From IMG/VR virus record IMGVR_UViG_3300025108_000038: DNA of 64,000 nucleotides. One strand, written 5' to 3'. The translations under genes were made by a program, and so were the position numbers. This DNA is from an uncultured virus (IMG/VR IMGVR_UViG_3300025108_000038). Its lineage: Duplodnaviria; Heunggongvirae; Uroviricota; Caudoviricetes; Crassvirales. Below the pieces are notes generated by a model. It saw only the letters and a program-made list of their open reading frames with translations, did no database searches and was not told the DNA's origin. The number at the start of each line of letters is the position of its first letter. Positions within the stretch are counted from its first letter, which is position 1. Below are positions 1 to 64,000 of this stretch, piece after piece.

Positions 1-127
1 AAGTAAGATCTGATTTTAATAAAAGAGTCACAAAAAAAGCTATGTTAGGCAAGACTAAAAAAATACAATGGGAAGCCAGACGAAGGTTTTCTAATATTTA
101 AAACCGCCTAAAATATAATTAAAATAA
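1..127. repeat. Exact 127-bp direct repeat, copy 1 (copy 2 at 59989-60115)
   Basis: Base-by-base identity; first mismatch is 128 (a) vs 60116 (g). Confidence 0.95.
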
Positions 128-131
128 ATAC

Positions 132-139
132 TAACTTTG
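132..139 (+). promoter_or_regulatory. Bacteroidota sigma70 -7 element TAACTTTG
   Basis: Matches TAnnTTTG 16 nt before the scaffold ATG; conserved at 60120-60127. Confidence 0.75.
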
Positions 140-155
140 TTAAAAATAAAATCAA

Positions 156-1304
156 ATGGAATTTAAAGTAAAAGAAGTAACAAAAGAAGAAAAATCTCGT
201 GTTGAAGTAGAAAACGAATTACTAAAAAAACACGAAGAAAAGTTTGAAGACTCAGGTGAGAAAAAAGTTGATGTAGATAAAGTTAATGTATCAGAAAACG
301 AATCAGAACCCAACGAAGAGTTAAAAGAAGCGGTTAAAGACTTTGAAAAAAACAAAGTGTCAGATATAAATGACAGTGACGTTCTTTCATATATTAAAAA
401 TAGATACGACAAAGATATAAAGTCTGTTGATGATTTGTTTGCGGAAAAAGAGGCAAACTTAGATTTACCAGAAGATGTATCAGCGTATTTTAAGTACAAG
501 CAGGAAACTGGTCGTGGAATTGAAGACTTTTATAATTTACAAAAAGACTTTGACTCTATGGATGATAATGCTGTGCTGGCTAACTACTATTCATCTGTCG
601 AAGAAGGTTTAGATGAAATAGATATTCAAGATTTAATCGAAGACAAATTCAGTTATGACGAAGAGCTGGATGAAGAAAGAGAAATCAAGAAGTTGAAGTT
701 AGCAAAAAAACGTGAACTTGCTAAGGCAAAGAAGTTTTTAAATGAACAAAAAGATAAATATAATATTCCTCTTGAGTCAAGTGGGGGTGGGTTATCTGAA
801 GATCAAGAGAAAAATCTTAATGCTTATAAGAGTTACATCGAAGAATCTAAAAGTTTAGAGGAAGCAAACAGTAAAAAGGCTGAGTTTTTTGTTCAAAAAA
901 CAAATGATGTTTTTAACAATGATTTCAAAGGTTTTGATTTCAATGTATCGGACAGTAAAATAACCTTTAAGCCAGGGACTGCGGAAGAATTAAAAAACAA
1001 ACAATCTAATGTTGGTAATTTTATTAGTCAATATGTAGATAAAGAAGGATTAATTACTGACGCTGTAGGTTACCATAAGGCTTTATCGGTAGCTATGAAT
1101 CCTGATAAATTTGCTCAATACTTTTATGACCAGGGCGTTGCTAACGCTGTAGATAATGTTTCAAGAAAATCTAAAAACATTAATATGGATATTAGACAGC
1201 AATCTCAAACAGTCTCAAAAGACGGAATGAAAATACGCCCAGTTAGTAATAGTAGAAACGAACATGGAAGAGGACTCAAAATTAGAAGTATTAAAAAAAG
1301 TTAA
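156..1304 (+). CDS. Putative capsid scaffolding protein (allele A)
   Basis: Acidic, coiled-coil 382 aa; lies between portal and major capsid gene in circular order. Confidence 0.65.
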   Translation: MEFKVKEVTKEEKSRVEVENELLKKHEEKFEDSGEKKVDVDKVNVSENESEPNEELKEAVKDFEKNKVSDINDSDVLSYIKNRYDKDIKSVDDLFAEKEANLDLPEDVSAYFKYKQETGRGIEDFYNLQKDFDSMDDNAVLANYYSSVEEGLDEIDIQDLIEDKFSYDEELDEEREIKKLKLAKKRELAKAKKFLNEQKDKYNIPLESSGGGLSEDQEKNLNAYKSYIEESKSLEEANSKKAEFFVQKTNDVFNNDFKGFDFNVSDSKITFKPGTAEELKNKQSNVGNFISQYVDKEGLITDAVGYHKALSVAMNPDKFAQYFYDQGVANAVDNVSRKSKNINMDIRQQSQTVSKDGMKIRPVSNSRNEHGRGLKIRSIKKS

Positions 1305-1322
1305 ACAATTAAAAATTAAAAA

Positions 1323-2816
1323 ATGGCAGTAAATTTGACACCAGGATTTGACTTGCAGCCAAGTGCGCAGCAAACTCCACTATCAACAAACTACATAAAC
1401 AACTTTGATTTCTTGAACCAGTATCTACCTGATACTTATGAAAAGGAATTTGAGCGTTATGGAAACAGATCAGTAGCATCATTCTTAAGAATGGTAGGCG
1501 CTGAAATGCCTTCTAACTCTGACCTTATTAAATGGGCTGAGCAAGGAAGACTACACACTAAATATCAAAATTGTACCTCAGCATCAGCAGCAGGAGCTGT
1601 AGATGGTGTATGGACTATTCCAGGAGTTGGAGCAGCACCAGGCGCAGGAGGAAACAACCCAGCTAACTTTAATCCACAGTTAAATGCTAACTCTGGAATT
1701 TTAGCTTCATTAAGAGTTGGACAAACAGTTATGATTTCGGACAACACACCAGGATCTACTTTACAAAACAAAGCGATTGTAAAAGTAGCTCCAACACCAG
1801 CAGCACCAGCGACTTTTACTGTAGCGTATTACGAAGCAGGAGGTCAGGCAATGGCAGCAGCAACATCATGTGATATCTTTATCTATGGTTCTGAATTTGC
1901 AAAAGGAACTAATGGAATGGTAGGATCTAATGAGGCTGATGACTTTATTTTTGACAACAAGCCAATTATTATCAAAGACAAATATACTGTTTCTGGTTCT
2001 GATATGGCTCAGATTGGATGGATTGAAGTAACAGGTGAAGACGGAGTAAGCGGATACTTATGGTATTTAAAGTCTGAACATGATACAAGATTACGTTTTG
2101 AAGATTACTTAGAGACAGCAATGGTGGAAGCAGTTCCAGCAGACGCAGCTTCAGGTGCAGCAGATTTCTTACAAGGTGTAGGAGTAGGTGCAGGTGCAGC
2201 TAATCTTTCAGGATCTGACGGAATTTTCTATAGTGTATCAACAAGAGGTAATGTTTTCGGAGGTGGAAACCCAGTTGCATTAGCTCAGTTTGATCAAGTA
2301 ATTCAACGTCTTGATAAGCAAGGTTCTATTGAAGAAAATGTAATCTTTGTAAACAGACAATTCTCATTTGACATTGACGATATGTTAGCAGCACAAAACT
2401 CTTATGGAGCAGGTGGTACTTCTTATGGTTTATTTGACAATGATAAAGACATGGCTTTAAACTTAGGTTTTACAGGATTCCGTAGAGGATATGACTTCTA
2501 CAAGTCTGACTGGAAATACTTAAACGATCCTACAATGAGAGGTGGAGTAAACGCAGGAGCAATCAATGGACTATTAGTTCCAGCTGGTTCAACTACAGTT
2601 TATGATCAAATCTTAGGAAAGAACGCTAAACGTCCTTTCTTACACGTAAGATATAGAGCTTCTGAAACTGAAGATAGACGTTACAAAACTTGGATTACTG
2701 GTTCTGCTGGTGGTGCAAGAAATAGCGATCTTGATGCAATGGAAGTAAACTTCTTGAGTGAAAGAGCTGTATGTACTTTAGGTGCAAACAACTTCTTCTT
2801 ATTCCAAGATGCATAG
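1323..2816 (+). CDS. Major capsid protein (allele A)
   Basis: 497 aa, highly-expressed codon bias, followed by a strong terminator; resembles Bacteroidota phage MCPs (EFERYGNR, WAEQGRLH, YKSDWKYLND). Confidence 0.85.
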   Translation: MAVNLTPGFDLQPSAQQTPLSTNYINNFDFLNQYLPDTYEKEFERYGNRSVASFLRMVGAEMPSNSDLIKWAEQGRLHTKYQNCTSASAAGAVDGVWTIPGVGAAPGAGGNNPANFNPQLNANSGILASLRVGQTVMISDNTPGSTLQNKAIVKVAPTPAAPATFTVAYYEAGGQAMAAATSCDIFIYGSEFAKGTNGMVGSNEADDFIFDNKPIIIKDKYTVSGSDMAQIGWIEVTGEDGVSGYLWYLKSEHDTRLRFEDYLETAMVEAVPADAASGAADFLQGVGVGAGAANLSGSDGIFYSVSTRGNVFGGGNPVALAQFDQVIQRLDKQGSIEENVIFVNRQFSFDIDDMLAAQNSYGAGGTSYGLFDNDKDMALNLGFTGFRRGYDFYKSDWKYLNDPTMRGGVNAGAINGLLVPAGSTTVYDQILGKNAKRPFLHVRYRASETEDRRYKTWITGSAGGARNSDLDAMEVNFLSERAVCTLGANNFFLFQDA

Positions 2817-2832
2817 TAAATAGTAGTAGTAG

Positions 2833-2869
2833 TTACCCTCGTTACAATGACGAGGGTAATTATTTTTTT
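2833..2869 (+). terminator. Intrinsic terminator after MCP
   Basis: TTACCCTCGT-loop-ACGAGGGTAA followed by a T-rich tract. Confidence 0.85.
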
Positions 2870-2892
2870 AAATCAAATTAAATTATATTATA

Positions 2893-3657
2893 ATGGCAAA
2901 ACAAAAAGAAAAGTACGAAAACAAAGCCTATAGGCTTACAGGAAACCAGCATCCACTTTCATATATGTTGGCATCAAGACACTCACAAAGATCACCTTTA
3001 TTACATTTTGACGAAGAACAAGGCGTAAACAGGCCTTTGCGTTATGCTCGTAATCAAAAATCTCCTTTTGAAGATGAACAAGACGGAAACGCTATTTTAG
3101 AGCCAATCGTTTTTGAAGACGGAATGCTTATAGTGGAAAAACAAAATCAATCCTTACAAAAGTTCTTACACTATCACCCAAGTAATGGAATGGTGTTTGA
3201 AGAAATTAACAACTCAAAAGACGCAGCTGAAGAGTTAGAATATGTAGAAGCAGAGTTAGAGGCTCAAATAGAGGCTAAAAAAATAACATCTGATATTCAT
3301 AAATTAACATCAGTTTGTAGAGTTTTAATGGGGAACGGAGTAGATAATATGACTGTTCCAGAATTAAAAAGAGACATTCTTTTATATGCGAAAGCAAGGC
3401 CAGAAGATTTTATGGCTACAATAAATGATCCAATGTTAGAACTAATGGATACTATTCATCAGTTTGTAATGTCTGGATTTATTGCTTACAGAAACAACAA
3501 TAAAGATGTTTACTATAACTTACCTAATAATAAAAAGAAAATGCTTACAGTTCCTTATGGTGAAGATCCAAATTATATTATCGGTTCTTTTTTACAATCA
3601 GATGAGGGGCTTGAGGTTTATAAGCTTTTAAAAAATAAGTTAAAAAATAAAAAGTAA
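2893..3657 (+). CDS. Conserved phage protein downstream of MCP (allele A)
   Basis: 254 aa ORF; homologue at 62857-63612. Confidence 0.75.
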   Translation: MAKQKEKYENKAYRLTGNQHPLSYMLASRHSQRSPLLHFDEEQGVNRPLRYARNQKSPFEDEQDGNAILEPIVFEDGMLIVEKQNQSLQKFLHYHPSNGMVFEEINNSKDAAEELEYVEAELEAQIEAKKITSDIHKLTSVCRVLMGNGVDNMTVPELKRDILLYAKARPEDFMATINDPMLELMDTIHQFVMSGFIAYRNNNKDVYYNLPNNKKKMLTVPYGEDPNYIIGSFLQSDEGLEVYKLLKNKLKNKK

Positions 3658-3679
3658 TAACCACTAACTAACGAAAATT

Positions 3680-3707
3680 AGCTACCTAAAAAGGTGGCTT
3701 TTTTTTT
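3680..3707 (+). terminator. Intrinsic terminator
   Basis: AGCTACCT/AGGTGGCT hairpin plus T-run. Confidence 0.75.
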
Positions 3708-3709
3708 GC

Positions 3710-3717
3710 TATCTTTG
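3710..3717 (+). promoter_or_regulatory. -7 promoter element TATCTTTG
   Basis: TAnnTTTG directly after the terminator; conserved at 63665-63672. Confidence 0.75.
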
Positions 3718-3750
3718 TACTTTATTAACCCATTAAAAACTTTTTATAAA

Positions 3751-4029
3751 ATGGCAAAATTTCTTAAAATTACAAATGCTCCAATTACAGGTCAATTAAT
3801 TAGTATTGACGGAGTTAAAGCTCTTGCTACCGCATCAGCTACAGCAACAACTGTAACAATTGATTACGTTGACGGAACTACAACTACAGTAACAACAGCA
3901 GCTCAAGTTGGTCAAGATGTTTATGATGCTATCATGGACGGAATAGAACAAGCTTTAGCTACATCTTGGCAAAAACCTTACTATGAGGTTTTATTACCAA
4001 AAGCTGTTACAAGTATTGTTAATGCATAA
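3751..4029 (+). CDS. Small Thr/Ala-rich virion protein, possibly capsid decoration (allele A)
   Basis: Start moved to ATG 3751 (MAKFLK) because the longer ORF would span a terminator and promoter; forms its own transcription unit. Confidence 0.6.
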   Translation: MAKFLKITNAPITGQLISIDGVKALATASATATTVTIDYVDGTTTTVTTAAQVGQDVYDAIMDGIEQALATSWQKPYYEVLLPKAVTSIVNA

Positions 4030-4055
4030 TAAGCAAATTAACTAACCAATACCTT

Positions 4056-4090
4056 AAGAGGCTACAAAAAAAAGTAGCCTCTTTTTTTTT
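4056..4090 (+). terminator. Intrinsic terminator
   Basis: AAGAGGCTAC-A8-GTAGCCTCTT plus T-run. Confidence 0.85.
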
Positions 4091-4092
4091 GC

Positions 4093-4100
4093 TATCTTTG
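4093..4100 (+). promoter_or_regulatory. -7 promoter element TATCTTTG (tail operon)
   Basis: TAnnTTTG 15 nt before ATG 4116. Confidence 0.75.
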
Positions 4101-4115
4101 TGAAAAGAATTAATT

Positions 4116-5093
4116 ATGCCTATAAATGAAGTACGAAATACTGTATTAGCCTTAGCCAATAAAAATAATTACGGATACATATCTCCAGCAGATTTTAATC
4201 TGTATGCTCAACAGGCTCAAATGGATATGTTTGAGGATTATTTTTATCAATACAATAATCAATTGCTTAAAGAAAATCTTAGACAATCAGGATCTGGTTA
4301 TGCTGATATATCAAAAGGTTTGGTTGAAGTTATTGATACTTTTTATGTAAACACTCCTTTATTAAATTCAGCAACAACACAGCTGGGTGGTATACAAACT
4401 AATTTGTATACACTGCCTTCTGATTATTATTTAATTAATAAAATGATGGTATATACAAAAGAGTTATCTGCAGGTACTACAACCTCAACCAATGGCGGAA
4501 GTGTGGCTGTAAACGACACTACAGCAGATTTTATTGCAGCAGGAGTAGAGCCTGGAGATATAGTTTCTACTATTACAGGGGGAGTGGTTTATAATACAGT
4601 AATTTCTCAAGTTGTTAGCGCAACAAATCTTTTGGTTTTTCCAACAGCTGGTGCGCTGGTGTGGAATGCTATAGGGAAAACATATAACATATATTCTGCT
4701 AATAATATTATAGAAGCTGAAAGAGTTGCTCAAAGTAAAATTACAATGTTAAACAATTCTGTTTTGACAAGACCAAATATTGGCTACCCTGCATATACAC
4801 AAGATGCTTTAGTGGCCCAAGCTTATCCAAATACAATAAATAAAATAGGTCAGTTTACATCTCAATATGTAAGGTATCCTCTTCCTCCGAATTGGACTTA
4901 CGCTTCATTATTAGGAGGAGAGCCTTTGTTTGATCCAACAGCTGGAGATTACCAAGACTTTGAATTGCCATTATCTGATGAGCCTATGCTTGTTGCTAAA
5001 ATATGTCAATACGTAGGGCTTGAGATAAGAGAGGCTGATGTATTAGCTTTTGGTCAAAATTTAGAAATAACTGAAAACCAACAACAATCATAA
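4116..5093 (+). CDS. Putative tail ring/adaptor protein
   Basis: 325 aa; first gene of the tail operon, crAss-like synteny. Confidence 0.5.
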   Translation: MPINEVRNTVLALANKNNYGYISPADFNLYAQQAQMDMFEDYFYQYNNQLLKENLRQSGSGYADISKGLVEVIDTFYVNTPLLNSATTQLGGIQTNLYTLPSDYYLINKMMVYTKELSAGTTTSTNGGSVAVNDTTADFIAAGVEPGDIVSTITGGVVYNTVISQVVSATNLLVFPTAGALVWNAIGKTYNIYSANNIIEAERVAQSKITMLNNSVLTRPNIGYPAYTQDALVAQAYPNTINKIGQFTSQYVRYPLPPNWTYASLLGGEPLFDPTAGDYQDFELPLSDEPMLVAKICQYVGLEIREADVLAFGQNLEITENQQQS

Positions 5094-5095
5094 TT

Positions 5096-6019
5096 ATGGC
5101 ATATATAAACGATTACGCATATTATCAAAATTCAGGAAATAACCCTTCCGATGCTAACTGGGGTTCTTATCAGTTTGTTTCTTTGTCAGATATAGTTAAC
5201 AATTTCATGTTAATGTATCAAGGAAATCATGAGCTTATAAATAATATAGAAAGATACCAAGTTTTATTTCACGCAAAAAGAGGAATACAAGAATTAAATT
5301 ATGACGCAATGAAGGAAATAAAAATTCTTCAGTTAGACGTTACTAATCAATTACGATTTGTACTACCTCCTGACTATGTAAACTGGGTTAGAATTTCTCA
5401 AATGGTAAATGGTGTTTTACATCCTTTATCAGAAAACATTCAAACTAATTGGTCTTCAGCATATCTTCAAGACAATAATTCTAATATTTTATTTGATCAA
5501 GATGGAAATGCATTAAGTCCTCAAGAGTCTGAGGTTAACTTAAATCAGATGTCAACAACAGCTCCAAGTATTTACTTAAACTCAAGTAGTCCGTATAACG
5601 GATCTGAAGGTTGGAATATAAATGGGGTATGGTGTTTTAATTATTCAATTGGATCTCGTTTTGGTTTAAATACCGAAACAGCTAATTCTAATCCAACTTT
5701 TACTATTGACAAGCAATCAGGAGTTATAAATTTTAGTAATATGATAGCCTCTTCTTCAGTTGTTTTAGAGTATGTATCCGATGGTATGGAAAATGGCGTT
5801 GACACTGATGTTCACGTAAATAAACTATTTGAACAATATATATATGCATATATTAGATACTCTATATTAAACGGAAGAGTTGGAGTAACAGAGTATGTCG
5901 TTAATAGAGCGAGAAAAGATAAATCTTCTTTATTAAGAAATGCAAAAATAAGATTAAGCAATATACATCCTGGTAGACTATTAATGAATTTACGAGGCCA
6001 GAATAAATGGATAAAATAA
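5096..6019 (+). CDS. Putative tail ring/structural protein
   Basis: 307 aa; directly precedes the stabilization protein. Confidence 0.5.
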   Translation: MAYINDYAYYQNSGNNPSDANWGSYQFVSLSDIVNNFMLMYQGNHELINNIERYQVLFHAKRGIQELNYDAMKEIKILQLDVTNQLRFVLPPDYVNWVRISQMVNGVLHPLSENIQTNWSSAYLQDNNSNILFDQDGNALSPQESEVNLNQMSTTAPSIYLNSSSPYNGSEGWNINGVWCFNYSIGSRFGLNTETANSNPTFTIDKQSGVINFSNMIASSSVVLEYVSDGMENGVDTDVHVNKLFEQYIYAYIRYSILNGRVGVTEYVVNRARKDKSSLLRNAKIRLSNIHPGRLLMNLRGQNKWIK

Positions 6020-6020
6020 T

Positions 6021-9000
6021 ATGGGGAAGTCTGAAATAGTTACAACTAATTTTATTGCAGGTAGAATGAATAAGTCCATAGACGAGAGATTGCTTCCTCC
6101 TGGGGAGTATATTGACGCTATGAATGTTCGCTTAGGATCTACGGAAACAACTGAAATAGGCGCTGTTGAAAACTCAAGAGGTAATGAACAACTTACTTCA
6201 CTTAGTTTTGAAGGAGTTCCTTTGTCGTCAACTGCAGTATGTATAGGTGCTTATGAAGATGGTATGAGAGAGAATATTTATTGGTTTATACACGATGGAG
6301 ATTTTTCTACAAAAGTTGGTGGTGTAGACTTAATAGTTTCTTTTAATACTCAAAATCAAGTTGTTAGATATCATGTAGTTTCTACTTCGGTATTAAACTT
6401 TGATCCTGAATATTTAATAACCGCAGTTGATTTAGTAGATGGAGAGTTGTTGTTTTTTACAGACGACCTAAATCCACCTCGAATGATAAATGTAGGAAGA
6501 AATTATCCTTTTCCAGTTGGAAATACAGATCAAATTGTGGAAGAAGACATATCTGTAATAGTTAAACCGCCTGGGTTTGAAGATGTTGTTGGATCAAATG
6601 TTAGTTTACCTGCCCCATTAGTTCAGCTTGTAAATCTACCTGGTAATGAAAATTACTTAAAAGAACGATTTATTTGTTTTGCTTATAGATATAGATATGA
6701 GGATAATCAATATAGCGCTACTTCATTATTTACAAAACCAGCCTTTGCAGCAAGTACGTTTGCTTTTGATACAAGAAATTATTTAAATGGTGGGATGGTT
6801 AATAGGTATAACGGAGCAGTTATAACCTTTAATACTGGTAGTAAGCGTGTTTTGGAAATTGACTTGCTTTATAAAGAGACAACTTCAAACTCAATTTTTG
6901 TAATAGAAAGATTTAAAAAAGAAGACTATGGATGGGCGGACAATACGTCTAAGACTTATTCTTTTACAAATAGTAAAATATACACAACGATTGGTGGAGA
7001 TGAACTGTTAAGACAATACGACAATGTTCCAAGATTAGCAAAAGCTCAAACAATTATGAGTAATAGATTGTTTTACGGAAACTTTGTAGATGGATATGAC
7101 TTTAGAAGAAACAGCGCTAATGGTTCAAATATTGCTTTAAATTATTCAACTACCTACATTTCTAAAAATGTAGATTTTATAACTTTAGAAATGCCAGAAC
7201 CTGGAAACGGAAGTGCTTATACTATTTCTGGAACAACTGAAAATATAGAAAACAGTAAAATCACTGTAAACTTATCAGAAATTTCAGACAAACTAAAGGC
7301 AGGTGCTGTAATAGGTTTTTCTTTTAGGTTTGAACACGCTAAATTAACAGGAACAACTACTACTGATTGTTACATTTCTAATAATGAATTTAAAAACTCA
7401 ATTTTTCCACTAACAGTTAGTGTTACTTTAAGTGAGGATTATTCTTCTGTTTATGATTTTTTAAGTTCAGCTCAGTTTCAAGATGCAATAGGAACAGGTA
7501 TATTATCAGACGGAAGATTTCAAACTTTGCCATTAGCAGATACAGGAGGTTCTTTAACAGATTTGTTTAATAATACATTATCCTCTCCAGCAATAGACTG
7601 TACGTTTACTAAGTTTAATAGTAGTATAACAGACGCAACCGCACAACAAGGTTTTGCATTGACAGGTGTTTCTCCAGGATCTGATACATTTGAGTTGCAG
7701 GTACTTGCAATGAATTATCAATCTATAGATTCTACAGATCCAAACGCTCCAATAACAACAAATATGTTTGAGTTTTTTAGATTTATTTCTGGAAATATTA
7801 CATTTAGCTCAGACAATGATACTACAAGTTTGCATAGTAATAGGGATTACGAAACAGGAATTGTGTATATGGACGAGTATGCTCGTGCTTCTACAGTATT
7901 AGTTTCTGAATATAATACAGTTTATATTGAGCCAGCAAATTCAGTTAGTGTAAATAAAATTTTAGTTCAAATAAATAGCATCGCTCCTTATTGGGCTAAA
8001 AAATATAAATTTGTTGTAAAGCCAAGCTTAGGTAATTATGAAACTATATTTACAAACTTTTATTACGTAAGGCCAAGTGACAATATGATCTTTTTTAAAT
8101 TAGAAGGTGATAATGCTAATAAAGTTGAAAAAGGACAAACATTAATAGTAAAAGGAGATGTAGATGGGGCTTTGCCAAGGGTGGAAAAAGTTACTGTTTT
8201 AGATGTAACAGCAGAGTCTACAGATTTTTTACAAGAAGCTGGAGAGATTGGATTTGAAGATATAAGTCAATTACCAGGGTTATACATGAATGTTAAAAAC
8301 CAAAATTTTAATGTTACAATCCCTGATGATTCGGTTATAGATTATGGAGAACAAGTTGCCTCTACTTCTGCCGATGGTTGTTCGTCAAAAAGACAAGTGG
8401 GATATCCTTGTTTTACAACAGAGTATGATGCGCAAGGCGCTGTAGTTTCTACAACAAATTATACTGTTCCAGGTGGTTCTGTTATAAAGTTAAAATTTAA
8501 AGCTCAAAGATCTTCAACTGGTTTTCCAGGTGGAGCGCCAGAATATACTTGGGAATGGGAGCAGCAATTTGTTGCGAGTAGAGATTATCCAGATATGAAA
8601 AGATGGTATGATGGAGACAATGTAAATGTGCTTTTGGCTTCTCCAGGAAATGTAAATGGGTTTGGTGCTGACGATGTTGTCGCTACTTATGATGCTGGTT
8701 ATGTAGATGTTTCAGTGCCTGGCGCTCCAATTCCTCCATTTATTTCAGGAAACCCTTATGGTTATGCTGGTAATCTTCCATGTAATAGGTTTAAAATAAA
8801 GCTTGGTTTTGTTCAAGACATTCCAGGGGATGCCTCTTCTCCATTGTATTTTGGTATAAATAGTGGTGTTCCTGGAGCTAATAGAGCTTTTGCTTCTGAT
8901 AGAAAATCAAGTATATCTGCTGACATTGTTGTTTTTAGAGCCAATACTTTAATGATTTTTGAGTCAGAACCTTTAGATGCTAATCCAGATTTATATTATG

Positions 9001-10868
9001 ACGCGAGTGAAATGTACGACATTGATTCTAACCATAATCATTTATCAGGAACAGGAGATTTTGATCAAGATCAAACTTCTTCCCAAGATGCGATTGTTGA
9101 GTTAAGTTTTTCAGATGTTTACACATTTGGAAATGGTGTTGAAAGCTATAAAATTAAAGACAGATTAGCGGCTAAAAGTTTTCAGTTAGGAGAAAGAACA
9201 TTGGCTGTTTCTAATCAAGACTACAAAGAAGCTGATAGATTTGAAGGAATGACTTATAGCGGTGTTTATAGTAGTAATTCTGGAACGAACAACTTAAATG
9301 AGTTTAATTTAGGTTTAGTAAACTTTAAAGATTTAGAAACTTCTTATGGGCCTATTCAAAAAATGCACGCTCGTAAAACGGATATATTAGTTTTGCAAGA
9401 GGATAAAATTTCTTATGTTTTAGCAAGTAAAAACCAATTAACTGACTCAACAGGTGGTGGTGTTGTTACTTCAGTTCCTCAAATATTAGGAACTCAAATT
9501 GCTCGTATTGAAGAGTATGGAATTAGTTTTAATCCTGAAAGCTTTATAACTCATGGGTTTGACACTTTTTTTACAGATGCAAAAAGAGGAGCTGTTTTAA
9601 TGTTATCAGGAGGCGCTTCAGAAGGAGGCGGTGGAGAAAGCTTAACTGTAATATCAGAGTCTGGTATGAGATCTTTTTTTAGAGATGAGTTTTACGAAAA
9701 TCTAAATAATCAAAAATTAGGAGCGTTTGATCCTTATATGGATGAATATGTATTGGCAATGAATGATAAGCCAGTACCTATACCTCCTCAAGTAGTTCCA
9801 TGTGGTACGTCTGTTACTAAAAATGGATTACAAGTTGGTACGGATTTTTCTTCTACAGTAAATTTTGGAAATGTAATTGGAGATGTTCCAATTAGTTATA
9901 GCGTGACTTCAGGAAGTATTACAATATCTGTATTATGGAATGGGACTACATCTACAAGCGGAACTTTAACTGGTTCAGGATCTTACACTTGGAGTAAGTC
10001 TTTAAACACTCCAAGCAATGCGGTCGTAACTGTAAACTCTGTTGGCTCTTCTTCAAGTTTTACAATAGACTACAATTGTCCTGAACAAGTAAATATCACT
10101 GTCGTAAAGGTTGTTATGAACTCATCTGTAGATGCTGACAAATATATTCATGCAGAATATTTTTGGGAGAACACAACAACTATAAGTCCAGTTGACAGTG
10201 ATTTATGTCAGTTTGGTAATTCTCATTTAATTGCTTCTACTTATGATCCTCAAGTTGGAATAAGATCTTTAGGTGTTTTTCCAAATGATGGAGTAGACTT
10301 AACTATAAGATCTAATAAAATAAATTTTGATGATTATGACTGGGGCTATCCTGATGATAACTTTAAATACTTATCAAGCAATACCTTGTATCAAAACAAT
10401 GAAGCCGATATAGCGTCTTTATTAGCTGCATCTGCAACTATACCAAATGGAAGCGTTGTTAATCCTTCAGAGGGCTTGTATGAGTCTACATTAAGCTCTT
10501 TGTCTATACCTGTTAGCAATCAATATTTATACTTGATATATGATTATAGAAAAACATCGTGTCAACAATTTTGTTATGATGCTACTTCTTCCGATTTAGC
10601 TTGTTGTGATTGTTCATTTAATTGTGTTTCTTTTTTAGCAAGTACAAATCAGTCATTACAAGATGTGTGTAATCAACCACTGTCTCAAACATATTATCAT
10701 ACTGGATCAGGAACATATCCTGCTTTAAATGATTTTGTTTATTCATCTTCTGTTTGTAATAGTAGTCAAGCAGTACCTTTAACAGCAGGTTATTATAAGT
10801 CAGAATCAAATAAATATATTAGAGTACAATCAAATGGGTTAGTAATTGAATTAGTAACTTGCCCTTAA
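6021..10868 (+). CDS. Tail stabilization/nozzle-like protein with C-terminal accessory domains
   Basis: 1615 aa; N-terminal GRMNKSIDERLLPPGEYIDAMN, NRLFYGNF and YGISFNPESF motifs typical of Bacteroidota podophage stabilization proteins. Confidence 0.65.
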   Translation: MGKSEIVTTNFIAGRMNKSIDERLLPPGEYIDAMNVRLGSTETTEIGAVENSRGNEQLTSLSFEGVPLSSTAVCIGAYEDGMRENIYWFIHDGDFSTKVGGVDLIVSFNTQNQVVRYHVVSTSVLNFDPEYLITAVDLVDGELLFFTDDLNPPRMINVGRNYPFPVGNTDQIVEEDISVIVKPPGFEDVVGSNVSLPAPLVQLVNLPGNENYLKERFICFAYRYRYEDNQYSATSLFTKPAFAASTFAFDTRNYLNGGMVNRYNGAVITFNTGSKRVLEIDLLYKETTSNSIFVIERFKKEDYGWADNTSKTYSFTNSKIYTTIGGDELLRQYDNVPRLAKAQTIMSNRLFYGNFVDGYDFRRNSANGSNIALNYSTTYISKNVDFITLEMPEPGNGSAYTISGTTENIENSKITVNLSEISDKLKAGAVIGFSFRFEHAKLTGTTTTDCYISNNEFKNSIFPLTVSVTLSEDYSSVYDFLSSAQFQDAIGTGILSDGRFQTLPLADTGGSLTDLFNNTLSSPAIDCTFTKFNSSITDATAQQGFALTGVSPGSDTFELQVLAMNYQSIDSTDPNAPITTNMFEFFRFISGNITFSSDNDTTSLHSNRDYETGIVYMDEYARASTVLVSEYNTVYIEPANSVSVNKILVQINSIAPYWAKKYKFVVKPSLGNYETIFTNFYYVRPSDNMIFFKLEGDNANKVEKGQTLIVKGDVDGALPRVEKVTVLDVTAESTDFLQEAGEIGFEDISQLPGLYMNVKNQNFNVTIPDDSVIDYGEQVASTSADGCSSKRQVGYPCFTTEYDAQGAVVSTTNYTVPGGSVIKLKFKAQRSSTGFPGGAPEYTWEWEQQFVASRDYPDMKRWYDGDNVNVLLASPGNVNGFGADDVVATYDAGYVDVSVPGAPIPPFISGNPYGYAGNLPCNRFKIKLGFVQDIPGDASSPLYFGINSGVPGANRAFASDRKSSISADIVVFRANTLMIFESEPLDANPDLYYDASEMYDIDSNHNHLSGTGDFDQDQTSSQDAIVELSFSDVYTFGNGVESYKIKDRLAAKSFQLGERTLAVSNQDYKEADRFEGMTYSGVYSSNSGTNNLNEFNLGLVNFKDLETSYGPIQKMHARKTDILVLQEDKISYVLASKNQLTDSTGGGVVTSVPQILGTQIARIEEYGISFNPESFITHGFDTFFTDAKRGAVLMLSGGASEGGGGESLTVISESGMRSFFRDEFYENLNNQKLGAFDPYMDEYVLAMNDKPVPIPPQVVPCGTSVTKNGLQVGTDFSSTVNFGNVIGDVPISYSVTSGSITISVLWNGTTSTSGTLTGSGSYTWSKSLNTPSNAVVTVNSVGSSSSFTIDYNCPEQVNITVVKVVMNSSVDADKYIHAEYFWENTTTISPVDSDLCQFGNSHLIASTYDPQVGIRSLGVFPNDGVDLTIRSNKINFDDYDWGYPDDNFKYLSSNTLYQNNEADIASLLAASATIPNGSVVNPSEGLYESTLSSLSIPVSNQYLYLIYDYRKTSCQQFCYDATSSDLACCDCSFNCVSFLASTNQSLQDVCNQPLSQTYYHTGSGTYPALNDFVYSSSVCNSSQAVPLTAGYYKSESNKYIRVQSNGLVIELVTCP

Positions 10869-10880
10869 ATAAATAAAACT

Positions 10881-11924
10881 ATGGCAACATTAGGAACATA
10901 CTGTTTCGATGGCGTAAATTTTTCGTCAGCAACATCTTTATATACAGATTCTTCATTAAGCACTTTAGCTGCTGATGGTTATTATGGTCAAGGCTTGATA
11001 GTTAGACAGCAGTTAAACGGAATATTACTTAACGCTCAACCATGTAGCGCTTGTTTAGTTCCTTGTGGTTCAGGTCTATCCGCGTCTATTTCTGATCAAA
11101 ACGGAGTTTTTGATGCTAATATTGACTTAGCAAATGATACAGGAGCTGTAGTAATAAGGTGTTTTATGGGGAACAGCGTTCCAGATGGTATAATTGCTAC
11201 ATGGAATAGTGTTTCAATAAATAGATTGACTGCTGCTGACAATCACAATGGAGTTACACTAATTGACGGAGCTGGAACACAAGTGGATTATGCTGGTATA
11301 GCAAATCAAGGCACAGGATTACCTACTTATGTTGGTAACCAAAACGCAAATTTATTGGCCAACAGTCCTTACAATAGTGCTGGATCTTGTCCAACGCAGG
11401 GTACTTCTCCGTCAAATTTTTCTTTAGTGTCTGGAACATACGTGGATCAAGGAACAACTCAAAATGTTACAGTTGCTTCTAATACTATAGGTTATGCATC
11501 AGATCCTAACTCTCCTGTATTTACTATGGTTGTTCCAAAAACATCCGTAACACCAACAGTTTTGAACTTACAAATATTTGCGCCACTTTGTGGAACAGCA
11601 TTTAACTGGGAAGTAGATTGTCCTGAGTCTTTACCAACTTTTACAGGTTCACCTCTTCAAGGAGGAGATGCTTGTGCCACTCCAAATACAACTTACTATT
11701 TTGTTAGAAACGCGACAGGTACTTCAGTTCCTTATACTGTGAGAACTAATGCGTTGCCAGAGATAGGTAATTTTGTTTTTACAGCAGCTGATGGTTCAGC
11801 ATACCTAAATGATACCAATACACTTCAATACGTTATAATAGGAGATCCTGGGCCTTCTGGAACAACTGCTTTAGGAATAAGAAATGGAGTCGTTGTGTCT
11901 TCAGGGCCTTGTAATCCAACTTAA
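10881..11924 (+). CDS. Putative tail accessory/appendage protein
   Basis: 347 aa, G/T/S/N-rich with several Cys; resembles the C-terminal repeats of the preceding gene. Confidence 0.45.
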   Translation: MATLGTYCFDGVNFSSATSLYTDSSLSTLAADGYYGQGLIVRQQLNGILLNAQPCSACLVPCGSGLSASISDQNGVFDANIDLANDTGAVVIRCFMGNSVPDGIIATWNSVSINRLTAADNHNGVTLIDGAGTQVDYAGIANQGTGLPTYVGNQNANLLANSPYNSAGSCPTQGTSPSNFSLVSGTYVDQGTTQNVTVASNTIGYASDPNSPVFTMVVPKTSVTPTVLNLQIFAPLCGTAFNWEVDCPESLPTFTGSPLQGGDACATPNTTYYFVRNATGTSVPYTVRTNALPEIGNFVFTAADGSAYLNDTNTLQYVIIGDPGPSGTTALGIRNGVVVSSGPCNPT

Positions 11925-11935
11925 AAACATATAAT

Positions 11936-12766
11936 ATGTCAGATAAAACATTAACATACAACAAAGATTCTTCTTCGCTTCCAAGGTTTGGAGGGCAAGG
12001 AGGGTGGCCTTCTTTTTATTCTTTTTACCCTGACTTTATGATAGGAATGAATAGTTACTTTTATAGTTTCAAAGGAGGTAATTTATGGAGGCACAACACT
12101 AATCCTCTACGAAATACATATTACGGATCGTTTACAGCATCTTCTATTACAAGTGTTTTTAATCCTGAGCCTACTTTGTCTATTAAGTTATTTAAAACTC
12201 TATCTTATGAGTCAACAACAACAGTAGCAGATACGAATGAAGCTCGATGGGCTTGCACGTCTCTTCAAACAGACCTAACGGATGGTGTGCCAGGATCAAT
12301 GCTTGACACTTATTTTGTACAAAAAGAAGGTGAGTGGTTTAGTTTTTTAAGAACTAATTCAGGTACTGTAAACTGGCAAATGAGGTCGGCAAATGGAATA
12401 GGTGTATGTACATCAGTTAGTGGAGCGGCAGGTAATATGTTGATTGAGTTCGCAGGAGCTATTGGATCTATATTAAATATTGGAGATAATGTATATGCAG
12501 CAACCTTAGCGTCTGGTGTAGCTACTACAGATCCAATTTTTGTAGGTCAAGTTACATTTAAAACAAGTACAAGCATTACTGTAGACACAACAGTGCCAGG
12601 CGGTTCTACACCAACAGTTGGTCAGTTTATTATGTTTATAAAAAACGCAACAGCTGAGTCTCATGGGGCAAGAGGATACTACTTGGAATTTAAACTTGAA
12701 AATGACTCAACAGATCCTGTAGAACTATTTTCAGTAGGCAGTAGTGTGATGAAAAGTTTTCCATAA
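11936..12766 (+). CDS. Structural protein resembling the C-terminal part of stabilization proteins
   Basis: GWPSFYSFYP...FYSFKGGNLWRHN, KEGEWF and RGYY motifs. Confidence 0.5.
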   Translation: MSDKTLTYNKDSSSLPRFGGQGGWPSFYSFYPDFMIGMNSYFYSFKGGNLWRHNTNPLRNTYYGSFTASSITSVFNPEPTLSIKLFKTLSYESTTTVADTNEARWACTSLQTDLTDGVPGSMLDTYFVQKEGEWFSFLRTNSGTVNWQMRSANGIGVCTSVSGAAGNMLIEFAGAIGSILNIGDNVYAATLASGVATTDPIFVGQVTFKTSTSITVDTTVPGGSTPTVGQFIMFIKNATAESHGARGYYLEFKLENDSTDPVELFSVGSSVMKSFP

Positions 12767-12773
12767 AAATTAC

Positions 12774-12781
12774 TATCTTTG
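12774..12781 (+). promoter_or_regulatory. -7 promoter element TATCTTTG
   Basis: TAnnTTTG 6 nt before ATG 12788, suggesting a leaderless or near-leaderless mRNA. Confidence 0.6.
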
Positions 12782-12787
12782 TTGTAA

Positions 12788-13198
12788 ATGAAATTAAATA
12801 TACGACCATTAGAAGTAAGCGACTATGACAATATACTTGTAGATTGGTGGGCGGACTGGAGGTGGACAGCTCCATCAAGAGACTTTCTTCCTGAAAATGG
12901 TACAGGAGGTTATATAGTATACGACCAGGATACGCCTATATGTGCAGGATTTATGTACACAACCAACTCTACAGCAGTGTGGTGTGATTGGATAATATCT
13001 AATTTACATTACAAAGATAGGAGCAAAAGAAAAGAGGCTTTAGCTTTATTGGTTGGAACTATTACCAAGCAAGCTGAAGACCTAAATAAAAAATATGTAT
13101 ATGCTTTAATTAAAAATAAACCTTTAATTAACGTGTATAAAAAAATAGGATATGAAGAAGCTTCTACGTATTCTATTGAAATGATTAAAAAAATATAA
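12788..13198 (+). CDS. GNAT-fold/acetyltransferase-like protein
   Basis: LNIRPL start, GYIVYD..PICAGF strands, YKKIGYE motif; sits before ejection genes like T7 gp13. Confidence 0.5.
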   Translation: MKLNIRPLEVSDYDNILVDWWADWRWTAPSRDFLPENGTGGYIVYDQDTPICAGFMYTTNSTAVWCDWIISNLHYKDRSKRKEALALLVGTITKQAEDLNKKYVYALIKNKPLINVYKKIGYEEASTYSIEMIKKI

Positions 13199-13199
13199 T

Positions 13200-13820
13200 A
13201 TGGCAGTAACAACAGCAGCAGTAGTAGGGGTAGCGGCTTCGGCAGGAGGGGCAATAAACTCCTTTAGTCAATCTGCAAAACAAGGAAGGATGGCTGAAAA
13301 AGCCGCGGCAGCTTCAAAAAAAGCTATGGCGGAGGCTAAAAGAAAAGCAGAAAAAAACTTTTATGCTGGTTTAAATGTTTCTACCGAAGCTTATGATAGA
13401 GCTTTTGCAAATAATTTACAAGCACAAACTCAAAATATACAAGCTCTTCAAGAAGGAGATCCTCGTAATTTAGCCGCTGGTGTTGGTTTACTTCAACAGG
13501 CTTCTGATGCCACTGCCGAAGCTACTCGTTTAGGTTTGCAGAAAGATTTAGAAGCAAATGCAAAAATGAAAGCAGATGCCAAAGACGCTATTAATCAAGA
13601 TTTAAAGCGTATGGATTTAGGTTACGCAAAAGATCAAGAGAAGATTGCTAAAGAATCATCAGCAGCTTCTGCGAAAGCAATGTCTGAAGGAATAAGTGGA
13701 GTAGTAAGTACAGTTGGTCAAGCGGCTCAATTAGCCCCTTTATTTGGAGCAAAAAATCTCACTACTGCTGAACAAAATTTCTTAGATAGTTTAAACGCTG
13801 CTAACGCTACTGGTCAATAA
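13200..13820 (+). CDS. Internal virion (ejection) protein 1
   Basis: Ala/Gly-rich hydrophobic N-terminus plus coiled coil; first of three genes of increasing size. Confidence 0.55.
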   Translation: MAVTTAAVVGVAASAGGAINSFSQSAKQGRMAEKAAAASKKAMAEAKRKAEKNFYAGLNVSTEAYDRAFANNLQAQTQNIQALQEGDPRNLAAGVGLLQQASDATAEATRLGLQKDLEANAKMKADAKDAINQDLKRMDLGYAKDQEKIAKESSAASAKAMSEGISGVVSTVGQAAQLAPLFGAKNLTTAEQNFLDSLNAANATGQ

Positions 13821-13833
13821 AAAAAAATAAATA

Positions 13834-15858
13834 ATGGCAAACGAATTTAGCAGACAAGAGTCGGTATCGGATTATGAAGTTTATCAAGGTCGTGAAGGAT
13901 CTCAATTAAACTTTGCTGAAGAAGCAGCGAAAATTACAGCTGGTGTAAATGCTATAGCTACTCAAAGAGAGGGTAGGAAAGCACAAATACAGTCAGATAC
14001 AGACGATGTAATTGCTCAGTTAGAAAAAGCTGATTCTTTTCAAAACCAGACTTTAGGTCAAACAGTTTTGTTGGCTGCGAAGGGATTAAAAGAAACTCTT
14101 TTAATTCAGTCTCAGTTAATGAAGAAAGGTAAAATAAAACCTTCTGATTTTATGGCTACTCTTCAAACAGCTAAAGACGATATGGCTAACTGGGGTATCG
14201 CTGCCAAAGATTGGAATACAAAATTCATTAAATCTGAAGAAAGACAGAAGTTAGGCCCTAATGGTAAGGTTATAGCTTCTGGAATGGAGACAGCTATAAA
14301 GGAATCTACTTTAGCTTTTAACAATTTAGACAATGTAGTTCCATTTACTTCGCCAACAGGTAATTCATACTTGGTTCGTTTAAATGAAGACGGAAGTATG
14401 CCTGAGTGGGATACACAGAGAGATGCGTATCAAAGTTTTAATAATCTTAATAATTTACTATTATACGAAGATGACGGAGCAAAATACGATGTAAGCACTA
14501 TTGTTGCAAATGAAGTTAAAAATGTAGGCGCTTTTATTACATCCACTATTAGTGGATACACAGTAACTGATGGTGGTAATGTTGTTGTCACTCGTGAAGG
14601 AGCAAGAGAGATGGAAGATGCTTTGAAGGGAAAAGATGGTAAAACAAGATTTAACACTCTTGTTGAGACCATATCAGAAACTGTTATGGGAGATGAATTG
14701 TCTATTGCTAATATTTTAGTAGGCAGATCAGCAGGATCAGATAGATATATTATTGCTCAAACAGAGCAAGAGTTTGTAAATAAAGGAGGTACGGATTTAA
14801 GTAAATGGATTCAAGCTGATTATACAACTCAACCTCCAAGCGTTACGTTAATAGATGGTCAAGAGGATGCTGCTAAGCAATTTATAAAAGATGAAATTCT
14901 TACGCAGTTTGGTCAGTCAACTAAAAAGACTAAAGGTCTTAGTGGTCAACAACCAAATACAGCTGCGGTTACAGGTACTAATCAAGATATAGCTGATGCA
15001 GGTTATATATCTGAATTAAATGATGTGTTTACAAATCCAAATGCCGCTTCATCAAAAGCTATTCTTAAGAGGCTTATTGATTCCAGAAATGCTGAAGTTA
15101 CAAAGCCAGAGGATAAAATTATATCTTTTGATATTTTTGATTCAATGATTGTTATAAAAAGAGGTGGAGGACAAGATGATTTTATTATAGATAGAGTAAG
15201 TGACAGTGGTAAACCTGACAATCCAAATACAGCTGAAGATGAGTCATTAGATATTCTTGATACTGAGACTGATATTATGACAGCTATTGACATATTAACT
15301 CCAGGTAAGGGTTATAGTAGAGGAAGAGTTAGGGATTTAATTAATTCTCAAAAAATAAAAATAAACCCTCGTATAAGTAGAGAATTAAAAACATCAGTAT
15401 CAAAACCTCCTCTTAATGTAATAACCAACACGTCTGTACTGCCTTCTGGTAAAACAGTTATAAAAACAATAGAGGATGCAATTGGAGACACGACAAATCT
15501 CCAATGGGATAGTACAGTCACAAAGGTTGTAGATGATGTGGTAGTTAACGCCATGGGTGGTGAGCTTAAAAGAGAGCTTGCAAATCAAGGTTATGGTAGC
15601 CCAACAACAGAGGTGGTTACAGTTGGTGGTGAAGAGTATTATAAAATAAACATAGCTGGTAAAGAGACGTCTATTAGAATTAGTGGTGGAGAAACAAAAA
15701 CAAATATTGCAAACCAAGTAGTTGACGCGATTAATGAAGCTACTAAGAAAGTTAACAAGAAAAGAGAAAGCAAAACTATTATGAGTTTTAAAATATGGAA
15801 ACGATCAAATCCAGGAGGAAACTTTCAAGACTATAAAGTATGGCGTAAGACTCAGTAA
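13834..15858 (+). CDS. Internal virion (ejection) protein 2
   Basis: 674 aa; synteny only. Confidence 0.45.
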   Translation: MANEFSRQESVSDYEVYQGREGSQLNFAEEAAKITAGVNAIATQREGRKAQIQSDTDDVIAQLEKADSFQNQTLGQTVLLAAKGLKETLLIQSQLMKKGKIKPSDFMATLQTAKDDMANWGIAAKDWNTKFIKSEERQKLGPNGKVIASGMETAIKESTLAFNNLDNVVPFTSPTGNSYLVRLNEDGSMPEWDTQRDAYQSFNNLNNLLLYEDDGAKYDVSTIVANEVKNVGAFITSTISGYTVTDGGNVVVTREGAREMEDALKGKDGKTRFNTLVETISETVMGDELSIANILVGRSAGSDRYIIAQTEQEFVNKGGTDLSKWIQADYTTQPPSVTLIDGQEDAAKQFIKDEILTQFGQSTKKTKGLSGQQPNTAAVTGTNQDIADAGYISELNDVFTNPNAASSKAILKRLIDSRNAEVTKPEDKIISFDIFDSMIVIKRGGGQDDFIIDRVSDSGKPDNPNTAEDESLDILDTETDIMTAIDILTPGKGYSRGRVRDLINSQKIKINPRISRELKTSVSKPPLNVITNTSVLPSGKTVIKTIEDAIGDTTNLQWDSTVTKVVDDVVVNAMGGELKRELANQGYGSPTTEVVTVGGEEYYKINIAGKETSIRISGGETKTNIANQVVDAINEATKKVNKKRESKTIMSFKIWKRSNPGGNFQDYKVWRKTQ

Positions 15859-15870
15859 TAATAAATATTT

Positions 15871-18800
15871 ATGGAATTATTAGACGATTTATTAGGATTA
15901 TTAGAGGGTATTGTAGATGACAAAGAAACGCTTCAGGGTATAATTGACTCAGAAGGATTAGAAGTTTTGTACGATGAGATTGATCCAGAGGCATTTCCTA
16001 CAATGGAAGGTTATTTGTCTTACTTTGGTGAGCTTCAAAAAAAAAAAGAAGAAACTGGAGATACTCCTATTATTTCTCCAGAGGAAAATACGGAATCAAA
16101 TACACAAACTCCTCAAGTGGAAGGAGCTGGATCTTCGGATTCTTCACCAACAACAGTTGATATTCCTCAAGTAGAAGTACCTCAAGTAGAAGTACCTCAA
16201 GCAGATGTAGATGAAGCCAATATTAATGTTACACCAAACATTGAGCAGGAAGAGCTTCCTGGTATATTAGATCCTACTTCTAATGCAAAAAAATTATATG
16301 AAATTGTAGATGACGAGATTGTTATTTTAGGTGACGATGGAATGCCTAAAAAAGACAAGGAAGACGAGACTTGGCTTGAAGAAAGCTGGCTTGGTCAAGC
16401 AATGGATTGGGCGTTTGATGATGTTCCAATTTTAGGTGTTCTTAGTGCTGATTTTTGGGGAGATATGTATCGTGCTATTGGTAACGGATACACCAAAGGT
16501 CAATCAGTAGATGACTCTATTGCTTTGTTTGCAAAAGGAAAAAATATTTCAGATCAAGACTTACAAGAATACATAGCTGCTGTTAAGAGATCAGAGAACG
16601 TAACTGTTTCTGATGAAATGAAAAGCTTTCAGAAAATTTATGATGAAAATGGTGGTGGTGTTCTTGGCTTTATTCTTGGCTTTGGATCGAATCTTTCAAT
16701 AGCTCCAGAATTACTTATTGACTCACTTTCGTCTATGATTAATCCAGCCTCCGCAGCAGCGGCAGGAGCAGGTGCAGCAACTGGTGCAGCAACTGGTGCA
16801 GCCTTAACAGCAGTGTCTGGCCCTGGTGCTTTATTTGGAACAGGAGCAGGTGCTATAGGTGGTGCTATGGGGGGAGCTTCGGCAGCTTTAGAATTTGGTA
16901 TGTCTTATACTGAATTTATGAAAGAAGAAGTAGAGGCTAAAGGAGGTAAATTTGATGTTGAAGGGATAAGAATGGTTTTAAATGACGATCAAGCACTACA
17001 AAGAATTAGAAATAGAGCTGCTACAAGAGGTCTTGCTATAGGTATGATTGATGCTATGACAGCAGGTGTTGCTGGAAAAGCTATTGGAGGTACAGGAAAA
17101 GCCCTGGCAAAAGGAACAGCTAAAAGATTAGCTGCTGGAGGTAAAGGAACTGTAACCAGAGCTATGGTAAATAAAGGAATTGAGATATCCGCTGGTTTAG
17201 GTGTTGAAATTGCTGGAGGTAGTTTGGGTGAAGCAACCGCAAGAGCTTTGGCTGGTCAGGAAATGGACGTGGCTGAAATAGGTCTTGAGGGTTTTGCAGG
17301 TGCAGGTAATGCTCCTATATCTTTAGCAAGAGGTATTTATACTACTCCAAGATATAATTTAAATGGCGACCTTGTTACAAAGGATTATATGCTGGCAACA
17401 ATAGGAACTGCAACTCCAGATCAAATTGCTGGTATGAATATCGAAATAAAAAACGATAAAAAAATGCAGTCTGTAATAACAGACTTAAAAGCTACAAGTC
17501 AATTTGATGCGGACTTACAAGCTCTGGGTGTTCCTCCAGGGCCTCAAAGAGATGCTATTGTTAAATTAGAATTAGAAAAAAGTAAATTACCTGATGCAAG
17601 ATCTGAGGCTACAAGACAAAGAAGAAACCAGATAGATCAAGAAATAAATTTTCTCATAAATGAATCATCTACTATAACAGAAACAGTAGAGATATCAAGA
17701 GACGGAAATACCTTTACAGAGGTGTTGTCTGTTTCAAAAGCTGAAGCAAGAGCTAAATTAAAAGAAGAAGGAATAGAATCAGCAACAGAGGGGCAAATTT
17801 CTGATATGCAGAAAGCCATGATGGAGCAGCTTAAGAACTCTGATACGCAAGCTGAAAAAGCAATTATTGCGGATCAAAAAATAGCTGATGACATAAAAAA
17901 AGAAGTAGAGGAAAGTATTACTGATCAAGAAGTTCAGGATAAAATAAATAAAGACACGTACACAGACAAGGAGTTTGATAACGCAAAACAATTATTAATA
18001 AAAGAGAAAGTAGATGCCATTCAAGAGTCAAGCACAACGCAGGTGGATGTACAAGAATCTTCCAGAGATGGCGAAGGAGTGGGAGAAGTCAACGTCCAAG
18101 AAGAAATTACCGAAGAGAGTCCAGCCAAAAATGAACAAGAGAGTTCCGAACCTACCACGCAAGAGGAAGCGGAAGTAGTTGAAAGCACTGAAGTAGTAGA
18201 GGAAGAGAGTCGGCCATTAAAAGAAAAAATAAAAAACATAGTAGATGAGATAGCTGATGGTGAAAATGGGTTTTCTAAGAAATGGTTCAACCCTGTACTT
18301 ATGAAGAAAGCTGGTATAACTACAGACGAAGATGTTAAAGAATATTACATACAAAGTATAGAAAACGGAGAGGTTATAAATGATCTTAATAAGGAGTTTT
18401 TAAATAATGAGTTTAAAAGACTCGGTATAGAAAACAAAAAAAAGGGAGTGGATAGCAAACCTAAAAGTTTTGAAACCATTCCTCCTTCTCAACGTAAAGG
18501 AGGTACTCAAAGATTTAAAGTTCCAGGGAGCAGAACTGTTGATGTAGAAGTGGATGCAGAAGGGAAAGCTTATGCTGTAAATAGAAAGACTGGGAGGCCT
18601 TTAGAAAAGACTCCTCCAAAAGCTCAAGAGTTTATTTTGAAAAATGTAATAGATGTTAATGAGGGTACTCCTTTACAGTTAGATGAGTCTACTAATTTAA
18701 CACCAGAGCAATACATTTCTGAGATTGCAGAAAACTCTAACAACATAAAAGAAGTTGCGGAGACTATTGATTTAGAAAGAAAGAGATCAAAAGAGCTTAG

Positions 18801-21800
18801 TAAATCAGAAAAACAAGAATTAGCTGATCCTTTAGGTATATCTTCATTAATAGGTAAAATAACTGAACAGCAATTTATAGACGCGAATGATGCTAACAAT
18901 GTTACTTCTAACATGAGGCGTTATTGGTTTGCCAAGAAACAAAAAAATATGTTTGGCAAAGAGACTGGACAAGATACAGATACTCGTGGCTTAGATGATT
19001 TAGTAATGGAGCTTGATGGATATACTCAAGAAAGAGAAAGCGACTACATTCAGCAGGTTGTTGAGTTTATAATACAAAATGATACTGGAAAAGTAAAGGC
19101 GCAGACTGGAAAATCTCCTGGTTTAGTAGATTTAGAAATTAAATTTGAAAAACTAACTGGACTTAAACCAACGAAAAAAAATATAGACACTGTTGTTTCA
19201 ATTGATCCAAACAGAGAGCCGAATACATTAACGGATACAAAAAACAAAGAAGCAAACAGAAAAGCGGCTTCCGAACCTGGAGTATTTACTAAAGGAAAAA
19301 GAGGTATAAACCCAAAGAGAATAACGCAAGGTAAGAAAAAGAAATCTACTCTTGTGATAGATGCTAATGGTTTAGTTACTCAAATACAACTTGAATCAAA
19401 AGCAGCAAAGGAATCTGAAGCTTCATATAAAGCGGCTCAACAGAGAGTATTAGATCAGATAAAAGATCTTCAAGTAAGAGGTGTGGTTAGGGCTAAACAA
19501 GCTTTAGTTATGACTCGAAAAGTATTAAGAACAAATTTTAGTAAAGAGGCTCAGGTAAAAAACTTATCTAAGTATGTTACTGATGTAATGAACTCAGCTA
19601 CAATTAATGATCAAATAGCCAGAATACAGAAAAAGACTAAACGAAAAAAAGGAGGAGTTCTGTATAATATTAAAAAAGGAAAAGTTGGTGCAGATAATAA
19701 TGCGTTAATAGACGTTTTAAAAATATTAGCAAAAGCAGAAATATCTTCTATACCCTTAGATAAGTTAGATTCTTTTGAGGCTTTAGTTGATATTTATGGA
19801 GCAAGTAAAAAAACATTAAACATCCAGAATGTAGGCGCGGATACTAAGGCAGCTTTGGATATTATAAACAGTCTTGATGCGGAAGCAGATACAGATGTAA
19901 AAGTTGAAAAAGTTAAAAAAGAAAAAGAATCAAAAGAGTATAATCTTGATGAAGCTATAGTTGAAATAAAAGATATAAAAGCTGATACTGATTTAATATC
20001 AAATAAAGATTCTAAAAAGATTGCTGAAGAACTAAACTTAATTACAGATGAAGATATAAAAGAGTTAGTAAATGAAAATGAAGATGGTACTTTTGATTAC
20101 TCTATGGTAGAAAGTTTACGATCTGTCATGCAGAATCTTTCTCAAGGTATTGTGACTCCAGAAGCTAATAATATTTTATTAGAAGTAAAAAGTAATAAGG
20201 CTGCGAAAATTGTTACAAAGCCATTCAGTAAAATAACTTTATCAGGTATAAAGAGAAACTTTAAAAACTTATCTTCATCCATTAAACTTGCAATAACAAG
20301 CAGAAGTCCTTCAGGTAAAAACATAATATTAGATAAAGTAAGATCTAATGTTGCTTCATATATTGATGATGCTTTCGGTAATTTAAATAGCACTGTAATA
20401 TTTGATAACACTTTTGGTTTACTTGCTAAAACATATGAGGCTTTTAAAGTAAACACTGATCAAGGGTTCAGTAAAATAGAGTCGGCTGAAAAAGTTCTGG
20501 AGTTTGATGGAAAAGGAATTATTCGTAGAACAGCAAGATTTGGAAATAGTGCAAACAAAATTGTAGCTAAAAAATATAAGATTAGATTATTACAGTTAGC
20601 AAGAGAGCATATTTTAAACTTAGATAAAAACGGAAAGCCTAATAAAAAAGCTCCTTCAGCAAAAGAAATGATTGATGCTACGATAGAGTTTTATAAAAAA
20701 CCAGAAAACAAAAACGTATATAAAAACGATTTAAAAATATTAGAGCAACTTGTTGAGGAATTTACTGTAGATGGTGAGATTAGTTTAGATAAATTAGAAT
20801 CCAGCTTAACTAAAGGTGAAAAAAAGGCTTTATCAATATATGATGAGGTTAATAATAGTTTAGCTGAGAAAGGTTTATTTACGTCTTCAGTTATTAGATC
20901 AAATAGAATAGACTTATTAAATGGATATTCTCATAGAGTTGTTTTATCAAATGAAACAAGTGCAGCTATTGATGAAAAGGCTGTTGAGTTTTCTAAGGCT
21001 TCTACAAAGTCTGGTACTTTTGAAGGTAGAACTAATGGGCCAAAACCTATTAGCTTTGATCCTTCTTTGTCTGCTCAAAGAGGTTTACAAGAAACCAATA
21101 TAGATTATTTTATGACCTCAAAAATACGAGAGGTTATGAAGACTGTAAACAAGGTTTCAAAAAATATGAAAGCTGATGGTACTGACGCTCAAATTCAAGC
21201 TGCTGATGCTTTAAAGAAGTCAGTAGAAGAAGTGATAAAGATTACTTATGGAGAAACTATGAGACCAGTTGGTGTTGGTGAAATGTTTTTGAATAGGATA
21301 AAAAGAAATGCTTATCAGGCAATATTAGCTGGTGTCCCAAGGATGGGAATAGAACTTGCTTCCAACCTTAGTTTTGTTATGGCTAATCCGAAAGCAGCAC
21401 TACTTGGTTTTAAGAAGTTTTCTGGACTTGCATATTTGGGAGGCAAAAAAGGTGCTGATATATTAAATAATTTAGGATCTTCTGAAACCACTAAGCAATA
21501 TAATGCTAAAACTTTTACTTCTCGATTTGCTGATATGTCTAACTTTGCTCAAAGCTCGCCAGACTCAATGAGAGCTAAAAGTGGGTTTATGAATGTTTTA
21601 GGTATACTTGGAAGGTTAGGCCCAAAACAAACTATTAGTGCTATTGATCAAATTGCTGGCGCTATTATATCTACTCCTGATAGAGCAATGACCAGACCAA
21701 TGTGGTATGGAACTTTTGCTTTAAAATTTGAGGCTGAAACAGGAATTAAATTAAGTAAAAAAGATTTTGTTGAAATAGGTGAAGGAACTTCTAAATACCT

Positions 21801-22800
21801 AAGCGATGAATATTCTGATGCGGTAAAGAAATCTACCGCAGAAGCAGATAGAATGGGTGTTAGAATAAGTAGTTCTCAAAACCCATTTAAAGGTGTAATA
21901 AAAAACATGAGAAGAAATGATCCTAATCAGCCAATGCTTTTAAATACTTACAGGGCTGTAAATAAATTTATGGCAACCTTTAGTTTATTTGAATACGGAA
22001 CAGTTCGTAATGCAGTAGGGGCTTTACAAAGAAGTGGTGATATGAGCAAGAAGCAAGCTGTTGGAATTATGACCGCTGCAACTGTAAGGATGACGATGTA
22101 TCCTCTTTTATTATCTCTTGTTTCAGACGGATTTGATGAGCTGTTTACTGACGCAGAATATGAAGAAGATGATTCTTCGATTGAAGATATGATCACTCGA
22201 CAAACAATTGGTACAGTGTTAACTTTAATGACTCGAAGAAGTATGGGTAATATACCTAACCTTCTACCTGCTTTTGGTATAGAGAAGTTTAATGAATATA
22301 TGTTAGGAGAATTTAGAGAAGGAGAGTATGATCCTTTTAAGCATTCTATTACATTTTCTCAGTTTAATGAAGGAGATTTAAAAAAGAAGGGATTAATAGA
22401 AACCACTATTGGATTACTTGCTGGGCCAATGGGGCCAATAATTAAAACTCTTCAAAGAAGTACAGATTTAGCTGTAAGATCTATTACTAATAAGACAGAA
22501 GAGAGTAGAGAAAAAAACAAAAAAGAACTCACAAATCGTATGGCTCTGGAGCTTATGGGTAATTTAGGCCTTATTCCTTTCTATAAAGATGTAAGAAGAG
22601 TTGTAATGAAAGAAATGTTTGAAGATGACGTTGTTAAAAGAAGAAAAACTAAAAAAGCTAAAGAAAGAAAACAATATTTAGATTTTTTAAAAGATAATGA
22701 TCCAAAAGAATATAGATACCAGCTACGTCAAGATAAACTAAAAGATTCTGATAAAATTAATTCAGATGTAATTAGCGGAGGAGATGTTATAAAACAATAA
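15871..22800 (+). CDS. Large internal virion (ejection) protein 3
   Basis: 2309 aa; Gly/Ala hydrophobic segment, long charged helical region, PQVEV repeats. Confidence 0.55.
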   Translation: MELLDDLLGLLEGIVDDKETLQGIIDSEGLEVLYDEIDPEAFPTMEGYLSYFGELQKKKEETGDTPIISPEENTESNTQTPQVEGAGSSDSSPTTVDIPQVEVPQVEVPQADVDEANINVTPNIEQEELPGILDPTSNAKKLYEIVDDEIVILGDDGMPKKDKEDETWLEESWLGQAMDWAFDDVPILGVLSADFWGDMYRAIGNGYTKGQSVDDSIALFAKGKNISDQDLQEYIAAVKRSENVTVSDEMKSFQKIYDENGGGVLGFILGFGSNLSIAPELLIDSLSSMINPASAAAAGAGAATGAATGAALTAVSGPGALFGTGAGAIGGAMGGASAALEFGMSYTEFMKEEVEAKGGKFDVEGIRMVLNDDQALQRIRNRAATRGLAIGMIDAMTAGVAGKAIGGTGKALAKGTAKRLAAGGKGTVTRAMVNKGIEISAGLGVEIAGGSLGEATARALAGQEMDVAEIGLEGFAGAGNAPISLARGIYTTPRYNLNGDLVTKDYMLATIGTATPDQIAGMNIEIKNDKKMQSVITDLKATSQFDADLQALGVPPGPQRDAIVKLELEKSKLPDARSEATRQRRNQIDQEINFLINESSTITETVEISRDGNTFTEVLSVSKAEARAKLKEEGIESATEGQISDMQKAMMEQLKNSDTQAEKAIIADQKIADDIKKEVEESITDQEVQDKINKDTYTDKEFDNAKQLLIKEKVDAIQESSTTQVDVQESSRDGEGVGEVNVQEEITEESPAKNEQESSEPTTQEEAEVVESTEVVEEESRPLKEKIKNIVDEIADGENGFSKKWFNPVLMKKAGITTDEDVKEYYIQSIENGEVINDLNKEFLNNEFKRLGIENKKKGVDSKPKSFETIPPSQRKGGTQRFKVPGSRTVDVEVDAEGKAYAVNRKTGRPLEKTPPKAQEFILKNVIDVNEGTPLQLDESTNLTPEQYISEIAENSNNIKEVAETIDLERKRSKELSKSEKQELADPLGISSLIGKITEQQFIDANDANNVTSNMRRYWFAKKQKNMFGKETGQDTDTRGLDDLVMELDGYTQERESDYIQQVVEFIIQNDTGKVKAQTGKSPGLVDLEIKFEKLTGLKPTKKNIDTVVSIDPNREPNTLTDTKNKEANRKAASEPGVFTKGKRGINPKRITQGKKKKSTLVIDANGLVTQIQLESKAAKESEASYKAAQQRVLDQIKDLQVRGVVRAKQALVMTRKVLRTNFSKEAQVKNLSKYVTDVMNSATINDQIARIQKKTKRKKGGVLYNIKKGKVGADNNALIDVLKILAKAEISSIPLDKLDSFEALVDIYGASKKTLNIQNVGADTKAALDIINSLDAEADTDVKVEKVKKEKESKEYNLDEAIVEIKDIKADTDLISNKDSKKIAEELNLITDEDIKELVNENEDGTFDYSMVESLRSVMQNLSQGIVTPEANNILLEVKSNKAAKIVTKPFSKITLSGIKRNFKNLSSSIKLAITSRSPSGKNIILDKVRSNVASYIDDAFGNLNSTVIFDNTFGLLAKTYEAFKVNTDQGFSKIESAEKVLEFDGKGIIRRTARFGNSANKIVAKKYKIRLLQLAREHILNLDKNGKPNKKAPSAKEMIDATIEFYKKPENKNVYKNDLKILEQLVEEFTVDGEISLDKLESSLTKGEKKALSIYDEVNNSLAEKGLFTSSVIRSNRIDLLNGYSHRVVLSNETSAAIDEKAVEFSKASTKSGTFEGRTNGPKPISFDPSLSAQRGLQETNIDYFMTSKIREVMKTVNKVSKNMKADGTDAQIQAADALKKSVEEVIKITYGETMRPVGVGEMFLNRIKRNAYQAILAGVPRMGIELASNLSFVMANPKAALLGFKKFSGLAYLGGKKGADILNNLGSSETTKQYNAKTFTSRFADMSNFAQSSPDSMRAKSGFMNVLGILGRLGPKQTISAIDQIAGAIISTPDRAMTRPMWYGTFALKFEAETGIKLSKKDFVEIGEGTSKYLSDEYSDAVKKSTAEADRMGVRISSSQNPFKGVIKNMRRNDPNQPMLLNTYRAVNKFMATFSLFEYGTVRNAVGALQRSGDMSKKQAVGIMTAATVRMTMYPLLLSLVSDGFDELFTDAEYEEDDSSIEDMITRQTIGTVLTLMTRRSMGNIPNLLPAFGIEKFNEYMLGEFREGEYDPFKHSITFSQFNEGDLKKKGLIETTIGLLAGPMGPIIKTLQRSTDLAVRSITNKTEESREKNKKELTNRMALELMGNLGLIPFYKDVRRVVMKEMFEDDVVKRRKTKKAKERKQYLDFLKDNDPKEYRYQLRQDKLKDSDKINSDVISGGDVIKQ

Positions 22801-22804
22801 ACGT

Positions 22805-23044
22805 ATGGCTTTTGACGAACATAAATGTATGATAGACAGTTATAAAATTTTAACTGGAAAGGAAGACTATAAAGATATGCTTGAAAAAGATGAGCGTATA
22901 TATTTACTATTTAATCCTTCAAGACCTCTTATTCCTATGGAAAATGATGTTTATGATAATGTTAGGCAATACTTTGAAGATATCCAGGATTACAAGAAGT
23001 GCGCTGAAATACACTGGGCTAAGTGTAAGGCTAAAAATTCTTAG
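22805..23044 (+). CDS. Small protein with UVR-like C-terminal motif
   Basis: YFEDIQDYKKCAEI. Confidence 0.4.
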   Translation: MAFDEHKCMIDSYKILTGKEDYKDMLEKDERIYLLFNPSRPLIPMENDVYDNVRQYFEDIQDYKKCAEIHWAKCKAKNS

Positions 23045-23351
23045 AATAATTTTTCCTTTCCGCTTCCAGTTTGTAGTACAAAAACGCTTGAAATCCATTC
23101 ACGTGTGAGTCTGTTGGAAAAAAGTATTTCCATCCTTTTGATCTTCCTTTATTTATGTAGTAGAAAAAAGCAACTGCAACTTTACCTCCTGTCTTAGAAA
23201 AATTAACGCAAGCACTGTGATCTGAAGTTGGTATTATTTCTTCAACAGTAAAAGCTTCATTGTTTACGTTTCCAACTCTTGCGGTGTTAGAGTATCTTTT
23301 TGCGATGGTTTCACAAAACTCTTGTAACTCTGTAGCTATTCCTTTATTCAT
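23031..23351 (-). CDS. Hypothetical protein
   Basis: 106 aa; last gene of the leftward operon. Confidence 0.6.
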   Translation of the reverse strand: MNKGIATELQEFCETIAKRYSNTARVGNVNNEAFTVEEIIPTSDHSACVNFSKTGGKVAVAFFYYINKGRSKGWKYFFPTDSHVNGFQAFLYYKLEAERKNYSKNF

Positions 23352-23464
23352 AATTTCTGTTGTAGTTTTTTTATCTTCAACAATACTTTAGCTGATTGAG
23401 GTAGTTTTTTTAATCTTAAAATTTCTGCTATTATATTGTTTTTTTGATCTGCTTTAGACTTCAT
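23348..23464 (-). CDS. Small basic hypothetical protein (38 aa, MKSKADQKNN...)
   Basis: Manually translated; fills the gap, with ATGA coupling to the next gene. Confidence 0.5.
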   Translation of the reverse strand: MKSKADQKNNIIAEILRLKKLPQSAKVLLKIKKLQQKL

Positions 23465-23648
23465 CAGATAAAGATTTAATTAAATCATTCATTAGTATAA
23501 TTATATTTTTAGCCTTTAGCTTTGCTTTGTCGTGGTCTCTATCCATTAAATCTTCGTACAAATCATCAGTCAAAGAATGCATACTGTTAGACACATAGTT
23601 TATGTGGTTTATCGCTTGTATGTCATCAGCTGATATTGGATTTGCCAT
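23454..23648 (-). CDS. Hypothetical protein
   Basis: 64 aa; coupled to neighbours. Confidence 0.6.
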   Translation of the reverse strand: MANPISADDIQAINHINYVSNSMHSLTDDLYEDLMDRDHDKAKLKAKNIIILMNDLIKSLSDEV

Positions 23649-23884
23649 TAATCTATAGATTTTAATATAAGGCGTCCGACTGACGGATCAATTTTAGATA
23701 TAGCTTTGTATAACTTTTTAGACTTAGACTTAGTAATATTTCTCTCTGTTTGAGTAGACTCCGTACCCATATTTGTATAAAGTGAGCAGTCTATAAAAAG
23801 CAAAGTATCAACTTTCTTTTTGTCAGTCCATGAAGTAAAATTCATGATTTTATCTAAATCTTCAAACGTATATTTACATTCCAT
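23648..23884 (-). CDS. Hypothetical protein
   Basis: 78 aa; coupled to neighbours. Confidence 0.6.
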   Translation of the reverse strand: MECKYTFEDLDKIMNFTSWTDKKKVDTLLFIDCSLYTNMGTESTQTERNITKSKSKKLYKAISKIDPSVGRLILKSID

Positions 23885-24398
23885 TTAATAAAGTATTTAC
23901 TTTTCTTTTAAACTCGTCAAACCTATCTCCAACCCTAAAACCCCACTCTTGACTTAACTCTAAGTATTTGTGATATTTTCCTGTGTAGTCGGAAAGCTTA
24001 GTATTTAGCTCATCCACCTCCAAATTTAACATTTTATTTTGATTTATAAGGTATCTTATCCTTGTTTTTAACTCTTGGTCTGAAACTTCAACAGAGTTAT
24101 CAACATTTCCGAGCCACATATACATAACATTATTATGCTTACTGGCCAGGTTTTTATCAAACTTTAACAAGAAAGGAAGTTGTTTTAAGCTATGTAATAC
24201 TGTTGCATGGTTTTTGTTTAAAACTTTTGCGATATCACTTAGTGTCATATTTAAATGTTTTCTTAGAATTTTATATAATATAGCTCTTCCGAACACATAA
24301 ATTCTCTGTCTTCTTTTTGGGTTTTGCATTAAATCAATACCTAACTCTTCGTTTATAATTAATATTATATTGTTTATTCCTTTATCAATAGGTTTCAT
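23874..24398 (-). CDS. DnaA domain-IV-like HTH protein with coiled coil
   Basis: TLSDIAKVLNKNHATVLHSLK matches the DnaA C-terminal signature (SL..IG..F.RDHTTVLHA). Confidence 0.7.
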   Translation of the reverse strand: MKPIDKGINNIILIINEELGIDLMQNPKRRQRIYVFGRAILYKILRKHLNMTLSDIAKVLNKNHATVLHSLKQLPFLLKFDKNLASKHNNVMYMWLGNVDNSVEVSDQELKTRIRYLINQNKMLNLEVDELNTKLSDYTGKYHKYLELSQEWGFRVGDRFDEFKRKVNTLLNGM

Positions 24399-24709
24399 TT
24401 TATATGTAAGTTTAAATTAATTAAATCGAGATAATCATCAGAACTTATTATTTTTAGATCCGACAACATTAAAAAAGATCCTTGTGTTCTTATTATTTCT
24501 AATGCAAAAAATATATTTTCATTTTTATATTTTACCGTACCTCCCAATATTTGAGATATATAATCATTTACTGGTAGATATAAAACTTTAGAGTCAATGT
24601 ATTCAGAAATAACTAAAGACAATCCCAGCTCAAGGGAGTCTAAAGCTTCAAGATATTCCTCATAAACATCATATCCATCATCCTTTATATACTTCAGTTT
24701 TAAACCCAT
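24395..24709 (-). CDS. Hypothetical protein
   Basis: 104 aa in the operon. Confidence 0.55.
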   Translation of the reverse strand: MGLKLKYIKDDGYDVYEEYLEALDSLELGLSLVISEYIDSKVLYLPVNDYISQILGGTVKYKNENIFFALEIIRTQGSFLMLSDLKIISSDDYLDLINLNLHIK

Positions 24710-24917
24710 ATTTTTTTAATTCTTTTATTCTAAACTTTTGAAGATCAGACAATACTCCTTTTGGTTTTTTTATTTCAGAGAAAAGAACATCACATCCTGG
24801 AGGAAGCGCTATCAAATCAGGTATACCATTTTTATTTGTAAGTTTCAGTTTTATAACATAATACCCTTCTCCTTCAAGTTCTTTTATTCTTTTGTTCTGT
24901 ATCTGTTGTTCCGTCAT
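24678..24917 (-). CDS. VRR-NUC family nuclease
   Basis: MTEQQIQ...GIPDLI...FSEIKKPKG.LSDLQ; start moved to ATG 24917. Confidence 0.8.
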   Translation of the reverse strand: MTEQQIQNKRIKELEGEGYYVIKLKLTNKNGIPDLIALPPGCDVLFSEIKKPKGVLSDLQKFRIKELKKYGFKTEVYKG

Positions 24918-25098
24918 ATCCGTTTTGTTTCCAGTCAATCCAAAAACCAATTCCTACCATTATATGTAAAACAATAGACAAAGCGTATTCATATAGGTCA
25001 TGCCAGGTTGCAAAGTGTAAATGTACGTGTCCAATTACCCAAAATGGTATTGCCATTTGTTGACTGTACCAAATTAAAAAAAATTTTATAAACTTCAT
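24874..25098 (-). CDS. Small membrane protein
   Basis: Two hydrophobic, His-containing segments. Confidence 0.5.
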   Translation of the reverse strand: MKFIKFFLIWYSQQMAIPFWVIGHVHLHFATWHDLYEYALSIVLHIMVGIGFWIDWKQNGYDGTTDTEQKNKRT

Positions 25099-26324
25099 AA
25101 GGACAATAGATCTCTTTTAAAATGTCTTAGGGTGTAATCTTTTTTCTTTGTAACAGCCTTGTATATTTCTTTTTCTATACCATCTTTTGAAAATACCCAA
25201 TAAACATCGCTTTCCAATCTTTCTTTAGTTGTCATACGATCCCTGGACTGCCAGTAACTGGTAGCTGAAAAATCAATATTATAATATACCAGACATTCAG
25301 CTTTCCGTAGAGATATTCCTTCTCTTCCGCTTACGATTTGCAAAGCTATGGTTTTATTTGTTTCGTTAAATGTTTCTAAATCAGTACATAAACCATCTCC
25401 GTAAACTTCTTTTAGTGCATTTAACTCTTCCTTGAATTTATAAAATATACCGATTTTAGCATCAGCAAAGTTATCGTGTATAAACTCTGCTTTACTTAAA
25501 TCAATAATCATAGAGTTTCCTGATTCAAATTTTACAGTTCCTGAATACATTTGATGAAGCTTCATCATAAGTTTTACTGGAGTATCAGCTAATATCACGT
25601 CTTCACTTCCTTCAATAACTAAATGTTTTTTTAATTTACTTGTTAGTTGATATGTCATCGGACTCATCTCTACTTCTAAAATATGTTCTTTAGTGTTAAT
25701 TTTAAACCCAGCTTCTTTTTGAGTATAAGAAATAGTATGTGGTTTCATCTCATCAATAATTGATTGTAGGCCATCTGAGTAATCGTTTATGTAAAGAGAA
25801 TTGATTTTTCTTTGCTTAACATTTACGTATTGTTTAGAAAACTTATAAAAGTTTACATAATCACTAAATGGATGTTTACGAACTACTGATACTTGATGGT
25901 ACATTTGACTAAATGATTCAGGTGTTGGTGTTCCAGATAAGAATATTACAAAAGGATTGTTTTCTAAGATCAAAGAACGAACTTGCGTTGATCTTTTGTT
26001 TCTTTTTGGAAACGCTCCCATACCATGGGCCTCATCACAGATTACCATATCCCAGCCTCTCTGGTCTATTTTATGAAGTGATTCGTAGTTAATAACAGTA
26101 ATATTGTAAGAAGGATCAAGAAGTTTATAGTCATCTTGTATACTGCTTATAGCTTTTTTCTTAGTAATAAATAAAAGGTTAGAGACTGGCAAAAGCGCAC
26201 TTACACCCAAGCTCGTGAGAGTTTTACCAGTTCTTACCTCCATTGCAAGATAAACAAATTTATCTTTTAACAATAGAGGCTTGGCTTTATTAATTATTTC
26301 TTTTTGATAGTCTCTAAACTCCAT
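25095..26324 (-). CDS. SF2 (SNF2-like) DNA helicase
   Basis: RDYQ Q-motif, MEVRTGKT, DEAH, LSGTP, SGREGISL, QSRDR. Confidence 0.85.
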   Translation of the reverse strand: MEFRDYQKEIINKAKPLLLKDKFVYLAMEVRTGKTLTSLGVSALLPVSNLLFITKKKAISSIQDDYKLLDPSYNITVINYESLHKIDQRGWDMVICDEAHGMGAFPKRNKRSTQVRSLILENNPFVIFLSGTPTPESFSQMYHQVSVVRKHPFSDYVNFYKFSKQYVNVKQRKINSLYINDYSDGLQSIIDEMKPHTISYTQKEAGFKINTKEHILEVEMSPMTYQLTSKLKKHLVIEGSEDVILADTPVKLMMKLHQMYSGTVKFESGNSMIIDLSKAEFIHDNFADAKIGIFYKFKEELNALKEVYGDGLCTDLETFNETNKTIALQIVSGREGISLRKAECLVYYNIDFSATSYWQSRDRMTTKERLESDVYWVFSKDGIEKEIYKAVTKKKDYTLRHFKRDLLSL

Positions 26325-26325
26325 A

Positions 26326-28737
26326 TTAAAAATCTAATCTTCCGTTTTCTTCTAACTCGTGCTTACTTCTAAACCTTATCCATCTACCTTGTGAATCTCT
26401 ATCTTCTTCAGGTTTGCAATTGTATTTGTATACAGAATAAGCAGTAAGCCATTTATAAAATTTAGTTCGTGAAACAGTAAACTTAGACTTTGGAGCAAAG
26501 TCTGGATTGTCTTCAACAAAATCTAAATATAGGTCACTCTTGTATACCCTTCCAGCTTGCTTTAATTTTTCGTGTTGTGATCCTCCACCTATTTCTCCGC
26601 TCCATTCTAAAAATTCGTGACAAGTTTCTGCTGATAATTGTCTTGTCTTTAGGTTTATAAATTTTGATTTTATAAGGCCATGATTCATATAAGTTTGAAC
26701 ACAACTTATCATATAATTATCAAATTGACACCATTCATCATCATCCCATTCTCCAAACATAAGTTTTCCAAATTCCATAAGTGGTGTAAAATCTTTGGTG
26801 TAGTGCTGGGCTAATTCTAATTCCCATTTTCTTCTTTCAAAAGATGATCCTTTACCTTTGATAGCGTAATTTGTTGTTATAGAGACTTTAGGTGATTTAC
26901 TAAATGGAATTTTTATAGCATCTTTATTTTTCTTTTCCAGGACTAAGCCTTCTGTAACAACAGAAAATAATCTTTCAAAGTCAAAATGCTTCTTCACATC
27001 ATCAAAACATAATATTTGAGTATCAACACTAACAGTTTGATAAGCAAAGCTTTTTTCAAAATTAAACGACTTACCATCTATAAATACTAATTTTTTCATA
27101 TGACTCAAGGCGTTCATAAAAATACCCTTACCTGTTCCTCCTTCTGGATTATCTGATATTACCTCATCATTTAATATTACTGCTGGACAGTAGGATAAGT
27201 TTTTCCAGGCATGAAGTAAATACCCTATTGTTGACTTCATAGAATTAACTCTGTTATCATCTTTACCACAAATGTTTTTAATAAATTGCTGGTAATCACA
27301 ACTTTCTGCATCACATTCATTAAAAACTCTATCTATTACGTGATCTTTCCATACGTAACCACCTAAATCTAAGTAGTCGATTTTTATAAGTTGATTGTTA
27401 GTTATTTTTACTGCACAATTTTTATAATACAGATAGGCACTATCTTTTGTATCTTCTATAAAATAAACCGCAATAGATGACAGAAGGGTTAAAAACTCTT
27501 CTCTAAAATACCTGGTATGTTCAGCAAAATAATTATAAACACTTAGATCGTCTACTTCTAATAGATAGTTTAAAATAAAATCTTTTATTTCTTTCTCAGA
27601 AGTGTGATCTATTAAGTTGTTAGTTACTCTTACAAAAACATAATTCTTACTTCCTTCAGGGTTAAACTTATAAAATCCATTCTCCTCCAGGAATTGCTTG
27701 AAAAGTATGTGAACTATTTTTATAACTCCTTTGTCGTTTTTTGTCCAAAACTGATTGTTTGCATTTTCTTCATCTAAACGAGCCAACACATTGTCTATGG
27801 TAGCGACCTCAATATCTGACTCTTGCAATTGAGATCTAATTTCTTTTTTTGGTACACCTCTTTTTAACTTCATTCTTAAGTTGTTAAGGCGATCTTCATC
27901 TTCATAATACTTTGTACCAAAATTATGCTTATTAGAATAAGCACTTCGTATTGTCCTTCTTATCTCTTCTCTATCAAAATTTTTTGTTTGATAATTATTT
28001 AATACTGACTCAGCTAAAGATTGGTATACTCCAAAATCATTTAAAGCGGCAGCCAAAACATAAGCATTATTGTTTCTTTCTCCTTCATTCATGGGAAATT
28101 TCTTTTCCCACCATTTAACTAATATTTCTACTATTTTATTTTCATCCGTTACTGGTATTGTTGGTATATCAGTATTCTTATTTACTTCGTTGTATTCTTG
28201 TTCTTGTATGCTATCCCATAAACTTGACTGAGCGTTTATGTGAATTAATGGATCATAAGACTCATAGCAGACTCTTGAGACGTTTTTACAAGACTTATCG
28301 AAGTAATCGCTATCAAAATGTTTTTGAAGGCTTAGGAAGTAGCTTTTATGATTCTCTGTAATTGGAGGTATTTTAACTAAAACTTTTAAGCCATTACCAC
28401 TTGGAGAAATAAATACTGCATAAACATATTTATCTTTTGAAAGCTTTTCTTTTTCTTGTAATAAATCTTTACTTGACTTGTACCCATCAAAGTCCAAGCA
28501 TATCAAACCACTATGCTCTTTTAAAGCTTTGTCATTTCGTTTTGTAAATTTTCCACTAAAACAAATTGCTGGTAGTTTTTGCTTTAATATGTTCCTATTA
28601 TTCTTATCTTTTTCGGCACGTATTTTTTTAACTATATCCTTGGAAGATCCATCTTGTATTCTTTTTAACACCAGGTTTATATTTCTGTAGAAGGGTTGTG
28701 ATGTCTGTTTTATGTCTTTAAATATGGTTATGTCCAT
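26326..28737 (-). CDS. Primase-helicase (VirE-N/BT4734-like primase, PriCT, P-loop helicase)
   Basis: CLDFD, FISPSGNGLK, DKSCKNVSRVCYES, GERNN, Walker A GGTGKG, FDD Walker B. Confidence 0.85.
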   Translation of the reverse strand: MDITIFKDIKQTSQPFYRNINLVLKRIQDGSSKDIVKKIRAEKDKNNRNILKQKLPAICFSGKFTKRNDKALKEHSGLICLDFDGYKSSKDLLQEKEKLSKDKYVYAVFISPSGNGLKVLVKIPPITENHKSYFLSLQKHFDSDYFDKSCKNVSRVCYESYDPLIHINAQSSLWDSIQEQEYNEVNKNTDIPTIPVTDENKIVEILVKWWEKKFPMNEGERNNNAYVLAAALNDFGVYQSLAESVLNNYQTKNFDREEIRRTIRSAYSNKHNFGTKYYEDEDRLNNLRMKLKRGVPKKEIRSQLQESDIEVATIDNVLARLDEENANNQFWTKNDKGVIKIVHILFKQFLEENGFYKFNPEGSKNYVFVRVTNNLIDHTSEKEIKDFILNYLLEVDDLSVYNYFAEHTRYFREEFLTLLSSIAVYFIEDTKDSAYLYYKNCAVKITNNQLIKIDYLDLGGYVWKDHVIDRVFNECDAESCDYQQFIKNICGKDDNRVNSMKSTIGYLLHAWKNLSYCPAVILNDEVISDNPEGGTGKGIFMNALSHMKKLVFIDGKSFNFEKSFAYQTVSVDTQILCFDDVKKHFDFERLFSVVTEGLVLEKKNKDAIKIPFSKSPKVSITTNYAIKGKGSSFERRKWELELAQHYTKDFTPLMEFGKLMFGEWDDDEWCQFDNYMISCVQTYMNHGLIKSKFINLKTRQLSAETCHEFLEWSGEIGGGSQHEKLKQAGRVYKSDLYLDFVEDNPDFAPKSKFTVSRTKFYKWLTAYSVYKYNCKPEEDRDSQGRWIRFRSKHELEENGRLDF

Positions 28738-28915
28738 TTTATGTTGATTTTATGTTGATTTTATTTTACTTAACTATCTCTTTATTAGTTACTTATATAT
28801 TTTAATGTCGAAAATGTCAATAATATATAATAATAATGTAGATAAAGAAGTAGTTGTTTTATATTTTTTTCTATAGATCTCTTTGTAGAGTTAAATTTCT
28901 GTCATTCGACACGAG
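28738..28915. other. Candidate replication origin (AT-rich, ATGTYGA repeats and inverse TCGACA)
   Basis: Non-coding, directly upstream of the primase-helicase; motifs shared with 38461-38655. Confidence 0.45.
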
Positions 28916-28924
28916 ACAAAAGAT

Positions 28925-28953
28925 AAAAAAAGGGAGCGTAAACTCCCTATTTT
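28925..28953 (-). terminator. Intrinsic terminator, possibly bidirectional
   Basis: AGGGAG/CTCCCT stem flanked by an A-run and a T-rich tract. Confidence 0.75.
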
Positions 28954-28969
28954 ATTCAGTTAGGATTAA

Positions 28970-29248
28970 TTAAAAAGGAAGCCCATCTCCTTCGTCCACT
29001 GCATTAGCTACAACCTTCTGCTCTGTCTTCTGCTCTGGTTTAAATGTATCAATGGCTACATAATGTGTTTTACCATATTGATCTGTTTCTCTTTTTTTCT
29101 GTACAATAAGTTTTACATACTTTTTGTTGTTGTACTCAAAAATCCAATCTTTTGGAAGATCTGACAAGCAAACAGATACTGCTACCTGGTCTCCGTCAAA
29201 TTTTTCTTTTCCACTTCCTACGTAAATTTTGTCTTTTACTTCACTCAT
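28970..29248 (-). CDS. Putative single-stranded DNA-binding protein
   Basis: Beta-rich 92 aa with acidic DEGDGLPF tail; downstream of recombination genes. Confidence 0.55.
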   Translation of the reverse strand: MSEVKDKIYVGSGKEKFDGDQVAVSVCLSDLPKDWIFEYNNKKYVKLIVQKKRETDQYGKTHYVAIDTFKPEQKTEQKVVANAVDEGDGLPF

Positions 29249-29432
29249 GTTTATTAATTTTAATTGTTTGCTCCATATAGCTAATTACAGATAACATAAC
29301 TTCAGTTTTATGCTCTGCACTATTACAAGACATTGGAACTTTTATCCATATAATAGTATTTTTCTTTGTTCTTTTTAGGTTTTTATAAAGTCTGCCTATG
29401 TATGTATGTATGTATGTCTTCAGTCGCTTCAT
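29241..29432 (-). CDS. Hypothetical protein
   Basis: 63 aa; overlaps the end of the exonuclease; start uncertain. Confidence 0.4.
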   Translation of the reverse strand: MKRLKTYIHTYIGRLYKNLKRTKKNTIIWIKVPMSCNSAEHKTEVMLSVISYMEQTIKINKHE

Positions 29433-30126
29433 TACTAAAATATTTTTGATACACTTCTACCGCTTGCTCAACTTTCTCCTGGCCTCCTTGTATAAATGAT
29501 TGAGAACATTCAAATATACCAAGTCTTGCAGTCCTTTTATCTATTACCAGGAATATTAATGGCTTTCCAAATAACCTTTGATATATGTAGGCTTGACTAT
29601 CGTAATTATAGGTTTTTGCACTATACATAAATTTATCGATATCCGAACTTGTTTTAATGTCAATAATTAAATTACTTTTATGATTTAAGATATCAGCCTT
29701 TCCCTTCCAATCTAAATTCATTATTTTTTGAATTTCTGGAACTTCGTAATCATTATTCTCTTCATAGATAAGATCAAACATTTCCATATTAGAAGTCATC
29801 TTAGTACATAAAAAATCTAATTGCTCTCTTTCTTTTGTAAGCAAAAGCATTTCCTCATTTGATTCAGCCAAAGCCTCTTTATATTTAGTAGTAGATCTTG
29901 TTGATGCTTCTACCTCCTGGAAGTCTCCTATTTTATGTGGCTCTAATATTTTGGTGTGGAAATATCTACCTTCAAGCATTGGCTTTGTAAATTCATTACT
30001 TACTCTAAACTGAGTAGGATTCTTTAATAACTTTCCTATGTCTGAGTTTGATAGATATTGCTGACCAAAATCTCCATAATATTTAGCATCGTCTTCCAGG
30101 TTTTTAAGTATGTCTGCTTTAGTCAT
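29383..30126 (-). CDS. PD-(D/E)XK RecE-like exonuclease (DUF3799-like)
   Basis: YLSNSDI, GRYFHTKILEP, KGKAD...IIDIKT, YDSQAYIY. Confidence 0.8.
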   Translation of the reverse strand: MTKADILKNLEDDAKYYGDFGQQYLSNSDIGKLLKNPTQFRVSNEFTKPMLEGRYFHTKILEPHKIGDFQEVEASTRSTTKYKEALAESNEEMLLLTKEREQLDFLCTKMTSNMEMFDLIYEENNDYEVPEIQKIMNLDWKGKADILNHKSNLIIDIKTSSDIDKFMYSAKTYNYDSQAYIYQRLFGKPLIFLVIDKRTARLGIFECSQSFIQGGQEKVEQAVEVYQKYFSNEATEDIHTYIHRQTL

Positions 30127-30739
30127 TTTTAAAGGATTTAGCTAATTCTTTTTTCACTACTGCTTTTATACTATACTTAGACTTAAGATTTTTTACTATC
30201 TTCTCTAAACCTAATTCTTTATTTTTTGATATGTAAGTTAAAACTTTAGCCCAATTCATATCTCCAATCTCTAATGTGATTAAAGTTTCAGTCTTTTGTT
30301 TTGTTGTGGTCTGTGTCTTTTTATGTTCCTGGATCTCTGGAATTATTAAAGTATCTTCATTTGCATAAAGACTTAAACCAAGGCCATGCATAGCAATAGC
30401 TTTTGCAGTTGCTCTTTGAATTGCAGTGTTAACGTCCATAGAAGTTATTTTGTCAACAGTAATAGAGTTATGCCTAAAATCTTTAATAGGTAAATAATCA
30501 ATATGCTCTATATCATTCACTATTATACCTACTTTTACATAGCCAGTCATTCCGTCAGAAAACCAATTCAAACCTGTTTCTTGCGCCTCATACACTATAC
30601 GTTGCGCTCCTGGGTTTGATTGTTTTAAATAGTTCCAGGCTATTGCCCAGGATAAATAATTAAAATTTCCTTTCTTTTTTACGTGCTTGGAAACATCTTT
30701 TGCAACCAATTCTTTAAAGTAATTTTCATTTTTGCTCAT
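30119..30739 (-). CDS. Sak/Rad52-like single-strand annealing protein (DUF1071-like)
   Basis: YLSWAIAW...VNTAIQRATAKAIAMHGLGLSLYANED. Confidence 0.85.
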   Translation of the reverse strand: MSKNENYFKELVAKDVSKHVKKKGNFNYLSWAIAWNYLKQSNPGAQRIVYEAQETGLNWFSDGMTGYVKVGIIVNDIEHIDYLPIKDFRHNSITVDKITSMDVNTAIQRATAKAIAMHGLGLSLYANEDTLIIPEIQEHKKTQTTTKQKTETLITLEIGDMNWAKVLTYISKNKELGLEKIVKNLKSKYSIKAVVKKELAKSFKND

Positions 30740-31139
30740 TTGTATTTAATTTTAGATTTAAATCTTTTATTTTGTTTGCATACTTTAATAGTATGGCTTC
30801 TCTTTTATTTTTTAAGTTCTGTATATGCTTATCGTTCTTTCGAGTGTTTACCTCTGTCTTTATCTTTGACTCAATTAGTTTTAATTTAAATAAGCAATTT
30901 TCAATGTTTAATTTTAAACAACCTATTATCCAACCATACTCATAAAAGAAATCATAATGATCACTTTCAATTACCTTGTAATAATCTCCATTTCTGTTTA
31001 GATCTAATATTTCAATCCTATCACTAAACTTTTGAATCTTTATACCTTTACTTAAAACACTTTCACCATAAGGCATATCTTCTTGAATGCTATTACTACA
31101 TGATTTAGCTTGAATAAAAACTTGGTTTAAATTATACAT
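30726..31139 (-). CDS. Hypothetical protein
   Basis: 137 aa in the operon. Confidence 0.6.
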   Translation of the reverse strand: MYNLNQVFIQAKSCSNSIQEDMPYGESVLSKGIKIQKFSDRIEILDLNRNGDYYKVIESDHYDFFYEYGWIIGCLKLNIENCLFKLKLIESKIKTEVNTRKNDKHIQNLKNKREAILLKYANKIKDLNLKLNTNEQK

Positions 31140-31434
31140 TATTATCTTTTAATATCTCCTGGACTAAATCATTAACATCGGTATCATTACTTATTAGATC
31201 TTTTGCTTTATTATATCCATGTATTATAGTTGAATGGGTTACCTTAAAATCATAGGTTTCCAAAAACCTTTGTATGTAAGATATTCTTATTGGTCTTTCC
31301 ATACATAAATAATATAGCATTTGCCTGGCATCTACTATATCTCCTCGTCTTGTAGAGGTAAACATTTCATCTAAAGTTAGATGAAACTTTTTTGCTACCG
31401 CAGTAGCATAGTCATCAAATATTTGTTTCTTCAT
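31132..31434 (-). CDS. Stand-alone DnaA domain-IV-like DNA-binding protein
   Basis: RRGDIVDARQMLYYLC...HSTIIHG matches DnaA R...IV.ARQIAMYL...DHTTV.H. Confidence 0.75.
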   Translation of the reverse strand: MKKQIFDDYATAVAKKFHLTLDEMFTSTRRGDIVDARQMLYYLCMERPIRISYIQRFLETYDFKVTHSTIIHGYNKAKDLISNDTDVNDLVQEILKDNNV

Positions 31435-31700
31435 TATTGATTAATTTTATTTAATTCAAATTGTAAATGATTTATAGCCTTCTGAAGATCTTCATTAGGC
31501 GTGTTATGTTTTCTGTATGCTCTTAAAATATAAGTACAAGCAGTTCCTAAATTATAATTCAAATCAAAATTATTCACAACATCTATTGCGGTGTAATTAT
31601 TTTTACCATCATAATAAGAAGGAGTGTCTACTTTAATAGTTTTATCTTCGGTACACTGAAGTTCGTCTGTCCTGGTTTCTGTATAATTCATATTAACCAT
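31434..31700 (-). CDS. DUF3310-like protein
   Basis: PSYY...AIDV...YNLG...YILRA..K...EDLQKA; probable start at 31691. Confidence 0.7.
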   Translation of the reverse strand: MVNMNYTETRTDELQCTEDKTIKVDTPSYYDGKNNYTAIDVVNNFDLNYNLGTACTYILRAYRKHNTPNEDLQKAINHLQFELNKINQ

Positions 31701-31795
31701 TTTATAAATTTATATAATTGAATAGCAATTAAGCAAGAGATCGCTCCAATGAATGACCATGCTACAAGTTTCATATTTTTATCTTCTCTTCCCAT
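31688..31795 (-). CDS. 35-aa single-pass membrane peptide (MGREDKNMKLVAWSFIGAISCLIAIQLYKFIKWLI)
   Basis: Manually translated; ATGA-coupled to the next gene. Confidence 0.5.
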   Translation of the reverse strand: MGREDKNMKLVAWSFIGAISCLIAIQLYKFIKWLI

Positions 31796-31797
31796 AA

Positions 31798-31986
31798 CTA
31801 AATACCTAAAGGATAATCGTCATCTTCCATAGTAGTAACCTCCTGGCTTGTATCCAAAGGATCTTCTTCATCATCATTAATGTTATTAATAATGTTTGAA
31901 CACATAGCCATGTGTATAGCGGTGTTCCTTGCTTGTGGGTTTTGAGGGTTGAATGACTCAAATAGCATTCGTAGTGTATCGTCCAT
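31798..31986 (-). CDS. Small acidic hypothetical protein
   Basis: 62 aa; first gene after the promoter at 32019. Confidence 0.55.
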   Translation of the reverse strand: MDDTLRMLFESFNPQNPQARNTAIHMAMCSNIINNINDDEEDPLDTSQEVTTMEDDDYPLGI

Positions 31987-32018
31987 AATTTGATTAAATT
32001 TTAGTTAAACTTAGTTCA

Positions 32019-32026
32019 CAAATATA
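32019..32026 (-). promoter_or_regulatory. -7 promoter element TATATTTG
   Basis: Intergenic TAnnTTTG on the minus strand. Confidence 0.7.
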
Positions 32027-32051
32027 GTGTAAAACAATTATAAATACTAAT

Positions 32052-32456
32052 TTAATCGTATATATTTACTTGTAAATTTATTTCCAGGTGTTCGTAATAC
32101 CTTCCTATTTCAGAGTGAACAACCTGGTCTTCTCCTATGCAAATTTGAAAAGCCTCCAGGCCTCTCTCTTCGAGATCATATAAAAAATCTTCAATTATTT
32201 TTACATCTGGATAAGGGCTATACCATTTCAGATCAAAGATACTTGTGTATATCATCATTCCGTCTTTTGTTTCTTTTAAAAGGGAAAATAAATCTGGAAA
32301 AACAAAACGCCTTTCAGAGTTTTGAAGTTTAAACAATCTTACCTTTTCTGTTTTTGGTATTCCTATTATTACTTGACTACTATATCCCATTGTTTTGCAT
32401 TTTATCAGCCCATATACAAGCCTGGTTATAAATTCCGTTATCATATTCTTGAACAA
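32052..32456 (-). CDS. Hypothetical early protein
   Basis: ORF; true start probably at the internal MGYSSQV. Confidence 0.55.
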   Translation of the reverse strand: MFKNMITEFITRLVYGLIKCKTMGYSSQVIIGIPKTEKVRLFKLQNSERRFVFPDLFSLLKETKDGMMIYTSIFDLKWYSPYPDVKIIEDFLYDLEERGLEAFQICIGEDQVVHSEIGRYYEHLEINLQVNIYD

Positions 32457-32589
32457 AGTCTACAAAGTCATTAAACCAGGATATTTGAGGTTTAATTTTG
32501 TTGATCTCGTTTGTTGCTTCTATAAAATCTCCCATTAGTTCGGTTATCTTATTAAAGTCTCTGTCTTTTTGTGTTTCCGCGTATGCCAT
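32380..32589 (-). CDS. Hypothetical early protein
   Basis: 69 aa, tightly packed. Confidence 0.55.
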   Translation of the reverse strand: MAYAETQKDRDFNKITELMGDFIEATNEINKIKPQISWFNDFVDFVQEYDNGIYNQACIWADKMQNNGI

Positions 32590-32594
32590 AATTA

Positions 32595-32819
32595 TTAATA
32601 TTTATTTTCTTGAGCGTATTCCCATACCTTGGTATTGAGATCATCGTTTACCCAATCCCAAAAAAAGTCTGTTATATCTACTCCGTTTAATTCTACATTT
32701 TCTATTTCTAAATCAGCTTCAGGAGGGTACTCATTATCTCCGTCATTCCAATAAAATTCGTAATTTATATCTAATTCATAGTTATCTTCAACTATTGAGT
32801 ATGTTCCTTTTGTTTTCAT
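32595..32819 (-). CDS. Acidic hypothetical early protein
   Basis: 74 aa; YPPEA..EIENVELNGVDIT. Confidence 0.6.
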   Translation of the reverse strand: MKTKGTYSIVEDNYELDINYEFYWNDGDNEYPPEADLEIENVELNGVDITDFFWDWVNDDLNTKVWEYAQENKY

Positions 32820-33109
32820 AAGTGGCCTCCGATTCTTAATTTTTCACATTCATACCTATACTCTGATTCTGACTCTACTTCGTTCATACCTTCCAAATCA
32901 TCTATTCCATTTCCAAGAACAAATTCTGATTCATTCATTTTATGCTCAAGATCGTCTATCCAATCCTCTTCCTTATAAATTATAAATTCATCTATACTTG
33001 TGTATTTACCATTGTCTATTCGATAATGATCAAATTCATTTTCATCAATATCTGTTTCAATTTCAGCAAATTTATGGTAGATCCGTCTTACTTGTATTTT
33101 TACCTTCAT
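32816..33109 (-). CDS. Acidic hypothetical early protein
   Basis: 97 aa. Confidence 0.6.
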   Translation of the reverse strand: MKVKIQVRRIYHKFAEIETDIDENEFDHYRIDNGKYTSIDEFIIYKEEDWIDDLEHKMNESEFVLGNGIDDLEGMNEVESESEYRYECEKLRIGGHL

Positions 33110-33111
33110 TA

Positions 33112-33777
33112 TTAATATTTTTTAGTTCTTTCAATTAAATTTAAAACATCGTGTATTTCTACTCCTTGGTATTTGCAATTATTTGTTATGAATTGCTTTA
33201 TAGGTAATTGCTTTGGATCATCAAAAAAGTCTCCTAATTTTTTACCGCTTTTAATTTGAGCATCAGCTAAACGCTTAATTACTCTTTTCACATACCAATT
33301 ACTTGTCCAATAGATACCGCCTTCTCCGTCTGTAATTTTTACATTGTCTCCAGGTTTGTTGGTAATATTTTTATCAGCCTTCCAGGTATTTTTCTTTTTA
33401 TCATAACCTATTATATGGCATAGAATATCCCTTAATTGTTTTACAGACAAATACTCAAATGTATTTTCGTAATGGTCTAATATTTCTTTTTCGCATCTGT
33501 CTTCAATACTTTTTATTAATTGATCAAACTTTGCGTGTCCATACAATTCTCTGTAAAAGTCTCTAAATTTTGTGTATTGAGTTTTTTCTCCAAACATTGT
33601 AAAGTTTGTATCATAATCTAAATCTTCAATGTCCAGGAATTTTACTTCTCCAAATTCCTGGTTTGTTAGGCCTCCGTTTACATGAGTCTCAAAGTCTAAA
33701 CCTTTTCCATTTGTGGTGTTAAACGTAAACCCAAATCTTACATAATCTGTGTGCTTCTGTGTTTTTAATAGTTTCAT
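33112..33777 (-). CDS. Hypothetical early protein
   Basis: 221 aa. Confidence 0.65.
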   Translation of the reverse strand: MKLLKTQKHTDYVRFGFTFNTTNGKGLDFETHVNGGLTNQEFGEVKFLDIEDLDYDTNFTMFGEKTQYTKFRDFYRELYGHAKFDQLIKSIEDRCEKEILDHYENTFEYLSVKQLRDILCHIIGYDKKKNTWKADKNITNKPGDNVKITDGEGGIYWTSNWYVKRVIKRLADAQIKSGKKLGDFFDDPKQLPIKQFITNNCKYQGVEIHDVLNLIERTKKY

Positions 33778-33799
33778 TTTATTTGATTTTATTTATTAA

Positions 33800-34201
33800 T
33801 TAATATGGTTTTAAATGTTCTGTGTTGTTCTCTCCGTTAAATCTTTCCTGGAATAATAATTTTTCTGTGTGATCTTCAATTATTCTTTCTTTATCCTCCA
33901 GGGTTATTCCTTCGTACTGATCAATTAAGCCTTCTAAATAGGCCTCGTTTTCCATTATGTCGCTACAATCTTTTGTATATGGATAATATGGAGCGATATA
34001 CGTACCGCCTCCGTTTCCGTCATTCCATATAACAACATTCATTTGATTTGTTTGCGCTTCATATCCAAGGCCTCTTCGAGTATTAAAATACCTTACGCTT
34101 CTTACTTTCAATTTTTCCGCAAATGCTTTTTTATCTAATGCGTTTCTTAATAACCTATCTGCTTCCAGGCTTACTATTTTTTCTTGTTCTTGCTCGCTCA
34201 T
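33800..34201 (-). CDS. Hypothetical early protein
   Basis: 133 aa; WNDGNGGGTY motif. Confidence 0.65.
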   Translation of the reverse strand: MSEQEQEKIVSLEADRLLRNALDKKAFAEKLKVRSVRYFNTRRGLGYEAQTNQMNVVIWNDGNGGGTYIAPYYPYTKDCSDIMENEAYLEGLIDQYEGITLEDKERIIEDHTEKLLFQERFNGENNTEHLKPY

Positions 34202-34203
34202 AA

Positions 34204-34485
34204 TTATAAATTTTTTCTTATTGCTTTATACTGCTCTACTTCTGATAATATTTGATACTTATAATGATTTGTACATATTAACAAGGCTATCTCTCTGATC
34301 CAATCCAGGTTACTCATTCTACAATTATCAACATCAAGTTCATAGAATTGTATTAAGTCTTCCCTTATATCAGCATACTCTATGTTAATGGTATCCTTTT
34401 CTTTACTCCTGGAAAGTTTATTTATCTCTCCTTGCATTGCCTCAATTCTGTGGCCTAAAAATTTAATGGTTTCGTTTTTGCTCAT
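34204..34485 (-). CDS. Hypothetical early protein
   Basis: 93 aa. Confidence 0.6.
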   Translation of the reverse strand: MSKNETIKFLGHRIEAMQGEINKLSRSKEKDTINIEYADIREDLIQFYELDVDNCRMSNLDWIREIALLICTNHYKYQILSEVEQYKAIRKNL

Positions 34486-34490
34486 AACTT

Positions 34491-34931
34491 TTAATTATAT
34501 ATTAATGATCCGTTTTCTGTAAATTCATATTCATTAGCCTCACAAAGATCCGTTAAACCTTCATCAGAATAAACATATTCAGTCTCCTGGTGTAATTGTT
34601 TCAATACATTATTTAGAGAATTGTTTTTCAATCCTTCAATTATTTCTTGATCCCAAAATGTACCTGTTAATTCACACTTATCCGCTTCCAGGCTATCCAA
34701 GGCCAATTGATCGTACTCACTAAACTTTATGTACTCGCCTCGGCATGGGCTTTGGCTGATTGAATAATCGTTTCTTCCGCCTATTTCCTGGCTTAATTTT
34801 TTTATACTATCAACTAACTCGTACACTGAAAATTCATTCAAGTCGTGAAAATTTTCTCTGATCCATTTAAAGCATAGTTCTTTGCCTGGGTGTTCGTGTA
34901 TCTGATAAACTTTTGTTTTAATTACTCTCAT
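34491..34931 (-). CDS. Hypothetical early protein
   Basis: 146 aa; EANEYEFTENG C-terminus. Confidence 0.65.
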   Translation of the reverse strand: MRVIKTKVYQIHEHPGKELCFKWIRENFHDLNEFSVYELVDSIKKLSQEIGGRNDYSISQSPCRGEYIKFSEYDQLALDSLEADKCELTGTFWDQEIIEGLKNNSLNNVLKQLHQETEYVYSDEGLTDLCEANEYEFTENGSLIYN

Positions 34932-34961
34932 TTTTTTTATATTTAATTAGATTAATTTTCT

Positions 34962-34992
34962 GCAATATAGTTATTATAAACATCTTGTGCAA
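34962..34992 (-). promoter_or_regulatory. Probable early promoter (TTG-20 nt-TATATTGC)
   Basis: Variant -7 box plus -33 TTG; resembles the 37652-37681 promoter. Confidence 0.5.
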
Positions 34993-35008
34993 GTTTTTTA
35001 AACTTTCT

Positions 35009-35269
35009 TTAATTTGAATTACCTAACCATTGGTGATATATGTAGTCATATTCTACATTCATTATTTCGGCAAGCGCTTCGAAAATTCTTTCCCTAACCA
35101 GGCTATCGCAAACGCCTATTAAGTCGTATATTTCTTGATAGTTGTCAAGGCATTCAAAAACCATTTTGAAATTTATATTGCTATCGATTTCCTGGCCTAA
35201 TTCATCTGTTGAATATTTGGCCAGGTAAAACGCTTTTACGTTGCTTGTCGCTCTTAATTTAAACTTCAT
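35009..35269 (-). CDS. Hypothetical early protein
   Basis: 86 aa. Confidence 0.6.
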   Translation of the reverse strand: MKFKLRATSNVKAFYLAKYSTDELGQEIDSNINFKMVFECLDNYQEIYDLIGVCDSLVRERIFEALAEIMNVEYDYIYHQWLGNSN

Positions 35270-35453
35270 CGGTATCCCATTTAGTTACTGGAAATGTTCC
35301 CTTGTATCCTAATTCAAGCGCTCTATCAAAACACATTCTTAATAAAAAAGGCCTACTCCAATTTTGATCCATTATAATTTTATTTATTTCCTTTAGATCT
35401 GATTTGTTAATATACTCTTGCGTGTATTTTACTCTTCGTTTATATGCTCTCAT
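35259..35453 (-). CDS. Hypothetical early protein
   Basis: 64 aa. Confidence 0.55.
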   Translation of the reverse strand: MRAYKRRVKYTQEYINKSDLKEINKIIMDQNWSRPFLLRMCFDRALELGYKGTFPVTKWDTDEV

Positions 35454-35728
35454 AACTTATTTATTTTACTTTCGATTATTACTTGTTCGTTTTGTTCACT
35501 TATGTTTATTAAATTATTTATTTCTTCGTGTATTTCGTCTTGTATCTCGAAGGGATAATTTCCTTCTTTATACTTTATAAATTCATTATTTATTAAAAAA
35601 TCTACAATTCTAATTGAGACATCTCGCGTGTCATCGTTTGTTATTGTTTCTATATTCATAACCTCTCTGTTACCACTTGTCATTAATTCTTTATTACCTA
35701 TTTTGATAATGTTAGACTTATACTCCAT
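35450..35728 (-). CDS. Hypothetical early protein
   Basis: 92 aa; N-terminus (MEYKSNIIKIGNK) resembles that of the next ORF (MKYTNQFIKIGNK). Confidence 0.6.
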   Translation of the reverse strand: MEYKSNIIKIGNKELMTSGNREVMNIETITNDDTRDVSIRIVDFLINNEFIKYKEGNYPFEIQDEIHEEINNLINISEQNEQVIIESKINKL

Positions 35729-35731
35729 AAC

Positions 35732-35998
35732 TTATTTATTTACATTAATAAAATAATTTGCGTACTTTCCTCGTTCACTGCAACAATTATAATACTCGTA
35801 CTCGTTTACCATTGTTTCAAACTTTTCAGAAGATCCGTTATTTAATAACATTGGGCTTGTCCAGGAATTATTTAACATCATATTGCAAGCGTTTAAATAA
35901 AGATCATGGCCTTTATCATATACTTTTTTAGCCTCTGTTTTATTTATTTGCTTTACTTGTTTGTTACCTATTTTAATAAATTGATTTGTATACTTCAT
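35732..35998 (-). CDS. Hypothetical early protein
   Basis: 88 aa; NEYEYYNC.SERGKY. Confidence 0.65.
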   Translation of the reverse strand: MKYTNQFIKIGNKQVKQINKTEAKKVYDKGHDLYLNACNMMLNNSWTSPMLLNNGSSEKFETMVNEYEYYNCCSERGKYANYFINVNK

Positions 35999-36012
35999 AA
36001 CTTTGGTATTAT

Positions 36013-36037
36013 GGGAGCGTTTCCGCTCCCTGGTTTA
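36013..36037 (-). repeat. GAAA-tetraloop intergenic cassette, copy 1
   Basis: TAAACCA-GGGAGCG-GAAA-CGCTCCC on the minus strand. Confidence 0.9.
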
Positions 36038-36039
36038 TA

Positions 36040-36204
36040 CTACTTAATTAAATTTCTAATCGCTGAAACTTCTATTGTTCCAAATTTATCGTGTACCTTA
36101 CATAAATACTCTTCGGCCTCAATAAATCGCGCTTCTGTTGTCGCGTTTTCGTATTGATTGCGGAATTTTATTAACTCCGTTATCTCTGTTTTTATCTTCG
36201 GCAT
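36040..36204 (-). CDS. Hypothetical early protein (MPKIKTEI...)
   Basis: Start moved to ATG 36204, overlapping the end of the upstream lipoprotein. Confidence 0.5.
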   Translation of the reverse strand: MPKIKTEITELIKFRNQYENATTEARFIEAEEYLCKVHDKFGTIEVSAIRNLIK

Positions 36205-36356
36205 CTTGTATATTTTTGGCGTTTTGCATTCCAACATTTTTTAGTATACATTTTCTTTTTATACTTTGACGTTTTACATTGCCTGGAGGCGCTACAACTT
36301 GTAAGCGTTGGCGTTGCAAATATTAAACAAATTACTATTGTGATTATTTTTTTCAT
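36192..36356 (-). CDS. Small cationic lipoprotein (54 aa)
   Basis: Manually translated: MKKIITIVICLIFATPTLTS-C-SASRQCKTSKYKKKMYTKKCWNAKRQKYTRCRR; signal peptide with LTSC lipobox. Confidence 0.7.
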   Translation of the reverse strand: MKKIITIVICLIFATPTLTSCSASRQCKTSKYKKKMYTKKCWNAKRQKYTRCRR

Positions 36357-36358
36357 AT

Positions 36359-36625
36359 CTATTGAAATTTAAATTCTCTTATTATTCTTGTTTGGTTTGT
36401 TGGGCTTGTGCTTGTTAACTTTACTACGTTGTAGCCTCTACAAGTATACGAGCGCTCCGCGTGTTCTTTGCCTCCTGCTCTTCTGAAGGCCTTAAGCGTT
36501 TCATCTTTAGTTATTAAATTATATTCGCGCTCTGTGATTTCTTCAACAAATGTAACACCAGGTAAAAACGTGGTTTTTGTACTTGGGTTTTTTTCTTGCT
36601 TTGTTCTTGTCATTGTGATAGTCAT
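36359..36625 (-). CDS. Hypothetical early protein
   Basis: 88 aa. Confidence 0.6.
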   Translation of the reverse strand: MTITMTRTKQEKNPSTKTTFLPGVTFVEEITEREYNLITKDETLKAFRRAGGKEHAERSYTCRGYNVVKLTSTSPTNQTRIIREFKFQ

Positions 36626-36641
36626 TTTTTTGCGGTATTGT

Positions 36642-36666
36642 GGGAGCGTTTCCGCTCCCTGGTTTA
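36642..36666 (-). repeat. GAAA-tetraloop intergenic cassette, copy 2
   Basis: Identical to copy 1. Confidence 0.9.
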
Positions 36667-36669
36667 TAA

Positions 36670-36915
36670 TTATATTGATTCAAAAATTATTTCTTCGGTA
36701 TCTGTATTAAAAAGTATTTGAAATACTTCTTCCCATTCTTCGGAAAGGTTTAAAACTATAATATCATCTTCGCAGTAATGAGATAAACAAACTTTATTTG
36801 TTAGCTCTAAATCTTCGCCATAACTTAAGGCGCTGAGGTCTTCAATCGTTACCAAATTTTTAGCCTCTAAAATTGCGCTTCTTTGGTCTTCTGTAAGTGT
36901 TTCAAATGTGGTCAT
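36670..36915 (-). CDS. Very acidic early protein
   Basis: 81 aa, Glu/Asp-rich. Confidence 0.6.
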   Translation of the reverse strand: MTTFETLTEDQRSAILEAKNLVTIEDLSALSYGEDLELTNKVCLSHYCEDDIIVLNLSEEWEEVFQILFNTDTEEIIFESI

Positions 36916-36929
36916 AAAATTAAATTTGT

Positions 36930-36954
36930 GGGAGCGTTTCCGCTCCCTGGTTTA
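36930..36954 (-). repeat. GAAA-tetraloop intergenic cassette, copy 3
   Basis: Identical to copy 1. Confidence 0.9.
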
Positions 36955-36957
36955 GAT

Positions 36958-37344
36958 CTATTTATTAAGTTTTGCATTTAGTTTTAAAATGTGGTACGCC
37001 ATAAAATTGAAATAGTTTTCAACTATTCGTTTTGTGGTGTTTTTTTCGTTTGGGTAGGTGTCAACTTCCTGGAGGCGTTTTGCAAGTTTTACAATATCAT
37101 CGTTATAAAATGGAATATTTAAAACCGAAGGAAGGCCAGCAAGCCAATGAGCAAACCGCGTTTGTTCGTTTGGGTGTCGTGCCTGGTTGAATCTGTGGTT
37201 AAATTCTGATTCATAACAAGACATAACAAAGGCCAATTTTTCCGCGTGTGTTGTTGCTTCTGTTGTGTGGTCGTCTGTATTGATTGCATCAAGCAAATAA
37301 TTTTGAATATTTGAAAGATATTTTTTTGAGTTTGTGCGTAACAT
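36958..37344 (-). CDS. Hypothetical early protein
   Basis: 128 aa; HWLAGLPS motif. Confidence 0.65.
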   Translation of the reverse strand: MLRTNSKKYLSNIQNYLLDAINTDDHTTEATTHAEKLAFVMSCYESEFNHRFNQARHPNEQTRFAHWLAGLPSVLNIPFYNDDIVKLAKRLQEVDTYPNEKNTTKRIVENYFNFMAYHILKLNAKLNK

Positions 37345-37358
37345 AGTTTTTTAATTGT

Positions 37359-37383
37359 GGGCGCATTTCTGCGCCCTGGTTTA
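37359..37383 (-). repeat. GAAA-tetraloop intergenic cassette, copy 4 (compensatory variant)
   Basis: TAAACCA-GGGCGCA-GAAA-TGCGCCC. Confidence 0.9.
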
Positions 37384-37385
37384 TA

Positions 37386-37616
37386 TTATTTTAATAAGTT
37401 TAAAAGCATTTTTAAGGTTTTAATTTCGTCTTCTAAATTACTGACAAGGTCAAAAACTCCGTTCGCTTCTAATTTTTCCGCGGTAAAATCTTCAGTTATT
37501 GCTTTTTCTGTTGGGTTTCCGAAATCAACTAAATTTTTAACCTCTTGCGCGTCTATTTTAATATTGTTTAACTGTCTTAAAACTTCGCTTTTTACTTTTA
37601 CTTGTATTGAATGCAT
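37386..37616 (-). CDS. First early gene, hypothetical
   Basis: 76 aa, directly after the promoter. Confidence 0.6.
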   Translation of the reverse strand: MHSIQVKVKSEVLRQLNNIKIDAQEVKNLVDFGNPTEKAITEDFTAEKLEANGVFDLVSNLEDEIKTLKMLLNLLK

Positions 37617-37651
37617 AATGTTAATTTATGGGTTAATGTTTATATTTTGTT

Positions 37652-37681
37652 CAAAGATAGTTTAATATTTAAGTTATACAA
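37652..37681 (-). promoter_or_regulatory. Main leftward (early) promoter
   Basis: TTG-19 nt-TATCTTTG, Bacteroidota -33/-7 consensus. Confidence 0.75.
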
Positions 37682-37869
37682 GCGTTTTTTTAAATTATAT
37701 ACTTGTTACAAATATCTTGAGCGTGTAACGTGCTGATAATGTGCAAGTTATAAACGTAATTTATAATCAATATAAATAAGAAACATTTAATATTTTAAGC
37801 GTTCGCGGAGGTATAACCTTCAATGTCTTGAAGTGTAAAAAAGATCTAATGTTAAAAGTTTAACAAAGG

Positions 37870-38012
37870 GATCTTCTCTTTCCTGGAGCAATGGAGCGCG
37901 CGAGCGGTGGAGAGCGTGCCAGGAGTAACCGCGGAAGGGCGAAACGTGGCGAGGCGGTACGGCCTCGGCGCGTGTTCCTGGTGCTGTGCTGTTGCTCGTA
38001 GCAAAACGCCAA
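37870..38012. other. GC-rich non-coding structured island at the strand switch
   Basis: Abruptly GC-rich; hairpins CGAGGC/GCCTCG and TTGCT/AGCAA; three CCWGG sites. Confidence 0.6.
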
Positions 38013-38145
38013 AACATTGGAAAAAATATTTTAGCATTTGATTTGACTTTTTTAAAAAAAATCGTTTTCCTTTTGGGGATCGTCAACGTATGTGTATGTA
38101 TTACCCTCAAGTTCTATATGTCTGAATAAAAAAAAATTTTTTTAG

Positions 38146-38153
38146 TATATTTG
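38146..38153 (+). promoter_or_regulatory. -7 promoter element TATATTTG
   Basis: TAnnTTTG before ATG 38178. Confidence 0.7.
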
Positions 38154-38177
38154 TTTTTTAACTAAAAGAATAATATC

Positions 38178-38390
38178 ATGCATAGCAAAAACTTAAACCC
38201 AAGAGACTTTGTTAACGGACTTTACGTGAAAGATGGAAGGTTAATAAACGATAGACCAGATTCAATGACTGGTATTCAAAAAGCAGCTTCTATAAAAAGA
38301 GCTGTAAAAAATGACCGCAAGGTTAACCAAATATCTGAAGCTATAGAGCTTGCTGATAACAAAAAACATTTCAGACAATTAAGATTTTAG
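38178..38390 (+). CDS. Small basic hypothetical protein
   Basis: 70 aa with its own promoter and terminator. Confidence 0.65.
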   Translation: MHSKNLNPRDFVNGLYVKDGRLINDRPDSMTGIQKAASIKRAVKNDRKVNQISEAIELADNKKHFRQLRF

Positions 38391-38416
38391 TTCACTCACT
38401 AATTTTTATTTTGAAG

Positions 38417-38443
38417 GAGAATCTTAATAGGTTCTCTTTTTTT
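38417..38443 (+). terminator. Intrinsic terminator
   Basis: GAGAATCT/AGGTTCTC hairpin plus T-run. Confidence 0.65.
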
Positions 38444-38674
38444 GTATAATATGTATAATAATCGACACAACAATGTTGTATTAAAAAAAAATCGGCATTA
38501 ACTAACTATCTCTTTTTCAATACTTTATATTACTATTTTTATTAAATGTCGAAAATGTCGAAAAAAATACTATAATAATAATAAAAAAATAGTAGTAGTA
38601 GTAGTAATATATATATAAGTAAGTAGGAGCAATATTGTTTGACATTCGTCATTGTCTATTTAAAATATATTTTG

Positions 38675-38682
38675 TACATTTG
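38675..38682 (+). promoter_or_regulatory. -7 promoter element TACATTTG (groEL)
   Basis: TAnnTTTG 20 nt before ATG 38703. Confidence 0.7.
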
Positions 38683-38702
38683 TTTAAATTAAATTAAATA
38701 CA

Positions 38703-40331
38703 ATGAGCAACTACATACCAAAGGATCTTGAGTTCGATCAAGTCGGAAGAAACAAATTAATTAGCGGAATAACAAAAATATCTAAAGCTGTAAAAAGCAC
38801 TTTAGGCCCACGCGGAAAAACTGTTTTAATAGAATCTTCTAATCACACGCAAGGAATTACAATTACAAAAGATGGAGTTACTGTTGCGGAATCTATATCA
38901 TTAATAGATCCTGTAGAGAACTTGGCTATTACTATGATGAAAGATGCGGCTCGAAGAACTGCTAATTCTGCTGGTGATGGAACTACTACTGCAATTGTTT
39001 TGACTGAAGCTTTGGTAAAGGCTGGTGAAAAGTTTTTACAACCAGAACATAATGTAACTGATGTTGTTCGGAATATAAAAAAGACTGCTGACAATGTTGT
39101 TTCTAAATTAAAAAAACAGAGTCGCAAAGTTACTTCTTCAACATTAAAAGATGTTGCTACTATTTCTTCAAACAATGATCCAGAGTTAGGTAAGATTATT
39201 TCAGAGGCTTATAAAAAAGTTGGAGTCAATGGAATAGTTACAGTTGAGAGTTCTCAAAACCATGAGACTTATGCAACAGTTACAAACGGAATAAAAGTTG
39301 ATAGAGGTTATACTTCTAATTTATTTATCACTAATCAAAAAAATGACGAAGCAGTATTAGAGGATGCTTTAGTTTTAGTTTGTGATCAAGAGATAAGTAA
39401 TATACTTCAAATAGAAAATATATTAAAACCAGTAATACAACAAAACAAGAAACTTCTCATCATTGGGGCTTGCTCGCCTAATGTTGTGAATACCCTGGCA
39501 GCAAACGTGGTGCGTAACGGACTTAAGCTATGTAATATTATACCTCCAAACTTTGGATATAAACAACACGAGCTTATGCAAGACATCGCGTTGTCTGTTG
39601 GGGCAAAATACTTTTCAGAAAAAACAGGTGATAATTTAAATATGATTACAATGGATGACTTAGGTCATGCTGATAAAATTATATCTGGTAAAAATCAAAC
39701 TGTTATAATAAAAAGTGATCAGTTAACTGAAGAGATACAAAATAGAATTAAAGAATTAAAAGAACAGCAAAAAAATACAGATATAGTTTCAGATAGAGAG
39801 TTTATCAATGAGCGTATCGCAAGTTTATCAGGTTCTATTGGAGCTATTTATGTTGGAGGTAATTCTGATGTAGAGCAAAAAGAAAAATATGACAGGGTAG
39901 AAGATGCTGTATGTGCTGTTCGTAGTGCTTTAGAGGAAGGGATTGTAAAGGGCGGAGGTTCTTCTTTATTTGCTATTGGAGAACACCTTGAGGTTCAGAG
40001 GTTTAAGGAAAAGCCTGAAGATGAGTTTGATGACAAAGATGTTGCAGATGTTATTTTAGGACACGCAATGTGCAAGCCTTTTTATCAAATATTAGATAAT
40101 GCAGGTATTAATGATGAAGGTGCTTCTGCAATTCTTTCTAAATCATGGGCCTTGCCAAAAGACCATGGTTATGATGTTAAAAACGAAAAGTATGGAGATA
40201 TGTTTAAAATGGGAGTCATTGATCCTTTAAAAGTAACTCGTTTAGCTTTATTAAATGCGGTAAGTGTAGCTACAACAATACTTAGCACTAACGCTATAAT
40301 TACTCACGCAAGAAAAGTAGATGATCAATAA
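38703..40331 (+). CDS. groEL: Chaperonin GroEL (phage-encoded)
   Basis: TLGPRG, ITKDGVTVA, AGDGTTTA, DRVEDA, EEGIV.GGG, GVIDPLKV; no GGM tail. Confidence 0.97.
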   Translation: MSNYIPKDLEFDQVGRNKLISGITKISKAVKSTLGPRGKTVLIESSNHTQGITITKDGVTVAESISLIDPVENLAITMMKDAARRTANSAGDGTTTAIVLTEALVKAGEKFLQPEHNVTDVVRNIKKTADNVVSKLKKQSRKVTSSTLKDVATISSNNDPELGKIISEAYKKVGVNGIVTVESSQNHETYATVTNGIKVDRGYTSNLFITNQKNDEAVLEDALVLVCDQEISNILQIENILKPVIQQNKKLLIIGACSPNVVNTLAANVVRNGLKLCNIIPPNFGYKQHELMQDIALSVGAKYFSEKTGDNLNMITMDDLGHADKIISGKNQTVIIKSDQLTEEIQNRIKELKEQQKNTDIVSDREFINERIASLSGSIGAIYVGGNSDVEQKEKYDRVEDAVCAVRSALEEGIVKGGGSSLFAIGEHLEVQRFKEKPEDEFDDKDVADVILGHAMCKPFYQILDNAGINDEGASAILSKSWALPKDHGYDVKNEKYGDMFKMGVIDPLKVTRLALLNAVSVATTILSTNAIITHARKVDDQ

Positions 40332-40374
40332 GGAATGGTTGTGGATGAACTACAGTAAATTAAAAAACAATACA

Positions 40375-40632
40375 ATGAAACCAGTTGGAAAGTATATTAT
40401 TATAAAAACAATCACAGAAGAGGTTAAAACTTCTTCTGGTTTATTGTTATCTCAAACGGATGTGGATGAGTTTAGATATAAAAAAGGATCTGTAGTAAAG
40501 CCAGGGACGGATGTTACTGTTATAAAGGCCTCAGATTTAATATATTACGATAAAAATTCTGGTCACACCATGATGATAAACGATGAAACATATACTATCA
40601 TTCAAGAACGCGATGTTGTTATTGTTCTTTAA
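40375..40632 (+). CDS. groES: Co-chaperonin GroES
   Basis: MKPVGKYIII...KTSSGLLL mobile loop...IIQERDV; start moved to 40375. Confidence 0.88.
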   Translation: MKPVGKYIIIKTITEEVKTSSGLLLSQTDVDEFRYKKGSVVKPGTDVTVIKASDLIYYDKNSGHTMMINDETYTIIQERDVVIVL

Positions 40633-41083
40633 TTTCTTTGTTTAATTCTTTTATCATATTCCTATACACTTTATCCATATAAGTAATATCATTTTTAAAT
40701 AAAGGATTTGAAACTGGAGATTCTGATATTTCCTCTCCGTTAAGTTTTTTGTATATGGTATTGATAACGCGTTTAGCTTTGTATGTCAATTCATATAGAG
40801 TCGTTTCATTACCACTTCGCTTTCTCCAAACGTGTATCCACTCATCCTTTAATAATTTATTGAAACGATTTACATCCCAATACATAAGTTCTTCGTATTC
40901 TTTGAATTGACTTTTATTAAATATTTGTTCGCTGTATAAAAATAGTAACATTTCTAATTCAGGTGTTCCTAACTTGTATTTTGCTTTCACCCAGTACCTT
41001 ATAACTCTCCAGTATTTTAGAAAATCATGATCAGGCGGCTTTCTGGTAGTGTTTTTTCTTGGATATACCCCTTTAAATTTCAT
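40619..41083 (-). CDS. Putative winged-HTH regulator
   Basis: ELEMLLFLY...LLKDEWI...LYELTYKA, a MarR-like pattern; lone antisense gene. Confidence 0.55.
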   Translation of the reverse strand: MKFKGVYPRKNTTRKPPDHDFLKYWRVIRYWVKAKYKLGTPELEMLLFLYSEQIFNKSQFKEYEELMYWDVNRFNKLLKDEWIHVWRKRSGNETTLYELTYKAKRVINTIYKKLNGEEISESPVSNPLFKNDITYMDKVYRNMIKELNKEIKEQ

Positions 41084-41096
41084 TGAATTAAATTCT

Positions 41097-41104
41097 TATA
41101 TTTG
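41097..41104 (+). promoter_or_regulatory. -7 promoter element TATATTTG (basic-protein operon)
   Basis: TAnnTTTG upstream of ATG 41138. Confidence 0.7.
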
Positions 41105-41137
41105 TAAAGATAAAACAAATATTTAAAAGTATATAAT

Positions 41138-41575
41138 ATGGGAATGGGAGCTGGCCCTGGAGGTCGTAAAAATAAAACTGCTGCAAAAAAATCAGCGCCA
41201 AAAATGACTATGTTGGCTAAAAAATCTTTAGCTATTCAAAAAAAGAAATTAGCTAAATGTGCCGCCGCAGCAAAAGGCAAAGGCAAAAAATGTAGTCTTA
41301 AAAAAACTTCAAGACTTAGAAAAAATATAGCAGGATTAAACTCTACAGGAAAGACAAAAGCAAGAAGAGGAGTTGATAAAGGTGTAGAGTTTGGTAAAAA
41401 AGTAGCTAATTCTAAAACTGGTAAAATAGTTGGTGGAGCTATTAAGCTTGCAAAAAACATAAAAAACCTTGACTATAAAGGAGCTGCTAAAACAGTTTCT
41501 TCTACAGCTAAAGACGTTAAGAAAGCTAAAAAACTTATTAACTATAAAAAATTATTAAAAAAGAAAAAGAAATAG
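41138..41575 (+). CDS. Lys-rich basic protein
   Basis: 145 aa; K/A/G-rich, histone-H1-like composition. Confidence 0.65.
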   Translation: MGMGAGPGGRKNKTAAKKSAPKMTMLAKKSLAIQKKKLAKCAAAAKGKGKKCSLKKTSRLRKNIAGLNSTGKTKARRGVDKGVEFGKKVANSKTGKIVGGAIKLAKNIKNLDYKGAAKTVSSTAKDVKKAKKLINYKKLLKKKKK

Positions 41576-41576
41576 T

Positions 41577-41813
41577 ATGGCGGTAACAGATAAAAGAAGT
41601 AGGTTGCTTAAAAAAGCAGAAAGAAAAAGAAGACAAGCTCAAAGAAGAAAAGAAAGAGGTTGGCCTCAAGCCGCAAGAAGAAGCGAGCAAGAAGCATACG
41701 AGCTTAAAAGAGAAGCAAGAAATAGTTGTGGGAGAGGTCGTAAATCTGTTTACGGAGCAGGAGGAAGAAAAGTAGGTTGTTCCACTCGAAAAAGAAAAAG
41801 AAGAAGAAGATAA
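41577..41813 (+). CDS. Arg-rich, protamine-like protein
   Basis: 78 aa, ending RKRKRRRR. Confidence 0.6.
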   Translation: MAVTDKRSRLLKKAERKRRQAQRRKERGWPQAARRSEQEAYELKREARNSCGRGRKSVYGAGGRKVGCSTRKRKRRRR

Positions 41814-41831
41814 ACCATTAAATATATAATT

Positions 41832-42392
41832 ATGCCACAAGGAAAAGGTACATACGGAAGTAAAGTCGGAAGGCCGCCTAAAAAGAAAAAAATAGATCCA
41901 TCAAAATTAAAGAAAGGAAAAGCAGCAGGTAGAAAAATAAAAGATGGCCCTACTGGAAACCAGCGAATGAAAAAAAGAAAGAAGAAGCCAGTTAACACTA
42001 CTTCTGCTCCAGCAGGATACTCAAGAAGAACACGTATGAACATGGCAGCTAAAGAAGCTGTAGGAAGCAATTTAAAAATAAAAAAGAAAAAAACCAAAGC
42101 AGGAAAAGCAGGCTATGGCCCACAAGACAGACTTGGCACTATTGCTAAAAAGAAAAAAGTAAAAACTACTGGGCCAAGAAAGAAGGGAGTAGGCGTAACA
42201 AAAAAAGATAATGGAGGTGTAAAAAAAGCATTAAAAAAAGGTAAAGTAACAAAAGCTAAAACAAGCTCTAAGCCTCAAAACAAACGACAAGTTGCTTTAA
42301 AGAAACGAGCAGACGCGAGAGATAAAAAACCAAAAAAGGGAGGAAGAAAAACTCTTGCTCAGCTAAGAAAAGAAGGAAAAATTAATTTTTAA
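41832..42392 (+). CDS. Lys-rich basic protein with AT-hook-like GRPPK
   Basis: MPQGKGTYGSKVGRPPKKKK. Confidence 0.65.
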   Translation: MPQGKGTYGSKVGRPPKKKKIDPSKLKKGKAAGRKIKDGPTGNQRMKKRKKKPVNTTSAPAGYSRRTRMNMAAKEAVGSNLKIKKKKTKAGKAGYGPQDRLGTIAKKKKVKTTGPRKKGVGVTKKDNGGVKKALKKGKVTKAKTSSKPQNKRQVALKKRADARDKKPKKGGRKTLAQLRKEGKINF

Positions 42393-42403
42393 TATATATA
42401 ATT

Positions 42404-42679
42404 ATGCCAGATCCAGTAACTAAAAGGGTTAAAGACTCTTTAAAAAGAGTAAAAGTTAGAAAAAAAATTGTAAAAGATTCTACAAGTAGAATGGCTATGG
42501 TCAATGTCTTGAAAAAAGAATTAGGCAAAGAAAACTACAATAAGATTAGAACTACAAAAGGTGTAAAACAAGTTAAACTAACAAAAAAACAAAAGCAATA
42601 TATTAGTAGAATTAATCGTTTAGCTAAATCAGAACAAAAAAATAGAAGAAAAATTAACGATAATCCAAGAAAAAGATAA
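42404..42679 (+). CDS. Basic hypothetical protein
   Basis: 91 aa, K/R-rich. Confidence 0.6.
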   Translation: MPDPVTKRVKDSLKRVKVRKKIVKDSTSRMAMVNVLKKELGKENYNKIRTTKGVKQVKLTKKQKQYISRINRLAKSEQKNRRKINDNPRKR

Positions 42680-42685
42680 ATAGCC

Positions 42686-43513
42686 ATGAGTTGTAAAGGT
42701 TTAAAAGGCAAAGCTTTAGAAAGATGTAAGGCAAAAGCTAATTACGAAAAGCTAAAAAAAAGACATCCTAACATGACTAAACAGGATACTCTGTTGGTGA
42801 ACAGGTCTCTTTCTAAGAATGCTAAATTAGAAAATTTTACAAATAAAAAAATAGATGCTGCGGTTGCTTTAAAATTAAAAGAAAAAAAATTAAAGTCTCT
42901 TAAAGGCAGGAAAGCAGATGTGAATCTTATTGGTACAGCTAATGCTAAGTCAAGAAAAACCACTGTAAAGGTAACTCCAGGAAAAAAAGCTTTATTAAAA
43001 AAGAATAGAAGAAAAAGAAAGGAAGAGTATGTCTCTACTGCTGTTTATAATAAAAAAGAACTTGCAAGTAAGGTTACTTTATCAAAGAAAAAGAAAAAGT
43101 CTCAGAAAGAATTAGCGGCGGAAGTAAAAGCAAAAGAAACCAAAAAAAGCAACGCTGAAAAGAAAAAGAAAACTACTACTACAAAGAAAAAGCCTTATGT
43201 AAGAGGAACAGGAACAAGTAAGTTAACTAAAAAGAAAAAAGTAAATACTACTCAAAAACAAAAAACAGCTTTGGCTAATGCTAAAAAGAAAAGAACAGCA
43301 AAAAGTCAAGCTTCTATAAAAGCAAAAAAAGACGCTATAAGAAAAAAACTTCAGCGTACTACAAAACAGAAGTTAAAAGACACTGGTAAAAAAATAAAAA
43401 AAATATTTAAAAAGAAAACTCCTGCTCAGAAAAAAGCTAAGTTAGAAAAAAAGGTAAATAGAAAGCTTAATAGAAAAATGACAGGAAATAGATATAACGG
43501 AAAATGGAACTAA
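42686..43513 (+). CDS. Lys-rich basic protein
   Basis: 275 aa, roughly one third Lys. Confidence 0.65.
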   Translation: MSCKGLKGKALERCKAKANYEKLKKRHPNMTKQDTLLVNRSLSKNAKLENFTNKKIDAAVALKLKEKKLKSLKGRKADVNLIGTANAKSRKTTVKVTPGKKALLKKNRRKRKEEYVSTAVYNKKELASKVTLSKKKKKSQKELAAEVKAKETKKSNAEKKKKTTTTKKKPYVRGTGTSKLTKKKKVNTTQKQKTALANAKKKRTAKSQASIKAKKDAIRKKLQRTTKQKLKDTGKKIKKIFKKKTPAQKKAKLEKKVNRKLNRKMTGNRYNGKWN

Positions 43514-43534
43514 AAATTAATTTATAAATATTTG

Positions 43535-43542
43535 TATATTTG
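43535..43542 (+). promoter_or_regulatory. -7 promoter element TATATTTG
   Basis: TAnnTTTG upstream of ATG 43570. Confidence 0.65.
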
Positions 43543-43569
43543 TATTATTGATAACTTAAAATAAAAATT

Positions 43570-43758
43570 ATGAAACAAGGTTATAACGATAGATTAGATG
43601 AGTCTTTAGGATCAAGAAACGGAAAGAAGTCTCAATCTATGAAGTCTCGAAGAAACGAAAGTAAGGCTATGTCTAAAAAAATGTATGGTCATGCTTACGG
43701 AGGTAACAAATCAATGTCCTATAGACACGTTGCTAAAGTAGTTAAGCATAAGTTTTAG
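43570..43758 (+). CDS. Small basic protein
   Basis: 62 aa; QGYNDRLDESLG. Confidence 0.65.
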   Translation: MKQGYNDRLDESLGSRNGKKSQSMKSRRNESKAMSKKMYGHAYGGNKSMSYRHVAKVVKHKF

Positions 43759-43781
43759 TATTTTAATTTAAATTTATTCCA

Positions 43782-43937
43782 ATGGCAAAAAAGAAAGTAG
43801 TCAAAAAAGATGCTTCTAATAAAAAGAAGCCAGCAGTAAAAAAACCAGTGGACAAAAAAAAGGTTGTTGAGTTAGAGTTAAAAAGCTCAATTCAACAAGT
43901 AAATGTTTATCCAAAGTATAATCCTTTAAGAAAATAA
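43782..43937 (+). CDS. Small Lys-rich protein (51 aa, MAKKKVVKK...)
   Basis: Manually translated. Confidence 0.55.
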   Translation: MAKKKVVKKDASNKKKPAVKKPVDKKKVVELELKSSIQQVNVYPKYNPLRK

Positions 43938-43938
43938 A

Positions 43939-44079
43939 ATGGGAAGATTATTAGTAAAGTTAGGTCTATGGATGCAAGAGGTATGGTGTAAATTCCAATG
44001 TGGATGGAACGCGTTAATATCTAAGCTTTTATTTAAAGTAGATTCTTGTCCTAATAAATTATGTACTTGCAAAAAATGA
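43939..44079 (+). CDS. 46-aa amphipathic Trp/Cys-rich peptide (MGRLLVKLGLWMQEVWCKFQCGW...)
   Basis: Manually translated; ATGA-coupled to the next ORF. Confidence 0.55.
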   Translation: MGRLLVKLGLWMQEVWCKFQCGWNALISKLLFKVDSCPNKLCTCKK

Positions 44080-44255
44080 AAAAAAATTTTACAAAAATAC
44101 AGACAATAAACAGATCCAGAGGATTTGGAGATACAGTAGAAAAATTTACAAAAGCTACTGGAATAAAAAGAGTTGTAGACACAGTCACAAAAGGTGGGTG
44201 TGGTTGCGACAAGCGTAGAGATTCATTAAATAGAATGTTTCCTTATAAAAAATAA
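44076..44255 (+). CDS. Small basic protein with CGC motif
   Basis: GFGDTVEKFTKATGIK...CGCDKRR..LNRMFPY; start moved to 44076. Confidence 0.65.
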   Translation: MKKNFTKIQTINRSRGFGDTVEKFTKATGIKRVVDTVTKGGCGCDKRRDSLNRMFPYKK

Positions 44256-44285
44256 ACGAGATTTTTAACCCTCAAAAAAAACAAA

Positions 44286-44819
44286 ATGGCATACCCAAAA
44301 ATTACTGTTAACACAGGGCTGGCACAAGAAGTAATATCCAGCGACACATTACCAATTCCATCACCAAGTTTACCAGTATTATCTGGAACAACCACAGCTA
44401 CTACAGCAGATAAATTAGTAGATGTAGGAGCGGATTTCAGCAATGTAAGTATAGGTGATATAGTTTACAACACAACAGACAATACTTCGGCTTCAGTAGT
44501 GGCAATAGACAGTTCTACTATATTAGAAGTAAGTGCTGACATATTTACTTCTCCAGAATCTTATAAAATATTTTTAGGCGGCCCTAATGGCTCTTCAAGA
44601 ATAGATTCTTCTGAAGGATGCTTGTTATACGTAGGAAGCAATGAAGGAGTTATGGATGTAGCAAAATCATTTGTAACTGTAAGAGTAAAAACAGTAGCTG
44701 GAAGTATAGTTATATTTAGTAATTTCCCAGTAGGTGAGTATTTACCAGTTCAAGTATTACAATTGTATACTACTGGTACGGATGCAGCCGCTGAAAATAG
44801 TTGCGTAGCAATTTGGTAA
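44286..44819 (+). CDS. Putative virion structural protein
   Basis: 177 aa, beta-rich; central segment resembles the insertion in 4116-5093 (ADF..V..GDIV). Confidence 0.55.
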   Translation: MAYPKITVNTGLAQEVISSDTLPIPSPSLPVLSGTTTATTADKLVDVGADFSNVSIGDIVYNTTDNTSASVVAIDSSTILEVSADIFTSPESYKIFLGGPNGSSRIDSSEGCLLYVGSNEGVMDVAKSFVTVRVKTVAGSIVIFSNFPVGEYLPVQVLQLYTTGTDAAAENSCVAIW

Positions 44820-44820
44820 T

Positions 44821-44988
44821 ATGAACTTCGATATGTCAGATATAAAATTATACGCTTTAAACGCAACGTCTCTTGTTGTATCTTTTTCACAAATTGATAT
44901 GGCTTTAAAAATAATTTTGCTCGCACTAAGTGTTGGGTATACCGCTCAAAAGTGGTACTTATTAAATAAAGAAAGAAAGAACAAATAG
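44821..44988 (+). CDS. Holin-like small membrane protein (55 aa)
   Basis: Manually translated MNFDMSDIKLYAL...KIILLALSVGYTAQKWYLLNKERKNK; hydrophobic core, basic tail, adjacent to the endolysin. Confidence 0.55.
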   Translation: MNFDMSDIKLYALNATSLVVSFSQIDMALKIILLALSVGYTAQKWYLLNKERKNK

Positions 44989-45019
44989 TAAAAGTTCTAA
45001 AATCTTAATTAAAAACATA

Positions 45020-45048
45020 AGAGGCACAGAACGACTGTGTCTTTTTTT
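45020..45048 (+). terminator. Terminator-like hairpin just before the endolysin
   Basis: GAGGCACAG/CTGTGTCTT plus T-run. Confidence 0.6.
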
Positions 45049-45059
45049 ATATATAAAAT

Positions 45060-45488
45060 ATGAAAAAAGTTGAAAAAATCATTATTCATTGTTCTGCAAC
45101 AAGGGAGGGTGATGACTCTATTAACGCCGAGGTTATTGATCGCTGGCATAAAAAAAGAGGATGGAAAGGAATAGGATATCATTTTTTAGTTTTAATAGAC
45201 GGATCTATTGAACCTGGAAGAATGATAAATAAGTGCGGTGCGCATACAAAGGGTTTGAATTGCAGTTCTATCTCGATTTGTTATGTTGGAGGAGTAGAAT
45301 CTGAAAAGGATTCAAAAGGAAAATATCCTGCAAAAGACACAAGAACACCAGAGCAAAAGGAAACATTGTTGGACTTATTACGTGTATTACGTAAAATGTA
45401 TCCAGAAGCAAAAATTCATTCCCATCGAGACTTTGCTGCTAAGGCGTGTCCAAGCTTTGACGCAACTACAGAATATTGTAATATTTAA
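45060..45488 (+). CDS. Endolysin, N-acetylmuramoyl-L-alanine amidase (T7 lysozyme-like)
   Basis: IIIHCSAT, IGYHF, GAHT, HRDF..KACP zinc ligands. Confidence 0.93.
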   Translation: MKKVEKIIIHCSATREGDDSINAEVIDRWHKKRGWKGIGYHFLVLIDGSIEPGRMINKCGAHTKGLNCSSISICYVGGVESEKDSKGKYPAKDTRTPEQKETLLDLLRVLRKMYPEAKIHSHRDFAAKACPSFDATTEYCNI

Positions 45489-45500
45489 AAATAAATACTT

Positions 45501-45659
45501 ATGGCGAAAAAAGGTAGAACTAAAGGAAATAAAATTTGTGCAGCAGGAATCTCCTGGGCCAAAAGAACTTTTGATAAATACCCAAGTGCATATGCGAATA
45601 TGGCGGCAAGCAAATATTGTAAAGATCCTAATTACGGAAAAGGTAAAAAGAAAAAATAA
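45501..45659 (+). CDS. Small basic protein with YPSAYAN motif (52 aa)
   Basis: Manually translated; TAATG-coupled to the next ORF. Confidence 0.65.
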   Translation: MAKKGRTKGNKICAAGISWAKRTFDKYPSAYANMAASKYCKDPNYGKGKKKK

Positions 45660-45889
45660 TGGGAGAGCTAAAGAAATGGCGTGAGCAGAATTGGGTTAGA
45701 ATAGGCACTGATGGAAAAATCAAAGGCAAGTGTGGCACTTCTAAAAATAAGAAGAATCCAGATAGATGTTTGCCATTATCAAAAGCCAGAAGATTATCGA
45801 AAAGTAAACTTAGAGCTACTGCGAAAAAAAAGAAAAGAGAAGGAGCTAAAGGAAAACAGTTTGTTAGAAACGTAAAAGGAGTAAGGTAA
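45659..45889 (+). CDS. Small basic protein (DUF5872-like)
   Basis: GELKKWREQNWV...CG...RCLP. Confidence 0.6.
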   Translation: MGELKKWREQNWVRIGTDGKIKGKCGTSKNKKNPDRCLPLSKARRLSKSKLRATAKKKKREGAKGKQFVRNVKGVR

Positions 45890-46170
45890 TGGCAATAAGA
45901 AAAACTACAAAAGGTAAAAACGCTAATTATAGAGCTACTAAAAAAGGTGCAGGCATGACTAAAAAAGGAGTTGCCGCGTACAGAAGAGCTAATCCAGGCA
46001 GTAAGTTAAAAACCGCTGTTACTGGAAAAGTAAAGCCTGGGAGTAAAAGAGCTAAAAGAAGAAAATCTTATTGCGCAAGATCATTAGGTCAACTAAAAAG
46101 ATCAAGCGCTAAAACACAAAATGATCCTAACTCAAGAATAAGACAAGCAAGAAAACGCTGGAAGTGCTAA
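45889..46170 (+). CDS. Small basic protein
   Basis: ANPGSKLK...RRKSYCARS...ARKRWKC. Confidence 0.65.
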   Translation: MAIRKTTKGKNANYRATKKGAGMTKKGVAAYRRANPGSKLKTAVTGKVKPGSKRAKRRKSYCARSLGQLKRSSAKTQNDPNSRIRQARKRWKC

Positions 46171-46186
46171 CTTAAAACATATAAAA

Positions 46187-46582
46187 ATGAAAAAAATATT
46201 AAACTGGTTTGGTAGTAATGTTCTAAAAGATTTATTAGGAGGTTTAGACAAGTTATTTACTTCTAAAGAAGAAAAGATTAAAGCGGAAGCATTAATAAAA
46301 GAAATTATTTTAAGTAAGCAATTAGAGCTACAAAGAATGCAAGCTGATATTATTATTGCAGAAGCAAAGGGTAATTGGCTTCAAAGAAGCTGGAGACCTG
46401 TTCTTATGTTGTGTTTTGGTTTTATAGTTATGTATGTAAAGTTTTTTGCACCTTTATTTGGGTGGCAAATTCCTGAGTTAGAAAATGAATTTTGGAACTT
46501 GCTACAATTAGGTATAGGAGGTTATGTTGTTGGTAGAAGTGCTGAAAAAATATCTAAGAATATCACCATTTCTAAAAAATAA
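46187..46582 (+). CDS. Holin of the GTA-holin/3TM type
   Basis: LFTSKEEK, WLQRSWRP, two TM segments, GGYVVGRSAEK. Confidence 0.75.
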   Translation: MKKILNWFGSNVLKDLLGGLDKLFTSKEEKIKAEALIKEIILSKQLELQRMQADIIIAEAKGNWLQRSWRPVLMLCFGFIVMYVKFFAPLFGWQIPELENEFWNLLQLGIGGYVVGRSAEKISKNITISKK

Positions 46583-46600
46583 ACATAGAAAAAAAAAGAT

Positions 46601-46608
46601 TAACTTTG
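46601..46608 (+). promoter_or_regulatory. -7 promoter element TAACTTTG
   Basis: TAnnTTTG upstream of the fibre operon. Confidence 0.65.
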
Positions 46609-46632
46609 TATTTGTAAAAACAAGCAAATTAA

Positions 46633-47343
46633 ATGGCAAGAATAAGTACATACGGAAATGACACCAATGTTGTAGGGGCTGATAAATGGATTGGATCTGA
46701 CTCTCAGAACAACATGGAGACTAAGAATTTTACTGCTCAAGCTGTTGCTGATTTTATTAATAAAACTGGAGGACAAGCTCAAAATCTTCGATATACTTAT
46801 AATGACACAACAGGATATGAAACAGGAACTCTTTCTTTTGTAAATGGAGGAGCTGCGGATGTTTTATTAAGTAGTATTACTACTATAGAGGCAGGTATAT
46901 ACGATCAGAGAAGTGAAACATTAGATATATCTGAATTTATAACAGGAGCATTAGATCAGTCTGAAATATTATTAACTGATTGTACAGATATAGCTAACTG
47001 GGCAATATATGCTGTTACTTCTGCTGTAAAAGGCGCAAATTTTAAAGTGACTTTAGATTTAACATTTAAGGCAGGGGGTGGGAGCTTAATCGCAAATAAA
47101 GATTATTTCATATCTTTGCTAAAGTATGATAATATTGGTGGTGGAGATTTAAATTTCACAGTAGGAATACCTGGAAACAGTCTCACTTATTTAATAACTC
47201 ATAATTTAAATAAATTCCCAGCAGTTTCTGTTTTTGAAGACGGAACTCAAAAGGAAATATTTGGAGAAGTAACATATAATAATTTAAACCAGTGTACTTT
47301 AACTTTTACAAGTTTAGTTACTGGAACAGCAACATTTAATTAA
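46633..47343 (+). CDS. Virion structural/fibre-associated protein
   Basis: MARISTY start; ITHNLNKFPAV module. Confidence 0.55.
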   Translation: MARISTYGNDTNVVGADKWIGSDSQNNMETKNFTAQAVADFINKTGGQAQNLRYTYNDTTGYETGTLSFVNGGAADVLLSSITTIEAGIYDQRSETLDISEFITGALDQSEILLTDCTDIANWAIYAVTSAVKGANFKVTLDLTFKAGGGSLIANKDYFISLLKYDNIGGGDLNFTVGIPGNSLTYLITHNLNKFPAVSVFEDGTQKEIFGEVTYNNLNQCTLTFTSLVTGTATFN

Positions 47344-47354
47344 AAAAAAGAATT

Positions 47355-49901
47355 ATGGCAATAGGGTATTTAACTAACATTGATCTTAACAATAATCAGG
47401 TCAAAGATTTTAAGATCGACAACGTAACCTCAGATCCAACAGGATTAGCTGGTGAAGGACAAATGATATATAGAACTGATACTAATCAGATGAAGTATCA
47501 TACAGGTTCTAATAACTGGGTGGCGTTTGGAACAAGCGGAGGTACAGTTACTTCTATTAATTTAGGGAGTAGTACATCTACAATTAGTGTATCTGGAGGC
47601 CCTATTACTACAAGTGGAACTATACAAGTTAATTTACCAACTTCTGGAGTTACAGCAGGATCATATACAAGCGCTGACATTACAGTTAATGCTTATGGTA
47701 TAATCACCGCTGCTTCTGATGGTGGAGCAGGAACAATGAGTAACTGGTCATTAACAGCTGATTCAGGAGGAACTGCTACAATATCAGATGGTGATACAGT
47801 TGATATTTCTGGTAGCACTTATATAACTACACTAAGAAGTGGAGACAATGTAAGTATAGCTCATGATGCTACTTCAAGATCAAATACAACGTCTACTGGC
47901 GCGCCAGCTGCTGGAGCAACTTTTACTGCAATTGATTCTGTAGTCACAAACTCAACAGGTCACGTAACTGGTGTTAATACAAAAACAGTTACTATGCCAG
48001 CTGATCAACAAGGAGTTACTTCTGTTGCAACTGGGAACGGAATATCAGGTGGAACAATAACCTCAACAGGTACTTTAACTGTTGGAGCTGGAGCTGGTTT
48101 ATCACAATCATCTACAGGATTATTAGTAGACTATTTAGGAACTGATAATGTTATATTATCTGCTGCTGATGGTGTTACAACACCAATAACTGTAGCCGCT
48201 GGAGATAGAATAATGATAAGTGACGCTACGGATAACAATGTTAAATATGTAAACATATCACAATTAACCGCAGCTGTTGGTGGAGGTACAGTTACTTCTG
48301 TAAATGTAAAAACAGATGGTACTTCTTTAAATGTTGCGTCTAATAGTATTACTTCGAGCGGAACAATGACAATGGTTTGGCAAGGTAGCACTTCTCAGTA
48401 TGTTAATGGTGCTGGAGATTTAGTAACTTTCCCATCTATTCCAACAGTAGGGAATGGAACGCTAACAGTACAAGGTACAGGAGCATTAGGTGGTTCTGGA
48501 ACATTTACAGCTAATCAATCAGGTAATACAACTATATCTGTAACTCATGACAATTTTACAGATACAGAAACTACAGACACTGCTGCTTTATCATTTGGGG
48601 GAACATTTGATGCGTATACAGAAGTAACAACTAATGCAACAGGACACGTTACAGGACATGAGGTAACAACATTTACACTTCCTGCTAATCCAAATGTAAA
48701 TACAACTTCTTTACCAGTTAAAAATAGTGGAGGAACTACACAGTTTACATCTACTGAAACAACAGGTGTTAGATTTGCAGGTTCAGGCGCTACATCAGTA
48801 GCATTTGCTCCTGGAACTCAAAAAGTTACAATCAGTTCAACTGACAATAACGAAACATATACTTTACCAGTTGCTTCTGGTGGTAGCAACTCTGCTGCAA
48901 TACAATTAACAGCTGGTGGTACTGGTTCAGGTGTAAAATCAACTGTTACATTTAATGGTACTACAAACGAAATACAGGTTACGGAATCTACTGGAAATAA
49001 TGGTAGTGTTACTATTGGTTTACCAAATGACGTTACAATCACTTCTGACTTAACGGTTGGAGATAATTTAACGCTAACAAGTGGTAACTTAAGTGTTACA
49101 GGTACAGGTTCTTTTACAGGACAAGTAACAATTCCTGTGACTCCAACAGCATCAGCTCACGCAGCTTCTAAGAGTTATGTAGACTCTACGCTGGCAGGTT
49201 CAGGAGCTTTAATATTCCAAGGTGGATATAACGCAGCAACTAACACGCCTGATTTAGATGTTTCTCCAAGTGCATCTATTAAACAAGGTTGGACATATGC
49301 AGTAACAGCAGCTGGTAACTTTTTTGGAGAAGCAGTTGAAGATGGTGATTTACTTATTGCAGAATCAGACTCTCCAACAGCATTATCTGATTGGACAGTT
49401 GTTCAGAATAATATTGGCGTTGCAACCGATGGGGCTACAGACGGAGGAACAACTAAAGGTATAGCAGGATTTGATAGCGGAAGTTTTGGAGTTAGTACAA
49501 ATGGATGGGTAACATTAAAACCTCGAAGCACGTCAGGTACTTACGGAGATGCTAACGAAACAGTAACTCTTACAGTTAATAACGCTGGTATTATTACTTC
49601 AGCTTCAGAACAAGCAATTGCAATAACAGCATCTCAGGTAACTGATTTCTGTAATGCAGTCGATACTTGTGTTGCTGATAACGGAGTAACTGCAAATATT
49701 GGAGACGGAACTGCTGTTGCTTACCAAATAAATCATAACTTAGGCACAAGAAATGTAATTGTTTCATGCTACAGAAACTCTGCGCCATACGATACAGTAA
49801 TGTTAGATGTTGAGAGAACAAGTACAAATCAGGTTACTTTAAGAACAACAACTGCTTTAGCTTCTAACGCTGTTTCAGTTATTATTACAAAAGTAACATA
49901 G
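47355..49901 (+). CDS. Tail fibre-like protein
   Basis: 848 aa, T/G/S-rich; GTVTS, TGHVTG, AASKSYVD and NHNLGTR motifs. Confidence 0.7.
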   Translation: MAIGYLTNIDLNNNQVKDFKIDNVTSDPTGLAGEGQMIYRTDTNQMKYHTGSNNWVAFGTSGGTVTSINLGSSTSTISVSGGPITTSGTIQVNLPTSGVTAGSYTSADITVNAYGIITAASDGGAGTMSNWSLTADSGGTATISDGDTVDISGSTYITTLRSGDNVSIAHDATSRSNTTSTGAPAAGATFTAIDSVVTNSTGHVTGVNTKTVTMPADQQGVTSVATGNGISGGTITSTGTLTVGAGAGLSQSSTGLLVDYLGTDNVILSAADGVTTPITVAAGDRIMISDATDNNVKYVNISQLTAAVGGGTVTSVNVKTDGTSLNVASNSITSSGTMTMVWQGSTSQYVNGAGDLVTFPSIPTVGNGTLTVQGTGALGGSGTFTANQSGNTTISVTHDNFTDTETTDTAALSFGGTFDAYTEVTTNATGHVTGHEVTTFTLPANPNVNTTSLPVKNSGGTTQFTSTETTGVRFAGSGATSVAFAPGTQKVTISSTDNNETYTLPVASGGSNSAAIQLTAGGTGSGVKSTVTFNGTTNEIQVTESTGNNGSVTIGLPNDVTITSDLTVGDNLTLTSGNLSVTGTGSFTGQVTIPVTPTASAHAASKSYVDSTLAGSGALIFQGGYNAATNTPDLDVSPSASIKQGWTYAVTAAGNFFGEAVEDGDLLIAESDSPTALSDWTVVQNNIGVATDGATDGGTTKGIAGFDSGSFGVSTNGWVTLKPRSTSGTYGDANETVTLTVNNAGIITSASEQAIAITASQVTDFCNAVDTCVADNGVTANIGDGTAVAYQINHNLGTRNVIVSCYRNSAPYDTVMLDVERTSTNQVTLRTTTALASNAVSVIITKVT

Positions 49902-49934
49902 TAGTATGTAACCTTTTAAAATAAATTCAATAAT

Positions 49935-52718
49935 ATGGCCATTAGTTTTTTAACAGGCGAATCTGTAGATGGATTAATAACAGCCAATGAAGGTGTTCAG
50001 TTTTCTGGCGGTTCTATTGGCACAGCAAAGACTGTCTTACACACAAATAATGTGATATATTCACGAGGTGGTAGTGGGGGTATGTTCTTACAAAACTCAG
50101 ACGGTAGCGATGGTATATTTATAGCAAACGATCACGTTAGGGTTGAAACAAATAGTTCAGAACGATTACGCATTGACAATTCAGGTGATTCAACTTTTAC
50201 AGGAAATGTAAACGTTGGTGGTGATGCGACTTTTAATGCTGGTGTTGTTAAGAAAGGTTCGGGTGGATATTACTTGCAAACAAGCGGTGGTGCTTTTAGA
50301 GCTGCTTTTTGGGATAATGGTAGTGAAACAGCCATTTTTGCAGATGGTAATGGTTCAACAGCTGCTTTAGTAATAAATGATAATAATACAACTTTTGCAG
50401 GTGATATTACAGTATCTGGCGGTGATATTGTCTTAGGTGGTACAGGAAGAATACAAGGAGTAGATACAGTAAGTGCTAATACAGATGCAGCGAACAAGCT
50501 GTACGTTGATAACGCTATAGCAGGTACATCGCAAGGTACTGTAACAAGTGTAACTGCAGGTGATGGTATGACACAAAGTGGTACTTCAACTGTTAATCCA
50601 ACATTAAATGTTGTTGGAGGTGATGGTATAACCGCTAATGCAAACGATGTTGAAATAACGCCTGCTCAAACAACTATAACAAGTATACACAACACTGGTT
50701 TAGAAATTGGTGGCGCTACTGGTGTAAACGAGATTAGTTTTGGTGCAGGAAAAATAGCATTTTCAGCTAATAGTACCAACGTATACCATGTATATAGTGG
50801 TGGTGTTAGACCTTCTTCAAATAACACAATGACACTTGGTACGTCTGGGCAGAAGTGGTCATCAGTATACGCAACAACATTTTTAGGTTCTTTAAATGGT
50901 ACGATAAATACTGCTACGACAGGAGTAACACAATCACAAGGAAATAATAGCACGAAAATAGCTACAACCGCTTATGTAGACAGTTATAATAGTGGAGTGC
51001 AAACTATCAATGAAGGAGTTGGTATAAAAAAATCAGGTACAGCTTCAAGTGTTACTATTTCTGCAAATTACGATTCTGGAGATACTGATAATTTAATATT
51101 TGGAGCTAACTTTTATGCGTCTGCTGTTGGAGCAAAACCATATACTCCATATATAATAGCCTCAGAATCTAATCCTGGAGTTACCTTCGGAGAGGTTAAA
51201 AACATTAGACTACAAGCTATACCTTTAGATCGCTTTGGAGATGCTACAAGCACTATCGACATGGGAGGAAATAAAATCCTTGATGTCGCTAATCCAACTT
51301 CAGCTCAAGACGCAGCTACAAAAGCATACGTAGATGCAAACTCAGGTTCAGGTACTGTAACAGGGACTGGATCAAATACTCGTGTAGCTTTTTGGAGTAG
51401 CAGTTCAGCCTTAACGTCTGATGCAGATTTAACATTTGCTACTGCAACCAATAGATTATCTTCAGGTAGTTATATAATAAAAAACAATGGTAGTTATTTA
51501 GGAACAGATACAAGTGGTTCAGCAAGAACATTAATTACGTTAGACAACAGCAATAATGTTGAAGTTTCACACTCAGCTTTATCGTTAAATTCTGATACTA
51601 ATATATATTTTGGAGATAATTTTAGGGTAAAAGATGGAGGTAATACTCGACTTTTAATACAGTCAAATGGTACTATGTCTAACGGAGGAAATACATTTAA
51701 TTGTGGCCCAATAAATTTAGAGGAAGACAATAAAATTACATTTGATGATGATGGTGATCAATGGAATTGGATTCAGGCTACAGGCGGCGAAATGGAAATG
51801 GCAGTTGGTCAAACGCTAACATTAACAAACGAAGAAGAAAATCTGTATGGTGAAATAGCAGTACAGCACCTAAACACCATTATTGGTGATAATATAACTA
51901 ATAGTAATGCTACATACCTACCTGTTTATACAGACTCAGCGAGTACCACAACTCCAAGAAGAGAAAGGATTCAAACACCAAGCACATTTTTAGCAAATGC
52001 AGGGGGTGTAACAGGTAATGGGACAAGCGGAAGGGTAGCTTTTTTTACAGCAGGCAGAAACATCAATTCTGATACTTTATATTGGAACTCAAGCACTAAT
52101 GTTTTAGGTATAAACTACAGTGGATCTACATTTAATCAAGGAGCATTGCAAATACAAGGGCCTACATCAAACACAGGTCAAATAGGTTTACAAATATATA
52201 ATTCTACATTCGGTTCACCTTATGGCTCGCATGGTATATTTGTTAATGGGCCAAGATATGGAAACGCTGGTATATCTATTAAAAATCCAAATGTAGGAAC
52301 TACATTCATGAGGTTTTACAATAGTTCTGGATCTACTTGTGGTACTATAACTCAAAACGGAACTTCAAGCACGTCTTTTAATACAAGTTCTGATTATAGG
52401 TTAAAGGAGAATATTATACCTATGACTGGTTCAATAGACAGATTAAAGCAGTTAAAGCCATCTAAGTTTAATTTTATTAATAAGGATAATTTAACTAAGG
52501 AAGCAACTCCAACTGTTGACGGATTTATAGCTCATGAGGTTTCTGATATTATTCCAGAGGCTATTACAGGAGAAAAAGACGGATTAGATTATGAAGGTAA
52601 TCCTGAGTATCAATCAATTGATCAATCAAAAATAGTTCCTTTATTAACAGGAGCATTACAAGAAGCTATATCTAAAATAGAATCTTTAGAAGCAAGAATA
52701 AAAGCATTGGAATCATAA
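49935..52718 (+). CDS. Tail fibre with C-terminal peptidase S74 intramolecular chaperone
   Basis: SSDYRLKENI, GFIAHEV, terminal coiled coil; DAATKAYVD repeats. Confidence 0.85.
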   Translation: MAISFLTGESVDGLITANEGVQFSGGSIGTAKTVLHTNNVIYSRGGSGGMFLQNSDGSDGIFIANDHVRVETNSSERLRIDNSGDSTFTGNVNVGGDATFNAGVVKKGSGGYYLQTSGGAFRAAFWDNGSETAIFADGNGSTAALVINDNNTTFAGDITVSGGDIVLGGTGRIQGVDTVSANTDAANKLYVDNAIAGTSQGTVTSVTAGDGMTQSGTSTVNPTLNVVGGDGITANANDVEITPAQTTITSIHNTGLEIGGATGVNEISFGAGKIAFSANSTNVYHVYSGGVRPSSNNTMTLGTSGQKWSSVYATTFLGSLNGTINTATTGVTQSQGNNSTKIATTAYVDSYNSGVQTINEGVGIKKSGTASSVTISANYDSGDTDNLIFGANFYASAVGAKPYTPYIIASESNPGVTFGEVKNIRLQAIPLDRFGDATSTIDMGGNKILDVANPTSAQDAATKAYVDANSGSGTVTGTGSNTRVAFWSSSSALTSDADLTFATATNRLSSGSYIIKNNGSYLGTDTSGSARTLITLDNSNNVEVSHSALSLNSDTNIYFGDNFRVKDGGNTRLLIQSNGTMSNGGNTFNCGPINLEEDNKITFDDDGDQWNWIQATGGEMEMAVGQTLTLTNEEENLYGEIAVQHLNTIIGDNITNSNATYLPVYTDSASTTTPRRERIQTPSTFLANAGGVTGNGTSGRVAFFTAGRNINSDTLYWNSSTNVLGINYSGSTFNQGALQIQGPTSNTGQIGLQIYNSTFGSPYGSHGIFVNGPRYGNAGISIKNPNVGTTFMRFYNSSGSTCGTITQNGTSSTSFNTSSDYRLKENIIPMTGSIDRLKQLKPSKFNFINKDNLTKEATPTVDGFIAHEVSDIIPEAITGEKDGLDYEGNPEYQSIDQSKIVPLLTGALQEAISKIESLEARIKALES

Positions 52719-52730
52719 GAAAAATATTCT

Positions 52731-52738
52731 TATATTTG
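52731..52738 (+). promoter_or_regulatory. -7 promoter element TATATTTG
   Basis: TAnnTTTG upstream of ATG 52769. Confidence 0.65.
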
Positions 52739-52768
52739 TGTTAAGTTTAATAAATAAAATATAATCAA

Positions 52769-53023
52769 ATGTCAAAGCAATTAAGTAAAGAGCAATTAGA
52801 ATTATTACAAGGTTTACAAAAACAATTTAATGATTCAAAATTTGAAATCGCAGATTTAGAAATTAAAAAAGCTGAACTTGTTTCAGGTATAGCTGATATT
52901 AAGGCAAAGTTTGCTGAACAAGAAAAATCTTTAATGGAAGAATTTGGTCAGAATGCAGTTATAAACCTGCAAACTGGAGAAGTTAAAGAACCAGAAGAAA
53001 AACCTTTAGAGGTAGCAGAATAA
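52769..53023 (+). CDS. Small coiled-coil protein
   Basis: 84 aa; ends INLQTGEV. Confidence 0.6.
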   Translation: MSKQLSKEQLELLQGLQKQFNDSKFEIADLEIKKAELVSGIADIKAKFAEQEKSLMEEFGQNAVINLQTGEVKEPEEKPLEVAE

Positions 53024-53029
53024 AAAAAC

Positions 53030-53563
53030 ATGGCAAAAATAAGCAACACATCAGCGTATCCTAATATTAGTAATATTGATGTAGCAGATTATTTAATTAT
53101 AACTGATGCAGAAAATAACTTAATGACTAAAACTTGCACTATATCGCAGTTACAGTCTAATTTTGGGGTTGACACGCTTGTTGCTCATATGGAAGTCACA
53201 GCAGCAGGACTGCAAAGTTTAGCTACAGGTTATAAAATAATTGAAGCTCAAGGAGCTAATAAGGTTATAGATGTAATATCTATTGCTGTGTATGGTCAAT
53301 TCGGTTCTGCGGCTTATGATTTTAGCGATGACTTAGAGTTTGATTGTAATTCTACTGTTTATGCAACTTTAGCAGCTGTAACTGCAAATGGTAGTGCAGA
53401 TTATTCAATGAAACTTAAAGTAGGCGGAGGATCTGGAAATTCTTTAGCTCTTTCTGCTAATCAACCTCTTAGTTTATTTTCCAGTTCTAATCCAACGCAA
53501 GGTGATGGTAAATTATTTGTCAATGTGTTTTATAGAGTCCTAACATTAGGGCCAGCATTTTAA
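53030..53563 (+). CDS. Putative virion structural protein
   Basis: 177 aa; N-terminus similar to 46633 (MAKIS...D.ENN..TK). Confidence 0.55.
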   Translation: MAKISNTSAYPNISNIDVADYLIITDAENNLMTKTCTISQLQSNFGVDTLVAHMEVTAAGLQSLATGYKIIEAQGANKVIDVISIAVYGQFGSAAYDFSDDLEFDCNSTVYATLAAVTANGSADYSMKLKVGGGSGNSLALSANQPLSLFSSSNPTQGDGKLFVNVFYRVLTLGPAF

Positions 53564-53568
53564 ATTAA

Positions 53569-53793
53569 ATGGACATAAGAAAAATTTCAATCGGAGCAGA
53601 TTATAAGTCTGGCGCTATGCATTATATAGTCGGTCAAGATGTTTTAGGTGGAAGCTACGGAATACATCTTATACAACATGACATTCAAGCTAAGTCTTAT
53701 AAAATCTGGATTATGAAGCAGAATGAAGTTTTGCTTTGGAAAGAATTTAAGTGTACCTTACCTATATCTTTAGAATATAATATAAATTTTTAA
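53569..53793 (+). CDS. Conserved hypothetical protein
   Basis: IRKISIGADYKSGAMHYIVGQ. Confidence 0.65.
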   Translation: MDIRKISIGADYKSGAMHYIVGQDVLGGSYGIHLIQHDIQAKSYKIWIMKQNEVLLWKEFKCTLPISLEYNINF

Positions 53794-54356
53794 TGAAATC
53801 TCCTTATTCGTTTATCGTAAAGCCTTATAATAATAAGAGATACGATAATACAAAAGCTTATGGTGATATAAATTTCATTGTAAGCACCTCAGAAGAAGAC
53901 CATAGCGCCTCTAATCGCTATGCGGTAGTAGTATCTACTCCTATAAACTATAAAGGGCCTGTAAAAGAAGGTGATATGCTTTTAGTTCATCATAATGTTT
54001 TTAAGTTTTACTACGATATGTATGGTCGAAGAAAAAGTGGAAAAAGTTTTTTTATGGAAGACTTGTTCCTTGTTGATCCAGATCAATTTTTTTTATATAA
54101 ACAAAATGGAGAATGGAAAGGATATAATAAGTATTGTTTTATAAAACCATCTCCAACTAAAAAATCTTTTATAAAAAAATCAATTACAGAAGAGCCTTTG
54201 TTTGGAACAATAAAATACATTAACGATCAGTTGTTAAGTATGGGCTTGAAAGTTGGCGATGAAATATCTTATCAGCCAGATAGTGAATATGAGTTTAATA
54301 TTGACGGAGAAAGACTCTACAGAATGTTTACCAATAATATAACTTTTTCTTTATGA
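53793..54356 (+). CDS. GroES-like (possibly tandem Cpn10-fold) protein
   Basis: Two halves with GroES-like patterns: FIVKP...AVVVSTP...VKEGDMLL and LKVGDEI...EFNIDGERLYRM. Confidence 0.5.
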   Translation: MKSPYSFIVKPYNNKRYDNTKAYGDINFIVSTSEEDHSASNRYAVVVSTPINYKGPVKEGDMLLVHHNVFKFYYDMYGRRKSGKSFFMEDLFLVDPDQFFLYKQNGEWKGYNKYCFIKPSPTKKSFIKKSITEEPLFGTIKYINDQLLSMGLKVGDEISYQPDSEYEFNIDGERLYRMFTNNITFSL

Positions 54357-54937
54357 TTTATATATTAGATGACTTTGTAGAAAAAAGTTTATTTAAAATA
54401 GCTAATGACTATTTAGATAAAAATACTTTTAATAAAATAAAAGCAGGAGATAAAGATTTTCATATACAGCAATCAAATAAAGAGTTTGATAAATATGTAA
54501 CCTCCAGGCTATCCATGGTAGAGGGTAAAGAAATAAAAAATATTTTAAGTTTTTTTAGAATATCTACAGACTCCTTAGATGTTTCTTGGAGGATTCATTC
54601 TGATTTAAATATTAATGGCGAAAAACCAGACAGAGCTTTAGTGCTTTATTTATCTCCAAGGGAAAAAGAAGATCTTCATGGTACTGCTTTATGGGAACAC
54701 GATATATATGGAAGGGAGATTCCTAAAGAAATAACTGATGAAGATTACGATAAAATGATTAAATTAGATGCTAATAACTTAGACAGGTGGAGATTAAGCA
54801 CAGTAGTTGGTTATGAAGAAAATAGATTAGTTTCTTACCCTTCAAGTTATTTTCATAGCAAATACCCAAATATATCATGGAAAGAAGGAAGAAAAGTTTT
54901 TGTTATGTTTTATAAAGTTTCTGATTATGAAGAATAA
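54353..54937 (+). CDS. 2OG-Fe(II) dioxygenase-like protein
   Basis: ILDDF, IHSD (HxD), VLYLS...GT, NRLVSYP..YFHS...GR. Confidence 0.75.
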   Translation: MIYILDDFVEKSLFKIANDYLDKNTFNKIKAGDKDFHIQQSNKEFDKYVTSRLSMVEGKEIKNILSFFRISTDSLDVSWRIHSDLNINGEKPDRALVLYLSPREKEDLHGTALWEHDIYGREIPKEITDEDYDKMIKLDANNLDRWRLSTVVGYEENRLVSYPSSYFHSKYPNISWKEGRKVFVMFYKVSDYEE

Positions 54938-55011
54938 AAAAGTTGAAAAAAACAACACTGAATGGTATGAGAAGATAGATAAATTAAAACTTAAATATAA
55001 TCGAAATAAAG

Positions 55012-55287
55012 ATGGATATAAAAAACATAAAAAAAGAGATTATAAAAGCTGGTGAGTCAGCTGTTTTGCAATTAATAAAAGTTGCAAAAGAAGATATTAT
55101 TAAGTATGATAAAGATGATGAGCTGGCTGCTGATAGATTGAAAAATGCAGCTGCTACAAAAAAACTTTGTATTATGGATGCTTTTGAAATACTGAAAAAA
55201 ATTCAAGAAGAAAAAGATCAAATAGAAGGAATAGATACTAAAAAAAATAATACACCAAAAGGATTTGCAGAGTCAAGATCAAAATAA
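55012..55287 (+). CDS. Putative terminase small subunit
   Basis: Helical 91 aa directly upstream of and overlapping terL. Confidence 0.5.
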   Translation: MDIKNIKKEIIKAGESAVLQLIKVAKEDIIKYDKDDELAADRLKNAAATKKLCIMDAFEILKKIQEEKDQIEGIDTKKNNTPKGFAESRSK

Positions 55288-57514
55288 ATTATACACTGAA
55301 CTTAAAAATATAGTTCCTAAAAATGTTTTGTCAATAAAAAACAAGTCTAAGTCATGGGCTTATGGGTATAATGAAAAATACAATTTTGTTGTTATATCAA
55401 AAACAGGTCAAATTGATCAAGTAATAAATATTAGTGGCCTCAATATAGCTCTTCCAAAACTTTCAAAAGATATAATTAAAAGATCAAAAAAAAAAGAAGA
55501 TCAATTCTGGGAATCTAAAGAGCTACCTAAACAATTAAAAAAAATAAAGTCTATTTTTCAATGGCATGAAGCTCCTTTAAGTTTTAAAAATGAGTGGATT
55601 GATTATATTGAAAATGAATTTAATTACAGAGAATTAGGGTGTTGGTTTTACAACAATGGAGTTCCTACTTACATTACAGGAACTCATTATATGTATCTTC
55701 AATGGACAAAGATAGATGTAGGTCTTCCTGACTACAGGGAAGCTAATAGAGTTTTTTATATATTTTGGGAAGCCTGTAAAGCAGATAAAAGAAGTTTTGG
55801 AATGGATTATTTAAAAATTAGGCGTTCAGGATTTTCTTTTATGGCTTCATGTGAAGGAGTAAATACTGGTACAATTACAAAAGATGCTCGTATTGGAGTT
55901 TTATCTAAAACAGGATCTGATGCCAAAAAAATGTTTACTGACAAAATAGTTCCTATATCAAACAACTACCCTTTCTTTTTTAAGCCCATACAAGATGGTA
56001 TGGATAAACCAAAAACAGAATTAGCCTATAGAGTACCTGCTTCAAAAATTACTAAAAAAAATATGTATTTAACTGAAGACCAGGAACTTGAAGGTCTTGA
56101 TACTACTATTGACTGGAAAAATACTGGAGATAACAGTTATGATGGTGAAAAATTACAATTGTTACTACATGATGAAAGTGGAAAGTGGGAAAAGCCTGAT
56201 AACATTTTAAACAACTGGAGGGTTACTAAAACCTGTCTTAGATTAGGTAGTAAAGTTATTGGTAAATGTATGATGGGATCTACATCAAATGCTCTTGACA
56301 AGGGTGGTAGTAATTTTAAAAAATTATACATTGATTCTGATTGTGGAAAACGAAACTCAAATGGTCAAACTAAAAGTGGGTTATATTCACTTTTCATCCC
56401 TATGGAATGGAATATGGAGGGCTTTATTGACAGATATGGAATGCCTGTTTTTAGGTCTCCTGATTCGCCAATACTTGGTATTGATGGAGAGATGATAAGT
56501 CAAGGAGCTTTAGATTACTGGGAAAATGAAGTTGATTCATTGAAGCAAGATCCTGATGCTCTAAATGAGTTTTACAGACAATTTCCAAGATCAGAATCTC
56601 ACGCTTTTAGAGATGAAAGCAAACAGTCTATATTTAATTTAACTAAAATATATCAGCAAATTGACTACAATGATTCTTTAATTACAGCCAGATATGTAAC
56701 TCAAGGATCTTTTTCTTGGGAGAACGGAATTAAAGATACCAGGGTTATTTGGTCACCTAATAAAAGAGGAAGATTTTTTGTAACTTGGTTACCAGAAAAA
56801 GCATTGCAAAATAATGTTATAACAAAAAATGGAGTAAAATACCCAGGGAATGAACACGTAGGTACATTTGGGTGTGATTCATACGACATATCAGGTGTTG
56901 TTGTTGGAAAAGGATCTAATGGTTCTTTACATGGATTAACAAAATTTAATATGGATAACGCTCCAAGCAATGAGTTTTTTTTAGAATACATAGCTCGTCC
57001 TCAAACTGCTGAGTTGTTTTTTGAAGATGTTTTAATGGCTATGGTGTTTTATGGAATGCCTATTTTGTGTGAAAATAATAAACCTCGTTTATTATATCAC
57101 TTAAAAAACAGGGGTTACAGACAATTTAGTTTAAATAGACCTGACAAAAGGTTTAACAAATTGTCTAAAACAGAAAAAGAATTGGGAGGAATACCAAATT
57201 CAAGTGAAGACGTAAAACAATCTCACGCCTCTGCTATAGAGTCTTACATAGAAAAGTATGTTGGATTAGATATGCAGGGTTCGTACAGAGATAAAGACGA
57301 TATGGGTATAATGCATTTTCAAAGAACTTTAGAGGATTGGGCTAAGTTTGATATAAGTAACAGAACTAAATTTGATGCGTCTATTAGTTCAGGTTTAGCT
57401 ATAATGGCAAATCAAAAACACCTATACACTCCGTCTAAACAAAAATCGAAAATAAGCATTAACTTTGCAAGATATAATAACACAGCTTCGGTTAGTCAAT
57501 TAATTAATAAATGA
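55265..57514 (+). CDS. terL: Terminase large subunit
   Basis: KIRRSGFS Walker A variant, LLHDESGKW Walker B, GCDSYD nuclease motif, FDASISSG; TTG start. Confidence 0.88.
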   Translation: MQSQDQNKLYTELKNIVPKNVLSIKNKSKSWAYGYNEKYNFVVISKTGQIDQVINISGLNIALPKLSKDIIKRSKKKEDQFWESKELPKQLKKIKSIFQWHEAPLSFKNEWIDYIENEFNYRELGCWFYNNGVPTYITGTHYMYLQWTKIDVGLPDYREANRVFYIFWEACKADKRSFGMDYLKIRRSGFSFMASCEGVNTGTITKDARIGVLSKTGSDAKKMFTDKIVPISNNYPFFFKPIQDGMDKPKTELAYRVPASKITKKNMYLTEDQELEGLDTTIDWKNTGDNSYDGEKLQLLLHDESGKWEKPDNILNNWRVTKTCLRLGSKVIGKCMMGSTSNALDKGGSNFKKLYIDSDCGKRNSNGQTKSGLYSLFIPMEWNMEGFIDRYGMPVFRSPDSPILGIDGEMISQGALDYWENEVDSLKQDPDALNEFYRQFPRSESHAFRDESKQSIFNLTKIYQQIDYNDSLITARYVTQGSFSWENGIKDTRVIWSPNKRGRFFVTWLPEKALQNNVITKNGVKYPGNEHVGTFGCDSYDISGVVVGKGSNGSLHGLTKFNMDNAPSNEFFLEYIARPQTAELFFEDVLMAMVFYGMPILCENNKPRLLYHLKNRGYRQFSLNRPDKRFNKLSKTEKELGGIPNSSEDVKQSHASAIESYIEKYVGLDMQGSYRDKDDMGIMHFQRTLEDWAKFDISNRTKFDASISSGLAIMANQKHLYTPSKQKSKISINFARYNNTASVSQLINK

Positions 57515-59946
57515 AAGATGTAAAAATACAAGTTAACTCGGCTGCTTTTCCTGATCAATTTGAATCAGATTCTGTTAAAGACACAATGGAGTTTGGCTTA
57601 CAAGTAGGTCAAGCAATTCAGTATGAGTGGTTTAGAAAAGATAGTGGTTCGTGTAGGTTTTATAATCAATGGGCTGACTTTAATAGACTAAGGCTATACG
57701 CAAGAGGAGAGCAGTCTATAAGTAAATATAAAAACGAAATAGCAGTAGATGGAGATTTAAGTCACTTAAATTTAGATTGGACTCCAGTTCCTATAATACC
57801 TAAGTTTGTAGACATAGTTGTAAACGGAATGTCTGACAGGCTTTTTAAAATAAAAACATACGCTCAAGACGCTATGTCTGCTGAAAAACGTAGTATTTTT
57901 CAAGACATGGTTCAGGCTGATATGGTAGCAGCGCCAGTGTTAAGGCAGTTAGAAAAAGATTTTGAAATACCTGTTTTTAGTGTTGCTGAAGAAGAACTTC
58001 CTGGAAGTGATGAAGAGCTTGAGTTGTATATGCAAATGAAGTACAAGCCAGCTATTGAGATTGCTCAAGAAGTTGGAATAAATACTTTGTTAGATGAAAA
58101 TCATTACCAAGATATAAGGAAAAGAGTTGACTACGATCAAACTGTTTTAGGCATAGGAATGTGTAAGCATATGTTCTTGCCTGGAACTGGAGTTAAAGTT
58201 GAGTATGTAGATCCAGCAAATGTAGTTTATAGTTACACTGAAGATCCTTATTTTAAAGATAATTTTTATTGGGGAGAAATAAAAACAGTTCCTATTGGGG
58301 AGCTAATTAAAATAGATCCAGATTTAACTCTTTCTGATTTAGATGAAATTTCTAAATATAGTCAATCTTGGTATCAATATTATAATAATGCTCAGGCTTA
58401 TAACAATAGTATGTTTCACAGAGACACTGCTACATTGTTATACTTTAATTACAAGTCTACTCACTCTTTTGTTTATAAAAAGAAAAGAATGTCAGATGGA
58501 AGTTTTAAAACTGTACAGAAGGATGATCAATTTAATCCTCCTGTTGAAATGCAGAAAGAAGGTAATTTTGAAAAAGTTACAAAAAGAATTGATGTTTGGT
58601 ATGATGGAGTAATGGTCATGGGTACTAACATAATGCTTCAGTGGAAACTAAGTGAAAATATGGTTAGACCTAAATCTGCTAATCAATACGCAAGGCCCAA
58701 CTACATAGCTTGCGCTCCAAGGATGTATAAAGGTTCTGTTGAATCTTTAGTAAGAAGGATGATTCCGTTTGCTGATTTAATTCAAATGACTCATTTAAAA
58801 ATACAGCAAGTAGTTTCAAGGGTAGTTCCTGATGGAGTTTTTATTGATGCTGATGGATTAAACGAAGTGGATTTAGGTACTGGAAGTGCTTATAATCCAG
58901 AAGATGCTTTAAGACTTTACTTCCAAACAGGTAGTGTTATTGGTAGAAGTTTTACTCAAGATGGAGAGTTTAATAATGCTAAAGTACCTATAACTCAGTT
59001 AACTGCTTCAAGCGGAGCAGGTAAAATGCAAATGCTTATAGGTAATTATAATCACTATTTAGATATGATCAGGGCAGTGACTGGGCTTAACGAAGCTCGT
59101 GATGGTTCAAGTCCAGATCCAAATTCTTTAGTTGGCGTAAATAAATTAGCAGCATTAAATTCCAATACAGCAACAAGACATATTTTACAAGCAAGTTTAT
59201 ATATGACTCGAAGTTTAGCGGAGTGCTTATCAATAAGAATGGCAGATATATTAGAATATTCTGATTTTAAAGATGAGTTTGCTATGCAAATCGGTAAATA
59301 TAATTTACAGATTATTGATGAAATAAAAAGTCTTTATATATATGATTTTGGAATATTTATAGAAATGTCTCCAGATGAAGAGGAAAAAGCTATGCTTGAA
59401 CAAAATATTCAAATGGCTTTATCTAAAGAAAATATAAGTCTTGAGGATGCTATAGATATTAGGGAAATACATAATCTAAAGATGGCTAATCAATTGCTTA
59501 AATTAAAGCGTAAGCAAAAGCAAGACAGAGAGCAGCAGATGCAAATGCAACAACAAGAAATGCAAGCTCAACAGCAAATGCAAGCTCAAGAAGCCGCGGC
59601 TCAACAGCAAATGCAAATAACTCAACAATCAGCTGCCACTAAAATGGAAACAATGACAGCTGAATCTCAAATGGCAATTCAAAAAATGCAAATGGAAGCT
59701 CAGTTAAAAACTAAATTAATGGAGGTTGAGTTTAATTATCAAATGCAATTAAAAGGGCTTGAGCAGTCTCAAATAGATCAAAGAGAAAAAAACAGAGAGT
59801 CTGAAAAAAATAAAAGAATAAACCAACAATCTTCTAATCAATCTAAAATGATTGAACAACGAAAACGTAATTTACCTTCTATTAATTTTGAATCAAATGA
59901 GGATAGTTTAGATGGTTTTGATTTTTCTGAGTTTAACCCAAGATAA
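57511..59946 (+). CDS. Portal protein
   Basis: 811 aa after terL; PIIPKFVD, TGLNEARDGS and a Gln-rich C-terminal barrel. Confidence 0.82.
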   Translation: MKDVKIQVNSAAFPDQFESDSVKDTMEFGLQVGQAIQYEWFRKDSGSCRFYNQWADFNRLRLYARGEQSISKYKNEIAVDGDLSHLNLDWTPVPIIPKFVDIVVNGMSDRLFKIKTYAQDAMSAEKRSIFQDMVQADMVAAPVLRQLEKDFEIPVFSVAEEELPGSDEELELYMQMKYKPAIEIAQEVGINTLLDENHYQDIRKRVDYDQTVLGIGMCKHMFLPGTGVKVEYVDPANVVYSYTEDPYFKDNFYWGEIKTVPIGELIKIDPDLTLSDLDEISKYSQSWYQYYNNAQAYNNSMFHRDTATLLYFNYKSTHSFVYKKKRMSDGSFKTVQKDDQFNPPVEMQKEGNFEKVTKRIDVWYDGVMVMGTNIMLQWKLSENMVRPKSANQYARPNYIACAPRMYKGSVESLVRRMIPFADLIQMTHLKIQQVVSRVVPDGVFIDADGLNEVDLGTGSAYNPEDALRLYFQTGSVIGRSFTQDGEFNNAKVPITQLTASSGAGKMQMLIGNYNHYLDMIRAVTGLNEARDGSSPDPNSLVGVNKLAALNSNTATRHILQASLYMTRSLAECLSIRMADILEYSDFKDEFAMQIGKYNLQIIDEIKSLYIYDFGIFIEMSPDEEEKAMLEQNIQMALSKENISLEDAIDIREIHNLKMANQLLKLKRKQKQDREQQMQMQQQEMQAQQQMQAQEAAAQQQMQITQQSAATKMETMTAESQMAIQKMQMEAQLKTKLMEVEFNYQMQLKGLEQSQIDQREKNRESEKNKRINQQSSNQSKMIEQRKRNLPSINFESNEDSLDGFDFSEFNPR

Positions 59947-59954
59947 ATAAAGTA

Positions 59955-60089
59955 ATGATAGAAAAAACATCAGGGCCACAATTGAATCAAGTAAGATCTG
60001 ATTTTAATAAAAGAGTCACAAAAAAAGCTATGTTAGGCAAGACTAAAAAAATACAATGGGAAGCCAGACGAAGGTTTTCTAATATTTAA
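59955..60089 (+). CDS. 44-aa basic peptide (MIEKTSGPQLNQVRSDFNKRV...)
   Basis: Manually translated; its 3' part is also at positions 1-101. Confidence 0.5.
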   Translation: MIEKTSGPQLNQVRSDFNKRVTKKAMLGKTKKIQWEARRRFSNI

Positions 60090-60115
60090 AACCGCCTAAA
60101 ATATAATTAAAATAA
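59989..60115. repeat. Exact 127-bp direct repeat, copy 2
   Basis: Identical to 1-127. Confidence 0.95.
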
Positions 60116-60143
60116 GTATTAACTTTGTTAAAAATAAAATCAA

Positions 60144-61301
60144 ATGGAATTTAAAGTAAAAGCAGTAGACGGAAATGTCGAAGAAAAATCAAGAGCGCAA
60201 GTTGAAGAAGCTTTATTAAAAGAACACGCTGAACAATTTGAACAACAAAACACAGAAAAACCTATCGATAAGATAGATTTATCTGGAAAAGAAAATTCAC
60301 CTGTCGAAGAACAGCCAAAGGAAGCGTTAAAAGAGGCTGCTGCTGATTTTTCAAAAGAAACAGAGGTAAAAGAAGAAGATGTTCTTGGTTATATTAAGAA
60401 CAGATATGATAAGAATATATCATCAGTAGATGAATTATTTTCTGAAAAAGAACTAAATGATGAGCTACCTGAAGATGTTTCTAAGTATTTAAAATATAAA
60501 CAGGAAACTGGACGTGGTATTAATGACTTTTATAAATTACAAAAAGACATTGATAGTATGGAGGATGATACCATACTTGCTAATTATTATGAATCGACTG
60601 AAGATGGTTTAGACTCAGAAGATATTCAAGATATTATTGCAGACAAATTTTCTTATGATGAAGATTTAGATGATGAAAAAGATATTAGAAAAATAAAATT
60701 AGCTAAAAAAAGAGAACTTTCTAAAGCAAAGAAATTTCTTAATGAACAGAAAGATAAATATAAAGTTCCTCTTGAGTCAAGTGGGGGCGGATTGTCCGAA
60801 GATCAGCAAGATGATTTAGATGCATATAAAAAGTATATAGAGGAATCTAAAAGTATTGAAGAAGTAAATAGGAAGAGATACAATTATTTCTTAGATAAAA
60901 CCGAGTCGGTTTTTAACAACGAGTTCAAAGGTTTTGAATTTTCAGTTGGTGATAAAAATATTTCTTTTAAACCAGGAGACGCACAAGAGCTAAAAAATGT
61001 CCAATCTGACGTTAACAATTTCGTTAACAAATTTATGGATAAAGATGGTTTAATTAACGATCCTGTAGGATATCATAAAGCCTTTTCGGTTGCTATGAAT
61101 CCTGATAAATTTGCTAAACACTTTTATGACCAGGGTGTTGCCGCAGCTGTAGATAATGTTTCAAGAAAATCTAAAAACATAAATATGGATGTAAGACAAC
61201 AATCTCAATCGGTTTCTAAAAACGGAATCACGATTAGACCTATGAATGTAAGTAATGATAGTGGAAGAGGACTCAAAATTAAAAGTAGAAAAAATAATTA
61301 A
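60144..61301 (+). CDS. Putative scaffolding protein (allele B)
   Basis: Homologous to 156-1304, with a diverged N-terminus. Confidence 0.65.
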   Translation: MEFKVKAVDGNVEEKSRAQVEEALLKEHAEQFEQQNTEKPIDKIDLSGKENSPVEEQPKEALKEAAADFSKETEVKEEDVLGYIKNRYDKNISSVDELFSEKELNDELPEDVSKYLKYKQETGRGINDFYKLQKDIDSMEDDTILANYYESTEDGLDSEDIQDIIADKFSYDEDLDDEKDIRKIKLAKKRELSKAKKFLNEQKDKYKVPLESSGGGLSEDQQDDLDAYKKYIEESKSIEEVNRKRYNYFLDKTESVFNNEFKGFEFSVGDKNISFKPGDAQELKNVQSDVNNFVNKFMDKDGLINDPVGYHKAFSVAMNPDKFAKHFYDQGVAAAVDNVSRKSKNINMDVRQQSQSVSKNGITIRPMNVSNDSGRGLKIKSRKNN

Positions 61302-61316
61302 TAAAAAAACAAAATT

Positions 61317-62777
61317 ATGGCAGTAAATGTAACTCCAGGATTTGACTTGCAGCCAAGTGCGCAGCAAACTCCTTTATCAACAAACTACATAACTAACTTT
61401 GACTTCTTGAATCAGTATCTTCCTGATACTTATGAAAAGGAATTTGAGCGTTATGGAAATAGAACAGTAGCTTCATTCTTAAGAATGGTAGGTGCTGAAA
61501 TGCCTTCTAACTCTGACCTTATCAAGTGGGCAGAACAAGGAAGATTACACACTAAATATCAAGCTTGTACATCTGCAGCAGCAGCAGGAGCTGATGATGG
61601 TGTTTGGACTATTCCAAATAACATTACTAACTTTAACCCAGCTTTAGGTGGAACATCAAGTCAAGCAGCTTTAAGAGCTGGACAGACTGTAATGATCTCT
61701 GACAACACAGCAGGTTCAACTTTACAAAACAAAGGTATTATTACTGTAGCTCCAACAGCTGCTAATCCAAACCAAGTTACAATTGCTTATTATGAAGCGG
61801 CTGGACAATCTATGGCAGCAGCAACATCATGTGATATATTTGTATATGGTTCTGAATTTGCAAAAGGAGTAAGCGGAATGCAAGGTTCTTTAGAATCTGA
61901 TGATTTTATCTTCCAAAACAAACCAATCATTATCAAAGACAAATATTCTGTTTCTGGTTCTGATATGGCTCAAATTGGATGGGTAGAAGTTACATCTGAA
62001 AATGGTGCATCTGGATACTTATGGTATTTAAAATCTGAACACGACACAAGATTACGTTTTGAAGATTACTTAGAAACAGCAATGATTGAAGCAGTACCAG
62101 CAGCAGCAGGTTCTGGTGCAGGAGACTACTTACAAGGTACAGCAGCAGGTGCTTCTGTAGCAGGAGAGTCTGGATCTGAAGGAATTTTCTATGTAGTTGG
62201 ACAAAGAGGTAATGTATTTGGTGGAGGAAATCCAACAACTTTAGCTCAGTTTGACAACATTATTCAAAGACTTGACAAGCAAGGATCTATTGAAGAGAAT
62301 GTTATTTTTGTAGATCGTCAGTTTTCATTTGACATTGATGACATGTTAGCAGTACAAAACTCTTACGGAGCAGGTGGTACTTCTTACGGTTTATTTGACA
62401 ATGACAAAGACATGGCTTTAAACTTAGGTTTCACAGGATTCCGTAGAGGATATGACTTTTACAAGTCTGACTGGAAATACTTAAATGATCCTACAATGAG
62501 AGGTGGTCTTAATGCAGGTAAAGTCAATGGACTTTTAGTTCCAGCTGGATCTACAACTGTATACGATCAAATTTTAGGCAAGAACGCAAAGCGTCCTTTC
62601 TTACACGTTCGTTACAGAGCTTCAGAGACTGAAGACAGACGTTACAAATCTTGGATTACTGGTTCAGCTGGTGGAGCAAGAACAAGTGACTTAGATGCAA
62701 TGGAAGTAAACTTCTTGAGTGAAAGAGCTGTATGTACTTTAGGTGCAAACAACTTCTTCCTATTTCAAGATTCATAG
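61317..62777 (+). CDS. Major capsid protein (allele B)
   Basis: Homologous to 1323-2816, 11 aa shorter. Confidence 0.85.
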   Translation: MAVNVTPGFDLQPSAQQTPLSTNYITNFDFLNQYLPDTYEKEFERYGNRTVASFLRMVGAEMPSNSDLIKWAEQGRLHTKYQACTSAAAAGADDGVWTIPNNITNFNPALGGTSSQAALRAGQTVMISDNTAGSTLQNKGIITVAPTAANPNQVTIAYYEAAGQSMAAATSCDIFVYGSEFAKGVSGMQGSLESDDFIFQNKPIIIKDKYSVSGSDMAQIGWVEVTSENGASGYLWYLKSEHDTRLRFEDYLETAMIEAVPAAAGSGAGDYLQGTAAGASVAGESGSEGIFYVVGQRGNVFGGGNPTTLAQFDNIIQRLDKQGSIEENVIFVDRQFSFDIDDMLAVQNSYGAGGTSYGLFDNDKDMALNLGFTGFRRGYDFYKSDWKYLNDPTMRGGLNAGKVNGLLVPAGSTTVYDQILGKNAKRPFLHVRYRASETEDRRYKSWITGSAGGARTSDLDAMEVNFLSERAVCTLGANNFFLFQDS

Positions 62778-62793
62778 TAAATAGTAGTAATAT

Positions 62794-62831
62794 TTACCCT
62801 CGTTATAATGACGAGGGTAATTATTTTTTTT
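62794..62831 (+). terminator. Intrinsic terminator after MCP (allele B)
   Basis: Same stem as 2833-2859. Confidence 0.85.
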
Positions 62832-62856
62832 AAAAATCAAATTAAATTATATTATA

Positions 62857-63612
62857 ATGAAATCAAAAAAAGAACAGTACAAAGCGAAAGCTTATCGATT
62901 AAAAGGAGATAAATCTCCTCTATCTTACATGTTGTCTTCAAGACACTCACAAAGATCACCCTTATTACATTTTGACGAAGAACAAGGAAATAACAGACCT
63001 TTACGTTATGCTCGTAATCAAAAGTCACCTTTTGAAGATGAACAGGATGGTAATGCTATCTTAGAACCTATTGTGTTTGAAGATGGAATGCTTTCAGTTT
63101 CAAAAGAAAATCAAGTTTTACAAAAATTTTTAGAACTACATCCAAGTAATGGATATGTATTTGAGGAAATAAACCATGAACGTGATGCTGCTGTTGAATT
63201 AGAGTGGGTTGAGTTTGAGTTGGAAGCTCAAATAGAAGCTAAAAAAATAACTAAAGATATTTCTAAACTTACACAAATATGCAGAGTATTAATGGGTAAC
63301 GCTGTAGAAAAAATGACAACAGCTGAATTAAAAAGAGACATATTAGTTTATTCTAAAAATAATCCTCATGACTTTTTAGATACTGTAAACGATCCTATGT
63401 TAGAGCTTATGGATGATGTTTACCAATTTTTTAATTTATCCTTTTTAACTTTAAGAAATAATGGAAAGGATGTATATTACAATCTTCCAAACAATAAAAA
63501 GAAAATGCTAACAGTTCCTTTTGGAGAAGATAAAAACTTTATTGTAGCATCTTTCATGAAAAGCGATGATGGTTTAGAAGTTTATAAACTATTAAAAAAT
63601 AAATTAAAATAA
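62857..63612 (+). CDS. Conserved phage protein (allele B)
   Basis: Homologous to 2893-3657. Confidence 0.75.
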   Translation: MKSKKEQYKAKAYRLKGDKSPLSYMLSSRHSQRSPLLHFDEEQGNNRPLRYARNQKSPFEDEQDGNAILEPIVFEDGMLSVSKENQVLQKFLELHPSNGYVFEEINHERDAAVELEWVEFELEAQIEAKKITKDISKLTQICRVLMGNAVEKMTTAELKRDILVYSKNNPHDFLDTVNDPMLELMDDVYQFFNLSFLTLRNNGKDVYYNLPNNKKKMLTVPFGEDKNFIVASFMKSDDGLEVYKLLKNKLK

Positions 63613-63632
63613 AACTAACTAACCAGAAAGAG

Positions 63633-63662
63633 AAAGTCGCCTAATAAGGTGACTTTTTTTTT
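63633..63662 (+). terminator. Intrinsic terminator (allele B)
   Basis: AAAGTCGCCT/AGGTGACTTT plus T-run, followed by TATCTTTG. Confidence 0.75.
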
Positions 63663-63705
63663 ACTATCTTTGTACTTTATTAACCCATTAAAAACTTTTT
63701 ATAAA

Positions 63706-63984
63706 ATGGCAAAATTTCTTAAAATTTCGAATGCTCCTATTACTGGTCAATTAATCAGTCTTGACGGAGTCAAAGCTATTGCTACAGCAACAGCAACAGC
63801 TACAGCAGTTACAATTGATTATGTTGATGGAACTACTACTACAGTAACAACAGCGGCTCAAGTAGGGCATGATGTTTACAATTCTATATTAGATAATATG
63901 GAAGTAGCATTAGCTACATCTTGGCAAAAACCTTACTTTGAGGTTTTATTACCGAAAGCTGTTACAAGTATTGTTAATGCTTAA
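63706..63984 (+). CDS. Small virion protein (allele B)
   Basis: Homologous to 3751-4029. Confidence 0.6.
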   Translation: MAKFLKISNAPITGQLISLDGVKAIATATATATAVTIDYVDGTTTTVTTAAQVGHDVYNSILDNMEVALATSWQKPYFEVLLPKAVTSIVNA

Positions 63985-64000
63985 TAAGCAAATTAACTAA

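What the first reader, a model, noticed from the sequence alone, without database searches (positions are those of the whole stretch)
29150..38000. Early arm is densely seeded with CCWGG sites written in through rare codons
Seen: by manual count there are about 46 CCWGG sites in 29.1-38.0 kb (about 5/kb; about 35 in 31.6-38.0 kb). That compares with about 8 in 38.0-46.1 kb and about 6 in 53-60 kb (about 1/kb, often plain Pro-Gly codons). In the early genes the sites arise from GC-ending synonymous codons atypical of this AT-rich genome: CAC CTG GAA (32084), GAC CAG GTT (32123), GGC CTG GAG (32156), TTC CTG GAC (33633), AAC CAG GAA (33657), TTC CAG GAA (33847), ACC CTG GAG (33898), AGC CTG GAA (34165). 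They span many unrelated ORFs, occur in all four hairpin cassettes and three times in the GC island, and stop abruptly near 38.0 kb. Established: CCWGG is the Dcm/EcoRII site and the self-mark methylated by class II DISARM; phages usually avoid such palindromes. No methyltransferase is recognisable in this genome. Inference: the motif is positively selected on the first-entering arm. It could be a host-methylated self-mark against defence, an array of binding or loading sites for a protein that protects or pulls in the DNA, or a recombination/repair hotspot. This is the best candidate here for an undescribed system.
Basis: partly seen in the sequence, partly recalled or inferred. Interest (0 to 1): 0.85.

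Follow-up and report, generated by a model that had tools for sequence, protein, structure and literature searches.

The report
Phage seeds five-base signal at end
A marine bacterial virus has written one five-letter DNA word into the genes at one end of its genome by choosing rare codons, its relatives do the same with variants of that word, and the likeliest reason is that a host enzyme that chews DNA ends is stopped by it.

Summary
The enrichment is real: 46 CCWGG sites in 29150-38000, 36 in early ORFs against 7.1 under synonymous-codon shuffles (top of all 5-mers), none in late genes. The window is an uncultured flavobacterial podovirus. The Dcm/DISARM reading does not hold as the general explanation: relatives seed the same arm with CCAGT, CCAGC or mixtures, so the selected word is CCAG+N with a lineage-specific last base. 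A CCAGN word ranks first in 17 of 52 relative clusters; the unfavoured variants are usually near zero, and two relatives purge CCAG. Sites turn over between species while density stays. In the non-coding GC-rich head at the presumed genome end the word piles up, 58:17 in one orientation, the one an end-entering AddAB/RecBCD would read as 5'-NCTGG-3'. Best guess (0.4): a Chi-like stop signal protecting first-entering DNA. Main rival (0.25): an allelic host modification/defence mark. Against Chi: no polarity inside the genes, no excess in 17 host-family samples, purging of sister words. Reader, host and physical end are not shown. The scan noted a different early-DNA motif lattice in another genome (e1-6091519); no lattice here.

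The parts
29185..37981 (.). Seeded arm: 46 CCWGG sites, 5.2 per kb, random spacing, all three frames, both orientations
23000..29149 (.). Weaker zone over primase, helicase and small replication genes: 9 sites, none Pro-Gly; 8 vs 1.2 expected in ORFs
37860..38005 (-). Non-coding GC-rich head (67% GC at 37901-38000) with three sites; in relatives the lineage's word piles up here in one orientation; presumed to lie just inside the genome end
   Evidence: end position inferred
36013..36033 (-). Hairpin cassette 1: CCAGG overlapping the foot of a 7-bp hairpin ahead of a start codon
36642..36662 (-). Hairpin cassette 2
36930..36950 (-). Hairpin cassette 3; the gene between cassettes 2 and 3 is deleted in contigs of two other runs
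37359..37379 (-). Hairpin cassette 4 (variant stem)
37652..37659 (-). TAnnTTTG match ahead of the first early gene, kept in relatives; Bacteroidota-type promoter element (consensus recalled; the pattern is not in excess genome-wide, 116 vs 102)
30119..30739 (-). Sak single-strand annealing protein
29383..30126 (-). Exonuclease VIII-like PD-(D/E)XK protein
31132..31434 (-). DnaA domain IV-like HTH protein; its helix does not co-vary with the fifth base
28771..28857 (+). AT-rich element at the inner border of the seeded arm, 73% like 38503-38602; possible replication origin (inference)
38503..38602 (+). Second copy of the AT-rich element, beyond the outer border
38703..40331 (+). groEL; marks the other side of the junction, which is not seeded

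Best explanation
The word is a Chi-like signal, 5'-NCTGG-3' (CCTGG in this lineage), read by the host's AddAB-type helicase-nuclease. Shown: the word is selected for density in the early arm, varies only in one base between lineages, and piles up in one orientation in the non-coding head. Inferred: the head is just inside the physical end and enters the cell first; AddAB loads on that end, meets the sites on the 3'-ended strand, stops degrading and hands the DNA to RecA or to the phage's Sak/exonuclease pair; sites in both orientations further in limit resection from internal cuts made before early anti-defence proteins act; the last base follows the host lineage's enzyme; relatives that block AddAB need no sites.
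For: Polar pile in the head: 58 forward to 17 reverse over 12 seeded clusters, 9.7 per kb, and 2:1 in the 550 nt on the other side; 57:22 over 13 clusters against 8.0:4.4 from local shuffles, while 15 unseeded clusters hold 13:8 of all four variants together; back-to-back copies in L140, L036, L355, G011. In the window 9 of 11 sites in 35901-38000 have this orientation. AddAB reads a 5-base, species-specific Chi on the 3'-ended strand (PMC4614115, passages); E. coli Chi begins GCTGG (10.1101/2021.07.08.451572, passages). Precedent for end-clustered Chi in phages, on both strands in P1 (same paper, section 12), and for phages that either pile up or avoid Chi (PMC3784561 passages; PMC12315714 passages). 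PF12705 matched 151 of 151 Flavobacteriaceae genomes; 2 of 2 such proteins tested match AddB models, below the curated cut-off. An unrelated Cellulophaga siphovirus, phi46:1, has CCAGC in excess (29 vs 11.0 on the coding strand, 10 vs 1.6 in one frame), which points to a host-side reader.
Against: Inside the genes both orientations are about equally enriched (CCAGT lineages 3.0x and 2.6x, CCAGC 3.3x and 2.8x; 37:36 and 43:40 in the next two bins), whereas Chi-rich lambdoids are strongly polar (20:3, 32:0). Part of the head polarity follows its C-rich strand (8.0:4.4), and 4 of the 12 clusters show none (G010 1:1, G008 0:2, L136 0:1, L183 3:3). No CCAGN word is in clear excess in 17 Flavobacteriaceae samples (O/E 0.31-1.41) and no consistent leading-strand skew in 6 genomes sampled at 160-200 kb each; the true hosts are unknown. 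The sister words are purged, in phi46:1 to 0-1 genome-wide, which looks like restriction avoidance and is not predicted by Chi. Of 10 cultured Bacteroidota phages examined, whole or in part, none seeds an early arm. No Chi activity is shown for flavobacterial AddB; its fold prediction failed.
Confidence: 0.4

Rival explanations
1. An allelic family of host modification/defence systems recognises CCAG plus a variable fifth base. A phage purges the alleles of foreign hosts from the DNA that enters first and piles up the allele that its own host marks, because marked sites switch the defence off (missing-self sensing, by methylation or phosphorothioate).
For: One variant up, sister variants near zero: window CCAGG 41/8.2 but CCAGT 2/8.7 and CCAGC 1/3.4; G010 CCAGT 37/11.6, others 0-2. 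CCAG is absent from MW202828 (0/37.6 early, 4/165 late) and from the arm of L407 (0/54). Cultured phages purge different subsets: phi46:1 CCAGD, phi38:1 CCAGS, Larrie CCAGR, Panino CCWGG. The arm also lacks other restriction-like words (GCWGC, CATCC, GAACC 0; AGCT 8 vs 53), as described for first-injected DNA (PMC12455610, passages). Phosphorothioate systems modify only part of their sites (PMC12914056, passages) and CCAG pile-ups are mentioned in gut PT-seq (10.1101/2024.06.03.597111, passage).
Against: No enzyme family with CCAG+N specificity was found in the papers searched. DUF4007 (SspB/BrxP) in 11 of 251 and DrmB in 6 of 251 Flavobacteriales genomes: rare for a trait in 21 of 52 clusters. 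13 of 15 marine Bacteroidetes MAGs had no detected methylated motif (PMC8919816 supplement rows; many are incomplete and 5mC is poorly seen). In class 1 DISARM more unmethylated sites mean more restriction (10.1101/2021.12.28.474362, passages). CCA and CAG in other contexts are not enriched. In L355 and L351 CCAGG is neither seeded nor purged (6/4.6, 5/3.6).
Confidence: 0.25
2. A phage-encoded protein (an ejected virion protein or an early product) binds the word to coat, pull in or silence the early arm, and its specificity drifts with its sites.
For: Seeding of an early arm was seen only in this family. The motif is built into the repeated cassettes ahead of early genes. The 2309-aa late protein is mosaic between lineages.
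Against: No gene family tracks seeding over 14 genomes. The two DnaA-like HTH proteins and the 154-aa regulator keep the same helix across G, C, T, mixed and unseeded classes (by eye). Seeded and unseeded states interleave on the primase tree. No periodicity. phi46:1, unrelated, shows a similar one-up, three-purged pattern. No polymerase or methylase motif in the 2309-aa protein.
Confidence: 0.15
3. The sites are specifically Dcm/EcoRII/class 2 DISARM self-marks.
For: The window's word is exactly CCWGG; class 2 DISARM methylates CCWGG; m4C CCWGG occurs in other marine viruses.
Against: Sister and more distant lineages use non-palindromic CCAGT and CCAGC in the same way; DrmB 6 of 251, EcoRII-C 2 of 201.
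Confidence: 0.04
4. A mutation or repair bias (very-short-patch repair) or channelling of codons by avoidance of other words produces the excess without selection for the word.
For: CTAG is absent genome-wide; several single-step differences are CCAAG versus CCAGG; weaker excesses such as CATC are probably compensation for avoided words (my inference).
Against: CCAAG is not depleted (10/12); many differences between species need 2-4 changes; CCAGT and CCAGC cannot arise by this repair; rare CTG codons are used almost only in the motif (11/14 early vs 1/22 late); tandem piles in non-coding DNA.
Confidence: 0.04

Closest known systems
Chi sites clustered near phage genome ends (P1; lambdoid LLS; Pseudomonas MD8; lambdoids lacking a RecBCD inhibitor)
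   Same: A short word selected in a phage, concentrated near an end, off the preferred reading frame, present in some members of a family and avoided in others.
   Different: Five bases, 5 per kb, polar only in the terminal head; host phylum with no Chi found in the papers searched; last base changes between lineages; sister words purged; function untested.
Bacillus subtilis AddAB Chi (AGCGG)
   Same: Five-base length, read on the 3'-ended strand; AddB-like genes in the presumed host family.
   Different: Other sequence; no excess or skew of NCTGG seen in sampled host-family chromosomes.
Restriction-site avoidance in first-injected DNA (Murciavirus, T5 first-step transfer region)
   Same: Selection on site content acts on the leading region only; the arm lacks many extra words.
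   Different: That work describes loss of sites; here one word is gained.
Dcm / EcoRII / class 2 DISARM CCWGG mark
   Same: Identical sequence in this lineage.
   Different: Relatives use non-palindromic variants; the systems are rare in the host order.
Elemovirus, Pervagoviridae (phi38:1), Maribacter phage Panino
   Same: Gene order, GroEL/GroES, terminase (46% to elemo) and portal (33-49%).
   Different: None seeds its early arm; phi38:1 and Panino purge CCWGG.

Membership tests
Chi (RecBCD/AddAB) sites | Attenuates the host helicase-nuclease at the site | not testable with these tools
   needs enzyme or plasmid assay
Chi (RecBCD/AddAB) sites | Polar, active orientation towards the entered end | tested here: inconclusive
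   58:17 in the head, no polarity beyond it; end position inferred
Chi (RecBCD/AddAB) sites | Clustered near a genome end | tested here: met
   change point near 38.0 kb; contig breaks of relatives near this junction; physical end not mapped
Chi (RecBCD/AddAB) sites | Over-represented and leading-strand skewed in the host chromosome | tested here: not met
   17 Flavobacteriaceae samples, 6 for skew; true hosts unknown, replichores assigned from local GC skew
Chi (RecBCD/AddAB) sites | Host has an AddAB/RecBCD with a Chi-scanning site | tested here: inconclusive
   AddB-like genes present; Chi-binding residues not assessable
Dcm / class 2 DISARM self-mark | Word is the palindrome CCWGG | tested here: inconclusive
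   met in this lineage, not met across the family
Dcm / class 2 DISARM self-mark | 5mC at the sites in virion DNA | not testable with these tools
   no modification data
Dcm / class 2 DISARM self-mark | System present in the host | tested here: inconclusive
   DrmB 6 of 251, EcoRII-C 2 of 201; host unknown
Ssp / BREX type 4 phosphorothioate mark | Word equals a known consensus (CCA, CAG, NCTC) | tested here: not met
   CCA and CAG in other contexts are not enriched; consensus list
Very-short-patch repair signature | Depletion of CTWGG precursors with gain of CCWGG | tested here: not met
   CCAAG 10 vs 12; feature recalled from my own knowledge
Phage-encoded DNA methyltransferase site | Methyltransferase gene in the genome | tested here: not met
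   C5 family over cut-off in 1 of 24 records (G016, unseeded)

The most novel reading that the evidence does not exclude
Bacteroidota carry an undescribed reader of CCAG+N whose fifth base differs between hosts. It spares DNA rich in the cognate word and attacks DNA with the sister words, so phages recode the first 9-15 kb of their genome as a host-specific password and must rewrite it on each host shift.
Probability: 0.25. Interest if true: 0.92.

Novelty: new variant of a known kind. Interest (0 to 1): 0.78.

Why it matters
If Chi-like, it names a testable candidate Chi for Bacteroidota, for which my searches found none in print, shows it varying by one base between hosts, and gives a way to sort uncultured marine phages by host. 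If it is a modification mark, it would be a missing-self defence that makes phages gain sites, not lose them. Either way it shows positive selection on a non-coding word written through synonymous codons over dozens of unrelated genes, with site turnover at constant density.

Tried and rejected
Phosphorothioate C*CAG in Bacteroides salyersiae: my recall was wrong; both versions of the paper give NCTC motifs. GATC and GGCC as co-seeded marks: GATC is only 32 vs 26 under codon shuffles, GGCC is limited to the window's own species. A longer consensus: flanks are uninformative. Periodic lattice as in e1-6091519: no clear peak; spacing random. A uniform genome-wide CCAG density: unseeded members have 1-2 per kb in the arm. 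Virion RNA polymerase or methylase in the 2309-aa protein: nothing; ESM Atlas gave no usable hit for its variable middle. Host assignment: MAG bins holding family contigs carry mixed labels; phage GroEL is only 38-43% like Flavobacteriales GroEL; no host named. Sequencing runs are contigs only and show no molecule ends. Fold of a flavobacterial AddB without alignment: pLDDT 35, unusable. The 5-mer methylation table in the supplement of PMC9516812 could not be read by column and may bear on the modification rival. A paper on Cellulophaga baltica host methylomes is not held. PMC13700133 and PMC12707154 passages added nothing. Sigma-70 promoter scan at chance level. Trees for the 154-aa protein and terminase were not obtained. 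More host chromosomes could not be sampled, so the host-skew test stays weak. Other words that top single clusters (CGCCG, ACGGC, GGCGA, z 6-7) were not followed up.
Full report
What the window is. A roughly 60-kb phage genome, 33% GC, with terminase, portal, virion proteins, GroEL/GroES, a primase, a helicase, Sak and an exonuclease VIII-like gene. Its closest named relatives are a freshwater podovirus record (MW202828, terminase 71.5%) and Flavobacterium, Maribacter and Cellulophaga podoviruses, so the host is probably a marine member of the Bacteroidota (inference; no host was identified). Positions 59989-64000 repeat 1-4045 at 78.6% and were left out of genome-wide tests. Genes from 23.0 to 37.7 kb run leftwards: small early genes, then recombination and replication genes.

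In the early ORFs CCWGG occurs 36 times against 7.1 +/- 1.7 under shuffles that keep protein and codon usage; it is the top 5-mer; late genes are at expectation, their sites being Pro-Gly. The early sites use frames and codons that are otherwise rare: 11 of 14 CTG codons lie in the motif, against 1 of 22 in late genes. Density is 5.2 per kb in 29150-38000, 1.5 in 23000-29149 and 0.8 right of 38000. Spacing is random with no periodicity.

It is under selection for density. In relatives at about 90% nucleotide identity 48 of 51, 45 of 52 and 36 of 41 window sites are kept, against 67-77% for other GC-rich 5-mers. In the sister species at 70-78% identity about half of the sites are elsewhere, yet the numbers match (L018: 11 shared, 16 and 16 private; L016: 9, 13, 13; L017: 15, 19, 11), and many differences need several changes (8 loci compared).

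The word is CCAG+N. In loci with Sak at 59-69% identity CCWGG is near zero in the same arm. Thirteen whole or near-whole relatives show why: G008, G009 and G010 seed CCAGT (26/9.0, 31/11.5, 37/11.6), G006 and G007 CCAGT and CCAGC (about twofold, weaker), G011 CCAG followed by A, C or T, G002 CCAGG (35/5.8), G012-G016 nothing, and MW202828 has no CCAG in the arm and 4 against 165 in late genes. Late genes of the seeded genomes are near expectation. I then pooled loci from four scans: 245 had a Sak match, 161 had at least 4 kb of early ORFs (84 dropped), and these fell into 52 clusters by shared 15-mers. A CCAGN word ranks first in 17 of 52; all 9 clusters with z of 8 or more are CCAGG (4), CCAGT (3) or CCAGC (2). 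By a looser rule (z at least 3, 1.7-fold) 21 are seeded, 29 are not and 2 have no CCAG. Clusters are related, so these are not independent events, but seeded and unseeded genomes interleave on a primase tree of 14 rows, and the window's sister clade (primase 84-86%) uses another last base.

Where the arm lies. Of five family contigs taken from genome bins, four break in or near groEL and begin in the early arm; one (G025:C10) begins at the GC-rich head itself, one begins inside the arm, and the fifth is joined to other DNA. The record of the more distant phage Gundel_1 marks a 322-bp terminal repeat ahead of its small early genes. This suggests a physical end near 38.0-38.6 kb; it is not mapped, and the runs available are contigs. 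That this end enters first is inferred from gene order and from the extra words missing only in the arm, which is the pattern reported for first-injected DNA (PMC12455610, abstract and passages).

Orientation. Within genes both orientations are enriched alike. In the non-coding head the lineage's own word is piled up, often back to back, mostly as CCAGN on the early coding strand: L157 7:0, L355 6:0, L140 6:2, L036 7:2, G007 7:1, G011 12:2, L369 7:2, window 2:1; but G010 1:1, G008 0:2, L136 0:1, L183 3:3; total 58:17 over 12 clusters (the weak cluster L199, 0:0, was left out). Local shuffles expect 8.0 and 4.4, so the excess is large in both directions and the polarity beyond base composition is moderate. 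For an enzyme entering from this end the 3'-ended strand then reads NCTGG from its 3' side, the geometry in which Chi acts (PMC4614115 passages; PMC12315714 passages).

Who reads it. Phage side: no gene family follows seeding, the HTH proteins do not co-vary, and the large late protein gave no usable match. Host side: an unrelated siphovirus of Cellulophaga baltica has CCAGC in excess and lacks the three sister words, and other cultured phages purge other subsets, so CCAG+N is a vocabulary of the hosts. AddB-like genes are in all Flavobacteriaceae searched (151 of 151), whereas DISARM DrmB (6 of 251), SspB/BrxP (11 of 251) and EcoRII (2 of 201) are rare. A conserved core with one variable base across a third or more of the family fits a conserved host enzyme better than patchy defence systems (inference).

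Verdict on mechanism. A Chi-like stop signal for AddAB explains the clustering at one end, the polar tandem pile, the five-base length, the likeness to the first five bases of E. coli Chi, and the coexistence of rich and poor relatives, all with precedent in enterobacterial phages (10.1101/2021.07.08.451572 passages and section 12; PMC3784561 passages; PMC12315714 passages). Defences that punish RecBCD-blocking phages could favour this route (PMC12407980 passages). It does not explain the lack of polarity in genes without an added assumption (internal cuts), nor the purge of sister words, and host-family chromosomes show no excess or skew. An allelic modification mark with missing-self sensing explains the purge but has no known enzyme, and marine Bacteroidetes MAGs mostly show no motifs (PMC8919816 passages and supplement rows). 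I give 0.40 to Chi-like, 0.25 to the mark, 0.15 to a phage protein, 0.04 each to Dcm/DISARM proper and to mutation bias, and leave the rest open. It should not be filed as Chi: one defining feature tested was not met and the activity is untested.

Novelty. Ten full-text searches returned no report of CCWGG or CCAG+N seeding in phage early regions and no Chi for Bacteroidota; the library lacks most subscription journals. All papers were seen as search listings and passages, plus the two sections and the supplement rows named above; none was read whole. The scan's notes hold nothing on this DNA or its look-alikes; one note on another genome describes a periodic AGC/GGC lattice in early DNA, a related theme with a different pattern, which I tested here only for periodicity.

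Noticed in passing
window 1-4045 and 59989-64000: The two ends are 78.6% alike over 4 kb, not identical: the contig runs on into a related genome, so the window is probably a chimeric wrap of a 60-kb genome.
   Followed up: partly
whole window: Extreme avoidance of restriction-like words: CTAG, CCGG, CCSGG, GGWCC, CGWCG, GAATTC, GGATCC, GGTACC, AGTACT, GAGCTC all zero, in a genome with no methyltransferase found.
   Followed up: partly
window 28900-38050: Words avoided only in the arm: GCAGC, CATCC, GAACC, CCCC zero; AGCT 8 vs 53; ACAGB, CCTGH low.
   Followed up: partly
window 35995-37401: Four hairpin cassettes ahead of the first early genes; the gene between two of them is missing in contigs of two other runs (joint 36667-36956), so they act as shuffling points.
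   Followed up: partly
intergenic spacers of L373, L391, L194, L036, L176, L073, L352: Recurrent CTGATGA...GAAA elements with flanking stems that look like hammerhead ribozyme cores (recalled consensus, not searched against Rfam); in CCAGT lineages a stem is made of the seeded word.
   Followed up: no
window 28771-28857 and 38503-38602: Two homologous AT-rich elements with ATGTC repeats bracket the seeded arm; similar repeats occur in several relatives.
   Followed up: partly
window 15871-22800: 2309-aa late protein, mosaic between lineages; most relatives have an HExxH motif that the window's and G002's copies lack.
   Followed up: partly
window 23874-24398 and 31132-31434: Two DnaA domain IV-like proteins, conserved through the family.
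   Followed up: partly
L444 (Cellulophaga phage phi46:1): CCAGG, CCAGT and CCAGA are absent or nearly so genome-wide while CCAGC is in excess.
   Followed up: partly
L317, L323-L324, L329 (G025, G027 contigs): More distant members show other GC-rich words in the arm: CGCCG 12/2.2, ACGGC 17/4.2, GGCGA 12/3.3 and 12/2.3.
   Followed up: no
L436-L437 (G164): A Flavobacteriaceae genome sample with CCAG at half of expectation, CCAGG and CCAGA at 0.31 (20 kb of ORFs only).
   Followed up: no
window 38703-40632 and 53793-54356: Phage GroEL, GroES and a second GroES-like gene.
   Followed up: no

What the first reader, a model, noticed from the sequence alone, without database searches (positions are those of the whole stretch)
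36013..37383. Four covarying GAAA-tetraloop cassettes punctuate the first early genes
Seen: on the coding (-) strand, TAAACCA-GGGAGCG-GAAA-CGCTCCC occurs identically at 36013, 36642 and 36930. A fourth copy at 37359 reads GGGCGCA-GAAA-TGCGCCC, with two base pairs changed compensatorily, so the structure is under selection. Each copy starts 2-3 nt after a stop codon and ends 14-16 nt before the next ATG. Each carries CCAGG at the stem base and has no U-tract in the sense direction, so it is not a normal terminator. Established analogues: lambda boxB GNRA-fold antitermination hairpins, N4 virion-RNAP hairpin promoters, and promoter/stem-loop cassettes linked to early-gene shuffling in T4-type phages. 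Inference: a modular gene-cassette array in which one element serves as an RNA processing, stabilisation or antitermination signal and as a homology point for swapping early genes, perhaps via the phage's Sak and RecE-like exonuclease.
Basis: partly seen in the sequence, partly recalled or inferred. Interest (0 to 1): 0.8.

Follow-up and report, generated by a model that had tools for sequence, protein, structure and literature searches.

The report
Hairpins standing in for phage ribozymes
Four copies of a small stem-loop sit just before the start codons of small, likely early genes of a marine phage, at the kind of gene junction where many relatives carry predicted self-cleaving ribozymes, so they likely mark where the long message is cut and its pieces protected.

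Summary
The phage is a ~60-kb marine Bacteroidota podovirus. The hairpin is fixed 13-17 nt before the next start codon (24 of 24 copies) but lies 5-32 nt after the stop. Among 53 family loci, 34 of 46 without it carry hammerhead-like ribozymes in the same arm, and 0 of 7 with it do. One relative has a hammerhead before the same gene. Best reading, inferred and without RNA data: a junction cap that segments and stabilises the early message. Gene shuffling is real but not concentrated at the hairpin (9 of 43 new junctions, versus 4 of 19 in the window). One repeat-to-repeat join exists. CCAGG is a region-wide bias. boxB, N4 and PeSL tests were not met or stayed inconclusive. The scan reported similar elements on other phage DNA before.

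The parts
37652..37659 (-). Bacteroidota-type -7 promoter box heading the small-gene array
   Evidence: Pattern scan. The same box lies before the first gene in 6 of 8 relatives examined, a variant in a seventh. Consensus as in PMC6847099. Activity not shown.
37386..37616 (-). gene A, 76 aa, no family; relatives carry a 44-49% identical allele or an unrelated gene here
37359..37383 (-). junction element 1: TAAACCA linker plus 7-bp stem (variant) with GAAA loop, 14 nt before gene B
36958..37344 (-). gene B, 128 aa, PHROG 11100 (unknown function); its homolog in L262 is preceded by a hammerhead instead
36930..36954 (-). junction element 2, 14 nt before gene C; cleanly absent in relative L054, which keeps both genes
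36670..36915 (-). gene C, 81 aa, no family; absent between the repeats in L066 and L191, replaced in L055
36642..36666 (-). junction element 3, 16 nt before gene D
36359..36625 (-). gene D, 88 aa, PHROG 16226 (unknown function); preceded by the hairpin in all 5 distinct upstream sequences from the clade, whatever gene lies upstream, and by a different hairpin in L261
36192..36356 (-). gene E, 54 aa, small protein with a hydrophobic N-terminus; no hairpin at its junctions
36040..36237 (-). gene F, up to 65 aa, no family (true start may lie further in)
36013..36037 (-). junction element 4, 14 nt before gene G
35732..35998 (-). gene G, 88 aa, no family
28931..28948 (-). context: the only sense-strand terminator-like site found in 28-40 kb, with a related GGGAG/CTCCC stem and a true U-tract
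29383..30739 (-). context: Sak annealase (30119-30739) and exonuclease VIII-like gene (29383-30126)

Best explanation
The element is a stem-loop repeated at four gene junctions that likely folds in the phage's long early mRNA and likely acts as a cap where that message is cut and stabilised. Shown by sequence: it lies a fixed 13-17 nt before a start codon, leaving the A-rich initiation region free, and it occupies the junction type that holds hammerhead-like ribozymes in many sister lineages. Inferred: one host-type promoter makes a long transcript; a host endonuclease cuts the A/U-rich unpaired linker between the stop codon and the stem; the stem then shields the new 5' end of the downstream gene's RNA (papBA-type). 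In uncut RNA it would also stall 3'-5' exonucleases and so spare the upstream gene. Occasional recombination between copies is a likely by-product.
For: (1) Structure: 91 of 91 cells paired in 13 clade sequences, 3 of 7 pairs change on both sides. (2) Strand: the G-U variant in L222 folds on the coding strand (-15.1 kcal/mol) and breaks on the other (-10.0, z -1.1). (3) Register: 13-17 nt to the ATG in 24 of 24 distinct clade copies, 5-32 nt from the stop. The bases after the stem fall on the -14 to -11 adenine motif of Flavobacterium initiation regions (PMC6847099). (4) Same slot: hammerhead descriptor hits in 34 of 46 family loci without the hairpin, 0 of 7 with it, none on the antisense strand; predicted cuts lie 3-33 nt before an ATG. 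Rfam Hammerhead_1 reaches its gathering score in 3 of 10 loci. L262 has a hammerhead directly before its gene B homolog (E 2e-5, below gathering). (5) The layout survives with other hairpins: L261/L067, L098, L115, L262 and six junctions of MW202828. (6) Precedent: tandem hammerheads cut prophage polycistronic RNA (PMC3088659); RNase E cuts upstream of protective 5' hairpins (PMC5927463).
Against: No RNA ends, reads or expression data were obtained, so cleavage is not shown, and no nuclease or cut site is identified. The 7 hairpin loci are one or two lineages (three are the window's own genotype; tree), so the exclusion of hammerheads is not independent replication. L262 carries both a junction hairpin and hammerheads. 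6 of 46 non-hairpin loci showed neither a hammerhead nor the bulged stem (two of them, L098 and L099, show hammerhead-like cores by eye). Rfam gave no gathering-level hammerhead in 7 further loci, 6 of which have hammerhead-like hits by my patterns, and did not recognise the L098 core variant. The element is optional: L054 keeps genes B and C without it. Most of the natural hammerhead leaders have no hairpin (36 of 42 unstructured).
Confidence: 0.55

Rival explanations
1. The hairpin works on the intact message only: it uncouples translation of neighbouring genes (ribosome termination structure) or keeps the downstream initiation region free, without any cut.
For: The stem begins 9-10 nt after the stop in all four window copies, near where such structures lie (PMC7518266). 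Flavobacterium initiation depends on unstructured A-rich leaders. Most other junctions in the arm are tightly coupled.
Against: Spacing to the stop varies from 5 to 32 nt while spacing to the start does not. Removing the stem in silico changed predicted accessibility of the start region clearly in only 1 of 4 cases (0.83 vs 0.65; others 0.64/0.59, 0.84/0.86, 0.47/0.44). It does not explain why relatives use cutting ribozymes at such junctions.
Confidence: 0.2
2. The hairpin is a pause or partial terminator (PeSL-type attenuator) that steps transcription down along the early operon.
For: PeSL stem-loops with G and C tracts terminated in a reporter (PMC2839356). The phage's one clear terminator in the arm has a related stem.
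Against: No sense U-tract: 1-5 T in the next 8 nt, 4 or fewer in 23 of 24 copies. No promoter box within the four junctions on the coding strand to restart transcription, so four terminators in series would starve downstream genes.
Confidence: 0.1
3. The repeat is kept mainly as a homology point for Sak and exonuclease to swap early genes.
For: In L066 and L191 one hairpin aligns with both copy 2 and copy 3, with gene C absent. The same hairpin-plus-leader precedes different genes. Sak and exonuclease are present.
Against: 9 of 43 junctions not found in the window carry the hairpin, versus 4 of 19 in the window, although several relatives were found through the motif. Compensatory changes keep pairing at the cost of identity. 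Several relatives have one copy in the stretch held.
Confidence: 0.06
4. The hairpin is a protein-binding site, like lambda boxB, that recruits an antitermination or other phage factor.
For: GAAA loop is invariant in 13 of 13 aligned clade copies; two five-base GNRNA loops occur (L146, L262).
Against: No boxA match within one mismatch on the coding strand in 36460-38000; the one match at 36447-36454 lies inside gene D. No N-like protein annotated. Equivalent hairpins in relatives have unrelated loops.
Confidence: 0.05
5. The element acts on the other strand or as DNA: an antisense terminator, or an N4-type template hairpin promoter.
For: The + strand reads stem plus 5 T in 8 for three copies. 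Both DNA strands can fold (-8.7 to -9.9 kcal/mol). A + strand -7-like box lies at 35998.
Against: The L222 variant mispairs on the + strand. The T-run is interrupted by GG in every copy. Spacing is set by the coding-strand start codon. No RNA polymerase was recognised in the large virion proteins by sequence.
Confidence: 0.04

Closest known systems
Clustered hammerhead ribozymes flanking genes in phages and prophages (Perreault et al. 2011, PMC3088659; passages read)
   Same: Repeated RNA elements at junctions of small variable genes, proposed to cut a long transcript into gene-sized pieces; sister lineages of this phage carry type I hammerheads at such junctions.
   Different: The window's element has no catalytic core; any cut would need a host enzyme.
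papBA-type RNase E cut plus 5' protective hairpin, and intercistronic stem-loops in selective RNA processing and stabilisation (PMC5927463 passages; PMC4423207 abstract)
   Same: A stable hairpin between genes with an unpaired A/U-rich stretch upstream, able to protect either neighbour.
   Different: Here it is one short sequence repeated four times in a phage, intergenic and in fixed register with a Shine-Dalgarno-free start; the cut is not shown.
PeSL cassettes of T4-type phages (Arbiol 2010, PMC2839356 passages; Comeau 2014, PMC4122927 first third)
   Same: Intergenic G/C-tract stem-loops repeated in a variable early region; repeat-to-repeat gene loss occurs.
   Different: PeSLs span about 100 bp and contain a promoter and a Shine-Dalgarno sequence; this element is 25 nt with neither, and shuffling is not concentrated at it.
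RiboJ synthetic insulator (described in PMC7536230, passages)
   Same: Hammerhead followed by a hairpin ahead of the ribosome-binding region; relative L098 has this layout naturally, and the window's element looks like its 3' half.
   Different: RiboJ is engineered; the window has no ribozyme half, and the L098 core has a non-standard pair at the base of stem II.
Ribosome termination structure (Chemla et al. 2020, PMC7518266; passages)
   Same: Stable fold just after a stop codon at junctions longer than 25 nt.
   Different: That paper found no general sequence motif, and it ties the structure to the stop codon; this one is a repeat tied to the next start.

Membership tests
PeSL (T4-type promoter-early stem-loop) | Promoter -35/-10 (or host equivalent) inside each cassette | tested here: not met
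   No sigma-70-like site and no Bacteroidota -7 box lies inside any of the four junctions on the coding strand.
PeSL (T4-type promoter-early stem-loop) | Stem-loop terminates transcription | not testable with these tools
   No sense U-tract; needs a reporter or in vitro transcription.
PeSL (T4-type promoter-early stem-loop) | Gene gain or loss by recombination between cassettes | tested here: inconclusive
   One repeat-to-repeat join in two relatives; no enrichment overall; no joints in contigs of four DNA runs, which drop rare variants.
Lambda nut site (boxA + boxB, N protein) | boxA upstream of the hairpin (consensus recalled) | tested here: not met
   no match with up to one mismatch on the coding strand between the promoter and copy 3; one inside gene D; 20 in the window against 36 expected.
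Lambda nut site (boxA + boxB, N protein) | Five-base GNRNA loop bound by an arginine-rich N protein (recalled) | tested here: not met
   Four-base GAAA loop in all window copies; no N-like family among 59 ORFs scanned, though small basic ORFs remain unassigned.
N4 virion-RNAP hairpin promoter | Purine-loop hairpin on the template strand (recalled) | tested here: not met
   GAAA loop is on the coding strand; the template strand reads TTTC.
N4 virion-RNAP hairpin promoter | Virion-packaged RNA polymerase gene | tested here: inconclusive
   The 2309-aa and 674-aa proteins match nothing in Pfam or the PDB by sequence; no fold search was run.
Intrinsic terminator | U-tract directly after the stem on the transcribed strand | tested here: not met
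Hammerhead ribozyme | Catalytic core and three stems | tested here: not met
   No Rfam hit in the window; descriptor finds none on either strand.
Intercistronic processing/stabilising stem-loop | Stable hairpin between co-oriented genes without a U-tract | tested here: met
Intercistronic processing/stabilising stem-loop | Processed RNA ends at the element and unequal stability of flanking genes | not tested
   No RNA data were examined; the RNA runs listed are contigs with small shares, which cannot show ends.

The most novel reading that the evidence does not exclude
Early-gene junctions in this phage family are interchangeable sockets for RNA-cutting parts: a hammerhead, a long bulged stem or a bare hairpin. 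The bare hairpin is the surviving 3' half of a natural RiboJ-like hammerhead cassette (intermediate seen in L098) that handed cleavage over to a host nuclease. The same minimal design also arose in unrelated viruses.
Probability: 0.2. Interest if true: 0.7.

Novelty: new variant of a known kind. Interest (0 to 1): 0.45.

Why it matters
What hammerhead ribozymes do in phages is still unsettled (PMC6765202, passage). A family in which some lineages use ribozymes and another uses a plain hairpin in fixed register with the start codon shows which outcome is being selected, and suggests a direct swap test. A cultured relative, Flavobacterium phage elemoA, has hammerhead-like cores in its small-gene region, so the test is feasible. 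The 25-nt element could also serve as a compact expression part for Bacteroidota, which do not use Shine-Dalgarno sequences.

Tried and rejected
Rfam: nothing meaningful in 33-39 kb at E up to 10 or in the whole window at gathering. Nothing for the MW202828 hairpins or the bulged-stem elements of L129. GenBank phages: no DNA match for 34400-38200. Host repeat: 3 of 61 GTDB matches had a fully paired stem; one is a contig of this clade, the other two are not at gene junctions. Repeat-to-repeat joints or circles: none in contigs of four DNA runs, which is no proof of absence. CCAGG as part of the signal: rejected, since it is enriched across the arm and missing from the L261 and L146a elements. 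RNase P or tRNA-like substrate: considered; the 3' side reads ACAA or ATAA rather than a CCA end (requirement recalled). Virion RNA polymerase: no sequence evidence. Whether AAACCA is preferred upstream of such hairpins outside this family stays open, because my collection patterns fixed it. Literature searches found no paper describing this element.

Full report
Observation. The 25-mer lies on the - strand at 36013, 36642 and 36930, and the variant with two compensatory pairs at 37359. The motif starts 2-3 nt after a stop, and the stems end 14, 14, 16 and 14 nt before the next ATG. Each folds as an isolated 7-bp hairpin with z-scores near -4. Chance does not give this: 991 of 1000 resamplings of the region had no such hairpin and none had more than one.

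Setting. The window is nearly the whole of a 64,494-base contig. It encodes terminase, portal, virion proteins, GroEL/GroES, a helicase, Sak and an exonuclease VIII-like protein. The terminase is 71.5% identical to MW202828 and 46% to the Flavobacterium elemo phages, with Cellulophaga and Tenacibaculum phages further off. Runs holding the region are mostly marine metagenomes. A Bacteroidota -7 box at 37659-37652 heads the small-gene array and is kept in 6 of 8 relatives examined (consensus in PMC6847099, first part of Results). 'Early' is inferred from this layout; no time course exists.

Spread and covariation. The exact motif occurs in 10 IMG/VR contigs, four of them nearly identical to the window. 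With the four inner pairs left free, 16 of 18 contigs had fully paired stems: 12 of this clade and 4 of other viruses. In a partial metagenome scan (13 of 64 parts), 11 of 113 distinct matches were fully Watson-Crick paired, against about 0.4 by chance; 7 were this clade and 4 were not, and all 11 lay between a stop and a start. In GTDB only 3 of 61 were, one being a clade contig inside a Saprospiraceae bin, so this is not a host repeat. On 13 clade copies (the five-base-loop copy of L146 left out because it misaligned), 91 of 91 cells pair and 3 of 7 pairs change on both sides. These come from four stem types, so few independent events. The G-U variant folds well only on the coding strand.

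Register. In 24 of 24 distinct clade copies the stem ends 13-17 nt before an ATG, while the distance from the stop is 5-32 nt. The bases after the stem cover the adenine-rich -14 to -11 motif described for Flavobacterium initiation regions. The element therefore belongs with the downstream start. Gene D keeps it whichever of three genes lies upstream.

What relatives have at such junctions. I fetched 80 of 269 loci around a family marker gene and analysed the 53 with more than 4.5 kb on the relevant side. A hammerhead descriptor hit 34 of the 46 loci without the hairpin and 0 of the 7 with it, and never the antisense strand; predicted cuts lie 3-33 nt before an ATG, and 36 of 42 leaders are unstructured. 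Rfam confirmed Hammerhead_1 at gathering level in 3 of 10 loci, below gathering in L262 (E 2e-5), and not at gathering in 7 others. The L262 hammerhead sits directly before the gene B homolog, where the window has copy 1. Other lineages use different hairpins in the same layout: L261/L067 before the gene D homolog (found by the covariance model at 35 bits), L115, and six junctions of MW202828 with a TTAA loop. L098 has a hammerhead-like core followed by the same kind of linker, a hairpin and an A-rich leader, though its core is non-standard and Rfam missed it. A third type, a long bulged stem, fills junctions in L062, L067, L070, L112 and L129. The 7 hairpin loci form one or two lineages on the marker tree, so the pattern is suggestive rather than statistically independent, and L262 has both kinds.

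Mechanism. Shown: structure, strand, register and slot. Inferred: a long transcript is cut by a host endonuclease in the unpaired A/U-rich linker, and the stem protects the new 5' end, as for papBA and similar E. coli operons (PMC5927463, passages). The stem would also block 3'-5' decay into the upstream gene (PMC4423207, abstract). Perreault et al. showed that tandem prophage hammerheads cut polycistronic RNA in vitro (passages), and a review calls the purpose unresolved (PMC6765202, passages). I put this reading at 0.55. The main rival is a cut-free translational insulator (PMC7518266, passages), but folding with the stem removed changed start-region accessibility in only 1 of 4 cases. No RNA evidence was obtained.

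Shuffling. Gene order does vary. In L066 and L191 a single hairpin joins gene B to gene D, matching both copies 2 and 3, which fits loss or gain of gene C through the repeat. L054 lacks only the hairpin between B and C. Across 12 clade sequences there are 62 distinct gene adjacencies; 4 of the window's 19 and 9 of the other 43 carry the hairpin (four of the 43 lie outside the window's range or reflect ORF calling, giving 9 of 39). Several of these relatives were found through the motif, which favours hairpin junctions, so there is no sign that swapping needs it. Four DNA runs showed no joints, with the limits of contigs.

Comparison with known kinds. It is not a PeSL (no internal promoter; PMC2839356 passages; PMC4122927 first third), not a nut site, not an N4-type promoter by strand, and not an intrinsic terminator on the sense strand. 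It works most like an intercistronic processing or stabilising stem-loop. Rfam has no family for it, and searches found no description; PMC2864571 (passages) lists nothing that I could match. Large catalogues of phage RNA motifs that I recall were not searched and may hold it in supplements.

Earlier scan notes. None overlapped this DNA. Word search returned notes on other phages with hairpins in hammerhead slots. My reading was written down before that, and those notes are not independent support.

Verdict. A real, conserved element; a new variant of a known kind; interest 0.45. The value lies in the family-level contrast between ribozyme and plain hairpin, which can be tested in a cultured host.

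Noticed in passing
window 29000-38100: CCWGG is strongly enriched in this arm (46 sites, about 10.6 expected from the rest of the genome). 46 of 54 CCAG and 46 of 50 CAGG are part of CCAGG, against 34 of 157 and 34 of 136 in 1-23000. The bias is shared by L065 and by the unrelated virus L028, and absent in L057 and L050. No methyltransferase was found among 59 ORFs. CCWGG is the class 2 DISARM methylation motif (bioRxiv 2021.12.28.474362, passage); a link to host methylation is a guess.
   Followed up: partly
whole window; 36000-38100: CTAG and CCGG never occur in the window (about 280 and 47 expected, both strands counted). CGCG is concentrated in 36-38 kb (13 sites, under 1 expected).
   Followed up: no
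window 1-4539 and 59989 to the contig end: The contig's end repeats its start at only 80% identity over 4.5 kb, so the assembly is probably a chimera of two related phages around the capsid genes; true genome about 60 kb.
   Followed up: partly
window 37830-38060: GC-rich non-coding block upstream of the early promoter that folds strongly on both strands (-63.5 and -77.2 kcal/mol, no shuffle control); kept in close relatives; possibly an origin, packaging site or RNA.
   Followed up: no
L062 10705-10801, L129 14260-15641, L070 14226-14609, L067 13060-13141, L112 15012-15122: A recurring long bulged stem ending in a GTGGTA motif, often followed by a small hairpin, fills gene junctions in relatives; no Rfam match. 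It resembles an RNase III site (recalled).
   Followed up: partly
L050 (MW202828.1) 14475-19907: Six copies of a different junction hairpin with a TTAA loop, 15-23 nt before start codons; no Rfam match.
   Followed up: partly
L340 (NC_055852.1, elemoA) about 17270-17350 and 19070-19110, - strand: Two hammerhead-like cores in the small-gene region of a cultured phage; the first overlaps an annotated short opposite-strand ORF, the second has no clear stem III; below Rfam gathering score.
   Followed up: partly
L316 924-968: A 6.6-kb contig of this phage clade lies in a Saprospiraceae metagenome bin; a weak host hint, possibly misbinned.
   Followed up: no
window 2833-2859 and 62794-62820: A 10-bp hairpin with an A/T tail follows the likely capsid gene in both copies of the overlap; probably an ordinary terminator.
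   Followed up: no
window 41138-43937: A run of very lysine-rich ORFs follows the GroEL/GroES genes; not scanned against families.
   Followed up: no
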